From Burkholderiales bacterium (GTDB lineage: Bacteria; Pseudomonadota; Gammaproteobacteria; Burkholderiales; Eutrophovitaceae), in NCBI GenBank assembly GCA_040880425.1, contig JBBDIL010000027.1:39575-103574 (forward strand): a stretch of DNA of 64,000 nt. Reading direction: 5' to 3'. Shown piece after piece: positions 1 to 64,000 of this stretch. How positions within the stretch are numbered: the first letter of the stretch is position 1; each line of letters begins with the position of its first letter. Under the pieces are notes generated by a model that saw nothing but the letters and a program-made list of their open reading frames with translations, searched no databases and had not been told where the DNA came from. A program made the translations under genes and the position numbers.

Positions 1-537
1 TTGCGCCAGCGCGAGGAAAGCGTTCGGGTAATCGTTGAAGGACACCACGCGCACGCCGGGAACGGCCCGGCGGATATTCTGTTCAGAGGTCGAACCGCGG
101 ACCGAGCTGACCCGCTTGCCGCGGAGATCTGCAACCGATCTGACTCCGGAATCCCGGTGCACCAGCAGCTTCTGGCCGGTCATGAAATAGGTGTGGCTGA
201 AATCGATCTGCCGCTCACGCTGCTTCGTGTGCGTCATCGTCGCGATGATGAGGTCTATTTTGCCCTGGGTGAGTTCCGGGACGCGGGTGGCGGTTGTCAC
301 CGGAACCAGCCGCAGTTCCACGCCGAGTTCCCTGGCGATGGCGGCCGCAAAATCCACGTCATAGCCGACGACGGAACGGCTTTCCGGGCTGATAAAACCG
401 AAGGGCGGCGTGGCATCTTTCACGCCAACGACCAGCGTGCCTCTTGCCTTGATGTCGTCGAGCAGGTCGGCGGCCGCAAGCGCCGGTACGGCAGTGAGCA
501 GGATCGCGAACAGCAGTCTGATGATTCGGGCAGTCAT
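1..537 (-). CDS. Amino-acid ABC transporter periplasmic substrate-binding protein (family 3 SBP), C-terminally truncated by window edge
   Basis: Not in the ORF track because there is no stop in the window. Hand translation from ATG at 537 gives MTARIIRLLFAILLTAVPALAAADLLDDIKARGTLVVGVKDATPPFGF...VGYDVDFAAAIARELGV...GKIDLIIATMTHTKQRERQIDFSHTYF. That is a signal peptide plus typical SBP_bac_3 motifs. Confidence 0.75.
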   Translation of the reverse strand, partial: MTARIIRLLFAILLTAVPALAAADLLDDIKARGTLVVGVKDATPPFGFISPESRSVVGYDVDFAAAIARELGVELRLVPVTTATRVPELTQGKIDLIIATMTHTKQRERQIDFSHTYFMTGQKLLVHRDSGVRSVADLRGKRVSSVRGSTSEQNIRRAVPGVRVVSFNDYPNAFLALAQ

Positions 538-545
538 GTCGTGAT

Positions 546-1421
546 TCAGGCTGGTGGTCCGAGCAGAAACTTCTCGATCGTCTGCGCGAATGCTTCCGGC
601 TGGTCGTGGTGCATCATGTGGCTCGCGCCTTCGATTCTACACTCGGCAAGCTGCCGGTAAGACGCCCGGTAAGCGTCGACGGTTTCCGTGTCGCCCTTCA
701 TGAATCGCGTTACCCAGTCCGTGCCGCTGTGGACCCACAAGGTCGGCGCGGTGATGCGACGCCAGCAGGCCATGGCTTCTTCCACGCGGTACAACACCGG
801 GTTGGTCATCTTGTGACGCGGATCCGCGCGCAGTTCGACGCGCCCCGGCGCTTTCTCTTCAGCCCAGTGGACCGCAAGAAAGCGGGCGCGTTCATCGGTC
901 AGTCCGGGCGTATTGGCCTGCAGGCGGGCGGTGACTTCTGCATACGACGCGTATGGTTTGAATCCTGAGGGCTGGCGATTCTGATCCAGCCATTTGAGGT
1001 AGCGTTCCGGCGCTTTCTCGGGCGAAGTGCGTGGCAAGCCGAAGCCCTCTGCAAGCAGGAGCTTGCCGACGCGTTGCGGACGGATACCGGCAAACAACCC
1101 GGCAACGTTTCCGCCCATGCTGTGCCCGACGATGCCGACCGGCTCATCCGGCGCAAAGTGTTCCAGCAGTGCATCGAGGTCGGCCACGTAGTCCGGGAAC
1201 CAGTACCCGCCGGGCGCCCACTGCGTAAGTCCGAAGCCGCGCCAGTCCGGCGCCAGCACATGCCAGTCTTGCGTAAAGGCGTCGACCGTAAACTGGAACG
1301 ACGCTGAGACGTCCATCCACCCGTGCAGCATGAAAAGCTTCGGCGCAGACGGATTGCCCCAACTGCGAACGTGATAGCGCAGCCCCCGGATGTCGATGAA
1401 TTCGGAACTGTCTGGTTTCAA
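546..1421 (-). CDS. Alpha/beta-fold hydrolase
   Basis: 291 aa with an HGW oxyanion region and a GHSMGG nucleophile elbow. TTG start with GAGG 7 nt upstream. Confidence 0.85.
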   Translation of the reverse strand: MKPDSSEFIDIRGLRYHVRSWGNPSAPKLFMLHGWMDVSASFQFTVDAFTQDWHVLAPDWRGFGLTQWAPGGYWFPDYVADLDALLEHFAPDEPVGIVGHSMGGNVAGLFAGIRPQRVGKLLLAEGFGLPRTSPEKAPERYLKWLDQNRQPSGFKPYASYAEVTARLQANTPGLTDERARFLAVHWAEEKAPGRVELRADPRHKMTNPVLYRVEEAMACWRRITAPTLWVHSGTDWVTRFMKGDTETVDAYRASYRQLAECRIEGASHMMHHDQPEAFAQTIEKFLLGPPA

Positions 1422-1436
1422 GATTCAACCTCTTTC

Positions 1437-1620
1437 AACACGAAGGGGCACGAAGGAAACACGAAGGCTCACGAAGCAGGCAGGAGCGGACTCAGACCAA
1501 GCAGGCTTTCGAGCCCGGTACCGATGGCGTTAACGCGTAAGCCGCTCAACATCGTTATCGCTCGAGATATCCTTCTTTCCTTCGTGCTTCCTTTGTGTTT
1601 CCTTCGTGCTCCTTCGTGTT
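1437..1620. repeat. Intercistronic long inverted repeat, element A (ACGAAG-type arms, ~90 nt spacer)
   Basis: Left arm 1437-1480 is aacacgaaggggcacgaaggaaacacgaagg.... The reverse complement of right arm 1571-1620 is aacacgaaggagcacgaaggaaacacaaagg.... 29 of the first 31 positions match. The element fills the gap between two co-oriented (-) genes. Confidence 0.8.
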
Positions 1621-2275
1621 AGCGCTGTTCCGGGTTATCGATCTTTCGCCGGCGGGCGGGGCCTTGGGCCAGGCCCTCCGCAGGGCCGAAGCTCTCCCGG
1701 CGCAGCGCGTCCGGGTGGCGCAGGTAGTCAAGAAAAAACTCGGACGAATCGAATCCCCAGAAAAGCTGGTCATCGACAGCCAGGGTCGGTACGCCGAACA
1801 CGCCGCGGGAGATGGCTTCTTCGCCGTTGCGCCGGAGGGCGTCCTTGACCGCCCGATCCGCGACCAGGGCGTCGGCGTCGCTGGCGTCCAGCCGATAGGC
1901 AAGCGTCTTCCATTCCGCCGGGTCGCCGATATCGCGGCCTTCCCGCCAAATGAAATCAAAAATCGCCTGCACCACTTCGATGCGATTGCCCAGGGCGATC
2001 GCGAGCCGCAGAGGTGGCAGCGGATTGAACGGGTGCGAAGGCGGCAGCTTCATGGGGATACCGTGGCGCCGGGCGAGCCAAAGCGCATGGCGGAAAGTAA
2101 ACGTGCGCTTCGGCGCGATCTCCGCGGGGCCGAGCTGGCCGTAATGGTCCAGCAGTGCCGCGAACAGCACCGGTCTCGGCGTAATCGTCGCGTGCCGGGA
2201 CAACTCCTCAATCTTCGCCGACTGCAAATAGGCGAAGGGCGAGATGAAGTCGAAATACCAGTCTGCAGTGACCAT
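1619..2275 (-). CDS. 2-hydroxychromene-2-carboxylate isomerase family protein (DsbA-like thioredoxin fold)
   Basis: 218 aa. The N-terminal WYFDFISPFAY motif and the C-terminal GVFGVPT...LFWGFD motif are typical of the HCCA isomerase/DsbA-like family. Confidence 0.8.
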   Translation of the reverse strand: MVTADWYFDFISPFAYLQSAKIEELSRHATITPRPVLFAALLDHYGQLGPAEIAPKRTFTFRHALWLARRHGIPMKLPPSHPFNPLPPLRLAIALGNRIEVVQAIFDFIWREGRDIGDPAEWKTLAYRLDASDADALVADRAVKDALRRNGEEAISRGVFGVPTLAVDDQLFWGFDSSEFFLDYLRHPDALRRESFGPAEGLAQGPARRRKIDNPEQR

Positions 2276-2308
2276 ATTTTATTTCCCGCTTCCTGCGAAG
2301 GTGAATAC

Positions 2309-2481
2309 AAAAAGCGAAACACGAAGACACAAAGGAATTCAAGCAAGAACACGAGTTGTTGCGGCGTGACAATGCTCCGTCATTGTCCCAGGGTCTCGAT
2401 GACCTGTGGCTTCCACTCACTTGTGAAAAGACTTTGTTTCAGTTCTTCTTCGTGTCTTCGTGCCTTAGTGTTTCGCTTTTT
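2309..2481. repeat. Intercistronic long inverted repeat, element B (GCGAAACACGAAG-type arms)
   Basis: Left arm is aaaaagcgaaacacgaagacacaaagg.... The reverse complement of the right arm is aaaaagcgaaacactaaggcacgaagacacgaag.... It lies between the EamA stop and the HCCA-isomerase start, both on the - strand. Confidence 0.8.
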
Positions 2482-2496
2482 CGGGGTGTTGCCAGC

Positions 2497-3405
2497 TTAC
2501 TCCTGTCCCATCAGCGGCTCGGTTCGTTCATGCCTGCGGATCGTCAGCCACGACACCAGCGCCAGCGCGATGCCGATCAGCAGCATGCCGGCGAGTTCGA
2601 TCGCAGCCGGCCTTTCGCCCAGTTGCAGCCAGGATGCCAGCGTGGCGATGACCGGCACACCGAGCGATGACAGGCTGGTGGTGCCGGCCGGCAGCCGGTG
2701 CAGTACGTACAGCCACATCGCCCAGCCTACGCCGGTGGCGATCGCGCCGTTGAATAGCGCACAGGCGATGAAGGTGCCGGTCCAGTCGATCGTGCTGTCG
2801 TCGAAAGCGGAATCGAGTATCAGTACCGGTATCGTACCGAACAGCATCTGCCAGAAGGTAAAAGAAATCACGTCCACCGGCTCGCGGTTGTGCAGACGCT
2901 TTGCATAGACCACACCGATTGCCCAGCATATGCCTGCCAGCACGGCCAGCACCTTGCTCAGCAGCGCAGTGCGCATGGTCCATGGCTGCAGGATGAGAGT
3001 CAGCCCGATCAGCGCCAGCGCAATCGCCAGCCACTGCCAGCCGCGGATGCGCTCGCCCAGCACCGGCCAGGCGAAAATCAGCACCCAGAAGGGCATGGTG
3101 AATACCAGTACCGAGGTCTTGCCCGCGCCGCTCCCGGACAGCGCCCAGGTGTTGAGGATGATGAACGCCGCGGTCTGTACCAGCCCGATGAAGATCGCCC
3201 AGCGGAAGTGCTGTGGCCGCAGCGATGCGCGTGACCACAGCATGAACACGAACAGCGACGCGCTGCCGAGCACCACGCGTATCGCCGAGAAATCCAGCGG
3301 GCTCGCATACTCGAGTGCGATCTTCGAGGTGATCCAGCTGTAGCCCCATAACAGGACCAGCGCAATCATGACCAGACCCGCCTTGCGGGTTTCGCGCGCG
3401 CTCAT
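2497..3405 (-). CDS. EamA/DMT-family transporter
   Basis: This is the C-terminal 302 aa of the 883-aa track ORF, starting MSARETRKAGLVMIALVLLWGYSW.... It has about ten hydrophobic helices and a duplicated EamA pattern. The upstream part of the track ORF is antisense to dnaE. Confidence 0.85.
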   Translation of the reverse strand: MSARETRKAGLVMIALVLLWGYSWITSKIALEYASPLDFSAIRVVLGSASLFVFMLWSRASLRPQHFRWAIFIGLVQTAAFIILNTWALSGSGAGKTSVLVFTMPFWVLIFAWPVLGERIRGWQWLAIALALIGLTLILQPWTMRTALLSKVLAVLAGICWAIGVVYAKRLHNREPVDVISFTFWQMLFGTIPVLILDSAFDDSTIDWTGTFIACALFNGAIATGVGWAMWLYVLHRLPAGTTSLSSLGVPVIATLASWLQLGERPAAIELAGMLLIGIALALVSWLTIRRHERTEPLMGQE

Positions 3406-3603
3406 GCCGGGCCGATGCGCGGCCCCGATGGCCAGAACAAGCGGTGGTGAAAGGTCATGTGATTGAAAAGATTCGAATCTGAAACGGTGAGACGGCGCGG
3501 TTGCGCGCTGCGGAGACCGCGCATTGTACTGAATCGCCATGAGCGGTCGCACGCTGGTCGTGTGTTCGTGCGTAACCGGGGCCGCACGACGTAAAATACC
3601 CGC

Positions 3604-6600
3604 ATGGATCGGCCGCGCTTCGTACACCTCCGTTTGCACAGCGAGTATTCGATCTCGGACGGCATCGTGCGGCTGGACGATGCATGTGCAAAGGCCGCAG
3701 AAGACCAGATGCCGGCGCTTGCGCTCACCGATCTCTCCAACCTGTTCGGCATGGTCAAGTTTTACCAGGCCGCGCGCGAGAAAGGCGTCCAGCCGATCAT
3801 CGGCTGCGATGTGTGGATCAGCAACGACGCTGAACGCGACAAGCCGCACCGGCTGCTGCTGCTGGTGCAGTCCCGGGAAGGATATCTGCGGCTCTGCGAC
3901 TGGCTGACGCGCGCGTTTCAGGGTAACCAGCACCGCGGCCGCGCGGAGATCCGGCGGGAGTGGCTGGGCGAGCGCGGCACCGACGGGCTGATCGCGCTTT
4001 CGGGTGGGCAATATGGCGACACGGGCCACGCGCTGCTTGTCGGCAATGCCGAATCCGCACAGCGCTTCGCCGGCGAATGGGCCGGCCTGTTCCCGGGCCG
4101 GTATTACATCGAGATTCAGCGCGCCGGACACCCTCAGGCCGAACACCTTGTGCAGCAATCGATCCGGCTCGCATCCCGCCTTCGATTGCCGGTGGTGGCC
4201 ACACACCCCGTGCAGTTCCTCACGCCCGGGGAATTCACCGCGCACGAAGCCCGCGTCTGCATCTCCGAGGGCTACGTGCTGTCCGACCAGCGCCGGCCGC
4301 GGGTTTTCACGGATCAGCAGTACTTCAAGACCCAGGACGAGATGGCGGAGCTGTTCGCCGACCTGCCGCAGGCGCTGGAAAACGCGGTGGAAATCGCGCG
4401 ACGCTGCAGTTTCGAACTGGAGTTGGGCAAGGCCAGGCTGCCGCTGTTTCCGACGCCGAACGACGTGCCGTTCGAGACCTACCTGCGCGAGCAGGCGCTT
4501 GCCGGGCTGGAGCAGCGCATGGCGAAGCTCTACCCGGAGCCGGCCGAGCGTGAGAGGCAGATGCCCCGCTACCGGGAACGCCTGGATTTCGAATGCGACA
4601 CCATCGTGCAGATGGGCTTCCCGGGGTACTTCCTGATCGTTGCCGATTTCATCAACTGGGCCAAGACCAACAGCGTGCCGGTTGGCCCCGGGCGCGGTTC
4701 CGGCGCAGGTTCGCTGGTGGCGTATTCGCTGGGCATCACCGACCTCGATCCGCTGCGCTACGACCTGCTGTTCGAGCGCTTCCTCAACCCGGAACGGGTA
4801 TCGATGCCGGACTTCGACGTCGACTTCTGCCAGGACGGCAGGGATCGCGTGATCGACTACGTGCGGCGGAAGTACGGTGGCGAGTCGGTTTCGCAGATCG
4901 TCACTTTCGGCACCATGGCGGCGAAAGCAGTGGTGCGCGATGTCGGCCGGGTGATGGAATGGAACTACGGCCGCACCGATGAACTGGCGAAACTCATTCC
5001 CTTTCAGCCGGGCAAGCTGATCACGCTGCAGATGGCGCGCGAGATGGAGCCGCGGCTGAAGGAGCGCGAAGAGACTGACGAGGAAACCCGCGAGCTGCTG
5101 GCGCTGGCCGAACAGCTCGAAGGTCTGACCCGCAACGTCGGCATGCACGCCGGTGGCGTGCTGATCGCGCCGGGCAAGCTGGCCGATTTCTGCCCGCTGT
5201 ATGCGGCATCCGGTTCGGAGAGCGTAGTGTCGCAGCTCGACAAGGACGACGTCGAATCCATCGGCCTGGTGAAGTTCGATTTTCTCGGGCTGACGACGCT
5301 CACCATCCTCGACTGGACACTGCGCTTCATCAAGCGCCTGGATCCGTCATCGGATATCCGCCTGGAGGAGCTGCCGCTGGACGATGCGGCCGCTTACCGT
5401 ATTTTCTCCAGCGCCAACACCACCACGGTATTCCAGTTTGAATCGCGTGGCATGCGCGAGCTGCTCAAGCAGGCGCGCCCCGACCGTTTCGAGGACATCA
5501 TCGCGCTGGTCGCGCTGTACCGGCCGGGGCCGATGGAACTGATCCCGGACTTCGTCCGGCGCAAGCAGGGCGTGGAGCGTGTCGAGTATCTCGATCCGCG
5601 CCTGGAGCCGATCCTGAGTCCGACCTACGGCATCATGGTCTATCAGGAGCAGGTGATGCAGATCGCGCAGGTCATCGGCGGTTACTCGCTGGGCGCCGCC
5701 GACCTGCTGCGCCGCGCGATGGGCAAGAAGAAGGCGGAAGAGATGGCGCAGCATCGCGACGTCTTCACGGCGGGCGCGGTAAAGAACGGCGTGACCGAAG
5801 GCAGGGCGCGACAGCTGTTTGACCTGATGGAGAAATTCGCCGGCTACGGTTTCAACAAGTCGCACGCCGCCGCCTATGCGCTGGTCGCATACCAGACCGC
5901 GTACTTCAAGGCGCATCATCCGTCCGCGTTCATGGCGGCAAACCTGTCGGCGGTGATGGACGACACCGACAAGGTGCAGCAGTTCTACGAGGACGCGGTG
6001 GCAAACAATCTCGAAGTGCTGCCGCCGGACATCCAGACCGGCGAATATCGCTTCGCGCCGGTCGATACGAAACAGATCCGCTACGGGCTCGGCGCAGTCA
6101 AGGGCACCGGCGAATCCGCCATCAACGAGATCATCCGGGCGCGAGACGAAGCCGGACCGTTCAAGGACCTGTTCGATTTCTGCCGCCGTGTCGACAAGCG
6201 CATCGTCAACCGGCGCACGGTCGAATCGCTGGTACGCGCCGGCGCATTCGATTCCATCGACGATCATCGCGCGCGCCTGCTGGCATCGGTTGGCATTGCG
6301 ATGGAAGCCGCGGAACAGGAAAGCCGCGCCGCGTCGCAGGTCAGCCTGTTCGGCGAATCCGGGCCGGACGTGGAAGGGCCGAAGCTGATCGAGACGCCGC
6401 GCTGGGACAAACGCGAGCAACTGCAGAACGAGAAACTTGCGCTCGGCTATTACTACAGCGGCCACCCCTTCGAAGCCTACGCCACCGAAGTGCAGGAATT
6501 TTCGCGCACCCGGCTGGGCGGTATCCAGCCGCAGGGGCAGGTCGTAGTGGTTGCCGGCATCATCTATGCGATCCGCACACAACAGACACGTCGCGGCAGG

Positions 6601-7032
6601 ATGGCGGTGGTGGTCCTGGACGATGGCACCGGCCGGATTGAAATTCCGATCTTCAATGAGCTGTTCGAGCAGCACCGGCCGTGGCTGAAGGAGGACCAGC
6701 TGCTGGTGGTCGAGGGCAAGGCGACGTTCGACAATTTCATCCAGGGTTTGCGCCTTACCGCCGATCGCCTCTACGACCTCGCGGCTGCGCGCAACCGTTT
6801 CGCGCGCGGCGTGCGCCTGCACTGCAACGGCCAGTCGAACGGCCAGAAGCTGAAGGAACTGCTGGCGCCGTATCGTAACGGCGATGTGCCGGTGAAAGTG
6901 GTCTATACCAATGGTGCGGCGATAGCCGAGATCGAACTCGGCGAGGACTGGAAGGTCAAGCTGGACGACGGACTGATGGATTCGCTCGGGCAATGGATCG
7001 AGCGCAGGAACATCGAGATCGTTTACCAGTAG
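3604..7032 (+). CDS. dnaE: DNA polymerase III alpha subunit
   Basis: 1142 aa with a PHP-domain N-terminus (FVHLRLHSEYS), GFPGYFLIV, and the PDFDVDF catalytic motif. Confidence 0.98.
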   Translation: MDRPRFVHLRLHSEYSISDGIVRLDDACAKAAEDQMPALALTDLSNLFGMVKFYQAAREKGVQPIIGCDVWISNDAERDKPHRLLLLVQSREGYLRLCDWLTRAFQGNQHRGRAEIRREWLGERGTDGLIALSGGQYGDTGHALLVGNAESAQRFAGEWAGLFPGRYYIEIQRAGHPQAEHLVQQSIRLASRLRLPVVATHPVQFLTPGEFTAHEARVCISEGYVLSDQRRPRVFTDQQYFKTQDEMAELFADLPQALENAVEIARRCSFELELGKARLPLFPTPNDVPFETYLREQALAGLEQRMAKLYPEPAERERQMPRYRERLDFECDTIVQMGFPGYFLIVADFINWAKTNSVPVGPGRGSGAGSLVAYSLGITDLDPLRYDLLFERFLNPERVSMPDFDVDFCQDGRDRVIDYVRRKYGGESVSQIVTFGTMAAKAVVRDVGRVMEWNYGRTDELAKLIPFQPGKLITLQMAREMEPRLKEREETDEETRELLALAEQLEGLTRNVGMHAGGVLIAPGKLADFCPLYAASGSESVVSQLDKDDVESIGLVKFDFLGLTTLTILDWTLRFIKRLDPSSDIRLEELPLDDAAAYRIFSSANTTTVFQFESRGMRELLKQARPDRFEDIIALVALYRPGPMELIPDFVRRKQGVERVEYLDPRLEPILSPTYGIMVYQEQVMQIAQVIGGYSLGAADLLRRAMGKKKAEEMAQHRDVFTAGAVKNGVTEGRARQLFDLMEKFAGYGFNKSHAAAYALVAYQTAYFKAHHPSAFMAANLSAVMDDTDKVQQFYEDAVANNLEVLPPDIQTGEYRFAPVDTKQIRYGLGAVKGTGESAINEIIRARDEAGPFKDLFDFCRRVDKRIVNRRTVESLVRAGAFDSIDDHRARLLASVGIAMEAAEQESRAASQVSLFGESGPDVEGPKLIETPRWDKREQLQNEKLALGYYYSGHPFEAYATEVQEFSRTRLGGIQPQGQVVVVAGIIYAIRTQQTRRGRMAVVVLDDGTGRIEIPIFNELFEQHRPWLKEDQLLVVEGKATFDNFIQGLRLTADRLYDLAAARNRFARGVRLHCNGQSNGQKLKELLAPYRNGDVPVKVVYTNGAAIAEIELGEDWKVKLDDGLMDSLGQWIERRNIEIVYQ

Positions 7033-7135
7033 AGCGAAGGAGCCGGCCGGTTCGCCTACCTTCTTCCCGGCGGTCTTCTTCGGGTTTTGTTTCTTTTGGT
7101 GATCCTGGTGGCTCGCAGTGCCCTTCGTTGCCCCA

Positions 7136-7408
7136 CTATTCAGTCGGGGTGACTTCGAAGTTCCGGTAGTGGCCAATGCCGTCGTGGATTTCGACGCTGG
7201 TCACATGCGCCGTGCGCGGGCCCGACTTGGCCCAGCTGATGATCGATTCGACCGCCTCTGGATTGCCTTGAACCATCGCCTCCACCGTGCCGTCGCGACG
7301 GTTGCGCACCCAGCCGGTCACGCCCAGCTCCAGTGCGCGGATCCGCATCGAATCGCGATACGCCACGCCTTGCACGCGGCCGTGAATGATGAGGTGTCTG
7401 GTTACCAT
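7136..7408 (-). CDS. acyP: Acylphosphatase
   Basis: 90 aa with the acylphosphatase signatures GRVQGVAYR and GWVRNRRDGTVE. Confidence 0.9.
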   Translation of the reverse strand: MVTRHLIIHGRVQGVAYRDSMRIRALELGVTGWVRNRRDGTVEAMVQGNPEAVESIISWAKSGPRTAHVTSVEIHDGIGHYRNFEVTPTE

Positions 7409-7430
7409 GTCGTCAACGGCTTACGAGCGT

Positions 7431-7674
7431 AAAAGCGAAACACGAAGGCACGAAGAAAAGCGAAAACAGAAAAGAGTTCTCGACGCTGACGAATCAATTC
7501 CGTATGGATACCTGCAACAGTGGTCGCGGCAACTGAGTGCGAAGATCGGATTCTACTTCGTGACTTCGTGACTTCGTGACTTTGGCGCCGGCATCACGTT
7601 GGCTTCGCAAACGTGAGCCTGCTCCTCAACAAGTCGCGATGCGGCGTGTTGTGTGTTTCGCTCTTCTTTTCGTT
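7431..7674. repeat. Composite intercistronic inverted-repeat element C
   Basis: Left arm 7431-7474 (aaaagcgaaacacgaaggcacgaag...). Internal pyrimidine arm 7556-7580 is cttcgtga repeated three times. Second right arm 7651-7674 (gtgtgtttcgctcttcttttcgtt) is complementary to gcgaaacac in the left arm. It lies between metG and acyP, both on the - strand. Confidence 0.75.
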
Positions 7675-7680
7675 CAACGC

Positions 7681-9753
7681 CTATTTGACCTTCATACCCG
7701 GCTCGGCGCCTTCGTCGACGTCGAGCAGGAAAATACCCGGCCCCTCGCCGCTGGCGGCAAGCACCATACCCTGCGATTCGCCGAAGCGCATCTTGCGCGG
7801 CTGCAGGTTGGCCACCATCACGGTGAGCCTGCCTTTCAGTTGTTCCGGGTCGTAGGCCGACTTGATGCCTGCGAACACCTGGCGGGTCCCGGTGCCGATG
7901 TCCAGCGTCAGCTTGATCAACTTGTCCGCGCCTTCGACATGTTCTGCGTTGACGATACGCGCGATGCGCAGGTCGACCTTGGTGAAATCGTCGATCGTGA
8001 TCGTCGGGGCTTGTGTTGCGGTCTCCACGGCTTTCTCCTGGTGCTGCGCATGGCGCTGCGGCGAATGCGATTGCGGTTTGGCCTGCAGGTCTTCCTTGCT
8101 GGCTTCGACCAGTGCGTCGATCTGTTTGCGATCGACGCGGGTCATGAGGTGCTGGTATGGCTTGATGACGTGGCCTGCCGGCAGATGCTTCCACGCGTGA
8201 TTCCACTTCAACTCGGGGATATTGAACAGGCTCTCCACGTTCTGTGCGAGCTGCGGCAGCACCGGTTTCAGATAAAGAGCGAGATCGCGAAAGAGCGCCA
8301 TCGCAGTTGAACATACGGCGTGCAACTCGTCGCGTCGATCTTCCGACTTCGCGATCTCCCAGGGTCTCTTCGCATCGACGTACTGATTGGCGAGGTCAGC
8401 GAGCTGCATGATCTTGCGCAACGCCTTCCCGAACTCGCGTTCATCGTAGTGCTCCGAGATCTCCCGGGAGGCAGGCGCGAACGCCTTCTCGATCTCCGGC
8501 GGGAAATCCGGCTTTCCGAGTTTGCCCTCGAACTTCTTGGTGATGAATCCTGCACAGCGACTGGCGATATTCACGAACTTGCCAACCAGGTCGCTGTTCA
8601 CCCGCGCCACGAAATCGTCGAGGCTGAGGTCGATGTCCTCCATTGTCGAGTTGAGTTTGGCGGCGTAGTAATAACGCAGCCACTCGGGGTTCAGGCCCTG
8701 GGCGAGGTAGCTTTCCGCGGTGATGAAAGTGCCGCGCGACTTGGACATCTTCTGGCCATCGACCGTTAGGAAGCCGTGCGCAAATACGCGGGTCGGCGCG
8801 CGGTAGCCGGCGAAGCGCAGCATGGCGGGCCAGAACAGGGCGTGGAAGTAGAGGATGTCCTTGCCGATGAAATGAACCATCTCGGCCTTGGAGTCCGGGC
8901 CGATCCAGGCGTCGAGATCGATGCCCTTCTGCGATGCGAGGTTCTTGAAGCTGCCGAGGTAGCCGATCGGCGCATCCAGCCAGACGTAGAAGTATTTGCC
9001 AGGGGCGCCGGGAATCTCGAAACCGAAGTAGGGTGCATCGCGCGAGATGTCCCAGTCGTTCAGGCCCTGATCGAACCACTCGCGGATCTTGTTGCGTGCT
9101 TCGGACTGTTCCAGAAAATGGCTGCCGTCCGGCAACGGGTTCTGGGTGATCTGCTTGAGAAAGGGCTCGCATTTCCCGAGCTGGAAAAAGTAGTGCTCGG
9201 AAGTCTTGCGAACAGGCTTTGCGCCCGAGACGACCGAGTAGGGATTTTTCAGGTCGGTGGGGTTGTAAGTGGAACCGCAGACCTCGCAGGAATCGCCATA
9301 CTGATCCTTGGCGCCGCATTTCGGGCATTCGCCCTTGATGAAGCGGTCCGGCAGGAACATGTTCTTGACCGGGTCATAGAACTGCTCGACCGAACGCACG
9401 TCGATCAGATCCGCGGCTTTCAGCTTGGTGTAGATGTCCTCGGAGAACCAGCGGGTTTCGTCGGAATGCGTCGTGTAGTAGTTGTCGAACTGCACGTGGA
9501 AGCCTGCAAAGTCCCGCGTATGCTCCTTCCATACCCGGGCGATCAGCTCCTCGGGCGTGATGCCTTCCTTCTCGGCGCGCAGCATGACAGGGGTGCCATG
9601 CGTGTCGTCCGCGCAGACGTAATGCACCTCGTGACCCTGCATCTTCTGAAAGCGCACCCAGATATCGGTCTGGATGTACTCGACGAGATGGCCGAGGTGG
9701 ATGCTCCCATTGGCATACGGGAGCGCGGAAGTGACAAGGATTTTGCGCGCCAT
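7681..9753 (-). CDS. metG: Methionine--tRNA ligase
   Basis: 690 aa with the HIGH-type motif ([11 protein letters not shown]), KMSKS, zinc-knuckle CPKCG...CEVCG, and a C-terminal tRNA-binding domain. Confidence 0.98.
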
Positions 9754-9862
9754 CTGGACTTCTGCAGAAAAGCGGGAATTCTAGCAAACGCTCCGCTGTC
9801 GAAGTGTCCCGCGAACAAGCTTTTCGTTAGAATCCCACGCTTGACTTGGAAGGATGCAATTC

Positions 9863-10939
9863 ATGGCAGTTACCCAGGAGCAGATCAGATCAGCGATTTC
9901 CGAACTGGTCGACCCGGCAACCGGAGCGCCGTTTGAAGCGCGATCGGTCAAGGTTGACGGCGACAACGTTGCGGTCGAGGTCGGACTCGGATACCCGGCG
10001 AAAAGCGTGCACGCGGATGTGCGCGACACCATCGCGTCGAAACTCAAGGCCCTGCCAGGAGTGGGGAATATCAGCGTCGCTGTCGACAGCAAAGTCGTCG
10101 CGCATGCCGTGCCGCGCGGGCTGAAGCTGCTGCCCGGCGTGAAGAACATCATCGCGGTGGCGTCGGGCAAGGGCGGTGTGGGCAAATCGACTACCGCCGT
10201 GAACCTGGCGCTGGCGCTGGCGGCGGAGGGTGCAAAGGCAGGCGTGCTGGACGCCGATATATATGGTCCGTCGCAGCAGATGATGCTCGGTCTTTCCGGT
10301 CGGCCGCAGTCGGCGGACGGCAAGACCATCGAGCCGATGGAAAACTACGGTGTGCAGGCGATGTCGATCGGGCTGCTGATCGACGTCGATACGCCGATGG
10401 TATGGCGTGGTCCGATGGTGACGCAGGCGCTCGAGCAATTGCTGCGCGACACGCAGTGGAAGGAACTGGATTACCTGGTGGTGGACCTGCCGCCGGGCAC
10501 TGGCGACATCCAGCTCACGCTTTCGCAGAAGGTGCCGGTCACCGGTGCGGTGATCGTCACCACGCCGCAGGACATTGCCCTGATCGACGCGCGCAAGGGG
10601 CTGAAGATGTTCGAGAAGGTCGGCGTGCCGATACTCGGGATCGTGGAGAACATGAGCACGCACATCTGTTCCAAGTGCGGGCACGAGGAGCACATTTTCG
10701 GCGCCGGCGGCGCAGAGAAGATGTGCAAGGACTATGGCGTCGATCTGCTCGGCCAGCTGCCGCTCGACATCCGTATCCGCGAGCAGGCCGATTCGGGCAA
10801 GCCCACCGTCGTGGCCGATCCGGACGGGCAGGTGGCGAAGACCTACAGGGCAATGGCGCGCAAGGTTGCCGCAAAGCTGGCGACGATGGGCAAGGACTAC
10901 AGCTCGGCTTTCCCGAATATCGTGGTCCAGAACACTTAA
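9863..10939 (+). CDS. apbC: Fe-S cluster carrier ATPase ApbC/Mrp
   Basis: Deviant Walker A GKGGVGKST and the CSKCGH motif. The second ATG (9863) is preferred over the track start 9854 because the GGAAGGA RBS is then 8 nt upstream. Confidence 0.92.
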   Translation: MAVTQEQIRSAISELVDPATGAPFEARSVKVDGDNVAVEVGLGYPAKSVHADVRDTIASKLKALPGVGNISVAVDSKVVAHAVPRGLKLLPGVKNIIAVASGKGGVGKSTTAVNLALALAAEGAKAGVLDADIYGPSQQMMLGLSGRPQSADGKTIEPMENYGVQAMSIGLLIDVDTPMVWRGPMVTQALEQLLRDTQWKELDYLVVDLPPGTGDIQLTLSQKVPVTGAVIVTTPQDIALIDARKGLKMFEKVGVPILGIVENMSTHICSKCGHEEHIFGAGGAEKMCKDYGVDLLGQLPLDIRIREQADSGKPTVVADPDGQVAKTYRAMARKVAAKLATMGKDYSSAFPNIVVQNT

Positions 10940-10949
10940 GTAAGGCTTT

Positions 10950-11094
10950 ACCGCAGAGGCGCAGAGGCGCGGAGAAGGCGCCAAGTTACTTGCGAACGGG
11001 TACTCATTGCGGCAGATAGTCAGGCAATCCTTGGTGTTTGCGATCGTTAGCGCTTCTCAGCGTGTTTCTCTCTGCGTCTCGGCGACTCTGCGGT
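10950..11094. repeat. Intercistronic long inverted repeat, element D (GCAGAG-type arms)
   Basis: Left arm is accgcagaggcgcagaggcgcggagaaggcgc. The reverse complement of the right arm is accgcagagtcgccgagacgcagagagaaacacgctgagaagcgc. It lies between apbC and dcd, both on the + strand. Confidence 0.75.
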
Positions 11095-11114
11095 TTTTCC
11101 TTTTGAGGTAACAA

Positions 11115-11687
11115 ATGACAATAAAGTCCGACAAATGGATCCGGCGCATGGCGCGCGAGCACGCGATGATCGAACCATTCGAGCCGAACCAGGTCAAGAA
11201 GCTGGGGACGCGCCCGGTAATTTCGTTCGGCACGTCGAGCTATGGCTATGACATCCGCTGCTCGAACGATTTCAAGATCTTCACCAACATCAATTCCACG
11301 ATCGTCGATCCGAAGGCGTTCGACGAACGCTCGTTCGTGGATTTCCATGGGGACGTCTGCATCATCCCGCCCAATTCGTTCGCGCTCGCGCGCACGGTCG
11401 AGTATTTCCGCATCCCGCGCAATGTGCTCACCATCTGCCTGGGCAAATCCACCTATGCGCGCTGCGGCATCATCGTCAACGTGACGCCGTTCGAGCCGGA
11501 ATGGGAGGGCTACGTGACGCTGGAGTTCTCCAATACCACGCCGCTGCCGGCCAAGATCTATGCGAACGAGGGTGTTGCGCAGGTGATCTTCTTCGAATCA
11601 GCTCCGGACGACGTGTGCGAGACCTCCTACCGCGACCGCGGCGGCAAATACCAGGGCCAGCAGGGCGTCACGCTGCCCAAGGCCTAG
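11115..11687 (+). CDS. dcd: dCTP deaminase
   Basis: 190 aa, with full-length similarity to Dcd (KSDKWI..., [20 protein letters not shown]). Confidence 0.95.
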
Positions 11688-11748
11688 CAGTTTGTTGAAT
11701 TTCGCTGGATTGACGAGCCGGCTGTCGATCGTTCAGTCAGTTCAAAGC

Positions 11749-11899
11749 GCTCAACGCAGAGAGCGCGGAGGACGCTGGGGAAGATCGGTCGATCCGAGTG
11801 AAGTAACACCGAGAATTCACGAACACGCGGGTTCGCGCTGACCGCGATCAAGTCGCTTTTGTTGTGCCTCAGCGCCCCGGCGTTCTCCGCGTTGTTCGC
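11749..11899. repeat. Intercistronic long inverted repeat, element E (GCAGAG/GCGGAG-type arms)
   Basis: Left arm is caacgcagagagcgcggaggacgctgggg. The reverse complement of the right arm is acaacgcggagaacgccggggcgctgagg. It lies between dcd and the ODC-like gene, both on the + strand. Confidence 0.7.
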
Positions 11900-12017
11900 T
11901 TCCTTTGACGGCGATCCGTAAGGCAGTCCGGTTTCGATGGATTGCCCGCGCGCGAACTCCGGGCGGCGCGCACTGTCTCTCCGTCCCCGGCCGCTTGCCG
12001 GCAGCCGAATATTTCAC

Positions 12018-12045
12018 TTGATTTGCAGACCGGGGGGCCTATAAT
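12018..12045 (+). promoter_or_regulatory. Candidate sigma70 promoter (TTGATT-16 nt-TATAAT)
   Basis: TTGATT at 12018-12023 and TATAAT at 12040-12045, with a 16-nt spacer. It sits upstream of the uORF and the ODC-like gene. Confidence 0.35.
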
Positions 12046-12121
12046 TCGGCTCTCTAAAAAAGGGGGCTTTTCCCTTTTGTATCTGCGGCTTAGTCACTTT
12101 CAGAAGGGAAAGGAGGTCATC

Positions 12122-12187
12122 ATGACAGGCGAGAAAAAACATTGCGGGGCTGCCAATCTGGTGAACCTGCATATCCCTGTAACTTAG
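12122..12187 (+). CDS. 21-codon upstream ORF (candidate leader peptide) MTGEKKHCGAANLVNLHIPVT
   Basis: AGGAGG lies 5 nt upstream of the ATG. This RBS is stronger than that of the downstream gene. The stop lies 19 nt before the ODC-like start. Confidence 0.4.
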   Translation: MTGEKKHCGAANLVNLHIPVT

Positions 12188-12206
12188 CTGTCTCGAGGAC
12201 CCTGAA

Positions 12207-13379
12207 ATGACCCTGCGCCCCGTGCTCTCCCGCAGCGCCGAAACCGAAGCCCTGCTCGATACGCACCCGGAATCCGGCCTGGATTTCCGCCATGTCCGCG
12301 AAACCCTGCAACAGGGCTACACGAGCCCCTTCCTGCTGATCGACACCCAACTCGTTCGTGCCAAGTACCGGCGATTCCACGCCGCGATGCCGCGCGTGCA
12401 TGCGCATTACGCGGTGAAGGCGAATCCCGACCCGCGCGTGGTGCGGGCGCTGGCGGAAGAAGGCGCGGGTTTCGAGATCGCTTCGATTGCGGAACTGGAT
12501 CTCCTGCTGTCGCTTGGAGTCGCGGCCAACGCCGTGCATTACAGCAATCCGATCAAGGCGCGGGACTATATAGCCTATGCCGCCGCCAGGGGCGTCGAGT
12601 GGTTTGCGCTGGACAGCGTGGAGGAACTGCGCAAGATCGTCTCGGTGAAGCCGGACGCCAGGCTGTACCTGCGCATCGACACCCCCAACATCGGCAGCGA
12701 TTGGCCGCTGTCCGGAAAATTTGGAGTGCCGCTTAAGGAAGCGGGCGCAATCCTCGACGCGGCCGCCGAGCTTGGCGCCGATCTTTGCGGCGTCACTTTC
12801 CATGTCGGGTCGCAATGCCGCAACGCCGAGAACTGGCGCGTCGCGATCGACAACTCGAAGAAGATCTTCCGCAAGATGCGCCTTAAGGGGCTGCGGCCGC
12901 GGCTGCTGAATATCGGCGGCGGATTTCCGGTGCGGCTGACCAAGCCGATTCCCTCGATCGAAACCATCGGCGAGATCGTGAACGAATGTATTGCGGACCT
13001 GCCGGATGACGTGCGGGTGATGGCAGAGCCGGGCCGCTACCTGGTTTCCGATGCCGCGTATTTCGTGTGCAGGGTGATCGGCACGCTGACACGCGCCGGG
13101 CGCCGCTGGGTGTATCTGGATACCGGCATGTTCGGCGGCCTGCTGGAAAGCACCCAGGGTCTGCAGTACGAGCTGCGTACGGACCGCGGCGGAAAGCGGG
13201 TGCCTTGGCATGTCGCAGGCCCGACCTGCGATTCAGTTGATGTGCTGCTGCAGGATCACATGCTGCCCGAAGACCTGGCCGACGGGGACTTCATCTATAT
13301 CCCGAATGCCGGGGCCTACACGACGGCATACGCCAGTAATTTCAACGGTTTTCCGCTCCCCGAAGTGCGCGTTGTCTGA
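12207..13379 (+). CDS. Type III PLP-dependent decarboxylase (alanine-racemase fold), ornithine/lysine decarboxylase-like
   Basis: 390 aa with the PLP-lysine motif YAVKAN, then HVGSQ, GGGFP, EPGR and the CDS motif (GPTCDSVD) of the Orn/DAP/Arg decarboxylase group IV. Confidence 0.85.
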   Translation: MTLRPVLSRSAETEALLDTHPESGLDFRHVRETLQQGYTSPFLLIDTQLVRAKYRRFHAAMPRVHAHYAVKANPDPRVVRALAEEGAGFEIASIAELDLLLSLGVAANAVHYSNPIKARDYIAYAAARGVEWFALDSVEELRKIVSVKPDARLYLRIDTPNIGSDWPLSGKFGVPLKEAGAILDAAAELGADLCGVTFHVGSQCRNAENWRVAIDNSKKIFRKMRLKGLRPRLLNIGGGFPVRLTKPIPSIETIGEIVNECIADLPDDVRVMAEPGRYLVSDAAYFVCRVIGTLTRAGRRWVYLDTGMFGGLLESTQGLQYELRTDRGGKRVPWHVAGPTCDSVDVLLQDHMLPEDLADGDFIYIPNAGAYTTAYASNFNGFPLPEVRVV

Positions 13380-13422
13380 GCGGAACCATATGACCTGAGT
13401 GAAAGTAATTTCATTTCTTGAA

Positions 13423-13458
13423 AGAAGCGGCAGGCCTGGGCCCCCCGCTTCTGTTTTA
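13423..13458 (+). terminator. Candidate intrinsic terminator after the ODC-like gene
   Basis: Stem agaagcgg (13423-30) pairs with ccgcttct (13445-52), followed by gtttta. Confidence 0.55.
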
Positions 13459-13635
13459 TGGTGCCTCGCACAACATAGAATGCGCCGTTCGTCATACCAG
13501 GAGGCCGGCATCGCACACAAACGCTTTGACGCCTCGCGCGTAACTCTGTTATGTTTCGCGCATAAAAACGCTTTAAAACTCGAGCGTTAAGACTCACGCA
13601 AAAACAAGTTCCGTTGTTCAGGAAGGGGGGTTCCA

Positions 13636-14970
13636 ATGCGGCGCCTGTACTGCCTCGCAATCGTGGCGAGTCTGCTGTTTGCTCCGGTCTTTTCTGCTTC
13701 TGCTGACGAGACACTGGTCCAGGCGAAAAGCCACCTGGACAGCGGCAATGCACGGGCCGCATACGACCTGCTGAACCCGCTGGTGCCGGAACGCGCCGGC
13801 GAGCCCGAATACGATTTCCTGCTTGGCGCCGCTGCGCTCGAACTGGGCAAGAACACGGAAGCAGTGTTCGCACTGGAGCGCGTGCTCGCCGTCCGGCCCG
13901 ATGCGGCGCCCGCCCGGGCACTGATCGCCCGTGCCTACTTCAACCTGAAGGAAACCGACACCGCCAAGCGCGAGTTCGAGAACGTCAGGCAGACGGCCGT
14001 CCCGTCCGACGTGGCGCTGACCATCGACCGTTTCCTCGATGCGATCGGTCGCATCGAAGACGCCAAGCGTGCCACCCTCCGCGGCTATGTCGAGATTGGA
14101 TTCGGGTACGACAGCAACGTCAACAGCGCAACCGCGGATGCGCAAGTCGCCGTCCCCTCGTTCGGCGGCACGATATTTTCGGTCTCCGGCGCCTCGCAGG
14201 AACAGGACGACTGGTTCATGAGTTTCGGCGGCGGCGTCAACCTGCGCGTGCCGATCAATCCCCGCTGGGCGGCGTTCGGCGGCGTGGCGTTCCAGCGCAA
14301 GAACAACTTCGACGAACACGACTTTTCGACTTACTACTACGACGCCAACGCGGGCATCAGCTACAAGCACGCGCGCAACACCATCACGCTGGCGGGGCAG
14401 GTCAACCACTTCTACGTCGACAACCCGCAGCTCTACCGCAAGGCCTACCGCGAGGCGCTCGGCGGCACGCTGCAGTGGCAGCACGATTTCAACTCGCGCA
14501 ACCAGGTCAGCGCCTTCCTGCAGTTCTCCGAGCTGCGCTATCCGGACCAGATGGTGCGAAACGCCGACCGCTACGTCGGCGGCATCGGCTACGCGCGCGC
14601 CTTTGTGCCGCGCGGGCCGATCGTCTATCTCGGTGTGTACGGCGGCGAAGAAAAAGAAAAGGAGAAAACCTTTCCGCAGTTCGGGCACGAACTGTACGGT
14701 GCCCGGCTTGGCTTCCAGCAGTCGATCAGCGAGAAGTATTCGATCTTTTTGAACGCGAGCGCGGAGAAGCGCGAGTACGGTGGGCAGGACCCGTTCTTTC
14801 TGGTTGCGCGCGAGGACGAGCAGTACAACGCTTCGGCGGGCATCCATTTCGTGCCCGGACGCAACATGCGGCTGACGCCGCAGGTGAGCTGGATCCAGAA
14901 CGATTCGAACATCCCGATCAACGAATTCGACCGCATCATCGGATCGCTGGTGTTCAGGTACGACATGTAA
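13636..14970 (+). CDS. TPR + outer-membrane beta-barrel protein, Slam/DUF560-like (candidate type XI secretion translocon)
   Basis: 444 aa with signal peptide ...PVFSASA/DE and about 130 aa of TPR-like helices. After that come alternating beta-strand patterns beginning YVEIGFGYDSNVNSA. The size and architecture match surface lipoprotein assembly modifiers. The next gene carries a Slam-substrate-type barrel. Confidence 0.65.
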   Translation: MRRLYCLAIVASLLFAPVFSASADETLVQAKSHLDSGNARAAYDLLNPLVPERAGEPEYDFLLGAAALELGKNTEAVFALERVLAVRPDAAPARALIARAYFNLKETDTAKREFENVRQTAVPSDVALTIDRFLDAIGRIEDAKRATLRGYVEIGFGYDSNVNSATADAQVAVPSFGGTIFSVSGASQEQDDWFMSFGGGVNLRVPINPRWAAFGGVAFQRKNNFDEHDFSTYYYDANAGISYKHARNTITLAGQVNHFYVDNPQLYRKAYREALGGTLQWQHDFNSRNQVSAFLQFSELRYPDQMVRNADRYVGGIGYARAFVPRGPIVYLGVYGGEEKEKEKTFPQFGHELYGARLGFQQSISEKYSIFLNASAEKREYGGQDPFFLVAREDEQYNASAGIHFVPGRNMRLTPQVSWIQNDSNIPINEFDRIIGSLVFRYDM

Positions 14971-15045
14971 CTGCACCAGGATTGGAGCGACATCGAGTTG
15001 TAGTGGCACAGATAACAACAAAGACATTAAGACGTTGCGCTTGCG

Positions 15046-15090
15046 CCTCACCCTTCTCCCCCGGGCGAAGGGCGGGGGATGAGGGAAGCG
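15046..15090. repeat. GC-rich imperfect hairpin (REP-like) between translocon and cargo genes
   Basis: cctcacccttctcccccgggcgaagggcgggggatgagggaag. The core stem tcccccg pairs with cggggga. It resembles common proteobacterial REP hairpins. Confidence 0.3.
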
Positions 15091-15154
15091 CGCGGTTCTT
15101 GAATCTACATTGCCCCGAAGCTGAGCCGGGGCGCTGAAAGGGAGATTGCCCAAA

Positions 15155-16585
15155 ATGCCGCAGGAAACTTTCAGACTGAGCCCGAGAGGCATGCTGCTCG
15201 CCTCGATCGCCGCCGCGTTCCCGCTCGCCAGCCAGGCTGCGCCGGTGGCCCGCGTCGACTTTGCCGTCGGCAACGTGATGGCGGTTGCACCCACCGGGCA
15301 AACCCGCCAGCTCGCCAAGGGCGCGCAGGTCGAGGAAGGCGAGACGGTCAACACCAACGCCGGCCGCGCGCAGTTGCGCTTCGTCGACGGCGCCTATGTC
15401 TCGTTGCAGCCGGAGTCCGAATTTCGAATCGATCAGTACCGGTATGAAGGCCGCGAAGACGGTTCCGAGAACGCCCTGCTGAGCCTGTTCAAGGGCGGCC
15501 TGCGCACCATCACCGGTTTCATCGGCCGCAGCAACAAAAAGAACTACCAGGTCACCACCACCGTCGCCACCATCGGCATCCGCGGAACCGAGTACACCAT
15601 CCAGTACGGCGAATCGATTCGCGGCACGGTCGGCGACGGCCAGATAGAAGTCTGCAACGGTGCCGGCTGCCTGAACGTGACCGACGGCGAAACCTACTAT
15701 GTCGCCAATCAGGACACGCAGCCGGTGCTGACCAACAAAGGTACCGATCTCCCGCCCGCCCCGCCGGAAAGCCCCCCGCAGAAGTTTACGGAGAACGAGA
15801 ATGTAGACGAGGAGGGAAATCTGTGTACCCTCTTTCCGGAACAATGCCTAGCGCCGTCAACGACAACAATACTAACCGGTACCATTACTGCTAACGTTGC
15901 GGCAATCACAACAGTGGAATGTGAAGGCCCCTGTGTGGACCAAGTTACGATAGACGGCACCACAGCAACGCTCAGTAACGCTGGTGCTTTGGTCAGTTTC
16001 GGATCGCAGACGCTGAACTCGTCAATCTCCAATGGAAACGACGGTATTATTGCATGGGGTACGGCGCCCTCATCTACTGGGGGTGAGTTTTCCTTAACAC
16101 CCACCGATACGATTCATTATGTAGTAGGGGCCCCATCTAGTAACGTATCCGCCTTGGGAGGTCTCACAGGAACGTATTCTTTGCTCGGCGGCACGGATCC
16201 TACCGGAGTAAATTCGGGACTGACTTCCACTACCAATAAACTTAATAGCGCCGACCTTTCGTTTAACTTCGCAGATGTAAGCGCATCTGGTTTTCTGAGG
16301 ATGAGCTGGACGCTCGAGGGGCAATCAATAAACACAGCTGGATCGGTATCGAGCTTCTCGGGCCCAACGTTCTCTGGGAACTTGCTCGATACAGACCAGT
16401 TATGTTCTGGTACTTGTGCGTCGGCTTTTGTTAATGGTTTTTTCGTGGGTTCAAATGCCGAACGCGCAGGATTGAGCTATCACGTGACTGGCGAATCGCT
16501 TAGCGATGATGGGCACATTGGTGCTGCTGCGTTGACGCAAACGGGGCTTACATTGAGCGATATTCGCTTGCAAGAGGGTCAATAG
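15155..16585 (+). CDS. Secreted FecR-domain protein with C-terminal TbpB/fHbp-type 8-stranded-barrel motifs (candidate Slam-dependent cargo, non-lipoprotein)
   Basis: Sec signal with a signal peptidase I (SPase I) site (PLASQA/AP) and no lipobox Cys. The FecR-like N-domain reads VDFAVGNV...GRAQLRFVDGAYVSLQPESEF...ATIGIRGTEY. There are four close Cys pairs. C-terminal motifs are GTYSLLGG, ADLSFNFADVSASGFL, FSGPTFSGN and GFFVGSNAERAGLSY...HIGAAALTQ. For comparison, the fHbp end is GIFGGKAQEVAGSAEV...HIGLAAKQ. ATG 15155 is preferred to the track TTG 15146. Confidence 0.7.
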   Translation: MPQETFRLSPRGMLLASIAAAFPLASQAAPVARVDFAVGNVMAVAPTGQTRQLAKGAQVEEGETVNTNAGRAQLRFVDGAYVSLQPESEFRIDQYRYEGREDGSENALLSLFKGGLRTITGFIGRSNKKNYQVTTTVATIGIRGTEYTIQYGESIRGTVGDGQIEVCNGAGCLNVTDGETYYVANQDTQPVLTNKGTDLPPAPPESPPQKFTENENVDEEGNLCTLFPEQCLAPSTTTILTGTITANVAAITTVECEGPCVDQVTIDGTTATLSNAGALVSFGSQTLNSSISNGNDGIIAWGTAPSSTGGEFSLTPTDTIHYVVGAPSSNVSALGGLTGTYSLLGGTDPTGVNSGLTSTTNKLNSADLSFNFADVSASGFLRMSWTLEGQSINTAGSVSSFSGPTFSGNLLDTDQLCSGTCASAFVNGFFVGSNAERAGLSYHVTGESLSDDGHIGAAALTQTGLTLSDIRLQEGQ

Positions 16586-17139
16586 ATTCGTTTCCGTTTC
16601 GATTCAGGATCGCTTTTGAACTTCGGAGTATGGTTTGGCCGGCTGTTTCGAATGCTGCCGAAGGAGTAGTACTATAAACGCCTAGCGATTATTCATTTGA
16701 ATGCATGACCTGTGCATCGGAGTTCTGTGCCAATTGTCCGCCGCGCATGTATGCCAGCCAGGTAATCTACGGCTTAGTTTGATTCGAACAATCGACCGGC
16801 ACGTCAAGTCAATCCAAAAGACAGTACCCATCGTTTTCCGAGAGCAAAGCACTGGCTCAGAAGTGTGTGCCGAGAAGGCAATCCGTTCTGCAGATTAGGC
16901 GAAAACTCTCAAGACGGCGCCTGCAGATGTCTCTTCAAGCTCTCGGAATCTCGCGCCCGAGATGGTTGTATGAAAGCGTGGCGAACCGCTGCTGTCACAC
17001 AGCGCTGTTGGCGATGCTATTACGCAGCTAAAATGCTCGGCCCGTAACTACATAGCGGTAACACCCATTGGTCTGAATATGGATTTCAGCCAATGAAGTG
17101 ACTCAGTAGCACAATGCGCTGATTGATCGCGAGTGCCAG

Positions 17140-19347
17140 ATGACGAATTGCGACAAAATTCTAACGGAGGCACTAGAACTAGTCTGTCGCGGTCGATGGC
17201 GCGACGCAATATGCCTGCTGGAAACAGTCATTGCCAACTCTGGGGAGACGTCCGAGACATATTTCCTTCTTGGTGCTGCAAGACATCGCCTTGGCCACTT
17301 CGCGCAGGCGGAAACGGCTTTCGTGCGCTGCCTTGAACTGGACCCCGGGCATAAACAAGCTGTGCTTGCAAGCGCGACCGTTCTTGGAAAGCAGAGGCGG
17401 TTCGAAGAGGCAGGGCGCCTGCTTCGAGATTATGTCGAGCGCGTGCCATACGACCCCGAGTTCAGATTTGCTTATGCCATAACTCTAGAGCATGGTGGTG
17501 CGTATGAGGCTGCGTTGAAGCAGTACGATCATGCATTAGAGTTGCGGCCTGGATACCTAGAAGCGTTAATGAATCGAGGACACGTTCTTTGTGTCATAGG
17601 GCAGACTGAGGAGGCGGTTATAAACAACCGACGTCTCGTTCAGGTTGCTCCAAAAAGCGCAACCTCGCATTTCAACCTCGCAGATTCATTACTGGCGACA
17701 AAAAATTTTGAGTCCGCAATATTGGCATGCAATCAAGCGATAGCCCTTGATGGTAATTTCACAAAAGCTTATATCAATCGGGCTCTTGCCAATATTGCGT
17801 TGGGGCGCGTTCTTGAGGGGGAGCGCGATCTTGCTCATGTGCGTGAATCGAATCCGACAGCATTAGAGGCGTTCCAGGCGGGATTCGCGAAACGAGCGGG
17901 AGGTTTATTTCACTCATTTGATTCGAGAAGTCTGTATTTACATCTTCAGTATGAATGGATTGCGGAGTGTGATTGGGCGAGATGGGGCGAATTCGTTAGT
18001 TCGCTGGAGTCTTTAATACTGGAAAGTGCAGAGACACTGCAAGCCTTAGATGATCCTAATCTGCCGTTTAGGGCACTGGGTTTCCCTATCAGCAAAAAGG
18101 CCTATGCAGCTCTAGTAGTATCGGTTGCTCGCGGCGTCTCTCGTCGCACCAGGAGTTGTGCCCCGTTTGTTTCCAGAAAAGGGACGCAAAACCGCATTCG
18201 CATTGGATATATTTCGCCAGACTATCGAACCCACCCAGGTGCATACTTGACTCGTCGCATGTACGGATTACATGACCGTGAGCGCTTTGAGGTTTTCGCT
18301 TATGCCCTTTACCCCGATGATAAATCTGAAGTGCGTAAAGACATTGAGAGGGGTTGCGACGTATTTCGCGATGTCTCGCGCTTCAATGCGAAGACAATAA
18401 TCGACCTGATTCGACGTGATGCAATTGATATTGCAGTTGATGTATCTGGTTATACCAATTTCACGCGACCGGACATTTTTGCGGGACGGGTTGCACCCGT
18501 GCAGGTACTTTATCTTGGATATCCCGGATCGCTTGGCGCGGACTGGATTGACTATGCGATCGTGGATCATGTCGTGTGTCCGGTCGATGCGGATACGTGG
18601 TGGAAAGAGAGATTGGTGCGTCTGCCGCATAGTTACTTCATCACAAACAACCAAGAGAGAGTCGATATCGAGGGCTTCAGTAGAACTGCGCTCGGATTAC
18701 CTGACGGTGCTTTCGTTCTCTGCTGTTTTAATAATCCTTTCAAGATAGACCCTGCGACGTTTGATGTCTGGATGAGAATTCTGCAGCGTACCGAAAGGGC
18801 GATACTATGGATACTGCAGACCGTCGATACGGTGTCAAGGAATTTGCGCAGCGAGGCGCATAGACGCAATGTCGATCCCGAGAGATTGGTTTTTGGATCA
18901 TTCATTTCGCCGCACGAACGACACCTGGGGCGTTATTACTTTGCCGACCTTTTTTTAGACACGAAATACTATAACGCGCACACTACCGCGATCGATGCAT
19001 TATGGTGCGGTGTCCCCGTAATCACGGTACCCGGCGATACGATGCCATCCCGCGTCGGTGCGAGCCTGCTCAATGCAATCGGCCTGCCTGAACTGATCTG
19101 CAAGGACTGGACGGAATACGAGGAGAAGGCGGTCTGGCTTGCGACGCACCCGGAAGAACTGGTTGCGCTGAAGCGCAAGCTGGCTGCGAACCGGGACAGC
19201 TATCCGCTGTTCGACACCGAAGGCCAGGTGCGGGCGCTGGAAGCGGCGTACGAAGAGATGTGGCGGCGTCATCAGGCGGGGCTGCCGCCGGCCGCTTTCG
19301 ACGTGAAGCCGCTGGTTAACAGGAACTTCCGCAATGCCTGGCACTGA
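17140..19347 (+). CDS. TPR-repeat protein with C-terminal GT41 (O-GlcNAc transferase/SPINDLY-like) glycosyltransferase domain
   Basis: 735 aa with no signal peptide. N-terminal TPRs are followed by IRIGYISPDYRTHPGAYL..., VLYLGYPGS.GADWIDY and TDxYNAHTT...D.LW.GVPV.T..G, typical of COG3914/GT41. Confidence 0.85.
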   Translation: MTNCDKILTEALELVCRGRWRDAICLLETVIANSGETSETYFLLGAARHRLGHFAQAETAFVRCLELDPGHKQAVLASATVLGKQRRFEEAGRLLRDYVERVPYDPEFRFAYAITLEHGGAYEAALKQYDHALELRPGYLEALMNRGHVLCVIGQTEEAVINNRRLVQVAPKSATSHFNLADSLLATKNFESAILACNQAIALDGNFTKAYINRALANIALGRVLEGERDLAHVRESNPTALEAFQAGFAKRAGGLFHSFDSRSLYLHLQYEWIAECDWARWGEFVSSLESLILESAETLQALDDPNLPFRALGFPISKKAYAALVVSVARGVSRRTRSCAPFVSRKGTQNRIRIGYISPDYRTHPGAYLTRRMYGLHDRERFEVFAYALYPDDKSEVRKDIERGCDVFRDVSRFNAKTIIDLIRRDAIDIAVDVSGYTNFTRPDIFAGRVAPVQVLYLGYPGSLGADWIDYAIVDHVVCPVDADTWWKERLVRLPHSYFITNNQERVDIEGFSRTALGLPDGAFVLCCFNNPFKIDPATFDVWMRILQRTERAILWILQTVDTVSRNLRSEAHRRNVDPERLVFGSFISPHERHLGRYYFADLFLDTKYYNAHTTAIDALWCGVPVITVPGDTMPSRVGASLLNAIGLPELICKDWTEYEEKAVWLATHPEELVALKRKLAANRDSYPLFDTEGQVRALEAAYEEMWRRHQAGLPPAAFDVKPLVNRNFRNAWH

Positions 19348-19358
19348 ACAGCAATTAC

Positions 19359-19868
19359 TCAGGCGATCCGTTCGAGTGTGACATAGCTGTAGTCCAGCCC
19401 GCTTGCTTCGTCCCGCGCGCTGAGGCGATCTGTTTCTTTCCATACGCCTTCCGGCAGTTCCGGGAACCAGGCGTCGCCGTCGAAGTCTCGATCGATCTCG
19501 GTCAGCAGGATACGGTCGGTCCGCGGCAGCGCGAGCGCATAAATCTCGCCACCGCCGATGATGAAAACCTCGTCATCGTCGCGCGATGCGGCGAGCGCGG
19601 CTTCAATCGAATCCACGACTTTCGCGCCCGGCACGCTGTAACCGGTCTGGCGGGTAATGATCACGTGCTGGCGGCCGGGCAGCAGGCGGCCGATCGATTC
19701 CCAGGTTTTGCGGCCCATGACGATGTGATGGCCCATGGTGAGCTGCTTGAAGCGCTTGAGATCGGCCGAGAGGTGCCAGGGCAGTTTGCCGTCCTTGCCG
19801 ATGACGCGATTCTTCGCCATCGCCACCAGTATGGAAACCCTGGGCCTTGGCCGCTGTAGTTCAGACAT
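19359..19868 (-). CDS. folA: Dihydrofolate reductase
   Basis: 169 aa with the DHFR motifs GKDGKLPW and IMGRKTWESIG. Confidence 0.95.
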   Translation of the reverse strand: MSELQRPRPRVSILVAMAKNRVIGKDGKLPWHLSADLKRFKQLTMGHHIVMGRKTWESIGRLLPGRQHVIITRQTGYSVPGAKVVDSIEAALAASRDDDEVFIIGGGEIYALALPRTDRILLTEIDRDFDGDAWFPELPEGVWKETDRLSARDEASGLDYSYVTLERIA

Positions 19869-19892
19869 CGGTAAAGGATAAATTGCGGCCGG

Positions 19893-20687
19893 CTAGACCG
19901 CCACCGGCGCCTTGATGGCGGGGTGCGGATCGTAGCCGACGAGGGTGAAATCTTCGTACTTGAAGCTGAACAGGTCTTTGACTTCGGGATTCAGGATCAT
20001 GCGCGGCAGAGGCCGCGGCTCGCGCGAAAGCTGCTCCTTCGCCTGCTCGAGGTGATTCAGGTACAGGTGGCAGTCACCGTAGGTATGCACGAACTCGCCA
20101 GGCTTGAGTCCGCAGACCTGCGCCACCATGAGGGTGAGCAGCGAATACGAGGCGATGTTGAACGGCACGCCGAGGAAAAAATCCGCGCTGCGCTGGTAGA
20201 GCTGGCAGGAGAGCTTGCCGTCGGCGACATAGAACTGAAAAAAAGCATGGCAGGGCGCGAGCGCCATGCGATCGAGGTCGGCGACGTTCCATGCGGACAC
20301 GATCAGTCGCCGCGAATCGGGATTGCGGCGGATCTCGTCCAGCACCCGGGAAACCTGGTCGATGTGACGGCCGTCCGGCGCGGGCCACGAGCGCCACTGG
20401 TAGCCGTATACCGGGCCAAGGTCGCCGTTCGCATCCGCCCATTCGTCCCAGATGGTGACGCCATGCTCTTTTAGATATCGGGTGTTGGTTTCGCCGCTAA
20501 GAAACCACAGCAGTTCGTGGACGATCGACTTGAGGTGGACTTTTTTGGTGGTGAGCAGCGGGAAACCCTGCTGCAGATCGAAGCGCAGTTGCGCGCCGAA
20601 AATGCTGATGGTTCCGGTCCCGGTGCGGTCGTCCTTGCGCGCGCCGCGGTCGAGAACATGCTGCATCAGGTCGAGGTAATTGCGCAT
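19893..20687 (-). CDS. thyA: Thymidylate synthase
   Basis: 264 aa with DRTGTGT, the active site [12 protein letters not shown], and [15 protein letters not shown]. Confidence 0.98.
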
Positions 20688-20809
20688 CGGGCTCCGGCGA
20701 AAATACGTGTAAGTTCAGTCGCTAACGCGGTCATGACGGGGCGTTGCGACGGCGCGATTGCATCGGGCGCTATGTTACACTTCGCCGCCTGTTTTCACGA
20801 GCGCGCGCA

Positions 20810-21973
20810 ATGTCCGGCAACACTCTCGGCAGGCTGTTCTGCGTTACTTCCTTCGGTGAGAGCCACGGGCCCGCGATCGGCTGCGTGGTGGACGGTTGCC
20901 CGCCCGGCCTCGTGCTTTCCGAGGCCGACATCCAGCAGGAACTCGACCGCCGCCGCCCCGGAACTTCACGACATGTCACCCAGCGGCGCGAACCGGATAC
21001 GGTCGAAATTCTCTCCGGCGTGTTCGAAGGCAGGACGACCGGCACGCCGATCGCGCTGCTGATCCGCAACCAGGACCAGCGTAGCAAGGATTACGGCAAC
21101 ATCGCCGAGACTTTCCGTCCAGGCCACGCCGACTACACCTACTGGCAGAAGTACGGCATCCGCGATTACCGCGGCGGCGGGCGGCAGTCCGCGCGCGAAA
21201 CCGCGGTGCGCGTTGCGGCCGGGGCAATCGCCAAAAAGTGGCTGCGCGAGCGCCACGGCGTCGAGATCCGCGGCTACATGTCGCAACTCGGCCCGAACCG
21301 CATCGCGTTCAAGAGCTGGGATGCGATCGATGCCAACCCGTTTTTCTCGCCGGATCCGGACATCGTGCCCGAACTCGAGGCGTTCATGGACCGGTTGCGC
21401 AAGTCGGGCGACTCCTGCGGCGCGCGCATCACCGCGGTGGCGCACGGCGTGCCGGTCGGTTGGGGCGAGCCGGTGTACGACAAGCTGGATGCGGAGATCG
21501 CCTACGCGATGATGAGCATCAACGCGGTGAAAGGCGTCGAGATCGGTGCGGGATTCCGCGCCGTCGAACAGCAGGGCACCGAGCACAGCGACGAGATGAC
21601 GCCGCAAGGGTTCGTTTCCAACAACGCGGGCGGTATCCTCGGCGGTATTTCCACCGGTCAGGACATCGTGGTCAGCATCGCGGTCAAGCCGACCTCGAGC
21701 ATCCGGCTCGACCGGCGCTCGATCGACAAGGCCGGCAAGCCGGTGGTGGTCAACACGCACGGGCGCCACGACCCTTGTGTCGGCATCCGCGCCACGCCGA
21801 TCGCGGAGGCGATGCTGGCGCTGGTGCTGATGGACCACGCCTTGCGGCACCGCGCGCAGAACGACGATGTTGCGTGCGAAACGCCGCGCATCCCGGCGCA
21901 GGCGCCCGCCGACGTGGTGGAGAAAGTGCGCAACGGGGCATCGCTGGAGAACCCGGACCCGGACGAGGCGTGA
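20810..21973 (+). CDS. aroC: Chorismate synthase
   Basis: Starts [20 protein letters not shown]. Also GRHDPCV. The track ORF start at 20744 is an upstream extension. Confidence 0.97.
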
Positions 21974-21976
21974 CCA

Positions 21977-22513
21977 GTGAACGCGATCGAGCGGCTGCGC
22001 GCGATCGCGGCGCATGAATGGCGCCCCGTAACAACGGCCGGTTTGCTCGGATTCTGCGCGATTGCCGGGATCGTCACCTGGTTTTCGCATACCGGCGAGC
22101 GCTGGGTGCCGATTCTCGATTCCGCCAATCTTGCGTTTCACGAAGCCGGGCACCCGTTGTTCGGCATTTTCTCGCAGCGGCTCACGGTCTACGGCGGCAC
22201 GCTCGGGCAGCTGGCGTTCCCGCTTGCGGCTGCGGCCTCGTTCTGGTTGCGGCGCGAAGCGCTGTCATTCGCGTTTTCCGTGGCCTGGCTCGGGCAGAAC
22301 TTCTGGAATATCTCGCGATACATGGCGGATGCCCGCGCCCGGATGCTGCCGCTGGTCGGCAGCGGAGAGCACGACTGGACCGAGATCTTCCTCCGCTGGG
22401 GCGTGCTGCAGTCGGATACCACGGTCGCGGCGCTGACGCGGGGACTGGGCTGGGGGGTGCTCGCCGGCGTGTGGGGATGGCTTGCCTTGCGCTGGCTGAC
22501 TGAACGCGAATAA
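21977..22513 (+). CDS. Small polytopic membrane protein with HExxH motif (function unknown)
   Basis: 178 aa with 4-5 hydrophobic helices and FHEAGHPLFG next to helix 1. GTG start lies 3 nt after the aroC stop. Confidence 0.55.
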   Translation: MNAIERLRAIAAHEWRPVTTAGLLGFCAIAGIVTWFSHTGERWVPILDSANLAFHEAGHPLFGIFSQRLTVYGGTLGQLAFPLAAAASFWLRREALSFAFSVAWLGQNFWNISRYMADARARMLPLVGSGEHDWTEIFLRWGVLQSDTTVAALTRGLGWGVLAGVWGWLALRWLTERE

Positions 22514-22534
22514 GGCTGCACCACTTATCATCAC

Positions 22535-23677
22535 ATGTTTCGCGCTTCGCTCTACGCCCGGCTGTCGGGTTTCTATTTCTGGTATTTCGCGTTCATCGGC
22601 GCCTTTGCGCCGTACTTCGCGCTGTACCTGCAGCGGCTCGGCTATTCCGCGGTGGAGATCGCGGTACTGATCGCGATCAACCCGATCTCGCGCATCTACG
22701 GGCCGAATCTCTGGGGCTGGCTCGCCGACCGGCATCACGCGCGCGGCACGATCGTTCGCTGGTGTGCGGTGCTGTCCGCGGTGATCTTTGCCGGCGTTCT
22801 GCTGGAACCGGGATTTCTCGGCATGCTGTTGCTGCTGGTGCTGCTGAACCTGTTCTGGTCCGGCATCCTGCCGCTGGCGGAAGCGGGCACGATGGCACTG
22901 CTCGGCGAACGCATGGGGACCTACGGCCGCATCCGGCTTTGGGGCTCCGTCGGTTTCGTGGTGGTGGTGGTCGCGCTCGGTTATCTGCTGGATGCGCTCG
23001 GCACGCGTGTGCTGGCGCCAACCATCGTGGCATTGCTTGTGTTCACTGCCGCGACAACATTTGCGCTGCCGCGCGACCGCAGTCGGTCCCGGAACACGGA
23101 GCAGGGTTCGATCGGCACGGTGCTGCGCCAGCCCGGGGTGCCGGCTTTGCTCGCCGGATTCTTCCTGATGCAGGTCGCGCACGGACCGTACAACACGTTT
23201 TTTTCGATCTACTTGGTCGAGACCGGGCATTCGAAGACGGTGGTGGGCTGGCTGTGGTCGATCGGCGTGCTGGCGGAGATCGCGCTGTTCATCTGGCTGC
23301 CGCGTCTGATGAAGCGTTTCAGTCTGGAGCGGATACTCGTCGCGAGTTTCGCCTGCGCGGCGCTGCGGTTCCTGCTGATCGCCTGGGGCGTACAGTGGCT
23401 TTCGCTCCTGGTCGTCGCCCAGCTCATGCATGCGGTGACCTTCGGCGCATTCCATGCCGCCGGAGTGGCGGCGATGCACCGCATCTTCAGGGGCCGGAAC
23501 CAGGCGCGCGGGCAGGCGATCTATACCAGTCTGGGTTACGGCGCGGGTGGCACGCTCGGCACGCTGGCTTCGGGGTATTCCTGGGAGCATCTCGGCGGCG
23601 CCGTCACTTTCAGTCTGGCGGCGCTGGCCGCGGTGGGCGCGCTGCTGCTGTTCCGCCGCTATTCACCGGTCCGGTGA
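22535..23677 (+). CDS. MFS transporter (MFS_1_like type)
   Basis: 380 aa with 12 predicted helices and N-terminal FYFWYFAFIGAFAPYFALYL...WGWLADR. Confidence 0.85.
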   Translation: MFRASLYARLSGFYFWYFAFIGAFAPYFALYLQRLGYSAVEIAVLIAINPISRIYGPNLWGWLADRHHARGTIVRWCAVLSAVIFAGVLLEPGFLGMLLLLVLLNLFWSGILPLAEAGTMALLGERMGTYGRIRLWGSVGFVVVVVALGYLLDALGTRVLAPTIVALLVFTAATTFALPRDRSRSRNTEQGSIGTVLRQPGVPALLAGFFLMQVAHGPYNTFFSIYLVETGHSKTVVGWLWSIGVLAEIALFIWLPRLMKRFSLERILVASFACAALRFLLIAWGVQWLSLLVVAQLMHAVTFGAFHAAGVAAMHRIFRGRNQARGQAIYTSLGYGAGGTLGTLASGYSWEHLGGAVTFSLAALAAVGALLLFRRYSPVR

Positions 23678-23751
23678 CCATGAATTCCAGACGCAAGCCG
23701 CGGATTTCGAAGCTCAATATGTCATAATCCGCGTTTCCCGGAAGCACTGCG

Positions 23752-25164
23752 ATGGCATCCCGAACTCTCTACGACAAACTCTGGTCCAGCCATGTCGTCC
23801 GGCAGGATCCCGACGGCACCGCGCTGATATATATCGACCGTCACCTCGTGCATGAGGTGACCAGTCCGCAGGCCTACGAAGGTCTGAAGCTCGCCGGCCG
23901 CAAACCCTGGCGCGTGGACTCTGTGGTGGCGACCGCCGACCACAACACGCCGACTCACGACTGGGACCAGGGCATCGCTGATCCGATCTCGAAGCTGCAG
24001 GTCGACACGCTGGACGCGAACATGCGCGAGTTCGGCGCGAAGGCCTATTTTCCGTTCCGCGACCGCCGGCAGGGCATCGTGCATGTGATCGGGCCGGAGA
24101 ACGGCGCCACGCTGCCGGGCATGACGGTGGTGTGCGGCGATTCCCATACTTCCACGCATGGCGCCTTTGCCTGTCTCGCCTGGGGTATCGGTACCTCGGA
24201 AGTCGAACACGTGCTCGCGACGCAGTGCCTGAACATGAAGAAAGCGAAGAGCATGCTGGTCGAGGTAGACGGCAAGCTCGGCCGCGGCGTGACTGCGAAG
24301 GATCTGATCCTTGCGGTCATCGGCAGGATCGGCACTGCGGGCGGCACCGGCTACGCCATCGAGTTCGGCGGCAGCGCGGTGCGCGCGCTCGGCATGGAAG
24401 GCCGCATGACGATCTGCAACATGGCGATCGAGGCCGGCGCACGGGCGGGCATGGTGGCAGTGGATGACACCACGATCGAGTATTTGCGTGACCGGCCGTT
24501 TGCGCCGAAGGACAAGATCCGGGATCGTGCGGTCGCGTATTGGCGGACACTGAAGTCCGACCCGGACGCGAAGTTCGATGCGATGGTCAGAATGGATGCG
24601 GCCGATATCAAACCGCAGGTTACCTGGGGCACGTCGCCCGAGATGGTCGACACGATCGACGGGCAAGTCCCGGATCCGGCGAAGATCGCCGACCCGACGA
24701 AGCGCACCTGGGTCGAGCGCGCGTTGCAATACATGGGCCTCGAACCGGAAACGCCGATCAAGCAGATCCGCATCGACAAAGTGTTCATCGGCTCCTGCAC
24801 CAACTCGCGCATCGAGGATCTGCGGGCGGCAGCCGAAGTGGTCAAGGGACGCAAAGTCGCATCCAGCGTCAAGCTGGCGATGGTGGTGCCGGGATCGGGG
24901 CTGGTGAAAGAGCAGGCCGAGCGCGAAGGGCTGGATCGCGTGTTCACCGCGGCAGGATTCGAGTGGCGCGAACCCGGCTGCTCGATGTGCCTGGCGATGA
25001 ACGACGACCGGCTCGAACCGGGCGAGCGTTGTGCGTCCACGTCCAACCGCAATTTCGAAGGCCGGCAGGGCGCAGGTGGCCGCACGCACCTGGTGAGCCC
25101 GGCAATGGCAGCGGGGGCCGCGATTGCCGGACACTTCGTCGACGTGCGCACCGATCTTCAGTAG
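23752..25164 (+). CDS. leuC: 3-isopropylmalate dehydratase large subunit
   Basis: 470 aa with aconitase-family motifs ([35 protein letters not shown]). Confidence 0.98.
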
Positions 25165-25176
25165 GGACAGGAAGCC

Positions 25177-25815
25177 ATGGACAAGTTTGTAAGACTCGAG
25201 GGATTGGTGGCGCCACTGGATCGTGCCAATGTCGATACGGACGCGATCATCCCCAAGCAGTTCCTGAAATCGATCAAGCGCACCGGTTTCGGCGTCAACC
25301 TGTTCGATGCGTGGCGCTATCTCGACCACGGCGAACCGGGAATGGACAACACGAAACGCCAGCCCAACCCCGATTTCGTGCTGAACCAGCCGCGTTACCG
25401 TGACGCGCAGATCCTGCTCGCAAGAAAGAACTTCGGTTGCGGCTCGTCCCGCGAGCATGCGCCCTGGGCGCTGATGGACTACGGATTCCGCGCGGTGATC
25501 GCGCCGAGCTTCGCCGACATCTTTTTCAACAACTGCTTCAAGAACGGACTGCTGGCCGTGGTGCTGCCGGAGTCCGCGGTCGACAGGCTGTTTGTCGATG
25601 TGAATGCAAATGAGGGTTACCGGCTGACCATCGACCTCGAGCAGCAGAAGGTGACGACCCCGGGTGGCGAATCGTTCGGTTTCGAGATCGACGCGTTCCG
25701 CAAGCATTCCCTGCTGAACGGGTTGGACGAAATCGGACTTACGCTCACGCACGCGGACGAGATCAAGGCGTTTGAGGCCAAACGCCGGGCGGATCAACCC
25801 TGGCTGTTCGCGTAG
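25177..25815 (+). CDS. leuD: 3-isopropylmalate dehydratase small subunit
   Basis: 212 aa with [14 protein letters not shown] and [15 protein letters not shown]. Confidence 0.97.
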
Positions 25816-25834
25816 TTTTCGTTCATCCGCAACA

Positions 25835-25867
25835 GGGCCGGGCGGACGAATCCTCCCGGCCTTTTTG
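25835..25867 (+). terminator. Terminator-like hairpin between leuD and leuB
   Basis: ggccggg (25836-42) pairs with cccggcc (25855-61) around a 12-nt loop, followed by ttttt. Confidence 0.4.
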
Positions 25868-25888
25868 CTTGCATCCGACAGGAGAACA

Positions 25889-26959
25889 ATGAAGATCGCC
25901 GTATTGCCCGGTGACGGTATCGGGCCCGAAATCGTGAAGCAGGCCGTCAAGGTCCTGGATGTTTTGCGTCGGGATGGGCTCGCCATCGAGCTGGAGCAAG
26001 CCCAGATCGGCGGCGCCGGGTACGATGCGCACAAGGATCCGTTACCTCAACCGACACTGGCGTTGGCGAAGTCGGCAGATGCGATACTGCTGGGTGCAGT
26101 GGGCGGCCCAAACTACGACACGCTGCCGAGAGCGATGCGGCCGGAACAGGGGTTGCTGCGTATCCGCAAGGAGCTGGGGTTGTTCGCCAATCTGCGCCCG
26201 GCGATGGTTTACGAGGAACTCGCGAATGCCTCCACGCTCCGGCGCGAGGTGGTCGCGGGCCTGGACATTTTGATACTGCGCGAGTTGACCGGCGACATCT
26301 ACTTCGGCCAGCCGCGCGGCCAACGCAAGTCGGAATCGGGCGAGCGCGAAGGTTTCGACACCATGCGCTATACGGAATCCGAAATCCGGCGCATCGCACA
26401 TGTCGGATTCGGCATCGCCCGCAAGCGCGCGAAACGGTTGTGTTCGGTCGACAAGGCGAATGTGCTTGACACCAGCATACTGTGGCGCGAAGTGGTGAAC
26501 GAGGTGGCGCGCGAGTACGCGGATGTGGAACTGAGCCACATGTACGTGGACAATGCCGCCATGCAACTGGTGCGCGCGCCGAAGCAGTTCGACGTGATGC
26601 TTACCGGAAACATGTTCGGCGACATACTTTCCGACGAGGCGTCGATGCTCACCGGCTCGATCGGCATGCTGCCGTCGGCTTCGCTGGACGCGAACAACAA
26701 GGGACTTTACGAGCCGATTCACGGTTCCGCGCCGGATATCGCGGGACGCGACCTCGCCAATCCGCTGGCCACCATACTTTCGCTCGGTATGATGATGCGC
26801 TATACGTTCAATCAGGAAGAGGTGGCGGGGCGGATCGAGTCGGCGGTGAAATCGGTGCTGAAGGCAGGCTGCCGGACTGCGGACATTCTCGAGCCGGGTG
26901 GAAAAAGCATCGGCACCGAGGAAATGGGTGATGCGGTTGTGACCGCACTGCAGGGCTGA
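25889..26959 (+). CDS. leuB: 3-isopropylmalate dehydrogenase
   Basis: Starts [16 protein letters not shown], with GGAG 7 nt upstream. The track start at 25772 overlaps leuD. Confidence 0.97.
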
Positions 26960-26993
26960 GCGCCCGGAAACGAACACGGAGATCTATTCGGAA

Positions 26994-28109
26994 ATGACGA
27001 TGAAAGTTGGACTGGTTGGCTGGCGTGGGATGGTGGGATCGGTCCTCATGCAACGCATGCGTGAGGAGAAGGATTTCGACCTGATCGAGCCGGTGTTTTT
27101 CAGCACTTCGCAGGCGGGCGGCAAAGCGCCTGACATCGGCAGGAACACGCCGCTGCTGAAGGACGCGACCGCCATCGACGAGTTGAAGGCGATGGATGCG
27201 ATCGTTTCCTGCCAGGGCGGCGACTACACCAACGACGTGCATCCGAAGCTGCGCGAAGCGGGCTGGAAAGGCTACTGGATCGACGCTGCCTCGGCGCTGC
27301 GGATGAAGCCGGATGCGGCGATCATTCTCGACCCGGTCAACATGCAGGCGATCCGCGACGCGCTGGCGAATGGCGTCAGGGACTATATCGGCGGGAACTG
27401 CACGGTCAGCCTGATGCTGCTGGCGACGCAAGGGTTGTTCAAGGCGGGGCTGGTGGAGTGGATGACGGCCATGACGTACCAGGCTGCATCCGGGGCCGGC
27501 GCGCAGAACATGCGCGAACTGGTTGCGCAGATGGGTTTCGCGCACGCAAAGTCGAGGTCGCTGCTGGACGATCCGGCCTCTTCGATCCTGGAGGTCGACC
27601 GCAAGGTCGCGGAGGCGCTGCGCAGCGCCGAATTTCCGACCGAACATTTCGGCGTGCCGCTCGCAGGCAGTCTGATCGCGTGGATCGACAAGGACCTTGG
27701 CACCGGGCAGAGCCGCGAGGAGTGGAAGGCTTCCGCGGAGGGCAACAAGATCCTCGGACGGGAAAAGAACCCGATCGCGATCGACGGCATCTGCGTGCGC
27801 GTAGGTGCGATGCGCTGCCACAGTCAGGCGCTCACCATCAAGCTGAATCGCGATCTGCCGATGTCCGAAATCGAGCAATTGCTCGGCTCAGCCAACGAAT
27901 GGGTGCGCGTGGTCGCGAACGAGCGCGAGGCGAGCATCCGTGAACTGAGTCCGGTGGCCGTCACGGGTACGCTCGACGTACCGATCGGGCGCTTGCGCAA
28001 ACTGCCCATGGGAGGCGAATATCTGACCGCGTTCACGGTCGGGGATCAGTTGCTGTGGGGCGCGGCGGAGCCGCTGCGGCGCATGCTGCGAATACTGCTC
28101 GCGCGTTGA
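26994..28109 (+). CDS. asd: Aspartate-semialdehyde dehydrogenase
   Basis: 371 aa with [14 protein letters not shown] and the active site GGNCTVSLM. Confidence 0.97.
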
Positions 28110-28230
28110 ATTTCGGGGCGATCCGGGTCGCAAGCAGCCAGGCTGAAAATTGACTGAAAAATGCCCGAGTTACCGGGGATACTCACAGGGTACGTTAGCT
28201 TGCATATATAACTCCATGATGTTACTTTAA

Positions 28231-30948
28231 ATGCCCCGTCTAATAACGATCATCAGGGTGGGCGCCTTGGGCAGCTTGTCTCTCCGCGCATGGATCTTTG
28301 CAGGCGTACTGCTGAGCCTGAGTGCAGCGTCGCACGCTGCTGGACTCGGTCAGCTCAACGTGCTTTCTGCGCTCGGTGAGCCGTTCCGGGCCGAGATCGA
28401 CGTCATTGCCAAGAAAAGTGAACTCGGCTCTTTGTCCGTGCAAATGGCGACACCGGCCGCATTCCAGAATGCCGGTCTCAGCTACACGGGCGACATAGCC
28501 GCCATGCGGGTGACGCTCGACAAGCGCGACAGTGGAGAGCCGTTTGTCGCTATTACGTCGACCGAGTCGCTGAACGAACCCTTCATCGATCTGCTCGTCG
28601 AGTTGTCGTGGGCCGCGGGCCGTATCACCCGCCAGTTCACGGCGCTGCTCGACCCGCCGTTCATCGTTGCGGAGCGCGAGCGCCAGGCAGCGGAGCGCGC
28701 GCGACGCGAAGCGGAAGTGCGTGCCGCGCCGACACAGCCTGCGCCGCAACCGGAACCGCTTCCTGAAGCGATTGCGGAAGCCCCGGTCTCCGAGCCCGTT
28801 CCGGCATCGGAACCGCCGGCAACGGACCTGATATCCGAGCCGGAAACACCGGAAACAGCGGCGATGCCCGAACCGCTGGGGCCGGTGGAGACGATCGGCG
28901 GCACTGCGCCGACACTGTTTTCAGCCGAACCTTCCTTCTCATCCGCACCGACTGCCGACAGCTACGGTCCGGTGAAACGGGGCGACACGCTCTATGAGAT
29001 CGCCCGCGATAACAAGCGCGCGGAGCTGACCATCGAGCAGATGCTCGTGTTGTTGTTCAGGAACAATCCGGAAGCGTTTATCGGGCAGAACATGAACCGG
29101 ATGCGAACCGGAAAGATTCTGCGCTTGCCGGATGCATCCCAATTCGGTGCGGTTTCGCCCGCAGATGCGCGCCGTGAAGTCCGGGTTCAGGCGGCCGATT
29201 GGAACGCGTACCGGGAGAGACTGGCGGCAGCCGCGGCGCAGGAAGCACCCTCCGCGGAGCCGGCCGAACAAATGGCCAAGGGCCAGATCGCTCCCAGGGT
29301 TGAGGACAAGGCGCCGGATGCGCAGCAACCCAAAGAAGTCGTAAAGCTTTCGAAGGGCGAGCCTGCATCGGGTGACGCCCCGGGCGCCGGGCAAACTGCG
29401 GGCACCCGCGCCATGGAGGAGGAACTCGTCGCGCGCGAGAAGGCGCTAACGGACGCTAATACCCGCATCGCCAGGCTCGAAAAGACCATAAAGGACCTGC
29501 AGGCGCTGGTCGAGGTCAAGAGTCAGGGCATGGCTGACCTGCAGCAGCAGGCTGGCGAGCCCAGCGCGCCAGAGGCGCCGACTCCCGAAGACAAGGCACT
29601 TGCTGCGCCTGCTGCGGAACAGACGCCGCCGGCGCGGACCGAGTCCGCACCGCCTGCGCCCGCAAGAGAAACGGCGCCCTCGCCCGCGGCTCCCGCGCAG
29701 CAGGCGCGCCCGCGGCCGGCCCCGCCGCCGCCACCCCCGCCAAGCCTCCTCGATCAGGTGCTCGAACAACCCTTGTATCTCGCGGGTCTGGCGCTTGGCG
29801 TACTGGTAATCGGGCTGCTGGCATTGCGCGTGGTCAAGCGTCGGCGCGAAGCCAAGGGCGAAGTCGCCGAAGAGGTTGCGCCTGCGGCTTCTGCGGGAGG
29901 TGCCGCTGCATTTTCTCCGACCGAAACCGATGTCGGACTGTCATCGGAAAGATCGCGTGACATTGCAGAAGAGGTCGACCCGCTGGAAGAGGCTGAAATC
30001 TTCCTCGCCTACGGTCGGGACGCGCAAGCCGAGGAGTTGCTCAAGGAAGCGCTCACGGTGCATCCCAACCGTCATGAGATCCATCTGAAGCTTCTCGAGA
30101 TCTATGCCAAGCGCAAGGACGCGCGTGCTTTCGAGGGTGCGGCAAATCAGCTGGAGAAAGCCACCGGCGGCAAGGGCGATTTGTGGGATCGGGTGGTGGC
30201 GCTCGGTTATCAGGTCAGTCCGGACAATCCGCGGTATGCCGCCGGACGCACGGAGGGCGATGAAGCGCCGGAGGCCGCGTCTGAAACCGAACGTCTGGAC
30301 CTGGACATCGGTCTGGGAGGCGACGCGGAATCCACGACGGCGACCGACATCGATCTCGGTGAAGCCGGCGAGTTCGATCGAACCCAGATCATGTCCGCGC
30401 CACCCGCCGAGGAGGACAGCGAGCCGGCCTTCGGGCGTACGACCCAGTCGCCGGCAATGGACTTCGAAGCCGACGCGCCTGCAGCCGAACCGTCGGAATC
30501 GGCCTCGGACGCTGACGAAGCGGGAGCAAAGAACGCCAACGCCATCGATTTCGATTTCGACGTAAGCAAGCTGTCAGCCGGCGAACCGGAAGCGGGGCCA
30601 GAGCCTGAACAGGAGGCGAAGTCGGATAATGGTCTCGATTTCGACATCGGCACGCTTTCCCTGGACACGGGGTCGGGCGAAGAAGAGGAGCCGCAATCGA
30701 CCGACACGATGCCGAGCATCGACCTGTCGAATATCAGCCTCGATATGGACAGTGCCACCACCAGCCCGACGAGCCCGGTCGGCAAGGACGAGAAATGGTA
30801 TGAGGTGCAGACGAAGTTCGATCTTGCCAAGGCGTACCAGGAGATGGGCGACAAGGACGGCGCGCGCGAGATCCTGAGGGAAGTGATCGCCGAAGGGGAC
30901 GCAGAGCAGAAAGCGGCCGCCCAGGAAGTGCTGTCCTCCCTCGAGTAG
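28231..30948 (+). CDS. fimV: FimV/HubP-family polar landmark protein (LysM, acidic low-complexity region, C-terminal TPR/FimV motif)
   Basis: 905 aa. N-terminal LGQLNVLSALGEPFRAEIDV, a LysM-like segment YGPVKRGDTLYEIA..., a Pro/Ala/Glu-rich region, one TM segment, and the C-terminal TKFDLAKAYQEMGDKDGAREIL. Confidence 0.85.
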   Translation: MPRLITIIRVGALGSLSLRAWIFAGVLLSLSAASHAAGLGQLNVLSALGEPFRAEIDVIAKKSELGSLSVQMATPAAFQNAGLSYTGDIAAMRVTLDKRDSGEPFVAITSTESLNEPFIDLLVELSWAAGRITRQFTALLDPPFIVAERERQAAERARREAEVRAAPTQPAPQPEPLPEAIAEAPVSEPVPASEPPATDLISEPETPETAAMPEPLGPVETIGGTAPTLFSAEPSFSSAPTADSYGPVKRGDTLYEIARDNKRAELTIEQMLVLLFRNNPEAFIGQNMNRMRTGKILRLPDASQFGAVSPADARREVRVQAADWNAYRERLAAAAAQEAPSAEPAEQMAKGQIAPRVEDKAPDAQQPKEVVKLSKGEPASGDAPGAGQTAGTRAMEEELVAREKALTDANTRIARLEKTIKDLQALVEVKSQGMADLQQQAGEPSAPEAPTPEDKALAAPAAEQTPPARTESAPPAPARETAPSPAAPAQQARPRPAPPPPPPPSLLDQVLEQPLYLAGLALGVLVIGLLALRVVKRRREAKGEVAEEVAPAASAGGAAAFSPTETDVGLSSERSRDIAEEVDPLEEAEIFLAYGRDAQAEELLKEALTVHPNRHEIHLKLLEIYAKRKDARAFEGAANQLEKATGGKGDLWDRVVALGYQVSPDNPRYAAGRTEGDEAPEAASETERLDLDIGLGGDAESTTATDIDLGEAGEFDRTQIMSAPPAEEDSEPAFGRTTQSPAMDFEADAPAAEPSESASDADEAGAKNANAIDFDFDVSKLSAGEPEAGPEPEQEAKSDNGLDFDIGTLSLDTGSGEEEEPQSTDTMPSIDLSNISLDMDSATTSPTSPVGKDEKWYEVQTKFDLAKAYQEMGDKDGAREILREVIAEGDAEQKAAAQEVLSSLE

Positions 30949-30968
30949 AAAACTTCTTGCGACTGGAC

Positions 30969-31012
30969 GGGCGTGTGCTGCGACAGGCAAGCGGCACGCG
31001 CCTTTTGTTTTT
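30969..31012 (+). terminator. Candidate intrinsic terminator after fimV
   Basis: gggcgtgtgc pairs with gcacgcgcc (one mismatch), followed by ttttgttttt. Confidence 0.6.
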
Positions 31013-31027
31013 CGGGTAACCGTTTGA

Positions 31028-31828
31028 ATGAGAATCGCGCTCGGGCTTGAATACGATGGCGCTGCATTCTGCGGCTGGCAGACTCAGCCGGACCGTTGCA
31101 GCGTGCAGGATGCGCTCGAGTCCGCGCTCGGGCAGATCGCAACGCAGCCGATCGATACCACCTGCGCGGGGCGCACCGATGCAGGCGTACACGCGCTCTC
31201 GCAGATCGTGCATTTCGACACCGAGATGGCGCGCCCGCACACTGCGTGGACGCGCGGTGTGAACGCGCTGTTACCGGAGAGCGTAAGCGTGCTTTGGGCC
31301 AGGCAGGTCGATATGGCGTTCCATGCCAGGTATTCCGCCATATCCAGACGCTATGTCTACTATCTCCTGGACCGTCCGCAACGCCCGGGACTGCTGAACG
31401 GGCGCGTCGGCTGGTTTCATTTTCGGCTCGACATCGATCGTATGAGCGAGGCGGCCGCCTTCCTGATCGGAGAGCATGATTTCAGTGCCTTCCGTGCGGC
31501 AGAGTGCCAGGCAAAGACCGCGGTGCGAACCTTGCATTTCGTTGCGATCTCCCGGCGAGAGAATCTGGTGCGCCTCGAGTTTTCGGCCAACGCGTTTCTA
31601 CATCACATGGTGCGCAATATCGTCGGCTCGCTCGTCTACGTCGGGTGCGGACGCCAGCCGGCGCAATGGATGCGTGAACTGCTGCTGTCGCGCGACCGCA
31701 ATGCGGCGGCGCCGACATTCTCCCCGGCCGGACTCTATTTTGCGGCAGTAGAATACGATCGTGATTGGGGCCTGCCGCCGGAATCAGGCACCACCGAGTT
31801 CGAGGAAGCGCTTTTCGGCGCGGTCTGA
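31028..31828 (+). CDS. truA: tRNA pseudouridine(38-40) synthase
   Basis: 266 aa with YDG..F.GWQ and the catalytic GRTDAGVHA. Confidence 0.95.
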   Translation: MRIALGLEYDGAAFCGWQTQPDRCSVQDALESALGQIATQPIDTTCAGRTDAGVHALSQIVHFDTEMARPHTAWTRGVNALLPESVSVLWARQVDMAFHARYSAISRRYVYYLLDRPQRPGLLNGRVGWFHFRLDIDRMSEAAAFLIGEHDFSAFRAAECQAKTAVRTLHFVAISRRENLVRLEFSANAFLHHMVRNIVGSLVYVGCGRQPAQWMRELLLSRDRNAAAPTFSPAGLYFAAVEYDRDWGLPPESGTTEFEEALFGAV

Positions 31829-31836
31829 ATGTTCCA

Positions 31837-32460
31837 GTGGCGATTGCTGTAAAGATCTGCGGGATAACGCGTGAACAGGATGCGCTGGCAGCTGCGCAGG
31901 CCGGCGCGCATGCTGTGGGAATGGTGTTCCATGCGCGCAGCGCGCGCGCGATCGAGGTGGAGACCGCCCGTCGCATCGTGAGCGTGCTGCCGGCGTTCGT
32001 CACTCCGGTCGCGTTGTTTGTCGATCCGACAGCAGCCGAAGTGGAGCGCGTAATCGAAGAAGGACGTCCGCAGCTTCTCCAGTTTCACGGCGAGGAATCT
32101 CCGGATTTCTGCCGCCAGTTCGGCATGCCCTATGTAAAGGCCGTCAGGGTCCGGCTTGGGGTGGATTTGCTACAATACGCGCGCCTTTATGCCGATGCGA
32201 AAGGCCTTCTTCTCGACGCGTTCGTCAAAGGCAGCCATGGCGGCACCGGCGCTGCATTCGACTGGGATCTGATCCCTCAGAACGTGCCATTGCCGGTCGT
32301 TCTTGCCGGCGGGTTGACCCCGGAAAACGTTGCACAGGCAGTGCAAAAGGTAAGGCCCTGGGCGGTGGATGTCAGCAGCGGAGTCGAAGCGGCCAAGGGC
32401 ATAAAAGACGCGGCGAAAATTGCCGCCTTCATCCGAGGAGCGAGAGATGCAGATGTATGA
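31837..32460 (+). CDS. trpF: Phosphoribosylanthranilate isomerase
   Basis: VKICGIT...GMVF.... In-frame GTG 31837 is chosen because the track start 31765 overlaps truA. The exact start is uncertain. Confidence 0.88.
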
Positions 32461-33664
32461 CGCCCTCAAGGCGTACAACCTACCGGACGGCCACGGACAT
32501 TTCGGTCCCTATGGCGGCGTATTCGTGGCGGAAACACTGGTGCATGCGCTCGACGATCTGCGCACACAGTATGAGCGCCTGCGCAACGATCCGGATTTCC
32601 TCGCCGAATTTCACTCGGAACTGAAACACTACGTCGGGCGGCCAAGCCCTGTTTACCACGCGACCCATTTGTCGCGGAAGATCGGTGGCGCGCAGATCTG
32701 GCTCAAGCGCGAGGACTTGAACCACACCGGCGCGCACAAGATCAACAATACGGTCGGCCAGGCCCTGCTTGCGCGGCACATGGGCAAAAAGCGCGTGATC
32801 GCCGAGACCGGCGCCGGGCAGCACGGCGTGGCGTCGGCGACGGTCGCGGCGCGATACGGAATGGAATGCGTCGTCTACATGGGCTCGGAAGACGTCAGAC
32901 GCCAGGCCATGAACGTGTACCGCATGAAGCTTCTGGGCGCCAGCGTGGTGCCGGTTGAAAGCGGATCGAAAACCCTGAAGGATGCGCTGAACGAAGCGAT
33001 GCGCGACTGGGTAACGAATGTCGATGGCACTTTTTACATCATCGGCACAGTTGCCGGGCCGCATCCCTACCCGATGATGGTGCGGGATTTCAATTCCGTG
33101 GTCGGCCGTGAACTGCGCGAACAGATGCCGGAGGAGATCGGCCGCCAGCCGGATGCGATCATCGCCTGCGTCGGCGGCGGTTCGAATGCAATTGGTGCGT
33201 TCTATCCCTATATCGAGGACAAGTCGGTGCGCCTGATCGGTGTCGAGGCTGCCGGGTTGGGGCTCGCCTCCGGCCACCATGCCGCGCCCCTGTGCGCGGG
33301 CAAGCCCGGGGTCCTGCATGGCAACCGCACTTACCTGATGCAGGATGACAACGGGCAGATCATCGAAACCCACTCGATCTCGGCGGGCCTCGATTATCCC
33401 GGGGTGGGTCCCGAACACGCCTGGCTCAAGGACAGCGGCCGGGCGGAGTATGTCTCCGCTACCGATGACGAAGCGCTGAATGCCTTCCATACGCTGACCC
33501 GATGCGAAGGCATCATGCCGGCACTTGAATCCGCCCACGCGGTGGCGCATGCAATGAAGATCGCGGCACAGATGCACAAGGACGAGGTGCTGCTGGTCAA
33601 CCTCTCCGGCCGCGGCGACAAGGATATGCACACCGTGGCGCAGGCGTCGGGAATCGATCTCTAG
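32447..33664 (+). CDS. trpB: Tryptophan synthase beta chain
   Basis: MQMYD...[30 protein letters not shown] 32447 follows GGAG and overlaps the trpF end by 14 nt. Confidence 0.97.
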
Positions 33665-33666
33665 GA

Positions 33667-33770
33667 CAAGGATGAGGGCGGAAGCATGAAGGATGAAGCG
33701 AAAGCAGGACACGCAACCGGGGCGGAGCCGAGCCTGGACTTCATCCTTCCGCCTTCATGCTTCATCCTTG
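33667..33770. repeat. Intercistronic inverted repeat, element F (ATGAAG-type arms) inside trpB-trpA
   Basis: Left arm is caaggatgagggcggaagcatgaaggatgaag. The reverse complement of the right arm is caaggatgaagcatgaaggcggaaggatgaag. Spacer is ~30 nt. Confidence 0.8.
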
Positions 33771-33779
33771 CATAAAACC

Positions 33780-34583
33780 ATGTCCCGCATTGCTTCCACC
33801 TTCGAGAGACTCAAGTCGCAAGGCCACAAGGCGCTGATTCCGTTCGTAACCGCGGGCGACCCGGCGCCGGACATGACGGTGCCGATCATGCACGCGCTGG
33901 TGGCCGGCGGCGCGGATGTCATCGAGCTGGGCGTACCCTTCTCCGATCCGATGGCGGACGGCCCAACCATCCAGCGTTCCAGCGAGCGGGCGCTGAAACA
34001 CGGCGTCGGGCTGAAGGATGTGCTGCGATTCGTCGCCGGGTTTCGCCAGAAGGACACCGTCACCCCGGTCGTGCTGATGGGTTATGCAAACCCGATCGAA
34101 GCCATGGGCCACGCAGTCTTCGCGCAGCAGGCGAGCGATGCAGGCGTGGATGGCGTGCTGGTGGTGGACTATCCGCCGGAGGAAAGCGTGGCGTTGACGC
34201 AGGAACTCAAGCCGCGCGGCATCGATTCGATATTTTTGCTGGCGCCGACTTCCGTGGAAACTCGCATGGACGACGTGGCGCGAGTGGCGAGCGGATACGT
34301 CTATTATGTTTCGCTCAAGGGCGTCACCGGCGCCGCCAGCCTGGATCTGAAAGAGGTGGCCGCGAGGATTCCCCAGATACGCGCGCACGTGAACCTGCCC
34401 ATCGGTGTCGGTTTTGGCATCCGCGACGCGGCCACGGCAAAGGCGATCGCGGCCGTATCCGACGCGGTGGTCATCGGGAGCTGGCTGGTGCAGGAAATCG
34501 AGAAGTCGCCGGCGGCAGACGTGCTGAACAATATAACCATGCTGCTTGGCGGTGTCCGTCGTGCGATGGACGGTGTCGCCTAG
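33780..34583 (+). CDS. trpA: Tryptophan synthase alpha chain
   Basis: Starts [28 protein letters not shown]. Also [14 protein letters not shown]. The track start at 33693 lies inside the repeat. Confidence 0.95.
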
Positions 34584-34603
34584 AGCGCAAGGCCGAGGCA
34601 AAC

Positions 34604-35467
34604 ATGAGCTGGCTGCAGAAACTGCTTCCACCGAAAATCAAGCGGGCCGTAGGCTCGAGCAGGAAGGCAGTGCCCGAGGGGCTCTGGAGCAAGTGCGCCA
34701 TCTGTGAAACCGTTCTGTACCGCGCGGATCTCGAAAAGAACCTCAACGTCTGTCCGAAGTGCAATCACCATAACCGCCTGACGGCTCGCGAGCGCCTCGA
34801 CTTCACGCTGGATGCAGAAGGTCGCTACGAGATCGGCGCCGAAGTCGAGCCGGTCGATTTTCTCAAGTTCGTCGACAGCAAACGCTACACCGAGCGACTT
34901 GCGGAGGCTGCGGCAGAGACCGGAGAAGAAGACGCGCTGGTGGTCATGCAAGGGGCGATCAAGACGGTGCCGGTGGTAGTTGCCGCGTTCGAGTTTCGCT
35001 TCCTGGGCGGCTCGATGGGTTCGGTCGTCGGCGAGCGATTCGTGCGGGGCGTGCAGGTCTGTTGCGAACAGAATCTGCCGTTCGTGTGTTTCTCGGCGAG
35101 CGGGGGCGCGCGCATGCAGGAAGGCCTGATGTCACTCATGCAGATGGCAAAAACCACCGCAGCGCTAACCCAGCTTTCCCGGGCCCGCCTGCCGTTCATA
35201 TCGGTGCTCACCGATCCAACCATGGGCGGTGTGTCGGCCAGTTTTGCGCTGATCGGCGACGTGGTCATCGCCGAGCCGGGCGCGCTGATCGGCTTCGCCG
35301 GTCCGCGCGTAATCGAGCAGACCGTGCGTCAGACTCTGCCCGAAGGGTTCCAGCGCGCCGAGTTTCTGCTCGAACATGGCGCCGTCGATATGATCGTCGA
35401 TCGCAGGCAGTTGCGCGACCGGCTGGTCAATCTGATCACACAGCTGATGCGCGTGCCTGCCGTCTGA
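34604..35467 (+). CDS. accD: Acetyl-CoA carboxylase carboxyltransferase beta subunit
   Basis: 287 aa with a Zn ribbon (CxxC...CPKC) and [12 protein letters not shown]. Confidence 0.96.
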
Positions 35468-35520
35468 ACCACTCGTCCAGCAGCTGCCAGACGATCTACG
35501 ATCCATATCATCCCAAGCGA

Positions 35521-36780
35521 TTGGCGCAGACAACACTTGAAGACTGGCTCGCCAGAATCGAAAGACTGCACCCGAAGAGTGTGGATCTCGGTCTGGACCG
35601 GGTTGCCGTTGTACGCGACGCCGCCGGCCTGGCGGCAGATTTCCCGATTATTGCCGTCGCCGGCACCAACGGTAAGGGTTCCACCTGTGCATTGCTGGAA
35701 GCGATGTTTACCCGTGCAGGGTTCCGGGTGGGCGTGTATACCTCGCCGCACCTGCTTGCATTCAACGAGCGTGTGCGAATCGGCGGCATGAACGCGGCGA
35801 ATGGCGCGTTGTGCCAGGCATTCGAGCGCATCGAGGCCGCGCGCGGGCCGATATCGTTGACTTACTTCGAGTTCGCGACACTGGCAGCGATCGATCTGTT
35901 TCAGAGGGCTCCGGTGGATGCCGCGGTGCTCGAGGTGGGGCTTGGCGGCAGGCTGGACGCGGTGAATGCGTTCGATGCGGATTGCGCTGTCGTGACGTCG
36001 GTTGACTTCGACCACATGGACTATCTCGGGCCTGACCGGGAATCGATCGGACGCGAGAAGGCGGGCATCTTTCGCGCCGGCAAACCGGCCGTCTGCGCGG
36101 ACGAGAGTCCGCCGCGGTCAATGCTCGACTACGCGAACAGCCTTGGCGCCGAGCTGAGACTTGCCGGGCGAGACTACGGCTTTGTCGACGAAGGCAGTCA
36201 ATGGCACTTCTGGAGTGCGGCAGGCCGAAGGGCCGGCCTGCCTCATCCGGCTTTACGGGGAAGATTTCAACTGGCCAATGCCGCTGCCGCGATCGCCGCG
36301 ATCGAGGCCATGCACCATCGCCTGCCGGTGGACATGGGAGCGATCCGCCAGGGACTGGTCGGGGTCGAACTGACTGGCCGCTTCCAGGTGCTGCCGGGAA
36401 AGCCGACGGTGGTGCTGGACGTTGCACACAACCCGCAGTCCGCACGGACGCTTGCCGCAAGCCTGGAAGAGATGCCGCACAGCGGGCGGACGCTCGCAGT
36501 GTTCGCCATGCTCGCGGACAAGGACATCGCCGGCGTGGTTGCCGCGCTTCGGCCCACGGTGTCGCAGTGGTTCATCGGTTCGCTCGATGTGCCCCGCGGG
36601 GCCTCCGCCGAGACGGTGCGAAGCGCCCTCGGCGAAGCGGCGGCCGACGCCCGGGTATTTGCCGACCCTGCACTGGCATACACTGCGGCGAGGGAAACTG
36701 CGGCCGGGAATGATAGAATTCTCGTGTTCGGATCGTTCTATACGGTGAGCGCAGTTCTCCGGGCGATGCAGTCTGCGTAA
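35521..36780 (+). CDS. folC: Bifunctional folylpolyglutamate synthase/dihydrofolate synthase
   Basis: P-loop AGTNGKGST with a Mur-ligase layout. There is no in-frame ATG near the N-terminus. TTG 35521 gives (M)AQTTLEDWLARIERLH, a typical FolC N-terminus. The start is uncertain. Confidence 0.85.
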   Translation: MAQTTLEDWLARIERLHPKSVDLGLDRVAVVRDAAGLAADFPIIAVAGTNGKGSTCALLEAMFTRAGFRVGVYTSPHLLAFNERVRIGGMNAANGALCQAFERIEAARGPISLTYFEFATLAAIDLFQRAPVDAAVLEVGLGGRLDAVNAFDADCAVVTSVDFDHMDYLGPDRESIGREKAGIFRAGKPAVCADESPPRSMLDYANSLGAELRLAGRDYGFVDEGSQWHFWSAAGRRAGLPHPALRGRFQLANAAAAIAAIEAMHHRLPVDMGAIRQGLVGVELTGRFQVLPGKPTVVLDVAHNPQSARTLAASLEEMPHSGRTLAVFAMLADKDIAGVVAALRPTVSQWFIGSLDVPRGASAETVRSALGEAAADARVFADPALAYTAARETAAGNDRILVFGSFYTVSAVLRAMQSA

Positions 36781-36795
36781 CACGCTCACGCGAAA

Positions 36796-37365
36796 ATGGC
36801 GAAAACGACGAAAGCATTCAGCGACGACGAGCTTCAGCTCAAGAAACGCGCACGAAGGCGGCTGGTGGGAGCCATAGCACTGGTGCTCGCGGTGGTCGTA
36901 TTCCTGCCCATGATCCTCGACAACGAGCCCAAGCCGCTCAGCGAGGATATCGCCATCAACATCCCTCCGATTCCCCAGCCCGACGCCGGGGAGCCTCTGC
37001 CTGCGCCAGAGCCGGAGCCTTCGCCACCGCCGGTCGCCGAGCCGCCTGCGAGTGCGCCTGCGCCCAAGACGGAGACGCAGGCGCCGAGCGTCAGGCCCGC
37101 TCCGACTCAGCCGGCGGTACGCGAGGGCTACGTGGTACAGCTGGGGGCATTCTCCAATCCCGCGAACGCCCGACAGCTGCTGGAAAAGTTGCGCGAGAAT
37201 CGGTTCAGCGCCTATACCGAAGTTGTCAGGACGCCCAATGGCGAACGCACGCGTGTCCGGGTCGGCCCGTTCCCTTCGCGCGATGCGGCAGAGCAGTCGC
37301 GGGAGCGGCTGCGTGCGAGAAAGCTGGTAATCGGTGAAGCCACGATCGTGCAGCTCGGCGACTGA
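36796..37365 (+). CDS. dedD: SPOR-domain cell-division protein (DedD-like)
   Basis: 189 aa with an N-terminal TM anchor, a Pro-rich linker and a C-terminal SPOR motif YVVQLGAFSNPANA...RVRVGPF. Sits in the conserved folC-dedD-cvpA-purF order. Confidence 0.75.
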   Translation: MAKTTKAFSDDELQLKKRARRRLVGAIALVLAVVVFLPMILDNEPKPLSEDIAINIPPIPQPDAGEPLPAPEPEPSPPPVAEPPASAPAPKTETQAPSVRPAPTQPAVREGYVVQLGAFSNPANARQLLEKLRENRFSAYTEVVRTPNGERTRVRVGPFPSRDAAEQSRERLRARKLVIGEATIVQLGD

Positions 37366-37440
37366 TGCCGGACTCCGGCACAGCCGTGCGCCGATCGGCA
37401 GAATGAGATTCTCCGGGCTCGTCCGGGGGGCGCAGACCGG

Positions 37441-37944
37441 ATGACCGTATTCGACTACGTGCTGCTGCTGATTCTGGGCGTTTCGGTCACCATCAGCGTA
37501 GTACGCGGTCTGGTTCGAGAGGTGCTGTCGCTGGCCTCGTGGATAGGCGCTTTTCTGGTGGCCAAGTACGGCGCGCCAGTGGTGGCGAGCTGGTTGCCGG
37601 ACGCAGTTTCACACCCGAATGTGCGGCTCGGGTTCGGGTTCGTGCTGGTACTGGTGGCGACGGTGTTGCTGTTCAGCCTGCTGTCGCTGCAGGTCGCGAA
37701 GCTGGTCAAGCTCACCGGACTCACCGGTACCGACCGCACGCTGGGCGCGCTGTTCGGACTTGCGAGGGGTTTTCTGATCGCGATGATCGCGGTGCTGTTC
37801 GGGGGATTGACGCCATTGCCGCAGGAAAGATATTGGCGCGAGGCGATGTTCAGCGTGCCGTTGCAGAGAGCTGCGCTATGGATCGGGCCGGTATTGCCCG
37901 ACGACATTCGTGACCGTATCAGCTTCGAGAGAGGGCAGGATTGA
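37441..37944 (+). CDS. cvpA: Colicin V production protein CvpA
   Basis: 167 aa with four TM helices. Conserved position before purF. Confidence 0.88.
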   Translation: MTVFDYVLLLILGVSVTISVVRGLVREVLSLASWIGAFLVAKYGAPVVASWLPDAVSHPNVRLGFGFVLVLVATVLLFSLLSLQVAKLVKLTGLTGTDRTLGALFGLARGFLIAMIAVLFGGLTPLPQERYWREAMFSVPLQRAALWIGPVLPDDIRDRISFERGQD

Positions 37945-38009
37945 ACTATACTTTTGCCGCGCTACACAAAACTGCCGTGCTGCTGCGGCCGGGTCAGGAG
38001 GCCTGAGGC

Positions 38010-39530
38010 ATGTGTGGAATCATCGGCGTCGTCTCGAGATCGCCGGCCAACCAGTTGCTCTATGACGGGCTGCTGATCCTGCAGCATCGGGGGCAGGACG
38101 CGGCAGGCATCGTCACTGCCGACGGCAGCCAGTTCCAGATGCACAAGGGCGGAGGGTTGGTGCGCGACGTGTTTCGCACCCGCGACATGCGCCACCTGGT
38201 CGGCAACATCGGTATCGGGCACTGCCGCTACCCGACCGCCGGCTCGGCCGCGTCGTTTGCCGAAGCGCAACCGCTGTACGTGAACTCCCCGTTCGGCGTG
38301 GTGCTCGGCCACAACGGCAATCTCACCAACTCGGATCAGCTCAAGCGCGAACTCTTCCGGCAGGACCTGCGTCACGTCAACACCAGCTCCGACTCGGAAG
38401 TGCTTCTGAACGTGCTTGCGCACGAGCTCCAGGAGGCAGCCACTGGCTACCAGCTCGACCCGCAGACGATTTTCGAGGCGGTGGCTGGTGTGCACCGGCG
38501 TTGCCGCGGCGCCTACGCGGTCGTGGCCATGATCGCCGGCTACGGCCTGCTGGCATTCCGCGACCCCTACGGTATCCGCCCGCTGGTAGTGGGCGTGTCG
38601 AAGACCGAACAGGGGCAGGAGTACATGGTGGCGTCGGAGAGCGTGGCGCTCAGCGCGATGGGTTTCGACCTGGTGCGCGACGTCGAGCCGGGTGAGGCGA
38701 TCTTTGTGGACTATGACGGCAACTTCTACAGCCGTCAGTGTGCTGCCAGTCCGCAGCAGTTCCCGTGCATTTTCGAGTATGTCTATCTGGCGCGACCGGA
38801 CTCGGTGATCGACGGGATTTCGGTCTACGAGTCGCGCATGCGCATGGGGCGCAGTCTGGCCGAAAAGATCAAACGCGACCATGCCGGACTTGGTATCGAT
38901 GTGGTGATTCCGATTCCGGATTCCAGCCGCCCGTCTGCGATGGACCTGGCCGACCGGCTCGGCGTGGCATACCGGGAGGGATTCATCAAGAACCGTTATA
39001 TCGGCCGCACTTTCATCATGCCGGGCCAGGAAGTACGCAGGAAATCCGTACGGCAGAAACTGAACGCCATCGACACCGAGTTCCGCGGCAAAAACGTGCT
39101 GCTGGTTGACGATTCGATCGTGCGCGGCACCACCAGCCGTGAGATCGTGCAGATGGCGCGCGACGCCGGTGCGCGCAAGGTGTTCTTCGCTTCCGCTGCG
39201 CCGCCCGTGCGCTATCCGAACGTGTACGGCATCGACATGCCGACATCGAAGGAACTGATCGCCTTCGGCCGTACAGATGCGGAAATCTCCCGCGAGATTG
39301 GCGCAGACCGGCTGATCTACCAGGACCTGGACGATCTGGTCGAGGCTTGCCGGTCAGTCAATCCTGCGATTCAGCATTTCGAGACTTCATGTTTCACCGG
39401 GATCTACGTCACCGGGGATATCACGCCGGAGTACCTGGCCGATGTCGAAGCCCAGCGCAACGACGGCGAACTGCGCCGCCAGCAGGCGGCAAGCACGCAG
39501 CTCGACTTGAACCTCGCCACCAGCGACTGA
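38010..39530 (+). CDS. purF: Amidophosphoribosyltransferase
   Basis: 506 aa with the MCGI N-terminal nucleophile and the PRTase motif [13 protein letters not shown]. Confidence 0.98.
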
Positions 39531-39582
39531 TTCCGATCCCCCGGCAGGTTGACAGCAGTGTCGGCCGGGAGTAGCTTCTGTT

Positions 39583-39636
39583 CCGCGCCGATTTGATGAA
39601 CAGCTTGCGGGCGCGTTAGAAATCCAGCTAAAGCGC
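39583..39636 (+). promoter_or_regulatory. Candidate SAM-II-like (H-type pseudoknot) riboswitch in the metZ leader
   Basis: P1 is cgcgcc (39584-89) paired with ggcgcg (39610-15). Loop gauuu (39590-94) pairs with tail aaauc (39620-24). Loop agcu (39602-05) pairs with tail agcu (39626-29). The AGCUAAAG tail recalls the SAM-II consensus (recalled from memory, not aligned). Confidence 0.45.
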
Positions 39637-39647
39637 GTCGGTCATCG

Positions 39648-39684
39648 AACCCGCTTTGCGAAAGCTGAGCGGGTTTTTTGTTTT
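39648..39684 (+). terminator. Intrinsic terminator/attenuator in the metZ leader
   Basis: aacccgct (39648-55) pairs with agcgggtt (39668-75), followed by ttttgtttt. It lies 48 nt before the metZ ATG. Confidence 0.65.
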
Positions 39685-39731
39685 CCGGACGGAGGTAGCC
39701 GGCCGGGACGGGGCATTTGAAGAGGTCGGAG

Positions 39732-40913
39732 ATGCGTTGGGACGAACTGGAAATGGAAACGCTGGCGGTGCGTGCGGGTATACACCGCAGCCAATTCGGC
39801 GAGCACTCGGAGGCGTTGTATTTGACTTCGAGTTTCGTGTTTCGCGATGCCGCCGAGGCGGCGCGCCGCTTCCTCGGCGAGGAAGACGGCATGGTCTATT
39901 CACGTTACACCAACCCGACGGTCGCCGCATTGCAGGAAAGACTGGCGGCGATGGAGCGGGCAGAGTGCTGTTTCGCCACTGCGTCGGGAATGTCGGCGAT
40001 CCTCGCCTGCGTCATGGGACTGATGAAGAGCGGCGACCATGTGGTTGCCTCGCACAGCCTTTTCGGCGCCACCGTGCAGCTCTTCAACGGCATCCTCAAG
40101 CGTTTTGGCGTGGAGGTGAGCTGGGTTGCTTCCACCGATGCCGCAGCCTGGGAAGCGGCGATCCGGCCGTCCACCCGCATGTTGTTCCTGGAGACGCCCT
40201 CCAATCCGATGACCGAAGTCTTTGACATTGCCGCACTCGCGGATGTCGCGCATCGGCATGGCGCCCTGCTCGCAGTCGACAACTGCTTCTGCACGCCGAT
40301 CCTGCAAAGGCCGCTGGAACTCGGCGCCGACATCGTCATTCATTCGGCGACCAAGTATCTCGATGGCCAGGGCAGGGTGCTGGGCGGTGCCGTGCTCGGG
40401 CGCAAGGACTTGCTGTTCGAAGGACTGAACGGATTCCTGCGCAGCGCCGGCCCGGCGCTTTCGCCGTTCAATGCCTGGGTGATTCTGAAGGGGCTGGAGA
40501 CCCTGAAACTGCGCATGGACGCGCATTGCCGGTCCGCGCTGGAGATCGCGACCTGGTTGCAGGCGCATCCAAAGATCGAGCGTGTCTACTATCCAGGCCT
40601 TTCGTCGCATCCGCAACACGCGCTCGCTGCCCGTCAGCAGAGCGCCGGCGGCGGCGTCGTGTCATTTGTCGTCAAAGGCGGGCGCGAGGCCGCATGGAAG
40701 GTCATCGATTCCACCCAACTGGTTTCGATTACCGCCAATCTCGGCGACGCCAAGACTACCATCACGCACCCTGCAAGCACGACTCACGGACGGCTCGCAC
40801 CGGAACTGCGTCAGGCCGCGGGCATCGTCGAGGGTCTGGTCAGGGTTGCGGTGGGACTTGAAGCGCTTTCTGACATTCAGTCCGATCTGGCGCGAGGGCT
40901 CGCGAAGATCTAG
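39732..40913 (+). CDS. metZ: O-succinylhomoserine sulfhydrylase
   Basis: Cys/Met-metabolism PLP family (SRYTNPTV, PLP site SATKYLDGQG). ATG 39732 has GAGG 6 nt upstream. The track TTG 39717 is less likely. Confidence 0.9.
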   Translation: MRWDELEMETLAVRAGIHRSQFGEHSEALYLTSSFVFRDAAEAARRFLGEEDGMVYSRYTNPTVAALQERLAAMERAECCFATASGMSAILACVMGLMKSGDHVVASHSLFGATVQLFNGILKRFGVEVSWVASTDAAAWEAAIRPSTRMLFLETPSNPMTEVFDIAALADVAHRHGALLAVDNCFCTPILQRPLELGADIVIHSATKYLDGQGRVLGGAVLGRKDLLFEGLNGFLRSAGPALSPFNAWVILKGLETLKLRMDAHCRSALEIATWLQAHPKIERVYYPGLSSHPQHALAARQQSAGGGVVSFVVKGGREAAWKVIDSTQLVSITANLGDAKTTITHPASTTHGRLAPELRQAAGIVEGLVRVAVGLEALSDIQSDLARGLAKI

Positions 40914-41635
40914 GGAAGTTTCTCGCTGCGGCAGCCGTCAGCATCGCAGGCAAGGTAACTGCGATGCTCATACCAGTCGGCCAGCACCCAGCGTTCGCAG
41001 GTGCGGCCGTCGACGACATGCTCATGTCGTGCGGGCCGATGCGTGTGCCCGTGGATCAGCCGCGGGTAACGGTGCCTGCGCAAGGTTTCTTCGACCGTGG
41101 CAGGGGCCACGTCCATGATGGCTTCCTGTTTGGCCTGCTTCGCCTGCTCGCTCTCGCCGCGTACTGCTCGTGCGGCCGCGATACGCTCCTCCAGCGGCTT
41201 CGCGAGGAACCCGGCCTGCCACTGCGGGTCCCGCACCATCTGGCGGAAGCGCTGATACTCGACGTCATCCGTGCACAGCGTGTCGCCGTGCATAAGCAAT
41301 GTGGGTGTTCCGTAAAGGTCGACCAGCGTCGGATCCTGAAGCGGTTGCATCCCGCTCTCGCGTGCAAATCGTTCGCCGATCAGAAAGTCGCGGTTGCCAT
41401 GCATAAAGAAGATCTGCGTGCCGTGACTGTGAAGCCGCGCGAAGGCGTCCACCACTTGCCGGTGAAAAGGCAGGGCAAGGGTGTCGTCACCGATCCAATA
41501 ATCGAACAGGTCGCCCAGGACATACAGGCGTTCCGCGGAGACGGCGGTGTCGGCCAGGAACCGCAGCAGCGCATCGGTTGCCGGCGGTCTGTCGGGTGAA
41601 AGATGCAGGTCGGAAATGAAGAATGCCGGTCGCAA
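40910..41635 (-). CDS. lpxH: UDP-2,3-diacylglucosamine diphosphatase
   Basis: 241 aa with the calcineurin-like motifs FISDLHL, GDLFDYWIGDD, GNRDF and HGHTH. Confidence 0.93.
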   Translation of the reverse strand: MRPAFFISDLHLSPDRPPATDALLRFLADTAVSAERLYVLGDLFDYWIGDDTLALPFHRQVVDAFARLHSHGTQIFFMHGNRDFLIGERFARESGMQPLQDPTLVDLYGTPTLLMHGDTLCTDDVEYQRFRQMVRDPQWQAGFLAKPLEERIAAARAVRGESEQAKQAKQEAIMDVAPATVEETLRRHRYPRLIHGHTHRPARHEHVVDGRTCERWVLADWYEHRSYLACDADGCRSEKLP

Positions 41636-41690
41636 GTGAATCAGCTCTGCTCTGACTTTCCGAATGCGCCTGGATCTCGCCAGACTGCGT

Positions 41691-42197
41691 TCAGGCCGAA
41701 ACTTTCTCGGCGCGCGTGATTACCACGTCTTCCACCGGCACGTCCTGGTGAAAGCCGCTGGATCCTGTGCGCACGCTTTTGATCTTGTCGACAACATCCT
41801 GGCCCTCGACCACCTTGCCGAAAACGCAGTAGCCCCAGCCCTGCGGATTCGGCGCGGTGTGGTTCAGAAAGCCGTTGTCGGCGACATTGATGAAGAACTG
41901 CGCCGTGGCTGAGTGCGGATCCGAGGTTCGCGCCATTGCGATCGTGTAGGCGGCATTCTTCAATCCGTTGTCTGCTTCGTTACGGATGGATTCGCCCGTC
42001 GGTTTCTCCTTCATTCCCGGCTCGAACCCGCCGCCCTGTAACATGAACCCGTCGATGACGCGGTGGAAAATAGTGCCGTCGTAAAAACCCTTGCCGACGT
42101 AATGCAAGAAATTCTTCACCGTTTCCGGCGCATTTGTCTGGTCAAGTTCGAGAACCATGTTGCCGAGGGAAGTCTGTAACAAGACGCGTTCGGTCAT
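41691..42197 (-). CDS. ppiB: Peptidyl-prolyl cis-trans isomerase B (cytoplasmic cyclophilin)
   Basis: 168 aa with FHRVI.GFM.QGGG and no signal peptide. Confidence 0.93.
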
Positions 42198-42766
42198 TCG
42201 GCAGCCTCCATGACTCGCGCCGACTGGATGACGATATCTTCCTGCGGCACGTCCTTTGGGAACGGACCGCCCGCGCCGGTGCGCGCGGCGGCGATCTTCT
42301 CCACGACATTCATGCCTTCGACTACCTTGCCAAACACGCAGTAGCCGAAACCGCGTGCGGTCGGCGCGGTATGGTCGAGAAATGCGTTGTCGGCCACGTT
42401 GATGAAAAACTGTGCAGTGGCGGAATGCGGGTTCGGGGTGCGCGCCATGGCGATGGTGCCGATCCGGTTCCTGAGTCCGTTCGTCGCTTCGTTCTGGATC
42501 GGCTCCCGGGGGTCCTTCTGTTCGAATCTCTGCGTGAATCCGCCTCCCTGCACCATGAAGCCAGGGATGACACGATGAAATATCGTGCCGTCGTAAAAAC
42601 CGTCATTAACGTACTGGAGAAAATTCTCGACGGTGTTCGGTGCCTGCTCGGGATACAGTTCCAGTGTGATGGCGCCAAGGCTGGTGGTGAGTTCCACCCG
42701 CGGGTTCGCGGCATGTGCATTCATCGCCATCAGCAGGACGCAGGCCGCGGCAATCAGATACTTCAT
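42194..42766 (-). CDS. ppiA: Peptidyl-prolyl cis-trans isomerase A (periplasmic cyclophilin)
   Basis: 190 aa with signal peptide [19 protein letters not shown] and a cyclophilin core. There is a 4-nt overlap with ppiB. Confidence 0.9.
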
Positions 42767-42815
42767 CGGGTTTCCTTTTTTCTAAGCGTGATTCTCTTGC
42801 AAGGACGCGCCTCTG

Positions 42816-44051
42816 TCAGGCGGCGCCCTCGTAAACGATACGCCAGCGGTTGTCGTTCTCGCGGATCCAGTACTGGCGTTTTTTCATGGTGTTGCTCAGG
42901 TTGCTGCTCGCATAGTCCTGTTTGAAGGTCACTACCGCAAGGTTCTCTTCGCCGGGATAAAGCATCATCGACAATTCGTCCACGCCGACCTTGATCCATG
43001 ATTTCGCGGCATTGACTTGGCGTTTGTGCGCTGACCATTCCGCGAAGTTCGTGTGTCCGGCAGAGAAGCTTCTCGAGTAATGTTTCAGATAGGTTTCGGT
43101 ATTCAGGCTTTCCCAGTCCTTGCGCCAGCGGTCGACATGCGCCAGCAGTTCCTGTCGCTGTGCCGCAACTTCTTGCGGCTTTGCCCAGGACATCGACTCC
43201 GAGATCAGCACGGGTGTACTGCCAAGGTCGAGATACTGGGAGAGCGCGACCAGGTCCTCGTTCGACAGCACCACGCAGCCGTCACTCGCGCGTGGCGCAC
43301 GGCTATAGGTGTCGCGCGGCGTTCCATGCAGCCAGATTCCGTATCCGTCGCGCCGTTGCCTGCGATCCCACTCGTTGGGATAGTTGATCGGGAACGCTCC
43401 GCTGCCGTAAAAGTCGGTAAGCCGTTCCTGGGGCATCCGGCTGGTCACGTGATACACGCCGACCGGCGTCTTCCTGTCGCCTTCCCGCTGTTTGGCAATG
43501 CCGTTGCGTCCGATGCTGATGTAGTAGTCGGCGACATAATGCAGCGTGCCTTGCCTGTTCTCGAATACGAACAGGGTCGACTTGGAAGTGTCGATGGCCA
43601 ACGCATAGCGGCTGTCTGCCGGCGGCTGCAGGAAATGGCGCGGCGCGAGATCTTCTGTCGGCTGAAACGATGAACGGGCGAGTCTGGCGAGGGCCTCGTC
43701 ACGGAAATCCGCGAGATGATCCAGGGATGCGCCGGGCGCTGCGCCCACAGTCTGGATCGGCCGCGCCCGCGCGAGCAACAGGTCGCCCCGGATCAGCTGC
43801 GCCAGCCGGAAGTTCGGCTCCACTGCCAGAATGCTGTCAATGTTTTCGAGTGCCGTCGCAATGCGGTTCTCGCTGATATTGACCAGGGCCTGGACCAGCA
43901 TGGCTTCAGGCGGCGCCAGACGGCGTTCGATCTGGGCGCGTGTAGGCAGGAAAGTGATCGACCACGCATAGGAAGCGGCGGCAAGCGCAATGACCACTAG
44001 GGCCTGGAACAGCGGTTGCCGGAAGCCGGCCTGCTGATGTCTTGATCGCAT
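42816..44051 (-). CDS. L,D-transpeptidase (YkuD) family protein with C-terminal NTF2-like module
   Basis: Catalytic motif GIWLHGTP...SDGCVVLSN. In-frame ATG 44051 (MRSRHQQAG... then a TM anchor) is chosen because the longer track ORF would overlap the upstream gene. Confidence 0.8.
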   Translation of the reverse strand: MRSRHQQAGFRQPLFQALVVIALAAASYAWSITFLPTRAQIERRLAPPEAMLVQALVNISENRIATALENIDSILAVEPNFRLAQLIRGDLLLARARPIQTVGAAPGASLDHLADFRDEALARLARSSFQPTEDLAPRHFLQPPADSRYALAIDTSKSTLFVFENRQGTLHYVADYYISIGRNGIAKQREGDRKTPVGVYHVTSRMPQERLTDFYGSGAFPINYPNEWDRRQRRDGYGIWLHGTPRDTYSRAPRASDGCVVLSNEDLVALSQYLDLGSTPVLISESMSWAKPQEVAAQRQELLAHVDRWRKDWESLNTETYLKHYSRSFSAGHTNFAEWSAHKRQVNAAKSWIKVGVDELSMMLYPGEENLAVVTFKQDYASSNLSNTMKKRQYWIRENDNRWRIVYEGAA

Positions 44052-44059
44052 GTGCTGGA

Positions 44060-45019
44060 CTATCGGCCGATCGTTTCGCGCCGGATCAGCCAGCGGTTGT
44101 TCACGCGCGACATGATCAACGTCTTCACATCGGTGCTGGTGAGAATATTCGACTTGTAAGTCTGTCTGAAAACGACCGTGGCCCTGTCGTCGCTTTCGAA
44201 GGAAACGTCCGGCGAAGCCACCGTGACTTCTATCCACTCTGGCGCGGAGACACGCTCCCGGCGCAAGTTTGCCCACGCCTCACGGTTCTCCCCGCGCGGA
44301 GTCTGAAAATCCGGGGCGTAGCTTGCGAGATAGGCGTTCACGTCCTGTCTTGACCACGCGCGTGCCCAGTTGTCGACCGCCGCCAGTACGTCAGCGGATC
44401 GATCGGCGGGGCGCTCGGCAACCGGGGCGGGTTCCGGGGCCGCCGGTTTCGCGGCTGGCGCCGCCACTGGCGCGGCGGCGGGCGCTGCAACCGGCGCGGG
44501 TTCCGGCGTGCTCGAGAACAGTTCGCGGATCAGCGAAAGTTTGGTCTGCGCTGTCGTGCTGCTGCGATCGAGCTGCAACGCCTTGTCATAGGCTTCGCTC
44601 GCCATCTTTGCGTATACGTCGCCCAGGTTCTCGTGGGCGATGGCATAACTCGGATGTGTACGAATGGCCATCTCCAACGCCCGTTGCGCTTCGGCGTAGT
44701 GGCCTTGTGCGGCGTGCAGAACCGCAAGGTTGTTGTACGGTTCGGGCAGTTCCGGGTAGTCGGCAGTCAGGGCAGTGAATACGCGGATCGCCTCTTGTGG
44801 CTTGTCCTGCTCGGTCAGGATCAGACCTTTGAGGAATCGGGAGCGGGCATCCTTCGGATTGCCCACGAGCACTGCGTCGACTTTCGTCATCGCCGCACTG
44901 AGCCGCCCCTGTTTGAACAGTTGCGCGGCTTCCTGATAGTCATCGGCCCGGGCCGCGCTGAGCGCGACGAACAGCGAGAGTGCGACCGCGAGTGCTGCGC
45001 TAAGACGTGACGGTTTCAT
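44060..45019 (-). CDS. Secreted TPR protein with C-terminal NTF2-like module
   Basis: 319 aa with signal peptide ...LSAARA/DD, TPRs, a Pro/Ala linker, and a C-terminal ~105 aa segment homologous to the C-terminus of the adjacent L,D-transpeptidase. Confidence 0.7.
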   Translation of the reverse strand: MKPSRLSAALAVALSLFVALSAARADDYQEAAQLFKQGRLSAAMTKVDAVLVGNPKDARSRFLKGLILTEQDKPQEAIRVFTALTADYPELPEPYNNLAVLHAAQGHYAEAQRALEMAIRTHPSYAIAHENLGDVYAKMASEAYDKALQLDRSSTTAQTKLSLIRELFSSTPEPAPVAAPAAAPVAAPAAKPAAPEPAPVAERPADRSADVLAAVDNWARAWSRQDVNAYLASYAPDFQTPRGENREAWANLRRERVSAPEWIEVTVASPDVSFESDDRATVVFRQTYKSNILTSTDVKTLIMSRVNNRWLIRRETIGR

Positions 45020-45219
45020 CTGCTATACTTCGCCTCAAGTAGTAACGGTATGCTATTGATAAATAATAATTGATTCTACCAACAAGTGCCGGTCGGCGAC
45101 AATCTCTATGTAATGCCCTGCCGGCCTGCCCGATTGCCCCTGCCTGTACGCGTTCCGTCCACTCGCCAAGTGCATCCGGTAATCTGAAGCTCGCCCCGAA
45201 ATCCCGGATACCAAGCCAG

Positions 45220-46623
<1,404 letters not shown>

Positions 46624-46641
46624 CGATCGGCCGCATTGACG

Positions 46642-46674
46642 AGAAGGCCGCCCGAGGGCGGCCTTCTTTAGTTT
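46642..46674 (+). terminator. Intrinsic terminator after cysS (convergent with dnaJ)
   Basis: Perfect 11-bp stem agaaggccgcc paired with ggcggccttct, loop cgag, then ttagttt. Confidence 0.65.
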
Positions 46675-46687
46675 GCCGGCGCCGGCG

Positions 46688-47812
46688 CTACTCCGCGAAG
46701 AACTCCTTGACGCGGTCCATCCAACCCCTGGCTCTCGGGTTGTGGCGGGAATCGTCCTGCTGGTTGATCTCCTCCAGTTCGAGCAGAAGTTCCTTCTGTC
46801 TCGCCGTCAGGTTGACCGGTGTTTCAGTGGAGACGTGCACCAGCAGGTCTCCCTGCATCTGGGTGCGAACGCCTTTGACGCCTTTCCCGCGCAGACGGAA
46901 TACCTTGCCGGTCTGTGTGCCTGCCGGGATCTTTATTTTGGCGTAGCCATCCAGGGTCGGGATCTCGATCTCCCCCCCGAGTGCCGCCTTGGTAAAGCTG
47001 ATCGGCATCTCGCAGTGCAGATCGTTGCCGTCGCGCTGGAAGACTTCGTGCGGCCGGATGTGGATCACCACGTACAAATCGCCGGACGGGCCTCCGTTCA
47101 CACCGGATTCGCCTTCTCCGGACAGGCGGATGCGGTCGCCCTCGTCTACGCCGGCCGGAATCTTGACCGACAGCGTCTTCTGGCGTTTCACCCTTCCCGC
47201 ACCCGCGCAACTGCCGCACGGATTCTGCACCACCTTGCCCGTGCCATGACATTTGGGGCAGGTCTGCGCAATGGAGAAGAATCCCTGGGTCATTCGCACC
47301 TGACCATGGCCGCCGCAGGTCGGGCAGACCACCGGCTCGGTGCCGGCTTTTGCGCCGGTCCCGCTGCAGGTTTCGCATTCTTCCATGGTCGGGATGCGGA
47401 TACGGGTTTCGGTGCCGCGCGCCGCATCCTCGAGCGAGACTTCCAGGTTGTAGCGCAGATCCGCGCCGCGATAGACATTTGAGCGGCCGCGGCCGCCACC
47501 ACCGCCAAAAATATCCCCGAATATGTCGCTGAAGGCATCGGCAAAATTGCCGAATCCGGCGCCTGCCGCGCCCATGCCCGAGTGAGGATCGACGCCGGCG
47601 TGGCCGTACTGATCGTAGGCGGCGCGCTTCTGCGCGTCGCTCAGGACCTCGTAGGCTTCCTTGGCTTCCTTGAACGCTTCTTCTGCCTTCGGATTCTCCG
47701 GGTTGCGATCCGGGTGATGCTTCATCGCCAGCCTGCGATAGGCTTTCTTGATCTCCTCGTCGGAGACATCCCGGTTGATCCCGAGTACTTCGTAGTAATC
47801 GCGCTTCGCCAT
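46688..47812 (-). CDS. dnaJ: Molecular chaperone DnaJ
   Basis: 374 aa with a J-domain (HPD), a G/F region and four CxxCxGxG zinc motifs. Confidence 0.98.
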
Positions 47813-47837
47813 TGTTCTCTTCTGGTTGCCGGCAAAC

Positions 47838-47876
47838 GAAGAGGAGTGTGCGGACGTATCCGCCTCACTCCTCCTG
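47838..47876 (-). promoter_or_regulatory. dnaK-dnaJ intercistronic hairpin
   Basis: gaagaggagtg-tgcgga-cgta-tccgcc-tcactcctcctg forms a nested purine/pyrimidine stem. Confidence 0.4.
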
Positions 47877-47903
47877 CGTCATTGCCGTGTGCCCGTGCGG
47901 GCG

Positions 47904-49838
47904 TCAGGCGGACTTCTTCTTGCCGTCCTTGACCTCTTCGTATTCTGCGTCAACCACGTCGCTGTCCTGTTTGGCGCCGTCGGCCTCGGGCGCCGGTTGA
48001 TCTCCGGCCTGGTCCTGAGCCGCCTGACCGTACATCTTCTCGGCCAGCTTGTGCGATGCTTCCGCCAGCGACTTGGTTTTCGCCTCGATTTCTTCCTTGT
48101 CGTTGCTCTTGAGCGCAGCTTCTGCGTCCTTCACCGCGGTCTCGATGCGTTCCTTCTCCGCTGCGTCGATCTTGTCGCCGTGCTCGGTCAACGATTTCCT
48201 GACCGTGTGGATCAGCGCATCGCATTGATTACGGGCGTCGACCAGCTCGCGCGCCTTGCGGTCGTCCTCGGCATGCACCTCGGCATCCTTCACCATGCGC
48301 TGGATCTCGTCCTCGTTCAGGCCAGAGCTCGCCTGGATCTTGATCTTGTTCTCCTTGCCGGTGGCCTTGTCCTTGGCCGAGACATGCAGGATGCCGTTCG
48401 CGTCGATATCGAACATGACCTCGATCTGCGGCATGCCGCGGGGCGCCGGCGGGATGTCGGTCAGGTTGAACTGGCCGAGCGACTTGTTGTCGCGCGCCAT
48501 TTCGCGCTCGCCCTGCAGCACGTGGATGGTCACCGCGGTCTGGCTGTCGTCGGCGGTGGAGAACACCTGCTGCGCCTTGGTCGGAATCGTGGTGTTCTTC
48601 TGGATCAGCTTGGTCATCACGCCGCCGAGCGTCTCGATACCGAGCGACAACGGCGTCACGTCCAGCAGCAGCACGTCCTTGACGTCGCCCTGCATTACGC
48701 CGGCCTGGATGGCCGCACCGACCGCAACCGCCTCGTCCGGGTTTACGTCCTTGCGCGGCTCCTTGCCGAAGAATTCGCGCACGACTTCCTGCACCTTCGG
48801 CATGCGCGTCTGCCCGCCGACCAGGATCACGTCATCGATATCCGACACCTTCACGCCGGCGTCCTTGATCGCGATGCGGCACGGTTCGATCGTTCTCTTC
48901 ACCAGTTCCTCGACCAGGCTCTCGAACTTGGCGCGGGTAATTTTTACGGCGAGGTGCTTCGGTCCGGAAGCATCCGCAGTGATATACGGCAGATTGACCT
49001 CGGTCTGCTGGCTGGATGACAGCTCGATCTTCGCCTTCTCGGCGCCTTCCTTGAGCCGCTGCAGGGCCAGCATATCGGAGCGCAAGTCGATGCCTTGCTC
49101 CTTCTTGAACTCGTCTGCGAGATAGTCGATCAGGCGCTCGTCGAAGTCCTCGCCCCCAAGGAAGGTGTCGCCGTTGGTGGAAAGCACCTCGAACTGGTGT
49201 TCGCCCTCCACCGCAGCGATCTCGATGATGGAGATATCGAACGTGCCGCCGCCCAGGTCGTATACCGCGACCTTGCGATCACCCTGCTTCTTGTCCATAC
49301 CGAACGCCAGTGCCGCGGCAGTTGGCTCGTTGATGATGCGCTTCACCTCCAGGCCTGCGATGCGGCCGGCATCCTTGGTTGCCTGGCGCTGCGAGTCGTT
49401 GAAGTAGGCGGGCACGGTAATGACCGCCTCGGTCACCGGTTCTCCCAGATAGTCCTCGGCGGTTTTCTTCATTTTCATCAGCACCTGCGCCGACACTTCG
49501 GGCGGCGCCATCTTTTTGCCGCGCACCTCGATCCATGCGTCGCCGTTCTGTGCCTCGATAATCTTGAAAGGCGAGTTCTTGATCGCCTTTTGCACTTCCT
49601 TGTCGCCGAAGCGGCGACCGATCAGGCGCTTGACGGCGTACAGCGTGTTTTTCGCATTGGTCACGGCCTGACGCTTGGCCGGCGCGCCGACCAGCACCTC
49701 GCCGTCTTCCATGTAAGCGACTACCGAAGGCGTGGTGCGCGTGCCTTCCGCGTTTTCGATAACCTTGGCCTGGCCGTTCTCCATGACTGCTACGCAGGAG
49801 TTGGTGGTTCCCAGGTCGATGCCGATGATCTTTGCCAT
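47904..49838 (-). CDS. dnaK: Molecular chaperone DnaK (Hsp70)
   Basis: 644 aa with [17 protein letters not shown] and other Hsp70 motifs. Confidence 0.99.
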
Positions 49839-49884
49839 GACGAGTCCTTTGTTCAGAAATCCGAAATCTTGCGTTACCGCAGAA

Positions 49885-49912
49885 GGTTAGGGCGGAACGA
49901 CGCTTTTTCAAG
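49885..49912 (-). promoter_or_regulatory. Candidate sigma32 (heat-shock) promoter for dnaK
   Basis: On the - strand: CTTGAAA, 13 nt, CCCTAACC. The E. coli consensus is CTTGAAA-N13/14-CCCCATNT. The -35 element overlaps the grpE stop codon. Confidence 0.5.
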
Positions 49913-50480
49913 CATCTTTGGATTTGGCCACGCTGACCAGAGCCGGCCGGATCACCCGGTCATGGAGCTCATAGCCTTTCTGGAGCACCGTCACCACCGT
50001 ATTGGGTTCCGCGTCGGACTCCACGGTATTCATCGCGTGGTGCTTGTGCGGGTCCAGTTTCTCCCCTAATGGATTGATTTCCTTGATGTTGGCCTTGGAG
50101 AGGGCTGTATCCAGCTGTTTCAGCGTGAGTTCCACGCCACTCCTGAGCGCCTCTGCGCCGGCGCTCCCGGCGTCCCGCGCCGCTTCCAGGCTGTCGCGTA
50201 CCGGCAGCAGTTCCTGAGCGAAGCTCTCCAGAGCGTACTTGTGGGCATTGGCTACTTCGGTCTGCGCACGTTTGCGGATATTCTCCGCCTCGGCTTTGGC
50301 TCTCAGCCAGGCATCGTGGTGCTCCTGTGCGGCCAGTTCCGCCTGCCTCAGCAATTGCTCGATACCGGGCATCACCTCCGCGCCGGCTGCATCGCCTGCC
50401 CGGTCGGAATGCCCGCTGGTGTCCTGCGTCGGGGCAGAATCTGCTGCCTGAACCGCCGAACGGCTTTCGTTGTCCTGCAT
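49908..50480 (-). CDS. grpE: Nucleotide exchange factor GrpE
   Basis: Starts MQDNES..., with AAGGAGG 6 nt upstream. The C-terminal GrpE core reads GYELHDRVIRPALV. Confidence 0.93.
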   Translation of the reverse strand: MQDNESRSAVQAADSAPTQDTSGHSDRAGDAAGAEVMPGIEQLLRQAELAAQEHHDAWLRAKAEAENIRKRAQTEVANAHKYALESFAQELLPVRDSLEAARDAGSAGAEALRSGVELTLKQLDTALSKANIKEINPLGEKLDPHKHHAMNTVESDAEPNTVVTVLQKGYELHDRVIRPALVSVAKSKDA

Positions 50481-50510
50481 CAAGTCCTCCTTGAAACCTG
50501 TCTGATTGTT

Positions 50511-50538
50511 TATTTGGGCGGGCGCGGAGAATTTCAAG
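50511..50538 (-). promoter_or_regulatory. Candidate sigma32 promoter for grpE
   Basis: On the - strand: CTTGAAA, 13 nt, CCCAAATA. It lies ~30 nt upstream of the grpE RBS. Confidence 0.55.
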
Positions 50539-50666
50539 GCCGCCGCAAAGTTGACTGAATGGTGCCGAGGGCTGCTGATGTGCGATCGCGGGCGCGAATC
50601 GCGATCGTCGGGCCCGTATACTACGCCGTTTCACGCGGGCCGTGCCCGCAGCGCCTGGAGTTGGCT

Positions 50667-51239
50667 ATGCTGAAAGTGTCTCTGGTACTGGCTACAAGCC
50701 TTGCCGTGCTTGCCGCGCCTTCCGCGGCAGAACCGCTGGTGCGCATGAGCACCAGCTACTACTACATCGAGGGCGGATCGGCGCTCATTCTGACGGAGCA
50801 GATCAGAAAAAAGGGGCCGGTCGGAATCGATGGAAAGCGCCATGCGTCCCGCACCAGGTGGAATGTGCAGTGGAAGTTCCGTCATAACGTGCGCGACGAC
50901 AAATGCCAGATGGACGACGCGACCGTCGCGGTCGGCATCAATGCCACCCGGCCGCGCTGGCGCGGGGAAAAGACCGGCCCCGCTTCGCTGAAGCGCAGAT
51001 GGAAGCAGATGATTGAAGCCATCGAGCGTGGTGAAGAGCATCACAAGCAACAGGCAACGCTCGCAGGCAACCAGATCCTGGCGGCGCTGGAGGCGATGCC
51101 GCCGGCCAGGAACTGCCAGGTGCTGATCGAGACGGCGAACCGGACGGCAAACGGAATCCTGGAGAAGTACCAGGCGGCTTCCGAAGCGTACGACCGCAGA
51201 ACCGAGCACGGCCGCAAGGACGGCGCGTCGCTGATCTAG
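50667..51239 (+). CDS. Secreted DUF922-like protein (predicted Zn-peptidase-like)
   Basis: Signal peptide MLKVSLVLATSLAVLAAPSAA. The pattern YYYIEG...L...GP...T.W.V.W.F....C......V.V.I..T.P.W is recalled from DUF922/COG5661. The metal motif is atypical (EEHH). Confidence 0.5.
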   Translation: MLKVSLVLATSLAVLAAPSAAEPLVRMSTSYYYIEGGSALILTEQIRKKGPVGIDGKRHASRTRWNVQWKFRHNVRDDKCQMDDATVAVGINATRPRWRGEKTGPASLKRRWKQMIEAIERGEEHHKQQATLAGNQILAALEAMPPARNCQVLIETANRTANGILEKYQAASEAYDRRTEHGRKDGASLI

Positions 51240-51274
51240 CCGTCTGCGCGCGTCGTCCTTCCCCGTCCCGGCGC

Positions 51275-52378
51275 TTACGCGCGCGCACCCATGGCGAGGG
51301 CGCGGCTGCGGCTGGCCTGCGCTTCGCGTTCGGCTGCGGACCTGTCGTAATCGGTGGCTGCCCAGCCCTGCAGGTTCTCGGCGGCGATGCGGGCGAGGGC
51401 CCTGATCCATTCGTCGCGTTCGTTCAGGCAAGGAATGTAATGGAACTCGCGCCCGCCAGCAGCCAGGAAGGCGGTCTTGTTCTCGATTGCGATCTCCTCC
51501 AGCGTTTCCAGGCAATCCGCGACGAAACCCGGACAAACGACATCCACGCGGCCGAGCTTCTGCTTTCCGAGTTTCTCCATCAGGTCGATCGTGTAGGGCT
51601 TGAGCCACTCCGTGCGGCCGAACCGTGACTGGAAGCTGACGACATAGGCGTCGGGCTTCAGGCCAAGCTCTTCCGCCAGCAGCCGCCCGGTCTTCTGGCA
51701 TTCGCAGTGGTAAGGGTCGCCCTTGTCCAGGGTGAAACGGGGTACGCCATGGAAGCTCATCACCAGTTTTCCGGGCCGGCCGTTTGCCATCCAGTATTCG
51801 TTTACCTGTTTTGCCAGTGCGGCGATGTACGCCGGATGGTCGTGATAGTGCTTTACCGTTCGCAATGCAGGCGCGTTGCGCATTCTGCCGACCGTGCGAA
51901 ACACCACGTCAAATGCGCTCGCCGTCGTGCTCGAGGAGTACTGCGGATACAGCGGCAGCACCAGAATCCGGTCGCAGCCCGCGTTGCGCAGATCCTCGAT
52001 TCCGGTCTCGATGGAGGGCTCTCCATAACGCATCGCCCACGCCAGTGCGATCGGCGTGCGCACGCGTTCGCCGAGATAGCCGCGCAGCAGGGTCGCCTGC
52101 TTTTCCGTGTGCACTCGAAGCGGCGAGCCTTCCTTGGTCCAGATCGCCGCGTATTTCTCCGCGGATCTGGCGGGGCGTGAACGCAGAATGAATCCGTGCA
52201 GGATCAGCCACCAAATCGGCCGCGGGATCTCCACCACCCGCGGATCCGACAGAAACTGCTTGAGGTAGCGGCGCAGGGCCTTGGGCGTCGGCGCCGACGG
52301 CGTGCCGAGATTGACGATCAGGACTCCGGTCCTGGCCGGAGATCCGTGCTTGTACTTTGGTTCGGGCAGATAGCGCAT
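51275..52378 (-). CDS. hemH: Ferrochelatase
   Basis: 367 aa with [15 protein letters not shown] and SFHG.P. Confidence 0.96.
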
Positions 52379-52436
52379 GGGTGTCGGGTCCGGGACAGGG
52401 AAAACGGGGCGTCGGGGCCGCGGTGCCCCGCACGCT

Positions 52437-53456
52437 TCAATTGTGCGAGAACGCGCTGGAAAGCAGTCGCGCGGTGATGTCCACGATCGGAATCACGCGC
52501 TCGTAAGCCATCCGGGTCGGGCCGATCACGCCGACCGTGCCGACCACCTGGCCATCGACTTTGTACGGTGCGGTGACGATGCTGCACTCATCGAGCGGCA
52601 CCAGCCCGGATTCGCCACCGATAAAAATCTGCACGCCCTGCGCATGGCTGCTCACGTCGAGCAGCTGCAGCAGGCTGGTTTTCTGCTCGAACATTTCGAA
52701 CAGCCGGCGCAGGCTTTGCATGTTTGACGACAGGTCCTGTACGTGCAGCAGGTTGCCCTCACCCGAAAGTACGTAGGCTCCCGCATTCTCGGTCACCGCC
52801 TCGCTGCCGGCTTCCAGCGCCCGGGTCATCAGCTGCATCATGTCCTCGCGCAGCTGCTTCAGCTCCTGCTGAACACGTGCCTTGATCTCCTCGAAAGTCA
52901 GGCCGGCGTAATGCCGGTTGAGAAAATTGGCGGCTTCGACCAGCTCGGACGGCGAGAAAGCGCGGTCCGACAGCAGTATCCGGTTCTGTACGTCTCCCTC
53001 GGGGGTGACGATGATCAGCAGGATCCGCTTCTCGGACAAGGTGACGAACTCGATATGGCGGAAGGCCGCCACGCGCCGCTTGGGCGTCATCACGACGCCG
53101 GCGAACCGGGTGAGGTCGGAAAGCACGTGCGAGGCGGATGCCACCAGTTTCTGCGTACTGTCCGTCTTCAGCTGTTCTTCGAGCTGATCGATCTCGACCT
53201 GGTCCAGCGGGCGCACGGTCAGCAGCGTATCGACGAAGAAGCGATAACCGCGCGGGGTGGGAATGCGGCCCGCAGACGTGTGTGGGCTGGCGATAAACCC
53301 CATCTCCTCGAGGTCGGACATGATGTTGCGGATGGTCGCAGGGCTCAGGTCCAGGCCGGAGAAGCGCGCGAGCGCGCGCGAACCGACCGGTTGGCCGTCG
53401 GTTATGTACCGCTCCACCAGTGTCTTCAGCAGGATTCTTGCGCGATCGCTCAGCAT
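52437..53456 (-). CDS. hrcA: Heat-inducible transcription repressor HrcA
   Basis: 339 aa with an N-terminal wHTH ([21 protein letters not shown]) and the HrcA C-domain. Confidence 0.95.
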
Positions 53457-53557
53457 GCATCCAATTCTACAAAGCTTTTGGCGGCAGCAGGCAGGTACTT
53501 GCTGCGGGCCGGGAACATGGCGCCGCTGCAGAGGAAATATGTTCTAATTCCCGGCGC

Positions 53558-54427
53558 ATGCAGCCATTCAAACTCATAGCCCTGATCGGGAAATACAAAA
53601 GCCCGGAGATCGCGGCGCCCCTGCTTGAACTCGCCTCTTACCTGGAGACGCGCGGCGTGCGGGTCGTGCTGGATCCGCTCACTGCCGCCTACGTCACCAG
53701 AAACAGCTACACGGTCCAGCCGCTCGAGGAAATAGGCAAAACGGCAGACCTTGCCATTGTCATCGGCGGCGATGGCACCATGCTCAACATCGCGCGAACC
53801 TTCGCTCCGTACGATGTTGCACTGGTCGGTGTCAATCAGGGCCGCCTCGGCTTCCTGACCGATCTTTCCATGGAGACCATGCTGGACACCATCGGTTCCA
53901 TGCTGGACGGCAACTTCGTGACCGAACCGCGGATGCTGCTGCAGGCCGAAGTCATGCGCGGGGAGGAACGCGTCAAGGAAGTCCTCGCCTTCAACGACGT
54001 ATCGATCAACAAGGGCGCGGACGGCGGCCTGATCGAAATAGAAGTGCATATCGACGGGCAGTTCGTCTACAACCTGCGCTCCGACGGATTGATCGTCGCC
54101 ACGCCCACGGGTTCCACCGCGTATGCGCTGTCCTCCGGCGGACCGATCCTGCACCCGAGCCTCAACCTGCTGTCTCTGGTGCCGGTGTGTCCGCACACGC
54201 TTTCGAACCGGCCGGTGGTGGTCAGCTCGGAATCGGTGATCGAGATCACCCTGCACAAGGCTGGGGACGCACGTGCGCATTTCGACAGCCACTCCCACTC
54301 CGAACTGAAGGAGAACGACAAGCTGGTGGTGCGCCGCTGCGCGCATCCGATTCGCCTGCTGCATCCCCTGGGGCACAACTACTACCATATGCTCCGGGAG
54401 AAGCTGCATTGGAGCGAAACGCTCTGA
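53558..54427 (+). CDS. nadK: NAD kinase
   Basis: Starts MQPFKLIALIGK. Also GGDGTML and the ATPTGSTAYALSSGGPI motif. Confidence 0.93.
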   Translation: MQPFKLIALIGKYKSPEIAAPLLELASYLETRGVRVVLDPLTAAYVTRNSYTVQPLEEIGKTADLAIVIGGDGTMLNIARTFAPYDVALVGVNQGRLGFLTDLSMETMLDTIGSMLDGNFVTEPRMLLQAEVMRGEERVKEVLAFNDVSINKGADGGLIEIEVHIDGQFVYNLRSDGLIVATPTGSTAYALSSGGPILHPSLNLLSLVPVCPHTLSNRPVVVSSESVIEITLHKAGDARAHFDSHSHSELKENDKLVVRRCAHPIRLLHPLGHNYYHMLREKLHWSETL

Positions 54428-54484
54428 GAACCGTCGCGTCAACCGGCGCAACTGCAGCACATCGAATTCCGAAACCATGCACTG

Positions 54485-56161
54485 ATGCTGCGTAGCCTGT
54501 CCATCAAGGATTTTGTGATCGTCGACCGGCTCGAGCTCGAGTTTCAGGCCGGCTTCACCGTGCTGACCGGCGAAACCGGCGCCGGCAAGTCGATACTGAT
54601 CGATGCGCTGTCGGTGGTGCTGGGCGAGCGCGCGGAGTCGGGCCTTGTCCGCGAAGGTTGCGACAAGGCCGAAGTGGGCGCCGAGTTCGCGCTGGAAGAC
54701 TGCCCCGGCGTGCGCGCACTGCTGGAACAGAACGATCTGGCCGAGGGCGACGTTTGCCTGCTTCGCCGCGTCATCGACGCCACCGGGCGTTCCCGCGCAT
54801 ACGTGAACGGCCGGGCGGCGACCATCCAGCAGCTGCGCGAGATCGGCGCTTTTCTGGTGGACATCCACGGACAGCATGAACACCAGTCGCTGCTGCGTCC
54901 CGCCGCGCAACGCGAGCTGCTCGACGGCTACGCAGGTGCGCGGGAGCAGGTGACAGCGGTGGCGCGCGCCTGGCGCGACTGGCAGGCGGCGAACAGGGCG
55001 AAGCTCGCGGCCGAGCAGGATGCGGCCGCAATCGCGCGCGAAAAGGAAGAGCTGGCGTGGCAGGTCAGGGACCTGGAGGCACTGGGATTTCGCGCCGACG
55101 AGTGGGGTGAATTGCTCGCCGAGCACAAGCGGCTGGCGAACGCAGCTACCCTGATCGAGACAGCCCAGTACGCCCTGCAGACACTTTCCGAAGACGACAT
55201 GTCGGTGCTCTCCGCGGTCGCTTCCGTGCTGTCGCGCATCCAATCTCAGACTGACTACGATCCGCGCTTGCGCGAAGTCCTGGACTTGCTCGATCCGGCG
55301 CAGATCCAGCTGCAGGAAACGGTCTACGCCTTGCGCGACTACGTACAACGTCTCGAACTGGATCCGCAGCGCATGCGCGACGTCGAAGCCCGTCTGGACG
55401 CCGTGCATACGGCAGCCAGGAAGTTCCGGACGACGCCCGAGGCGCTGCCCGATCTGCTGCAGCAGGCGACAGCGCGCTTGTCGGAACTCGATGCCGCGCG
55501 CGACCCCGCGGCCCTGGCCAGGCGCGAACAGGAGGCGCGCAGCGCCTATGAAGCGGCCGCCGCGTTGCTTTCGGCCTCACGCAGGAAAGCGGCGAAAAGC
55601 CTTTCGCGCAAGGTGAGCGAAGCGATGCAAACACTGGCGATGGCCGGCAGCCGTTTCGAGGTGGCGCTGAATGCGCTGGAAGAGGGCGCCGGCTACGGCA
55701 TGGAACAGGTCGAGTTTCTCGTTGCCGGCCACGCCGGCACCAGCGCGCGCGCACTGGCCAAGGTTGCCTCCGGCGGAGAGTTGTCCCGCATCTCGCTCGC
55801 GCTTCAGACAGTGACCACGGAAGTCGCGCAGATGCCGACGCTGATATTCGACGAGGTGGATGCCGGAATCGGGGGGCGCGTGGCGGAGATCGTCGGCCGC
55901 ATGCTGAAGGGGCTCGGACGCAGGCACCAGGTCATGTGTGTGACGCACTTGCCGCAGGTCGCGGCTGCCGCCGATCACCAGTGGCAGGTGGCAAAGCGGG
56001 CGGAGGAAAACAAGGTGTTCAGCAGTGTCGCGGTGCTGGATGACAGGGCGCGCGTCGAGGAAGTCGCGCGCATGCTCGGCGGTGTGACCATCACCGAGAC
56101 CACGCGCAAGCACGCGGCTGAAATGCTCGCGGGAGGAAACAGCACCTCGCGGGCGCGCTGA
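54485..56161 (+). CDS. recN: DNA repair protein RecN
   Basis: 558 aa with Walker A GETGAGKS, coiled coils, the SMC-type signature SGGELSR, and FDEVDAG. Confidence 0.96.
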   Translation: MLRSLSIKDFVIVDRLELEFQAGFTVLTGETGAGKSILIDALSVVLGERAESGLVREGCDKAEVGAEFALEDCPGVRALLEQNDLAEGDVCLLRRVIDATGRSRAYVNGRAATIQQLREIGAFLVDIHGQHEHQSLLRPAAQRELLDGYAGAREQVTAVARAWRDWQAANRAKLAAEQDAAAIAREKEELAWQVRDLEALGFRADEWGELLAEHKRLANAATLIETAQYALQTLSEDDMSVLSAVASVLSRIQSQTDYDPRLREVLDLLDPAQIQLQETVYALRDYVQRLELDPQRMRDVEARLDAVHTAARKFRTTPEALPDLLQQATARLSELDAARDPAALARREQEARSAYEAAAALLSASRRKAAKSLSRKVSEAMQTLAMAGSRFEVALNALEEGAGYGMEQVEFLVAGHAGTSARALAKVASGGELSRISLALQTVTTEVAQMPTLIFDEVDAGIGGRVAEIVGRMLKGLGRRHQVMCVTHLPQVAAAADHQWQVAKRAEENKVFSSVAVLDDRARVEEVARMLGGVTITETTRKHAAEMLAGGNSTSRAR

Positions 56162-56174
56162 TGCCCGCGTGTGG

Positions 56175-56609
56175 CTACTCGCCGCCCTGGCGGTGTTTGC
56201 AGTCGGGCCTTACGCAGTCGGCGTAGATCTGCAGGGAATGCTCGTGAATATTGAAGCCGCGATCCTTGGCGACCTTGACCTGGCGGCGCTCGATCTCGGC
56301 ATCGTAGAATTCTTCGACATGTCCGCACTGGATGCACACGAGGTGGTCGTGATGCCCGCCTTCGTTCAACTCGAATACCGCTTTGCCGCTTTCGAAGTGA
56401 TGGCGAACCAGCAGTCCCGCCTGCTCGAACTGGGTGAGCACCCGATAGATCGTGGCAAGGCCGATCTCCATCCCCTCCGTCATCAGAACCTTGTAGACGT
56501 CCTCTGCGGTGAGGTGTCGCTCATCGCTGTTCTCGAAAAGGTTGAGGATCTTGAGCCGCGGCAGCGTTGCCTTCAGCCCGATGCTCTTGAGGTCTTGAGG
56601 CGTGCTCAT
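56175..56609 (-). CDS. fur: Ferric uptake regulator
   Basis: Starts MSTPQDLK...[12 protein letters not shown]. Also HHDHLVC..CG and CxxxxC. ATG 56609 is preferred to the track start 56648. Confidence 0.93.
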
Positions 56610-56635
56610 TGCAGAAGACTGACATCGCGAATTGG

Positions 56636-56653
56636 GAACGATTATCATATCGG
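56636..56653. promoter_or_regulatory. Candidate Fur box in the fur/bamE divergent region
   Basis: The - strand reads ccGATATGATAATCGTTc. The core TGATAATCGTT matches the Fur-box core TGATAATCATT at 10 of 11 positions. It lies 27-44 nt upstream of the fur ATG. Confidence 0.4.
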
Positions 56654-56711
56654 CTTTGTTTCTCCTTGGAAACCGCGCTGACTCCGCGGTTTTACGTTTC
56701 CGGTGTCACTT

Positions 56712-57062
56712 ATGAACAGAACGATTTCGTTTTTGCTTCCCTTGCTGCTGGCCGGTTGCTTTCTGGTTCCACACAAGATCGAGATGCAGCAGGGCAACTA
56801 TGTGGACCAGGAAATGGTTTCCAAACTTCGTCCGGGCATGTCGCGATCCCAGGTGCGCTTCATTCTCGGCACGCCATTGATTTCGGACCCGTTCCATCCA
56901 GACCGCTGGGACTATGTTTACCTGACGGGCAGGGCTGGCGACGTCGAACGCGAGCGTGCGCTGACCGTCATCTTCGAGGGCGACAGCCTGGCCCGCGTCG
57001 AAGGCGACGTGGTGCCCGGAGACAATGTTTCGCAGGCGCAATCCGGTGCCGGACCGCGCTGA
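56712..57062 (+). CDS. bamE: Outer membrane protein assembly factor BamE (lipoprotein)
   Basis: Lipobox LLLAGC, then QQGNYVDQEMVSKLRPGMSRSQVRFILGTP (SmpA/OmlA). The start may be GTG 56703 instead. Confidence 0.85.
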   Translation: MNRTISFLLPLLLAGCFLVPHKIEMQQGNYVDQEMVSKLRPGMSRSQVRFILGTPLISDPFHPDRWDYVYLTGRAGDVERERALTVIFEGDSLARVEGDVVPGDNVSQAQSGAGPR

Positions 57063-57082
57063 TCGCAGAATGCGCACGATGA

Positions 57083-57898
<816 letters not shown>

Positions 57899-57987
57899 TG
57901 CCGAGTTCCGAGCATAACAGTCTGTTAAATATGAAGGATCGTGGAGGCGCGCACCGGCGGAGCGGTGGCCGGGGGAATCGGGCGGCG

Positions 57988-58017
57988 TTGCTGTAAACGG
58001 CGATCGGCCGCTATAAT
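57988..58017 (+). promoter_or_regulatory. Candidate sigma70 promoter for carAB (TTGCTG-18 nt-TATAAT)
   Basis: TTGCTG at 57988-93 and TATAAT at 58012-17. Confidence 0.3.
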
Positions 58018-58031
58018 TCGAAAAGTTACGA

Positions 58032-58057
58032 AGCGGGAGGGGTTCGCCCCTCCCGCT
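58032..58057 (+). promoter_or_regulatory. carA leader hairpin (perfect 11-bp GC-rich stem, UUCG loop)
   Basis: agcgggagggg-ttcg-cccctcccgct, followed by ttcc. It begins ~15 nt after the TATAAT. Confidence 0.45.
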
Positions 58058-58097
58058 TTCCATGTGTAGTCCGCAAATCCGCTCTCCGGGAGTTTTC

Positions 58098-59243
58098 GTG
58101 TCCGTGCCGAACCAGAAACCAGCTGTCCTAGTGCTTGCGGACGGTACGGTTTTCCGGGGCACCTCCATCGGCGCCGAAACCCATACCAGCGGTGAGGTGG
58201 TGTTCAACACGGCGATGACCGGATACCAGGAGATCCTCACCGATCCTTCGTACTCCCGGCAGATCGTGACCCTGACGTACCCGCACATCGGCAACACCGG
58301 CGTGAACGACGAGGACGTCGAGTCCGGCCAGGTGCATGCCGCCGGGCTGGTGATCCGCGACCTGCCGATGCTGCCGAGCAATTTCCGCATGGGCACCGGC
58401 TTGCGCGATTACCTTCACGCACAGGGCATTCCCGCGATCGCCGGGATCGATACCCGCAAGCTCACCCGCATCCTGCGCGAGAAGGGTGCGCAGAACGGAT
58501 GCCTGATGGCGGGCGAAGTCGACGAGGCCTTCGCGCTTGAACAGGCGCGTGCCTTCCCGGGGCTGGCCGGAATGGATCTGGCCCGGGTCGTGACCTGTGA
58601 CAAGGGCTACGAGTGGAACGAGACCGAATGGGCGCTCGGTAAAGGATACGGCGAAAGCAGCGAGAGCCGGCATCACGTCGTGGCATACGACTTCGGCGTG
58701 AAGCGCAACATCCTGCGATTGCTTGCGTCGCGCAGCTGCCGCATCAGCGTGGTGCCGGCACAGACCGCGGCGAAAGACGTGATGGCGATGAAGCCGGATG
58801 GCATATTCCTGTCCAACGGCCCGGGCGATCCGGAGCCCTGCGACTACGCCATCGACGCGATCCGCAGTTTCCTCGATGCAGGTATTCCGCTGTTCGGCAT
58901 CTGCCTGGGGCATCAGTTGCTCGGCCTGGCGAGCGGCGCCCGCACCGTCAAGATGAAGTTCGGGCATCACGGCGCCAACCATCCGGTGCAGGATCTGGAC
59001 AGCGGGCGGGTAATGATCACCAGCCAGAACCACGGCTTCGCGGTGGACGCCGCGTCACTGCCGCAGAACGTGCGCGTGACACACGTGTCGCTGTTCGACG
59101 GCAGCCTGCAGGGTTTTGCGCGCACCGACCGCCCGGCCTTCTGCTTCCAGGGACACCCGGAGGCGAGCCCCGGCCCGCACGACGTCAGATACCTGTTCGA
59201 CCGCTTCGTGAAGATGGTCGAGGAAAACAAAGCGCACCGATAA
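58098..59243 (+). CDS. carA: Carbamoyl-phosphate synthase small (glutaminase) subunit
   Basis: [14 protein letters not shown] and the GATase triad region GICLGHQ. GTG 58098 has GGGAG 5 nt upstream. The start is uncertain (the track gives 58062). Confidence 0.94.
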
Positions 59244-59255
59244 CGGCGAGCTGCC

Positions 59256-59380
59256 GAGACACAGAGTCGCAGAGAAAAATACAGCACCAGATGACAGAGC
59301 CAACTTGCCGTCCCACAGCGGTCCCCGGAACACCTTCGGATTCTTCGTTGCAGGTGCTTTTCTGTGTGCCTCCGTGTCTC
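59256..59380. repeat. Intercistronic inverted repeat, element G (GAGACAC/GCAGAG-type arms) inside carA-carB
   Basis: Left arm is gagacacagagtcgcagagaaaaatacagcacc. The reverse complement of the right arm is gagacacggaggcacacagaaaagcacc. Spacer is ~64 nt. Confidence 0.8.
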
Positions 59381-59395
59381 CGTGGTTGATTCGAA

Positions 59396-62300
59396 ATGCC
59401 GAAACGCACTGACATCCGTTCCGTTCTGATCATTGGCGCCGGGCCGATCGTGATCGGCCAGGCCTGCGAGTTTGACTACTCCGGTGCGCAGGCCTGCAAG
59501 GCGCTGCGCGAGGAGGGTTACCGCGTCATTCTGGTGAATTCTAATCCGGCGACGATCATGACGGACCCGGAAATGGCCGATGTCACTTACATCGAGCCGA
59601 TCACATGGCAGATGCTGGAAAAGGTGATCGAGGCCGAGCGCCCCGATGCGCTGTTGCCGACCATGGGCGGGCAGACCGCGCTCAACTGCGCGCTCGATCT
59701 GGCCAGGCAGGGCGTGCTGGAAAAGCACAGCGTGGAAATGATCGGCGCATCGAAGGACGCGATCGACAAGGCAGAGGACCGCGAGAAATTCAAGGTGGCG
59801 ATGACGCGGATCGGCCTGCAGTCGCCGCGCTCGTCGATTGCGCACAGCCTGGAAGAGGCGTTGCAGGTGCAGGCGGCAATCGGTTTCCCGACCATCATCC
59901 GCCCGTCTTTCACGCTCGGCGGCGCCGGGGGCGGTATCGCCTACAACAAGGAGGAATTCCTGGCGATTTGCGAGCGCGGGCTGGACGCCTCGCCGACCAA
60001 GGAACTGCTGATCGAGGAGTCGCTGATCGGCTGGAAAGAATTCGAAATGGAGGTGGTGCGCGACCGCAGTGACAACTGCATCATCATCTGCTCGATCGAG
60101 AACCTGGACCCGATGGGCGTGCATACCGGCGACTCGATCACGGTCGCGCCTTCGCAGACGCTCACCGACAAGGAATACCAGATCCTGCGCAATGCCTCGA
60201 TTGCCGTGCTGCGCGAGATCGGCGTCGACACCGGCGGATCGAACGTGCAGTTCGCGATCAACCCGCAGGACGGGCGCATGGTCGTGATCGAGATGAATCC
60301 GCGGGTCTCGCGCTCGTCCGCGCTCGCTTCCAAGGCGACCGGATTCCCGATCGCCAAGGTCGCTGCCAAGTTGGCGGTGGGCTACACGCTGGACGAACTG
60401 AAGAACGACATCACCGGTGGCGCCACTCCAGCGTCCTTCGAGCCGACCATCGACTACGTGGTGACCAAGATCCCGCGGTTTGCCTTTGAAAAGTTTCCGC
60501 AGGCGGATTCGCACCTGACCACGCAGATGAAGTCGGTCGGCGAGGTGATGGCGATGGGGCGCACTTTCCAGGAATCGATGCAGAAGGCATTGCGTGGTCT
60601 GGAAACCGGGATCGATGGATTCGACGAGAAGAGCGCGGATCGCGAAGTGATCGAGAACGAACTCGCCGAGCCAGGGCCGGATCGCGTGCTTTTCGTGGCG
60701 GACGCATTCCGCGCGGGCATGACCACGGACGAAGTGCATGTCCTGACGCGAATCGATCCGTGGTTCCTCGCGCAGATCGAAGATATCGTGCGCGAGGAAC
60801 TGGCTCTCGCCGGCCGGCGCATCGGCGAACTCGACCGCGACGCGTTGCTGGCGCTGAAGCGCAAGGGGTTCTCTGACCGCAGGCTGGCGAAACTGCTCGG
60901 CGTCACTCAGGATGCGGTGCGCGCCAGGCGCTGGGAACTGGGCTTGCGCCCGGTTTACAAGCGCGTCGACACCTGTGCCGCGGAGTTCGACACGCGCACC
61001 GCTTACATGTACTCGACTTACGAGGAGGAATGCGAAGCGCGGGCCACCGATCGCAGGAAAATCATGGTGCTCGGCGGCGGTCCGAACCGTATCGGTCAGG
61101 GTATCGAGTTCGATTACTGCTGCGTGCACGCGGCGCTCGCCCTGCGCGAAGACGGGTTCGAGACCATCATGGTCAACTGCAATCCGGAGACGGTATCCAC
61201 CGATTACGACACTTCGGACCGGTTGTACTTCGAACCATTGACGCTGGAAGACGTGCTGGAGATCGTGCAGCTGGAAAAGCCGTTCGGCGTCATCGTGCAG
61301 TTCGGCGGGCAGACGCCGCTGAAGCTGGCCCGCGATCTGGAAGCTGCCGGCGTGCCGATCATCGGCACTAGCCCGGACATGATCGACTGCGCGGAAGATC
61401 GCGAACGTTTTCAGGGCATGCTGAACAAGCTCGGGCTGAAGCAGCCGCCGAACCGCACGGCCCGCAACCCGGAAGCGGCGTTGGCGCTGGCGGAGGAGAT
61501 CGGCTACCCGCTGGTGGTGCGGCCTTCCTACGTGCTCGGCGGAAGGGCGATGGAGATCGTGCATCAGCAGTCCGACCTCGAGCGCTACATGCGCGAGGCG
61601 GTGAAAGTCAGCAACGACAGCCCGGTGCTGCTCGACCGCTTCCTGAACGACGCCATCGAAGTCGACGTCGACGCGGTTTCCGACGGCGAAACCGTTCTGA
61701 TCGGCGGCATCATGGAACATATCGAGCAGGCCGGAGTGCATTCCGGCGACTCGGCCTGCTCGCTGCCGCCGTTCAGTCTGTCCGCATCGATGCAGGATGA
61801 GCTGCGCCGGCAGACGGTAGCCATGGCAAAGGCGCTGAACGTGATCGGCCTGATGAACGTGCAGTTTGCCATCCAGGATGGCACGGTCTACGTGCTCGAG
61901 GTGAACCCGCGCGCGTCGCGCACGGTCCCGTATGTTTCAAAGGCGACCGGTCTGCCGCTGGCGAAGATTTCGGCGCGTGCCATGGCCGGCGCCAGCCTCG
62001 CGGGGCAGGGCATCGCGGGAGAAGTGGTGCCGCCTTATTATTCGGTCAAGGAGGCGGTGTTTCCTTTCATCAAGTTTCCGGGAGTCGACACCATTCTCGG
62101 GCCGGAGATGAAATCGACCGGTGAGGTGATGGGGGTCGGCGATACGTTCGCAGAGGCGTTCCTGAAGTCGCAGCTTGCCGCAGGCGTGCGCCTGCCGGCT
62201 TCCGGGAAAGTGTTCATCAGCGTGAGAAATTCCGACAAGGCGCGGGTGACGGATATCGCCCGCACGCTCGAGCAGCTCGGATTCGAGCTGCTCGCGACGC

Positions 62301-62602
62301 GCGGCACCGCGGCCGCGCTGAGCGAATCCGGCCTGCGCGTCACACCGGTAAACAAGGTGGCTGAAGGCCGCCCGCATGTGGTGGACATGATCAAAAACGG
62401 GGAGGTGGTGCTGATCATCAACACGGTCGAGGACCGGCGCACTGCGATCCAGGACTCCTACTCGATCCGCCGTTCAGCCTTGCAGGGCCGCATTACGTAC
62501 TACACGACGCTGGCTGGCGCGCGTGCAGCCTGCACCGGCATGCAGTACATGCAGGCATTGCGCGTGTACTCCGTACAGGCGCTGCACGCCAGAATACATT
62601 GA
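59396..62602 (+). CDS. carB: Carbamoyl-phosphate synthase large subunit
   Basis: 1068 aa with duplicated ATP-grasp halves and an MGS-like C-terminus. Confidence 0.99.
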
Positions 62603-62701
62603 CCGCACAGGCGTCCGCCCGCACCGGTTGAGCGGCGCGGCGTCAGACTATTATCATCATCTCGGCTTCACGGAGCCGAAAACAGACAGGGGACCCAGCC
62701 G

Positions 62702-63178
62702 ATGAACAAGATTCCTCTCACGGTCAAAGGCGCAGAGAAACTGCGTTCTGAATTGCATCAGCTCAAAACCGTCGAGCGGCCGCGCGTCATTACCGCCATC
62801 CAGGAGGCACGCGCACACGGCGACCTTTCCGAAAACGCGGAGTACGACGCGGCCAAGGAACGGCAGGGATTCATCGAGGGACGCATCGCGGACCTGGAAT
62901 CCAAGCTGGCGAATGCGCAGGTGATCGACCCGGCGCTTCTGGATGCAGAGGGCCGTTGCGTATTCGGCGCCACAGTGGAGCTCGCCGATCTGGGAAGCGG
63001 CGACAAGTTCACGTACCAGATCGTCGGCGACGACGAGGCTGACATCAAGAGCGGAAAGATTTCGATCAGTTCACCCATCGCGCGCGCACTGATCGGGAAA
63101 TACTCCGGCGACGTTGCCGAAGTTCTTGCTCCCGGCGGGGTCAAGGAATACGAGATCGTGGACGTGCGCTATCTCTAG
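62702..63178 (+). CDS. greA: Transcription elongation factor GreA
   Basis: 158 aa with [14 protein letters not shown] and [14 protein letters not shown]. Confidence 0.96.
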
Positions 63179-63522
63179 CGCTGGGACTGGAAGCTGCGCT
63201 TGGTGGCGCGAGCGGTTCTCTTCCGCGGCCGCGCCGTCGAATTCTCGCCCTCTGGTTTCGGGCGGAACAGCACCAGCACCTTGCCGATATGCTGTACCGG
63301 CGCCGCGCCCAGCCGCTCGCACAGGCTCTGCAGTACGGCGTCGCGATTTTCGCGGTCTGCGCCGGCGATCCGCACCTTGATGAGTTCGTGTGCAAGCAGA
63401 CAGCGATCGACTTCGCCGACCACGGCGTCGCTCAGTCCTTCGTCGCCGATCAGAACCACGGGATGCAGGGGATGGGCGCGGGCGCGGAGCCGGCTGCGCT
63501 CGGCTGCGGTAAGTGTTATCAA
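63175..63522 (-). CDS. yhbY: CRM-domain RNA-binding protein YhbY
   Basis: [16 protein letters not shown]...ELIKVRI. TTG 63522 has GGAGG 5 nt upstream. The track start at 63579 is an extension. Confidence 0.85.
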
Positions 63523-63556
63523 ATCGTCCTCCGGATTTAAGGTCGGATTGTAGGCA

Positions 63557-64000
63557 ATGGCGCGCAACAGGACCAGCAAGGGATGGATGCAGGAGCACGT
63601 CAGCGACCCTTACGTGCGGCAAGCGAAGCAGCAAGGCTATCGCTCGCGCGCGGCGTTCAAGCTGCTGGAGATTCTGCAGAAGGACCGACTGCTGCGCCCC
63701 GGCATGCTGGTGGTGGATCTCGGCGCTGCGCCCGGCGGCTGGTCGCAGGTGACCGCGCCCCTGGTGGCCCCGGCCGGGCGGGTGATCGCGCTCGACCTGC
63801 TTGAAATGGCCCCGATCCCCGGCGTCGAATTCATCCGTGGCGATTTTCGCGAGGATGCGGTGCTTGCCGAAGTCACGCGTCTGCTGGACGGGCGCGCCGC
63901 GGACCTTGTGCTTTCCGACATGTCCCCCAATATCAGTGGCATCGGCGTGACCGATCAGTCGCGCTCGATGCACCTGGCCGAACTGGCACTGGAATTCTCG
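63557..64000 (+). CDS. rlmE: 23S rRNA (uridine2552-2'-O)-methyltransferase RlmE/FtsJ, truncated by window end
   Basis: Not in the ORF track because there is no stop in the window. Hand translation gives [39 protein letters not shown]...[14 protein letters not shown]...[11 protein letters not shown]. Confidence 0.9.

Follow-up and report, generated by a model that had tools for sequence, protein, structure and literature searches.

A family of word-built foldback repeats at operon junctions of a Burkholderiales bacterium, with relatives in more than ten phyla

Introduction

REP, ERIC and Correia elements and the intervening sequences of rRNA are usually limited to a genus or family. The hairpins that Correia/NEMIS elements form in mRNA are substrates of RNase III. 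The intervening sequence in helix 45 of the Coxiella burnetii 23S rRNA has terminal inverted repeats that form a stem, and this stem is cut by RNase III (PMC4990558). The 5' side of the Coxiella element is purine-rich and contains tandem heptamers (AGAAGA and GACAGAT, 3-4 times) whose copy number varies between strains; its loop ORF is optional or decaying, its distribution is sporadic, and it is regarded as selfish (PMC4990558).

Here we describe elements with a similar layout (a stem, a purine-rich 5' arm built of short words, and an optional cargo ORF) in the window, by which we mean the whole 64,000-nt stretch of Burkholderiales DNA that was analysed. They differ from the 23S intervening sequences of Coxiella and Leptospira in their location. 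The latter lie in rRNA helices (9, 25 or 45), whereas the window elements all lie between protein-coding genes. We conclude that they are probably inserted, gene-less copies of a foldback element that is shared across phyla.

Results

Seven inverted repeats in the window

The first-pass annotation had reported at least seven gaps with inverted repeats that pair a purine-rich with a pyrimidine-rich arm. We located seven such elements, A to G, in the sequence and found three further copies (H, I and J) just beyond the start of the window, with a local density of ~10 copies per 68 kb. Elements A to G share the architecture described earlier. A purine-rich arm, whose words are 7-10 nt long, is separated by a unique spacer from its pyrimidine-rich complement. 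The maximum of 95 nt given for the spacer was too low, as spacers reach about 120 nt.

Element A (1437-1620, minus strand) has a unique loop between word-built arms at 1437-1476 (four copies of CACGAAG) and about 1579-1620. Its paired arms (1437-1467 and 1590-1620) are 31 nt long, lie 122 nt apart and are 94% complementary, which reproduces the earlier count of 29 matches in 31 positions. Element A shares 2 nt with the DSBA stop codon, and 15 nt separate its end from the TTG start of a hydrolase gene. Element B (2309-2481, minus strand; outer end AAAAAGCGAAACACGAAG) has arms of 26 nt each (2309-2334 and 2456-2481) that are 88% complementary and 121 nt apart, and it lies in the gap between an EamA transporter gene and the DSBA gene, 33 nt upstream of the DSBA start. 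The gene between A and B (1619-2275, minus strand) encodes a DSBA-like 2-hydroxychromene-2-carboxylate isomerase and is context rather than part of an element. That two elements bracket this single gene, as had been pointed out, is true but not special. They do so only because five of the six consecutive junctions are occupied in the gene run EamA-B-DSBA-A-hydrolase-SBP-H-permease-I-permease-J.

Element C (7431-7676, minus strand), in the gap between metG and an acylphosphatase gene, is composite; its left arm spans 7431-7478, and its right arm is split by an insert of ~70 nt into 7556-7580 (three copies of CTTCGTGA) and 7650-7676. The gap between apbC (mrp) and dcd is filled by element D (10950-11094, plus strand; arms 10950-10975 and 11069-11094), with the words CGCAGAGG. 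Downstream of dcd and before a promoter-like site at 12018-12045 lies element E (11745-11901, plus strand; arms about 11745-11780 and 11867-11901; words CGCAGAG/CGCGGAG), which is the most decayed of the copies. Element F (33667-33770, plus strand; arms 33667-33698 and 33739-33770; words GATGAAG/CATGAAG) occupies the space from the trpB stop codon (33664) to the likely true start of trpA (33780). Element G (59256-59384, plus strand) lies in the carA/carB gap; its left arm (about 59256-59278) is decayed, and its right arm (about 59358-59384) carries the canonical terminus CTCCGTGGTTGA.

Arm words, outer ends and arm polarity

Arms consist of two to nine tandem words, each ending in RAG (CACGAAG, CACGGAG, CGCAGAG, GATGAAG and others). 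We counted 24 occurrences of CACGAAG in the window, compared with 11.4 ± 3.1 in shuffled sequence (none of 100 shuffles reached 24), and they are clustered in A, B and C. Across the family, stems of 25-45 bp enclose loops of 7-220 nt, and the canonical outer ends read T(C/A)ACCACGRAG...CTYCGTGGT(G/T)A. The ends of A (TCAACACGAAG), I (GAACCACGGAG) and H (TCAGCCACGGAG) and the right end of G (CTCCGTGGTTGA) have this form; B, C, D and F have variant outer ends. Inverted complementarity extends to the 4 nt on the outer side of CCACG...CGTGG, where 127 matches were counted and 103 ± 5 were expected (P = 0.0005). An integron attC reading was rejected, as the termini are unlike the RYYYAAC/GTTRRRY cores and the neighbours are housekeeping genes (trpBA, carAB, metG, dcd), and a CRISPR-like reading was rejected from sequence and gene context.

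The 17-mer AAAAGCGAAACACGAAG, noticed earlier as common to B and C, is present in both and also in J, outside the window. These three sister copies have arms that are 96-100% identical over 26-30 nt and loops that are unrelated. Such a combination of near-identical arms and unrelated loops is not expected of a simple deletion-derived MITE.

The purine-rich arm almost always comes first, 5' of its complement. Among 137 arms, a complement within 600 nt was found downstream for 75 and upstream for 4, and in viral contigs the corresponding numbers were 41 and 1. About 40% of arms are 'solo', with no partner within 2.5 kb, and the genome L105 has arms in direct tandem arrays. Therefore, the arm rather than the arm pair may be the unit that propagates.

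Predicted folds and arm mismatches

On the sense (minus) strand, element A has a predicted fold of -90.6 kcal/mol (z = -6.95) and element B one of -64.3 kcal/mol (z = -4.33). In both cases none of 200 shuffles was as good, so that a check against shuffled controls proposed with the first-pass annotation came out in favour of pairing. At all 11 junctions folded, the predicted structure closes the whole gap, leaving 0-11 nt between stop codon and stem and 2-17 nt between stem and start codon. In 9 of these 11 junctions no Shine-Dalgarno-like motif remains single-stranded in the predicted fold.

These properties would suit cis-acting RNA hairpins that evolved in situ under selection, acting in mRNA processing, stability or attenuation and setting the relative expression of operon genes, with complementarity kept by compensatory change. 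The sense-strand folds are very stable, the foot of the stem sits at the stop and start codons, the window copies lie between co-oriented genes, and arms match better within a copy than between copies. The pattern of mismatches, however, does not favour this explanation. Read on the sense strand, the mismatches in copies of known strand comprise 14 G·U and 11 A·C pairs and 29 transversions, and those in a wider set 71 G·U and 85 A·C pairs and 141 transversions, so that transversions are as many as transitions. An orientation-free overdispersion test on the arm mismatches revealed no per-element strand bias (P = 0.51). Because the mismatches show no G·U excess, there is no evidence of selection on the RNA strand. 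The earlier suggestion that pairing rather than sequence is preserved was thus not borne out, and its companion, the existence of several sub-families, fits better.

The siting of the elements gave a similar picture. Location between co-oriented genes, previously claimed for every copy, applies to A-D, F and G, each of which is flanked by such genes, but with crude gene calls the family-wide siting was not above background and about a third of family copies lay in convergent or divergent contexts. Furthermore, the orthologous junctions of a syntenic relative and of most dcd relatives are without hairpins, and identical termini recur at unrelated genes, in different phyla and in viral contigs. 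We consider it unlikely that the hairpins are selected regulators that arose where they now stand.

The stems might also be read as intrinsic transcription terminators or attenuators between genes, since in B, C and J a T-run comes after the stem foot on either strand (GCGAAAC...GTTTCGCTTTTT). Against this, a terminator/promoter scan called none of the elements, the loops are 40-120 nt long, the stems of A, D, F and G have no U-tract, and copies occur within operons (trpB-trpA, carA-carB and ABC-transporter) that would suffer from termination. A terminator function is highly improbable.

Filled and empty junctions in relatives

The first-pass annotation had proposed a comparison of empty and filled sites in related genomes. 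A syntenic relative, L128, has no element at the sites of A, B and C, where the gaps measure 26 nt between the DSBA and hydrolase genes, 2 nt between EamA and DSBA, and 42 nt between metG and acyP; the permease-permease gap is likewise empty (43 nt). L128 is the nearest syntenic relative yet a distant one (72% identity in the DSBA protein), and the insertion boundaries are thus only approximate. Loss in the L128 lineage is a less likely alternative to insertion here. The closest DSBA homologues (85-91% identity) were dropped from the comparison, as they lie in unrelated gene contexts and have no elements.

In 17 of the 36 relatives with apbC upstream of dcd, the two genes either overlap (ATGA) or are no more than 35 nt apart. 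Purine-first hairpins with differing words fill the apbC-dcd junction in the window and in L132, L162 and L187, and L210 has one in a longer apbC-dcd gap. Repeated filling of the same junction with different words could reflect local generation, not insertion. Taken with L128, the many dcd relatives with an empty junction reveal presence/absence polymorphism at orthologous sites, in each case between distant relatives. These comparisons show that relatives have tight or overlapping gaps to which the copies have been added. From the presence/absence patterns and the shared arms we infer that the elements are mobile.

Occurrence across phyla and association with GxxExxY genes

The words and outer ends recur in more than ten phyla and in viral contigs. 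A triple-word pattern gave at least 120 matches in genome contigs. The carriers among these matches belong to the Planctomycetota, Acidobacteriota, Chloroflexota, Verrucomicrobiota, Bacillota (Heliobacteria), Cyanobacteria and Gemmatimonadota as well as to the alpha, beta, gamma and delta Proteobacteria, and they include isolates such as Herpetosiphon aurantiacus DSM 785 (CP000875) and Geothrix limicola. Desulfobacter vibrioformis is a further cultured carrier.

A gene for a GxxExxY protein, a PD-(D/E)XK nuclease-like protein with a restriction-enzyme fold (PF13366, PDDEXK_3), lies inside or next to some copies. The filling of the element at L009 is such a gene (TIGR04256, E = 2.4e-42), and at L332 a GxxExxY ORF lies inside a perfect 32-nt inverted repeat. 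All six GxxExxY ORFs in the word-selected loci adjoin arms of this type, and about 45 of 117 GxxExxY homologues have peptide tails derived from arms (MNRQDAKDAK..., ...LGALGDLAV). When the small ORFs adjoining arms were clustered, only GxxExxY and housekeeping ABC ATPases were recurrent, and no transposase was. The window copies are gene-less: no GxxExxY gene is present in the 64-kb window or in L001, and a profile HMM search of six-frame translations found no GxxExxY remnants in the loops. One GxxExxY-like tblastn match in the window (31361-31702, minus strand) was rejected as spurious, being antisense to truA and having an internal stop.

The remark that no transposase is nearby was upheld among the genes scanned at 1-19.3 kb, no transposase gene was found in L001, and no Y1 transposase was noticed in the ~68.5 kb of this genome that was available. 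A search of 49 copies for target-site duplications, as direct repeats of 2-9 nt, gave none at any boundary offset. These observations bear on whether the elements are extragenic palindromes of the REP/BIME type, spread by a RAYT (an IS200/IS605-like Y1 transposase) whose gene would lie outside the sequenced region. The lack of target-site duplication is expected of HUH/Y1 enzymes, the local density is high, the positions are intergenic and operon-internal, and solo, tandem or inverted units occur. On the other hand, single arms are not palindromic, the ends read TTCACCACG and lack a conserved GTAG-type tetranucleotide, the stem and loop lengths of the family are unlike those of 20-40-nt REP hairpins, and in about 2 Mb of word-selected loci no RAYT gene recurred beside the arms, GxxExxY being the sole recurrent small neighbour. 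A REP/BIME origin therefore seems very unlikely.

The arms could instead act at the level of DNA, either as cruciform sites or as series of sites bound by a host or element-encoded protein; recognition would then rest on the words, and the RNA hairpin would be incidental. This proposal would accommodate the roughly helical spacing of the words, the conservation of the outer end across phyla, the strand symmetry of the mismatches, the solo arms and direct arrays, and a recurrent cargo gene of restriction-enzyme fold. However, the words vary widely both within this genome (CACGAAG, CGCAGAG, GATGAAG) and between lineages (GGATTGAG, ACGCCAAG), and a single binding protein is hard to reconcile with the arms because their word sequences differ so much from copy to copy and lineage to lineage. 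We regard DNA-level binding arrays as quite unlikely.

Searches of Rfam at gathering and permissive thresholds matched none of the elements, neither those of the window nor those of 18 canonical loci, and no rRNA was found in the window. Neither the arm sequences nor the hairpins were found described in the literature or RNA databases searched, also when queried by GxxExxY and its Pfam and TIGRFAM accessions. The foldback family is unnamed.

Discussion

Collectively, these data make it probable that A-G and H-J are inserted, gene-less copies of a cross-phylum foldback element with terminal inverted repeats. The earlier idea of a repeat family comparable to MITEs, Correia elements or intervening sequences gains support from the empty sites in L128, the words and termini shared across phyla, the GxxExxY-carrying relatives and the layout of the Coxiella intervening sequence. 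In an operon mRNA, each copy would form a long stem-loop in which the whole insert is looped out, and the foot of the stem would bring the stop codon of the upstream gene next to the start codon of the downstream gene. Insertion may be tolerated because the hairpin joins these two codons, and by this model translational coupling would survive. The long, near-perfect duplex is a likely substrate for RNase III by analogy with intervening sequences and Correia elements, which makes cleavage of the predicted stems plausible. The elements are probably mainly selfish or neutral passengers, not selected regulators, and GxxExxY proteins could possibly act in trans in their spread.

A bolder proposal, which we put forward tentatively and think rather unlikely, is that the hairpins form the termini of mobile cassettes, which would belong to a hitherto unrecognised class found across phyla and would move without target-site duplication into stop-start gaps. 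Their mobility, or a hairpin- or cruciform-directed homing, would depend on GxxExxY PD-(D/E)XK proteins, and the intervening sequences of 23S rRNA would be the rRNA-resident branch. If true, this would provide a function for the GxxExxY family and would bear on the old question of where intervening sequences come from.

The insertion of gene-less copies, the explanation we favour, matters for several reasons. From Planctomycetota to Proteobacteria, and in viral contigs as well, one finds the same arm words and outer ends, which demands either horizontal spread on a very broad scale or a constraint that is universal. The elements sit exactly at translationally coupled operon junctions, where they appear to be built to be harmless. 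They also link two subjects that are poorly understood, namely the GxxExxY (PDDEXK_3) family, which is large and uncharacterised, and the origin of rRNA intervening sequences. Furthermore, gene callers are misled by the elements, which yield the spurious N-terminal (MNRQDAKDAK...) and C-terminal (...LGALGDLAV) tails and misplaced start codons, for example that of trpA here.

Beyond their location in rRNA, the 23S intervening sequences, which are removed without re-ligation, differ from the foldback elements in that their cargo is the four-helix-bundle protein S23p (PF05635) rather than GxxExxY (PF13366), and their word sequences are different. Correia/NEMIS elements, which are MITEs of Neisseria, resemble the elements described here in having a length of 100-160 bp, terminal inverted repeats and many intergenic, co-transcribed copies. 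They have a common internal sequence, duplicate a TA target and occur in one genus only, whereas the present elements have unrelated loops, no target-site duplication, arms made of word arrays and termini that cross phyla. As in MITEs generally, we found terminal inverted repeats and presence/absence polymorphism, but neither target-site duplication nor a common internal sequence of the kind inherited from an autonomous, transposase-encoding parent. REP/BIME and ERIC (IRU) sequences are likewise high-copy palindromes in transcribed operon gaps, and they are known to affect how stable mRNA is and how it is processed. However, REP is a GC-rich palindrome of 20-40 nt with a conserved tetranucleotide and a RAYT gene, ERIC is conserved over its full length, and neither has word-built arms with a purine/pyrimidine asymmetry. 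MICs, in which IS-type inverted repeats surround passenger genes, share conserved ends and an unrelated or optional cargo with our elements, but their ends are those of a known IS and its transposase. Finally, the mycobacterial intercistronic repeats (MIRUs) differ in being direct repeats with small ORFs and no hairpins, and they are inserted exactly between stop and start codons with coupling intact, as we propose for the elements described here.

Elements within and beside the window

The window has a G+C content of 62%, and its genes are of the housekeeping kind (dnaE, metG, apbC, dcd, trpFBA, accD, carAB and others). Its hairpin elements each consist of a purine-rich arm built of tandem 7-10-nt words, a unique spacer and a complementary pyrimidine arm. 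An inverted-repeat search located A (arms 1437-1467 and 1590-1620, sense minus; 31 nt, 94% complementary), B (2309-2334 and 2456-2481, sense minus; 26 nt, 88% complementary), D (10950-10975 and 11069-11094) and F (33667-33698 and 33739-33770), and folding of intergenic gaps combined with a purine-arm search located C (~7431-7676), E (~11745-11901) and G (~59256-59384). The word CACGAAG occurred 24 times in the window compared with 11.4 ± 3.1 in shuffles, and on the sense (minus) strand A and B folded at -90.6 kcal/mol (z = -6.95) and -64.3 kcal/mol (z = -4.33) when set against shuffles. The arms, the word excess and these fold energies bear out the first-pass annotation's description of the elements.

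The bracketing of a single gene by A and B had been highlighted. This gene (1619-2275, minus strand) encodes a DSBA-like protein (2-hydroxychromene-2-carboxylate isomerase), and the exact protein was encoded by one public contig only, L001 (Logan assembly, SRR27977663). L001 is 100% identical to window positions 1-4789 and reaches beyond the window start, where we found element H between the substrate-binding-protein (SBP) gene and the first permease gene, element I between the two permease genes (arms perfect, 30/30) and element J after the second. Elements occupy five of the six junctions in the run EamA-B-DSBA-A-hydrolase-SBP-H-permease-I-permease-J, so that the bracketing is a by-product of local element density.

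Several other features of the window were observed. For trpA, the longest ORF begins with an ATG within the purine arm of F and runs in frame through the whole element, adding 29 codons (33693-33780). Judging by the Pfam match and by the conserved protein start MSRIAS..., the true start is at 33780, and gene callers would misplace it at F. Two short hairpins with strand-asymmetric arms, at 47834-47875 (GAGGAGTGTGCGGA...TCCGCCTCACTCCTC, purine arm first) and, in the opposite order, at 15038-15092 (pyrimidine arm first), are possibly decayed family members or terminators. The region 15146-19347, encoding a FecR-domain protein and a TPR/GT41 glycosyltransferase, has unusually low third-position G+C (0.53-0.64 versus ~0.8 elsewhere) and is possibly of foreign origin; no element lies in the preceding 554-nt gap (16586-17139). 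A SAM_alpha (SAM-II) riboswitch (39575-39651, plus strand; 40.5 bits, gathering score 36) precedes the gene for a Cys/Met-metabolism PLP enzyme (39717-40913); the host is apparently a betaproteobacterium.

Filled and empty junctions in relatives

The comparison of filled and empty sites proposed in the first-pass annotation was made with L128, a 559-kb metagenome contig from a syntenic relative (metG-acyP-(lhr)-dnaE-EamA-DSBA-hydrolase-SBP-permease-permease) whose DSBA protein is 72% identical. Its gaps at the sites of A, B, C and I measure 26, 2, 42 and 43 nt, respectively, and the A, B and C sites are empty. On this sequence comparison, the elements are additions to gaps and not conserved hairpins. 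Site D was compared across 80 metagenome loci encoding close Dcd relatives. Where apbC lay upstream of dcd (36 loci), the two genes overlapped by ATGA or were at most 35 nt apart in 17. In several lineages the apbC-dcd gap was occupied by purine-first word hairpins with differing words: CGCAGAGG in the window (element D), GGGACGAG in L132, GGATTGAG in L162 (nine copies in one arm, three in the other) and ACGCAAAG in L210, where the gap is longer (242 nt) and includes a terminator-like hairpin. L187 has a purine-first word hairpin as well.

In L128 (500-590 and 12470-12740) hairpins are absent and 'solo' word runs are retained: GTCACGAAGACACGAAGAC directly precedes the acylphosphatase start, and the SBP-permease gap contains GAACACGAAGCACGAAGAG with no clear partner arm. 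The closest homologues of the bracketed protein (L122-L127, L130, L131) are 85-91% identical and lie in three different, non-syntenic contexts; for the syntenic copy, identity is just 72%. Exchange of the gene, or its membership in a mobile paralogue family, is possible.

A family with conserved ends across phyla

A search for runs of three CACGRAG-type words in tandem, made across 185,579 species genomes, gave at least 120 matches. Those listed came from many phyla, cultured isolates included; they folded into the architecture seen in the window, and their outer end is conserved as (TT)CACCACGRAG...CTYCGTGGTG(AA). The earlier idea of a repeat family thus holds, as words and outer ends recur in many phyla and in viral contigs. 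Among the matches listed, a complementary partner within 600 nt of a full-flank arm lay downstream in 75 of 137 cases and upstream in 4 of 137, and the ~55 'solo' arms mostly still carried the canonical end. Viral contigs matched as well, and among the matches listed for them 41 partners lay downstream and 1 upstream. The four bases outside CCACG...CGTGG were inverted-complementary beyond chance (P = 0.0005) and were not direct repeats; no target-site duplication of 2-9 nt was detected at any boundary offset tested.

In L105, a Caldilineaceae MAG (770-950, 4020-4410, 6790-7410), pyrimidine-arm words CTCCGTGGCC and CTCCGCGTCC with the end GGACAAAAAAGG are repeated directly in tandem, the periods being 49, 59 and 210 nt, so arms can multiply head-to-tail besides forming inverted pairs. 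In L106, a Chromatiaceae MAG, a purine arm of canonical form (2582-2606) is separated by 1.7 kb from its almost perfect complement (4280-4307). Between them lie two ordinary genes, one for a TrmB-like methyltransferase and one for a short-chain dehydrogenase; the whole may represent a large cassette or two unrelated half-elements. The consensus right end CGTGGTGA(A), seen in G at 59373-59386, contains GGTGA, the 3' half of the extended Shine-Dalgarno sequence; UCACC, at the left end, has the same sequence as part of the 16S rRNA 3' tail, and the arms repeat GGAGG and CCUCC. This likeness may be coincidence, or a design giving a ribosome-binding site in either orientation.

GxxExxY cargo

The long element L009 encloses an ORF matching TIGR04256 (E = 2.4e-42), the GxxExxY family of small PD-(D/E)XK nuclease-like proteins. 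Among the word-selected loci listed, GxxExxY was the only recurrent small neighbour of the arms, and 6/6 GxxExxY ORFs adjoined such arms, some lying within a single hairpin (L009, L081, L005) and the others flanked by two complete ones (L061, L085, L025). N-terminal tails like MNRQDAKDAK..EP were found in ~45 of the 117 homologues with a locatable motif, and C-terminal tails like LGALGDLAV in several of the 117. These tails are translated arms of another word, ACGCCAAGG, as confirmed in the DNA of two homologues; in L332 a perfect 32-nt inverted repeat surrounds the ORF. A sequence search returned no GxxExxY structure. One GxxExxY protein, P0121, matches residues 362-431 of PDB 5e4r chain A (E = 1.1e-05), a chain deposited as ketol-acid reductoisomerase.

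Apparent decay of pairing, and propagation of arms

The agreement between arms had been read as pointing to preserved pairing, or else to several sub-families. Selection on RNA pairing predicts a mismatch bias to G·U on the sense strand. We found no such bias, either in the copies whose strand is known (14 G·U against 11 A·C, with 29 transversions) or in 51 co-oriented copies from other genomes (71, 85 and 141), and an orientation-free overdispersion test of mismatches gave P = 0.51. Median arm identity was 0.88, and the mismatch pattern resembles that of an inverted DNA repeat decaying alike on both strands.

Between the sister copies B, C and J the arms are 96-100% identical over 26-30 nt and the loops are unrelated, and no GxxExxY remnant was found in any loop, which argues that arms propagate and loops do not. 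A simple deletion-derived MITE does not fit this pattern.

Fit to gene junctions

At every one of the 11 junctions whose gene structure is known, the predicted fold closes nearly the whole gap, with the stem beginning 0-11 nt past the stop codon and ending 2-17 nt ahead of the start codon. GGAGG/GAAGG is abundant in the purine arm, as is CCUCC/CCUUC in the pyrimidine arm; a single-stranded Shine-Dalgarno-like motif is absent from the predicted folds of 9 of the 11. On terminating at the foot of the stem, a ribosome would open the lowest base pairs and could then re-initiate at the start codon close by. With the insert looped out in this way, the coupling of pairs such as trpB-trpA or apbC-dcd would be kept, and on this model preserved coupling is a likely reason that the elements are tolerated. 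By analogy with IVS (23S rRNA intervening sequences) and Correia elements, RNase III would be expected to cleave such duplexes. Across the family, 51 copies had co-oriented flanking genes, 13 had convergent and 13 divergent ones, and 7 lay within ORFs (crude strand caller, ~85% of flanks right). Co-oriented placement, reported for every copy in the window, is not above background family-wide and is therefore not a defining property.

Comparison with known systems

Neither a matching Rfam family nor, in a literature search, any description of these arms or link of GxxExxY to hairpins was found. The Coxiella 23S IVS has a 28-bp terminal stem, which RNase III cleaves; the stem's 5' side is purine-rich with tandem heptamers that vary in copy number, and the loop contains an S23p ORF (PMC4990558). 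The elements here share this layout of stem, word-built arm and optional ORF, which makes the earlier term 'ORF-less IVS-like' a good analogy, but they lie outside rRNA and so are not IVS members. Overall, the repeat-family and IVS-like ideas of the first-pass annotation stand, and those of selected pairing and special bracketing do not. In how they work the elements resemble REP, ERIC, Correia or IVS hairpins, yet by its defining tests they fall outside each of these families; what distinguishes them are ends conserved across phyla, word-array arms and GxxExxY cargo, without target-site duplication.

Follow-up and report, generated by a model that had tools for sequence, protein, structure and literature searches.

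In Neisseria and Pasteurellaceae, Slam-dependent proteins such as those encoded by tbpB, the modular variants of fHbp, and NHBA are mosaics produced by homologous recombination of diverged alleles. Conserved segments act as crossover points in these proteins, and the variable parts are ligand-binding or exposed modules. In pneumococcal capsule (cps) switching and O-antigen locus replacement, a variable block is swapped by homologous recombination in conserved flanks; the donors are often of different GC content, and the surface structure changes along with its glycosyltransferase. In Haemophilus and Actinobacillus, the GT41 enzyme HMW1C/NGT glycosylates the HMW1 adhesin before export.

Soluble cargo proteins of type 11 secretion systems (T11SS) include hemophilin (HphA/Hpl) and HrpC, and the hemophilin-type family is reported to diversify independently of taxonomy (Grossman et al., bioRxiv 10.1101/2023.03.15.532718; PMC12282271). 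T11SS are also known from published work to co-occur with folate and thymidylate genes. The T11SS literature examined describes no cargo protein with a FecR-like domain at its N terminus and no adjacent GT41 gene; FecR figures there solely as a domain of a neighboring regulator. The locus analyzed here has both. It lies in a window of 64 kb, the whole stretch of DNA under study, which is part of a 256-kb contig of a metagenome-assembled genome (MAG).

A Slam-cargo-GT41 locus at a conserved chromosomal site

The genes of the locus and of its right-hand flank are the following.
13636..14970, plus strand: Slam/type 11 secretion outer-membrane protein gene, TPR and SlipAM/DUF560 (Pfam PF04575, E=1.7e-16), GC3 0.84, native composition
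15155..16585, plus strand: cargo gene, whose product consists of a signal peptide of the Sec type, a FecR-like domain, and a Pro-rich linker that leads into a TbpB-lobe-like handle and 8-stranded barrel
17140..19347, plus strand: TPR and GT41 (OGT-like) glycosyltransferase gene (Pfam PF13844, E=1e-90)
19359..20687, minus strand: folA (19359-19868) and thyA (19893-20687), identified with Pfam, which form the conserved flank to the right of the variable region

This arrangement, dcd ... Slam-cargoN / variable / folA-thyA-aroC, is a conserved site in Burkholderiales and Rhodocyclales. Placement of the Slam gene upstream of its cargo partner is conserved in 79 loci, and synteny of the folA-thyA flank likewise extends over 79 loci; here, folA is convergent with the GT41 gene, with a gap of 11 nt. 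No heme or TonB genes adjoin the locus in the window.

The ATG start of the cargo gene at 15155 is conserved with P0002 and P0247; other starts were called at 15146 (TTG) and 15191 (ATG, NCBI). The signal is of the AXA type without a lipobox Cys, and the protein is not a lipoprotein. Pfam places the FecR-like domain at residues 67-167 and detects no TbpBBD domain in the cargo at the sequence level. In an AF2 model, the C-terminal domain has a pLDDT of 80-96 and the linker is disordered; the top Foldseek matches of the modeled domain were TbpB, hemophilin (7re4), NHBA, HpuA, and fHbp. The glycosyltransferase matches human OGT (2e-104) and XcOGT (7e-77), with HMW1C as a remote match (1.8e-7).

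A compositionally foreign tract starts and ends inside genes

An earlier note on this DNA had described a low-GC tract, rich in codons ending in A or T, whose two borders fall inside genes. Analyses of GC, GC3, RSCU, and change points confirmed this description and yielded the following features, in which "native" and "imported" refer to the probable origin discussed below.
15790..19077, plus strand: compositionally foreign tract, 3288 nt, GC 0.506, GC3 ~0.48
15782..15818, plus strand: probable upstream crossover interval, located where the Pro-rich interdomain linker ends (...DLPPAPPESPPQKF...) and defined by the GC3 change point and the max-chi2 breakpoint versus L004
15791..16585, plus strand: imported cargo part, comprising the linker end and the whole handle and beta-barrel lobe; GC3 0.48, best database match 46% identical
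16586..17139, no strand: noncoding spacer within the tract, 554 nt, GC ~0.50
19003..19078, plus strand: probable downstream crossover interval, located on the 3' side of the block that is most conserved in that part of the GT41 gene (...DALWCGVPVITVPG...NAIGLPEL)
19078..19347, plus strand: native GT41 3' end, GC3 ~0.8, 92% nucleotide identity to L005, host-like codon usage

The GC content of 15790-19077 was 0.506, versus 0.624 +/- 0.014 (minimum 0.59) in all other 3.29-kb segments (z = -8.4). In 300-nt windows, GC was ~0.50 over ~15850-19000, with flanks of 0.60-0.67 on either side; in 1-kb bins, it was 0.494-0.508 in the three bins covering 16001-19000 and at least 0.571 in every other bin, making this the sole GC drop of its kind within the 64 kb. 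GC3 fell from 0.77-0.93 to 0.37-0.60 in the cargo gene and rose from ~0.5 to 0.8 in the GT41 gene. GC1 and GC2 were roughly constant across both borders; third codon positions rather than amino acid composition have changed. The tract GC3 of ~0.48 compares with 0.85 before nt 15800, with ~0.8 regained between 19003 and 19078, and with 0.69-0.85 in all 43 other open reading frames of at least 150 aa in the window.

Maximum likelihood placed the upstream GC3 change point at nt 15800 (2-lnL support 15782-15818, lnLR 35.4) and the downstream one at nt 19003 (support 18943-19099, lnLR 17.4); both values exceeded the maximum of 9.2 among 1000 permutations. In RSCU, the two coding stretches within the tract correlated with the host set at only r = 0.05 and 0.23, whereas host genes had a median of 0.90 and never fell below 0.71; the last 89 codons of the GT41 gene, at 0.78, were host-like. 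The GT41 gene consists of ~646 codons of imported type followed by ~89 of native type. No paralogue is present within the 64-kb window.

Divergence from relatives changes at the same places

The closest relatives, L004 and L005, share 87-92% DNA identity with the window outside the tract and 51-61% inside it, where synonymous sites are near saturation. The cargo gene is 94% identical to that of L004 at the amino acid level and 87% at the nucleotide level up to nt 15814, the max-chi2 breakpoint, and 42% and 51% identical, respectively, thereafter. The GT41 gene is 61% identical in nucleotides to that of L005 until the max-chi2 breakpoint at 19078 and 92% identical thereafter. When the comparison with L004 was restricted to conserved residues, synonymous third-position identity dropped from 0.6-0.9 to 0-0.4 at the upstream border; with L005, it rose from 0.3-0.5 to 0.8-0.9 at the downstream border. 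Identity to P0128 was 53% for the TPR part of the GT41 protein, 66% for the middle, and 93% for the C-terminal part (split at residues 250 and 623).

These identity jumps coincide with the GC3 shifts, and both reading frames are unbroken across the borders, with protein homology continuing through them, which supports the mosaic by homologous replacement that the earlier note had proposed. Of the borders that it had placed by hand at 15780 and 19010, the upstream one held to within ~20 nt. Downstream, 19010 fits the change in GC3, but divergence shifts at 19078, and the crossover would lie closer to the latter. It had also taken shared nearest neighbors of the two gene halves as evidence against a mosaic, and L005 is indeed nearest to both GT41 parts. 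This shared neighbor is uninformative, however, because synonymous divergence differs about five-fold between the two parts.

Both crossovers would lie within locally conserved sequence: in aligned DNA, a conserved CCGCC..CCGCCGGAA block is located just 5' of the upstream one, and the conservation profile used downstream was built from 38 GT41s. Both closest relatives carry a CapK-like AMP-ligase gene (426-451 aa) at the position of the spacer, a gene that had gone unnoticed in the earlier note. tblastn with four CapK-like proteins found no remnant of it in the spacer, which also has no Rfam match and no terminator, and only weak promoter-like sites on the minus strand.

Origin of the tract

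Our preferred explanation, with a probability of about 0.8, is homologous allelic replacement of the resident alleles by ~3.3 kb from an unsampled lower-GC relative that had a homologous Slam-cargo-GT41 locus. A donor segment of that length would have recombined into the resident cargo-GT41 region through two crossovers, one within the conserved, Pro-rich linker sequence of the cargo gene and the other in a conserved GT41 block close to the 3' end. The first in-frame chimera would join the native FecR-like N-terminal half to an imported TbpB-lobe-like handle and barrel, and the second would join imported TPRs and most of the OGT-like catalytic domain to the 89 native codons at the end of the gene. 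The CapK-like gene of the resident locus was probably lost in the same exchange, as it is present in both closest relatives. A donor with the same gene pair is supported by the homologous C-terminal lobe and GT41 that the tract encodes and by the occurrence of this order, without an intervening gene, in many relatives (L008-L010, L015-L017, and L087 lack the CapK-like gene between the two). The tract GC3 of ~0.48 suggests a donor genome of ~50% GC. Database searches returned no donor or donor-like sequence, the 46% match being the best for the C lobe and the relative L005 itself, at 66%, the best for the imported GT41 part; a metagenome scan gave at most ~54% over short segments. We infer both the direction of transfer and its occurrence as a single event.

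It is unlikely that the tract arose in two or more separate events, with the lobe and GT41, for instance, acquired independently and perhaps from different donors. RSCU of the two coding parts correlates at only r = 0.30, so a single donor is not proven; moreover, independent exchange at the linker is frequent in the family, and the GT41 part is 53-66% identical to L005, with the lobe only 42% identical to L004. Nevertheless, GC and GC3 are even (0.47-0.53) through lobe, spacer, and GT41 without an internal step, lobe and GT41 co-vary across loci, and one event is more parsimonious. Slightly less probable still is an assembly chimera, in which a segment of a co-occurring lower-GC organism was threaded into a high-GC contig at two shared conserved stretches. 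The window does derive from a MAG, and its junctions lie in conserved sequence where genomes could share k-mers. Against this, Logan contig L085 (11.5 kb), made with different software, is 100% identical over 13441-25002 and unbroken at both junctions, although it may come from the same reads and would then represent an independent assembler rather than an independent sample. An exact in-frame double switch in two genes with a return to the syntenic flank is also improbable, and genomes with GC3 of 0.85 and 0.48 would rarely share exact k-mers long enough to bridge.

Sharp tract borders, together with a Transposase_mut gene upstream of Slam in L002 and L003, could point to a genomic island or mobile element inserted by site-specific or illegitimate recombination. 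We consider this quite improbable: a search of the borders found no integrase, transposase, tRNA, or meaningful direct flanking repeat, as the earlier note had reported, and no inverted repeat, both borders are in frame within homologous genes, and the tract replaces homologous resident sequence and adds none. Least probable of all, and very nearly dismissed, is a native tract whose low GC3 was kept locally, for example through relaxed codon selection or weaker GC-biased gene conversion in a hypervariable region, or because AT-rich regulatory properties were selected. GC3 of the C lobe is indeed below that of the N half in several relatives (0.60/0.84 in L004, 0.57/0.84 in L089, and 0.56/0.80 in L009), so that part of the lobe's deficit could be a family property and not the mark of this one event; GC3 is homogeneous at 0.73-0.91 over the same genes in the syntenic relatives L001 and L002. 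A native origin would leave unexplained the sharp step inside the GT41 gene, given homogeneous GT41 GC3 in L001, L002, L006, and L008, and the simultaneous jump in synonymous divergence at the same coordinates, whose five-fold difference refutes it.

Probable module exchange across the family

The earlier note had further proposed that the C-terminal half of the cargo and the glycosyltransferase travel together. This was borne out over 33 loci, where cargoC correlated with GT41 when Slam and cargoN were controlled for (partial Mantel r = 0.45, p = 2e-4) and cargoC showed a partial Mantel value of -0.07 with cargoN given Slam; the correlation between Slam and cargoN was r=0.90. The cargo C-terminal lobe and the adjacent GT41 thus appear to be swapped as a unit family-wide, and Slam and the FecR-like half to be co-inherited. 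As for a surface-exposed diversifying cassette, its diversifying character is supported by cargo pairs with N halves 93-97% identical and C halves just 33-47% identical; surface exposure of the lobe is suggested by its TbpB-like predicted fold. Diversifying selection on the exposed module may drive the swapping. GT41 would putatively glycosylate the Ser/Thr-rich lobe ahead of Sec export and Slam-dependent release; N-X-S/T sequon density was not enriched in GT41-positive loci.

Comparison with known systems

The recombination mechanism is ordinary; what is modestly new is that a cargo lobe and a GT41 travel together as a module. As in the Neisseria and Pasteurellaceae systems, a Slam/T11SS gene adjoins a cargo gene for a TbpB-type handle and 8-stranded barrel. 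Unlike those, the cargo is a nonlipoprotein whose N-terminal part is a conserved FecR-like domain, variation affects the entire lobe, barrel included, and the exchanged segment extends over most of a glycosyltransferase gene; the hosts are not mucosal pathogens but Burkholderiales and Rhodocyclales from the environment. With hemophilin and HrpC, it shares a soluble Sec-dependent cargo, a handle-plus-barrel lobe, and an adjoining cognate T11SS gene; the published link to folate and thymidylate genes takes the form of fixed folA-thyA synteny at this locus.

As with HMW1C and HMW1, the gene of a cytoplasmic GT41 enzyme adjoins that of a Sec-exported, outer-membrane-translocated protein, but the enzyme is OGT-like with N-terminal TPRs, glycosylation of the cargo is putative, and the translocator is a T11SS instead of TpsB. 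As in cps and O-antigen loci, a variable block at a fixed chromosomal site between conserved flanks is replaced wholesale, which changes a surface or secreted structure along with its glycosyltransferase. There, crossovers take place in flanking housekeeping genes and the block encodes a polysaccharide pathway, whereas here a small block of 3.3 kb codes for a protein domain, and the crossovers fall inside functional genes to yield chimeric proteins.

Locus layout and gene identities

The low-GC tract (15790-19077) spans the C-terminal half of a Slam-adjacent gene, referred to as the cargo gene, a spacer and most of an OGT-like glycosyltransferase gene, GT41. Pfam searches identified the following genes around it:

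11115-11687, dcd
12207-13379, Orn/DAP decarboxylase
13636-14970, Slam/SlipAM (DUF560) outer-membrane protein with TPRs (PF04575, E = 1.7e-16, and TPR_19)
15146, 15155 or 15191 (alternative starts) to 16585, cargo, a 'FecR family' protein
between 16585 and 17140, spacer of 554 nt between cargo and GT41
17140-19347, protein with TPRs and a GT41 domain
19359-19868, folA, convergent with GT41
19893-20687, thyA, next to folA and followed by aroC

The Slam gene lies 176 nt upstream of the cargo ORF, an adjacency kept in related loci. Both reading frames are uninterrupted (cargo, 476-479 aa; GT41, 735 aa), and the two proteins are 100% identical to MEX0959852.1 (cargo) and MEX0959853.1 (GT41) of a 256-kb Burkholderiales MAG contig at NCBI. 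Three start codons are in use for the cargo gene, TTG at 15146, ATG at 15155 (Logan; kept in P0002, a cargo protein of a close relative) and ATG at 15191 (NCBI, 464 aa), the last of which cuts off the n-region of the signal peptide. The convergent GT41 and folA stop codons are separated by an 11-nt gap (19348-19358) in which a terminator hairpin would not fit; the alignment with L005, a contig from a close relative, runs on through it.

The cargo has a TbpB-like C-terminal lobe

As read from the sequence, the cargo starts with a Sec-type signal peptide, MPQETFRLSPRGMLLASIAAAFPLASQA followed by AP (…AAFPLASQA/AP), without a lipobox. A FecR domain (PF04773, aa 67-167, E = 1.9e-9) was its sole Pfam match at E <= 0.01, and neither a TbpBBD nor a lipoprotein-C domain was detected at that threshold. 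An AlphaFold2 model built on a 37-sequence alignment predicted a beta-rich N-terminal FecR-like domain, a disordered Pro-rich linker (model residues 183-203) within which the upstream crossover described below falls, and an all-beta C-terminal lobe made of a handle (230-313) and eight terminal strands (325-455), with pLDDT values of 80 to 96. Threonine, serine and glycine account for 13%, 13% and 12.5% of the lobe, respectively. A Foldseek search of the PDB gave 19 matches at E <= 1e-3, which were TbpB, the TbpB C-lobe, hemophilin and the NHBA C-domain; HpuA and fHbp came next (E of 2e-3 to 7e-3). All of these proteins are known Slam/T11SS (type 11 secretion system) cargo, and the names 'cargo' and 'barrel-domain half' are therefore structurally justified. 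The earlier note had used both labels, and the predicted lobe and its TbpB-type matches bear them out even without a Pfam TbpBBD match.

Despite its database name, 'FecR family protein', the cargo is not an anti-sigma factor, because it has neither an anti-sigma N terminus nor a membrane helix, the signal peptide leading straight into the FecR-like domain. A putative anti-sigma factor, 4m0n, is found among its weak Foldseek matches; no ECF sigma gene (sigma-70 family) was seen with Pfam among the neighbour genes examined.

The tract is compositionally foreign

The GC content is approximately 0.50 over positions ~15850-19000 and 0.60 to 0.67 in the flanks, and no 1-kb bin outside the tract falls below 0.571 across the window. 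The tract itself has a GC content of 0.506, compared with 0.624 ± 0.014 for all other segments of the same size (z = -8.4). The shift is confined to third codon positions, with GC1 and GC2 unchanged; GC3 of the 43 other ORFs ranges from 0.69 to 0.85. Likelihood analysis of GC3 placed the upstream change point at nt 15800 (support, 15782-15818) and the downstream one at nt 19003 (support, 18943-19099), each beating all 1000 permutations. The RSCU of the coding parts of the tract correlates with that of the host set at 0.05 and 0.23 only, compared with at least 0.71 for host genes and 0.78 for the last 89 codons of GT41. The low-GC tract with a codon-usage shift reported in the earlier note is thus real, lies beyond the host range and has statistically significant borders.

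The order of genes from dcd to aroC is the same in two related loci, L001 (GCA_964534645) and L002 (GCA_936414735), in which GC3 is uniform at 0.73 to 0.91 over Slam, cargo, GT41, folA and thyA. Compared across 80-odd related loci, the drop in GC3 between the two halves of the cargo gene is largest in the window (0.84 for the N-terminal versus 0.48 for the C-terminal half). The tract is specific to the window genome. The lobes of several relatives also have a somewhat reduced GC3, which is consistent with repeated, older imports or could reflect a local compositional property.

Milder dips in GC (0.57 to 0.60 per kb), far weaker than the tract, occur at 7001-10000, 42001-43000 and 45001-46000. 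In L085, a Logan contig covering the locus, the gene caller reported GT41 only as a 191-aa C-terminal fragment (L085 5334-5909, corresponding to window 18772-19347) and nothing in the low-GC 5' 75% of the gene, for which NCBI gives the full 735 aa. Genes within such tracts can escape composition-trained gene finders.

Both borders are crossovers within genes

Two short metagenomic contigs from closer relatives, L004 and L005, allowed the breakpoints to be located by divergence. The L004 cargo, P0002, is 94% identical to that of the window in its N-terminal half and 42% identical in its C-terminal half. For the L005 GT41 protein, P0128, identity is 53% in the TPR part, 66% in the middle part and 93% in the C-terminal part, with splits at aa 250 and aa 623. 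Codon alignments show the share of synonymous third positions identical to L004 dropping from 0.6-0.9 to 0-0.4 at ~15790-15850, with the amino acids of the linker (…PPAPPESPPQKFTENENVDEEGNLCTLFPEQC…) still conserved across that fall; identity to L005 at such positions rises from 0.3-0.5 to 0.8-0.9 at ~19050-19080. Max-chi2 analysis placed the breaks at 15814 against L004 (nucleotide identity from 87% to 51%, chi2 of 197) and at 19078 against L005 (61% to 92%, chi2 of 99), with permutation maxima of ~21 in both cases. A general conservation gradient along GT41 cannot explain the jump against L005, because other homologues are 40 to 64% identical in the C-terminal part and 35 to 55% identical in the middle part.

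The upstream crossover lies in a conserved linker block, CCGCC…CCGCCGGAA, and the downstream one where the best-conserved block of the GT41 C-lobe ends on its 3' side. The coincidence of GC3 and max-chi2 breaks within the cargo and GT41 genes confirms that, as first noticed by eye, both borders are intragenic. By composition the tract is foreign; it replaces resident sequence in frame, and each of its two crossovers falls in a conserved segment.

Nature of the exchange and search for a donor

In L001, L002, L004 and L005, a CapK-like AMP-ligase gene (426-451 aa) separates cargo and GT41. No remnant of it was detected in the 554-nt low-GC spacer or elsewhere in the window. The spacer has neither a terminator-like site nor a convincing plus-strand promoter, and Rfam gave no match in 14900-19500. 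Loci with cargo and GT41 and no CapK-like gene are common elsewhere (L008-L010, L015-L017 and L087). In the simplest scenario, a donor of this shorter architecture put 3.3 kb in place of ~4.1 kb of resident DNA. A lower-GC relative would have supplied the tract through a single homologous-recombination event, which may at once have changed the lobe and GT41 and deleted the CapK-like gene. This agrees with the origin proposed in the earlier note, homologous replacement from a lower-GC donor, and is supported by the composition, the jumps in synonymous divergence, the preserved frames and the lack of mobility genes.

The tract is not a mobile element. No integrase, transposase or tRNA gene or border repeat is present at it, and a search for direct and inverted repeats at the borders returned only chance-level matches of 14 to 25 nt, in line with what had been remarked from the sequence. 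The tract is probably not an assembly chimera either; L085 (SRR27977663, 11.5 kb), obtained with another assembler possibly from the same reads, is 100% identical to 13441-25002, including both junctions. A paralogous locus acting as an internal donor was rejected, as none is present in the window. DGR-type mutagenesis, prompted by an Avd-like gene in L002, was likewise rejected, because neither a reverse transcriptase nor a template repeat is present and the differences are not adenine-specific. The L002 gene in question (15586-15909, 107 aa) lies between folA and thyA and matches 23S_rRNA_IVP/bAvd, a four-helix-bundle family to which DGR accessory proteins belong. Given its low GC content (0.488; GC3, 0.565) inside the conserved folA-thyA pair, it represents a further small insertion of foreign DNA at the hotspot. 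A Transposase_mut gene is located directly upstream of Slam in L002 (6897-7841) and in another related locus, L003 (1773-2717), and not in the window; mobile elements therefore do visit the locus.

In a 5.8-billion-protein collection, identity reached at most 46% for the lobe and at most 66% for the imported part of GT41, the latter match being L005. The incongruent nearest neighbour sought for the imported GT41 part was thus not found. No closer donor sequence came from GTDB species-representative genomes, scanned with the family alignment, or from JGI metagenome contigs, for which the imported part of GT41 served as query. The loci that hold the closest GT41 and lobe relatives (L086, L087 and L089) have a GC3 of 0.57 to 0.70 and do not resemble a donor; in the genomes of the nearest GT41 relatives, GC3 is 0.65 to 0.70. 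Low-GC family members (L055 and L066, GC3 of ~0.5) are only ~35% identical. Similarity in RSCU between the two halves of the tract was discarded as a single-donor test, the correlation being weak (r = 0.30) and uninformative at a GC3 of ~0.5.

The lobe is inherited with GT41 and the FecR-like half with Slam

The arrangement of dcd…Slam and the N-terminal half of the cargo, a variable part, and folA-thyA-aroC is conserved over Burkholderiales and Rhodocyclales, among them Methyloversatilis, Propionivibrio, Accumulibacter and Azospira. Between the conserved flanks lies the lobe alone, the lobe with GT41, the lobe with CapK-like gene and GT41, or extra cargo copies. The family counts 576 confirmed matches among species-representative genomes, and metagenomes contribute more than 1000 proteins.

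Among 58 cargo proteins, identities of the N- and C-terminal halves correlate at only 0.30, and pairs alike in the former and unlike in the latter are common, e.g., P0006/P0062 (97% and 38%) and P0021/P0069 (94% and 38%). In 33 complete loci, Slam correlates with the N-terminal half of the cargo (r = 0.90), and the correlation of that half with the lobe is not significant when Slam is controlled for (partial r = -0.07). In the same loci, the lobe correlates with both the catalytic part (partial r = 0.45, P = 2e-4) and the TPR part of GT41 (partial r = 0.37, P = 2e-4). These partial correlations support the proposal, made initially from the single tract, of lobe and glycosyltransferase moving as a pair. 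The cargo divides into a conserved FecR-like half, inherited with Slam, and a hypervariable TbpB-like lobe, inherited with the OGT-like GT41.

Tandem arrays are found at the site in L018, L022, L027, L033, L038, L040 and L060, some with the order cargo, GT41, CapK-like gene and second cargo, then folA; L060 has four copies of the cargo N-domain, two GT41 genes and one CapK-like gene. These arrays suggest duplication and shuffling of the module. The L001 and L043 cargo proteins (668 aa; L001 10001-12007) are ~200 aa longer than the family norm, and the extra sequence, between the FecR-like half and the lobe, may be an additional inserted module.

A possible role for GT41 in cargo glycosylation

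GT41 has a strong PF13844 match (E = 1.1e-90) preceded by several TPR families in its N-terminal part (Pfam), and it is OGT-like (human OGT, 2e-104; XcOGT, 7e-77), with HMW1C a remote match (1.8e-7). Lobes encoded with GT41 are slightly richer in Ser and Thr than those without (22.8% versus 20.4%, P = 0.005, a statistic that ignores phylogeny). This small excess and the co-variation of lobe and GT41 are indirect hints that the neighbouring cargo may be the substrate of the enzyme. N-X-S/T sequons, sought as a hint of NGT-type glycosylation, are not enriched in GT41-positive loci.

HMW1C modifies HMW1 in the cytoplasm before Sec export. By analogy, and with weaker grounds than for the exchange itself, GT41 might modify the Thr/Ser/Gly-rich lobe in the cytoplasm ahead of Sec export. 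More broadly, the lobe and the OGT-like GT41 might form a co-adapted substrate-enzyme module, with Ser/Thr glycosylation preceding Sec export and Slam translocation, that is exchanged as a unit at the folA-thyA hotspot among environmental Burkholderiales and Rhodocyclales, the FecR-like half rather than the barrel being matched to Slam. We regard this reading as tentative, at roughly one chance in four. If true, T11SS would gain a glycoprotein-based, cassette-switching system of surface or secreted variation. The family-wide pattern offers the testable hypothesis that some T11SS cargo proteins are glycoproteins with a dedicated GT41.

Relation to known T11SS loci

The tract is a textbook-quality in-frame allelic replacement, and annotators should be warned that both genes are chimeric. 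The pattern across this large, uncharacterised family of T11SS loci is more useful than the single tract, and it calls into question whether the barrel sequence determines Slam specificity, as has been assumed.

In the accessible text of the T11SS papers (bioRxiv 10.1101/2023.03.15.532718; PMC12282271), cargo proteins are unified by a C-terminal barrel, and their families diversify independently of taxonomy. The only appearance of FecR there is as a regulatory domain in the neighbourhood, one that did not pass the FDR filter; cargo glycosylation is raised as speculation only, and an association of GT41 with T11SS was not found in that text. T11SS genes are also reported there to co-occur statistically with genes for folate and thymidylate (PMC12282271). 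In the window (13636-20687), as in 79 related loci, Slam-cargo and folA-thyA stand in fixed synteny. That synteny accounts for the published co-occurrence in this clade, with no need for a functional link.

Neisseria tbpB and fHbp are well-known cases of homologous allelic replacement yielding mosaic genes at Slam cargo loci. Relative to such systems, the present locus is modestly new in three respects: its cargo is soluble and fused to FecR, the variable half is the barrel-containing lobe, and this lobe is co-inherited with an OGT-like GT41.
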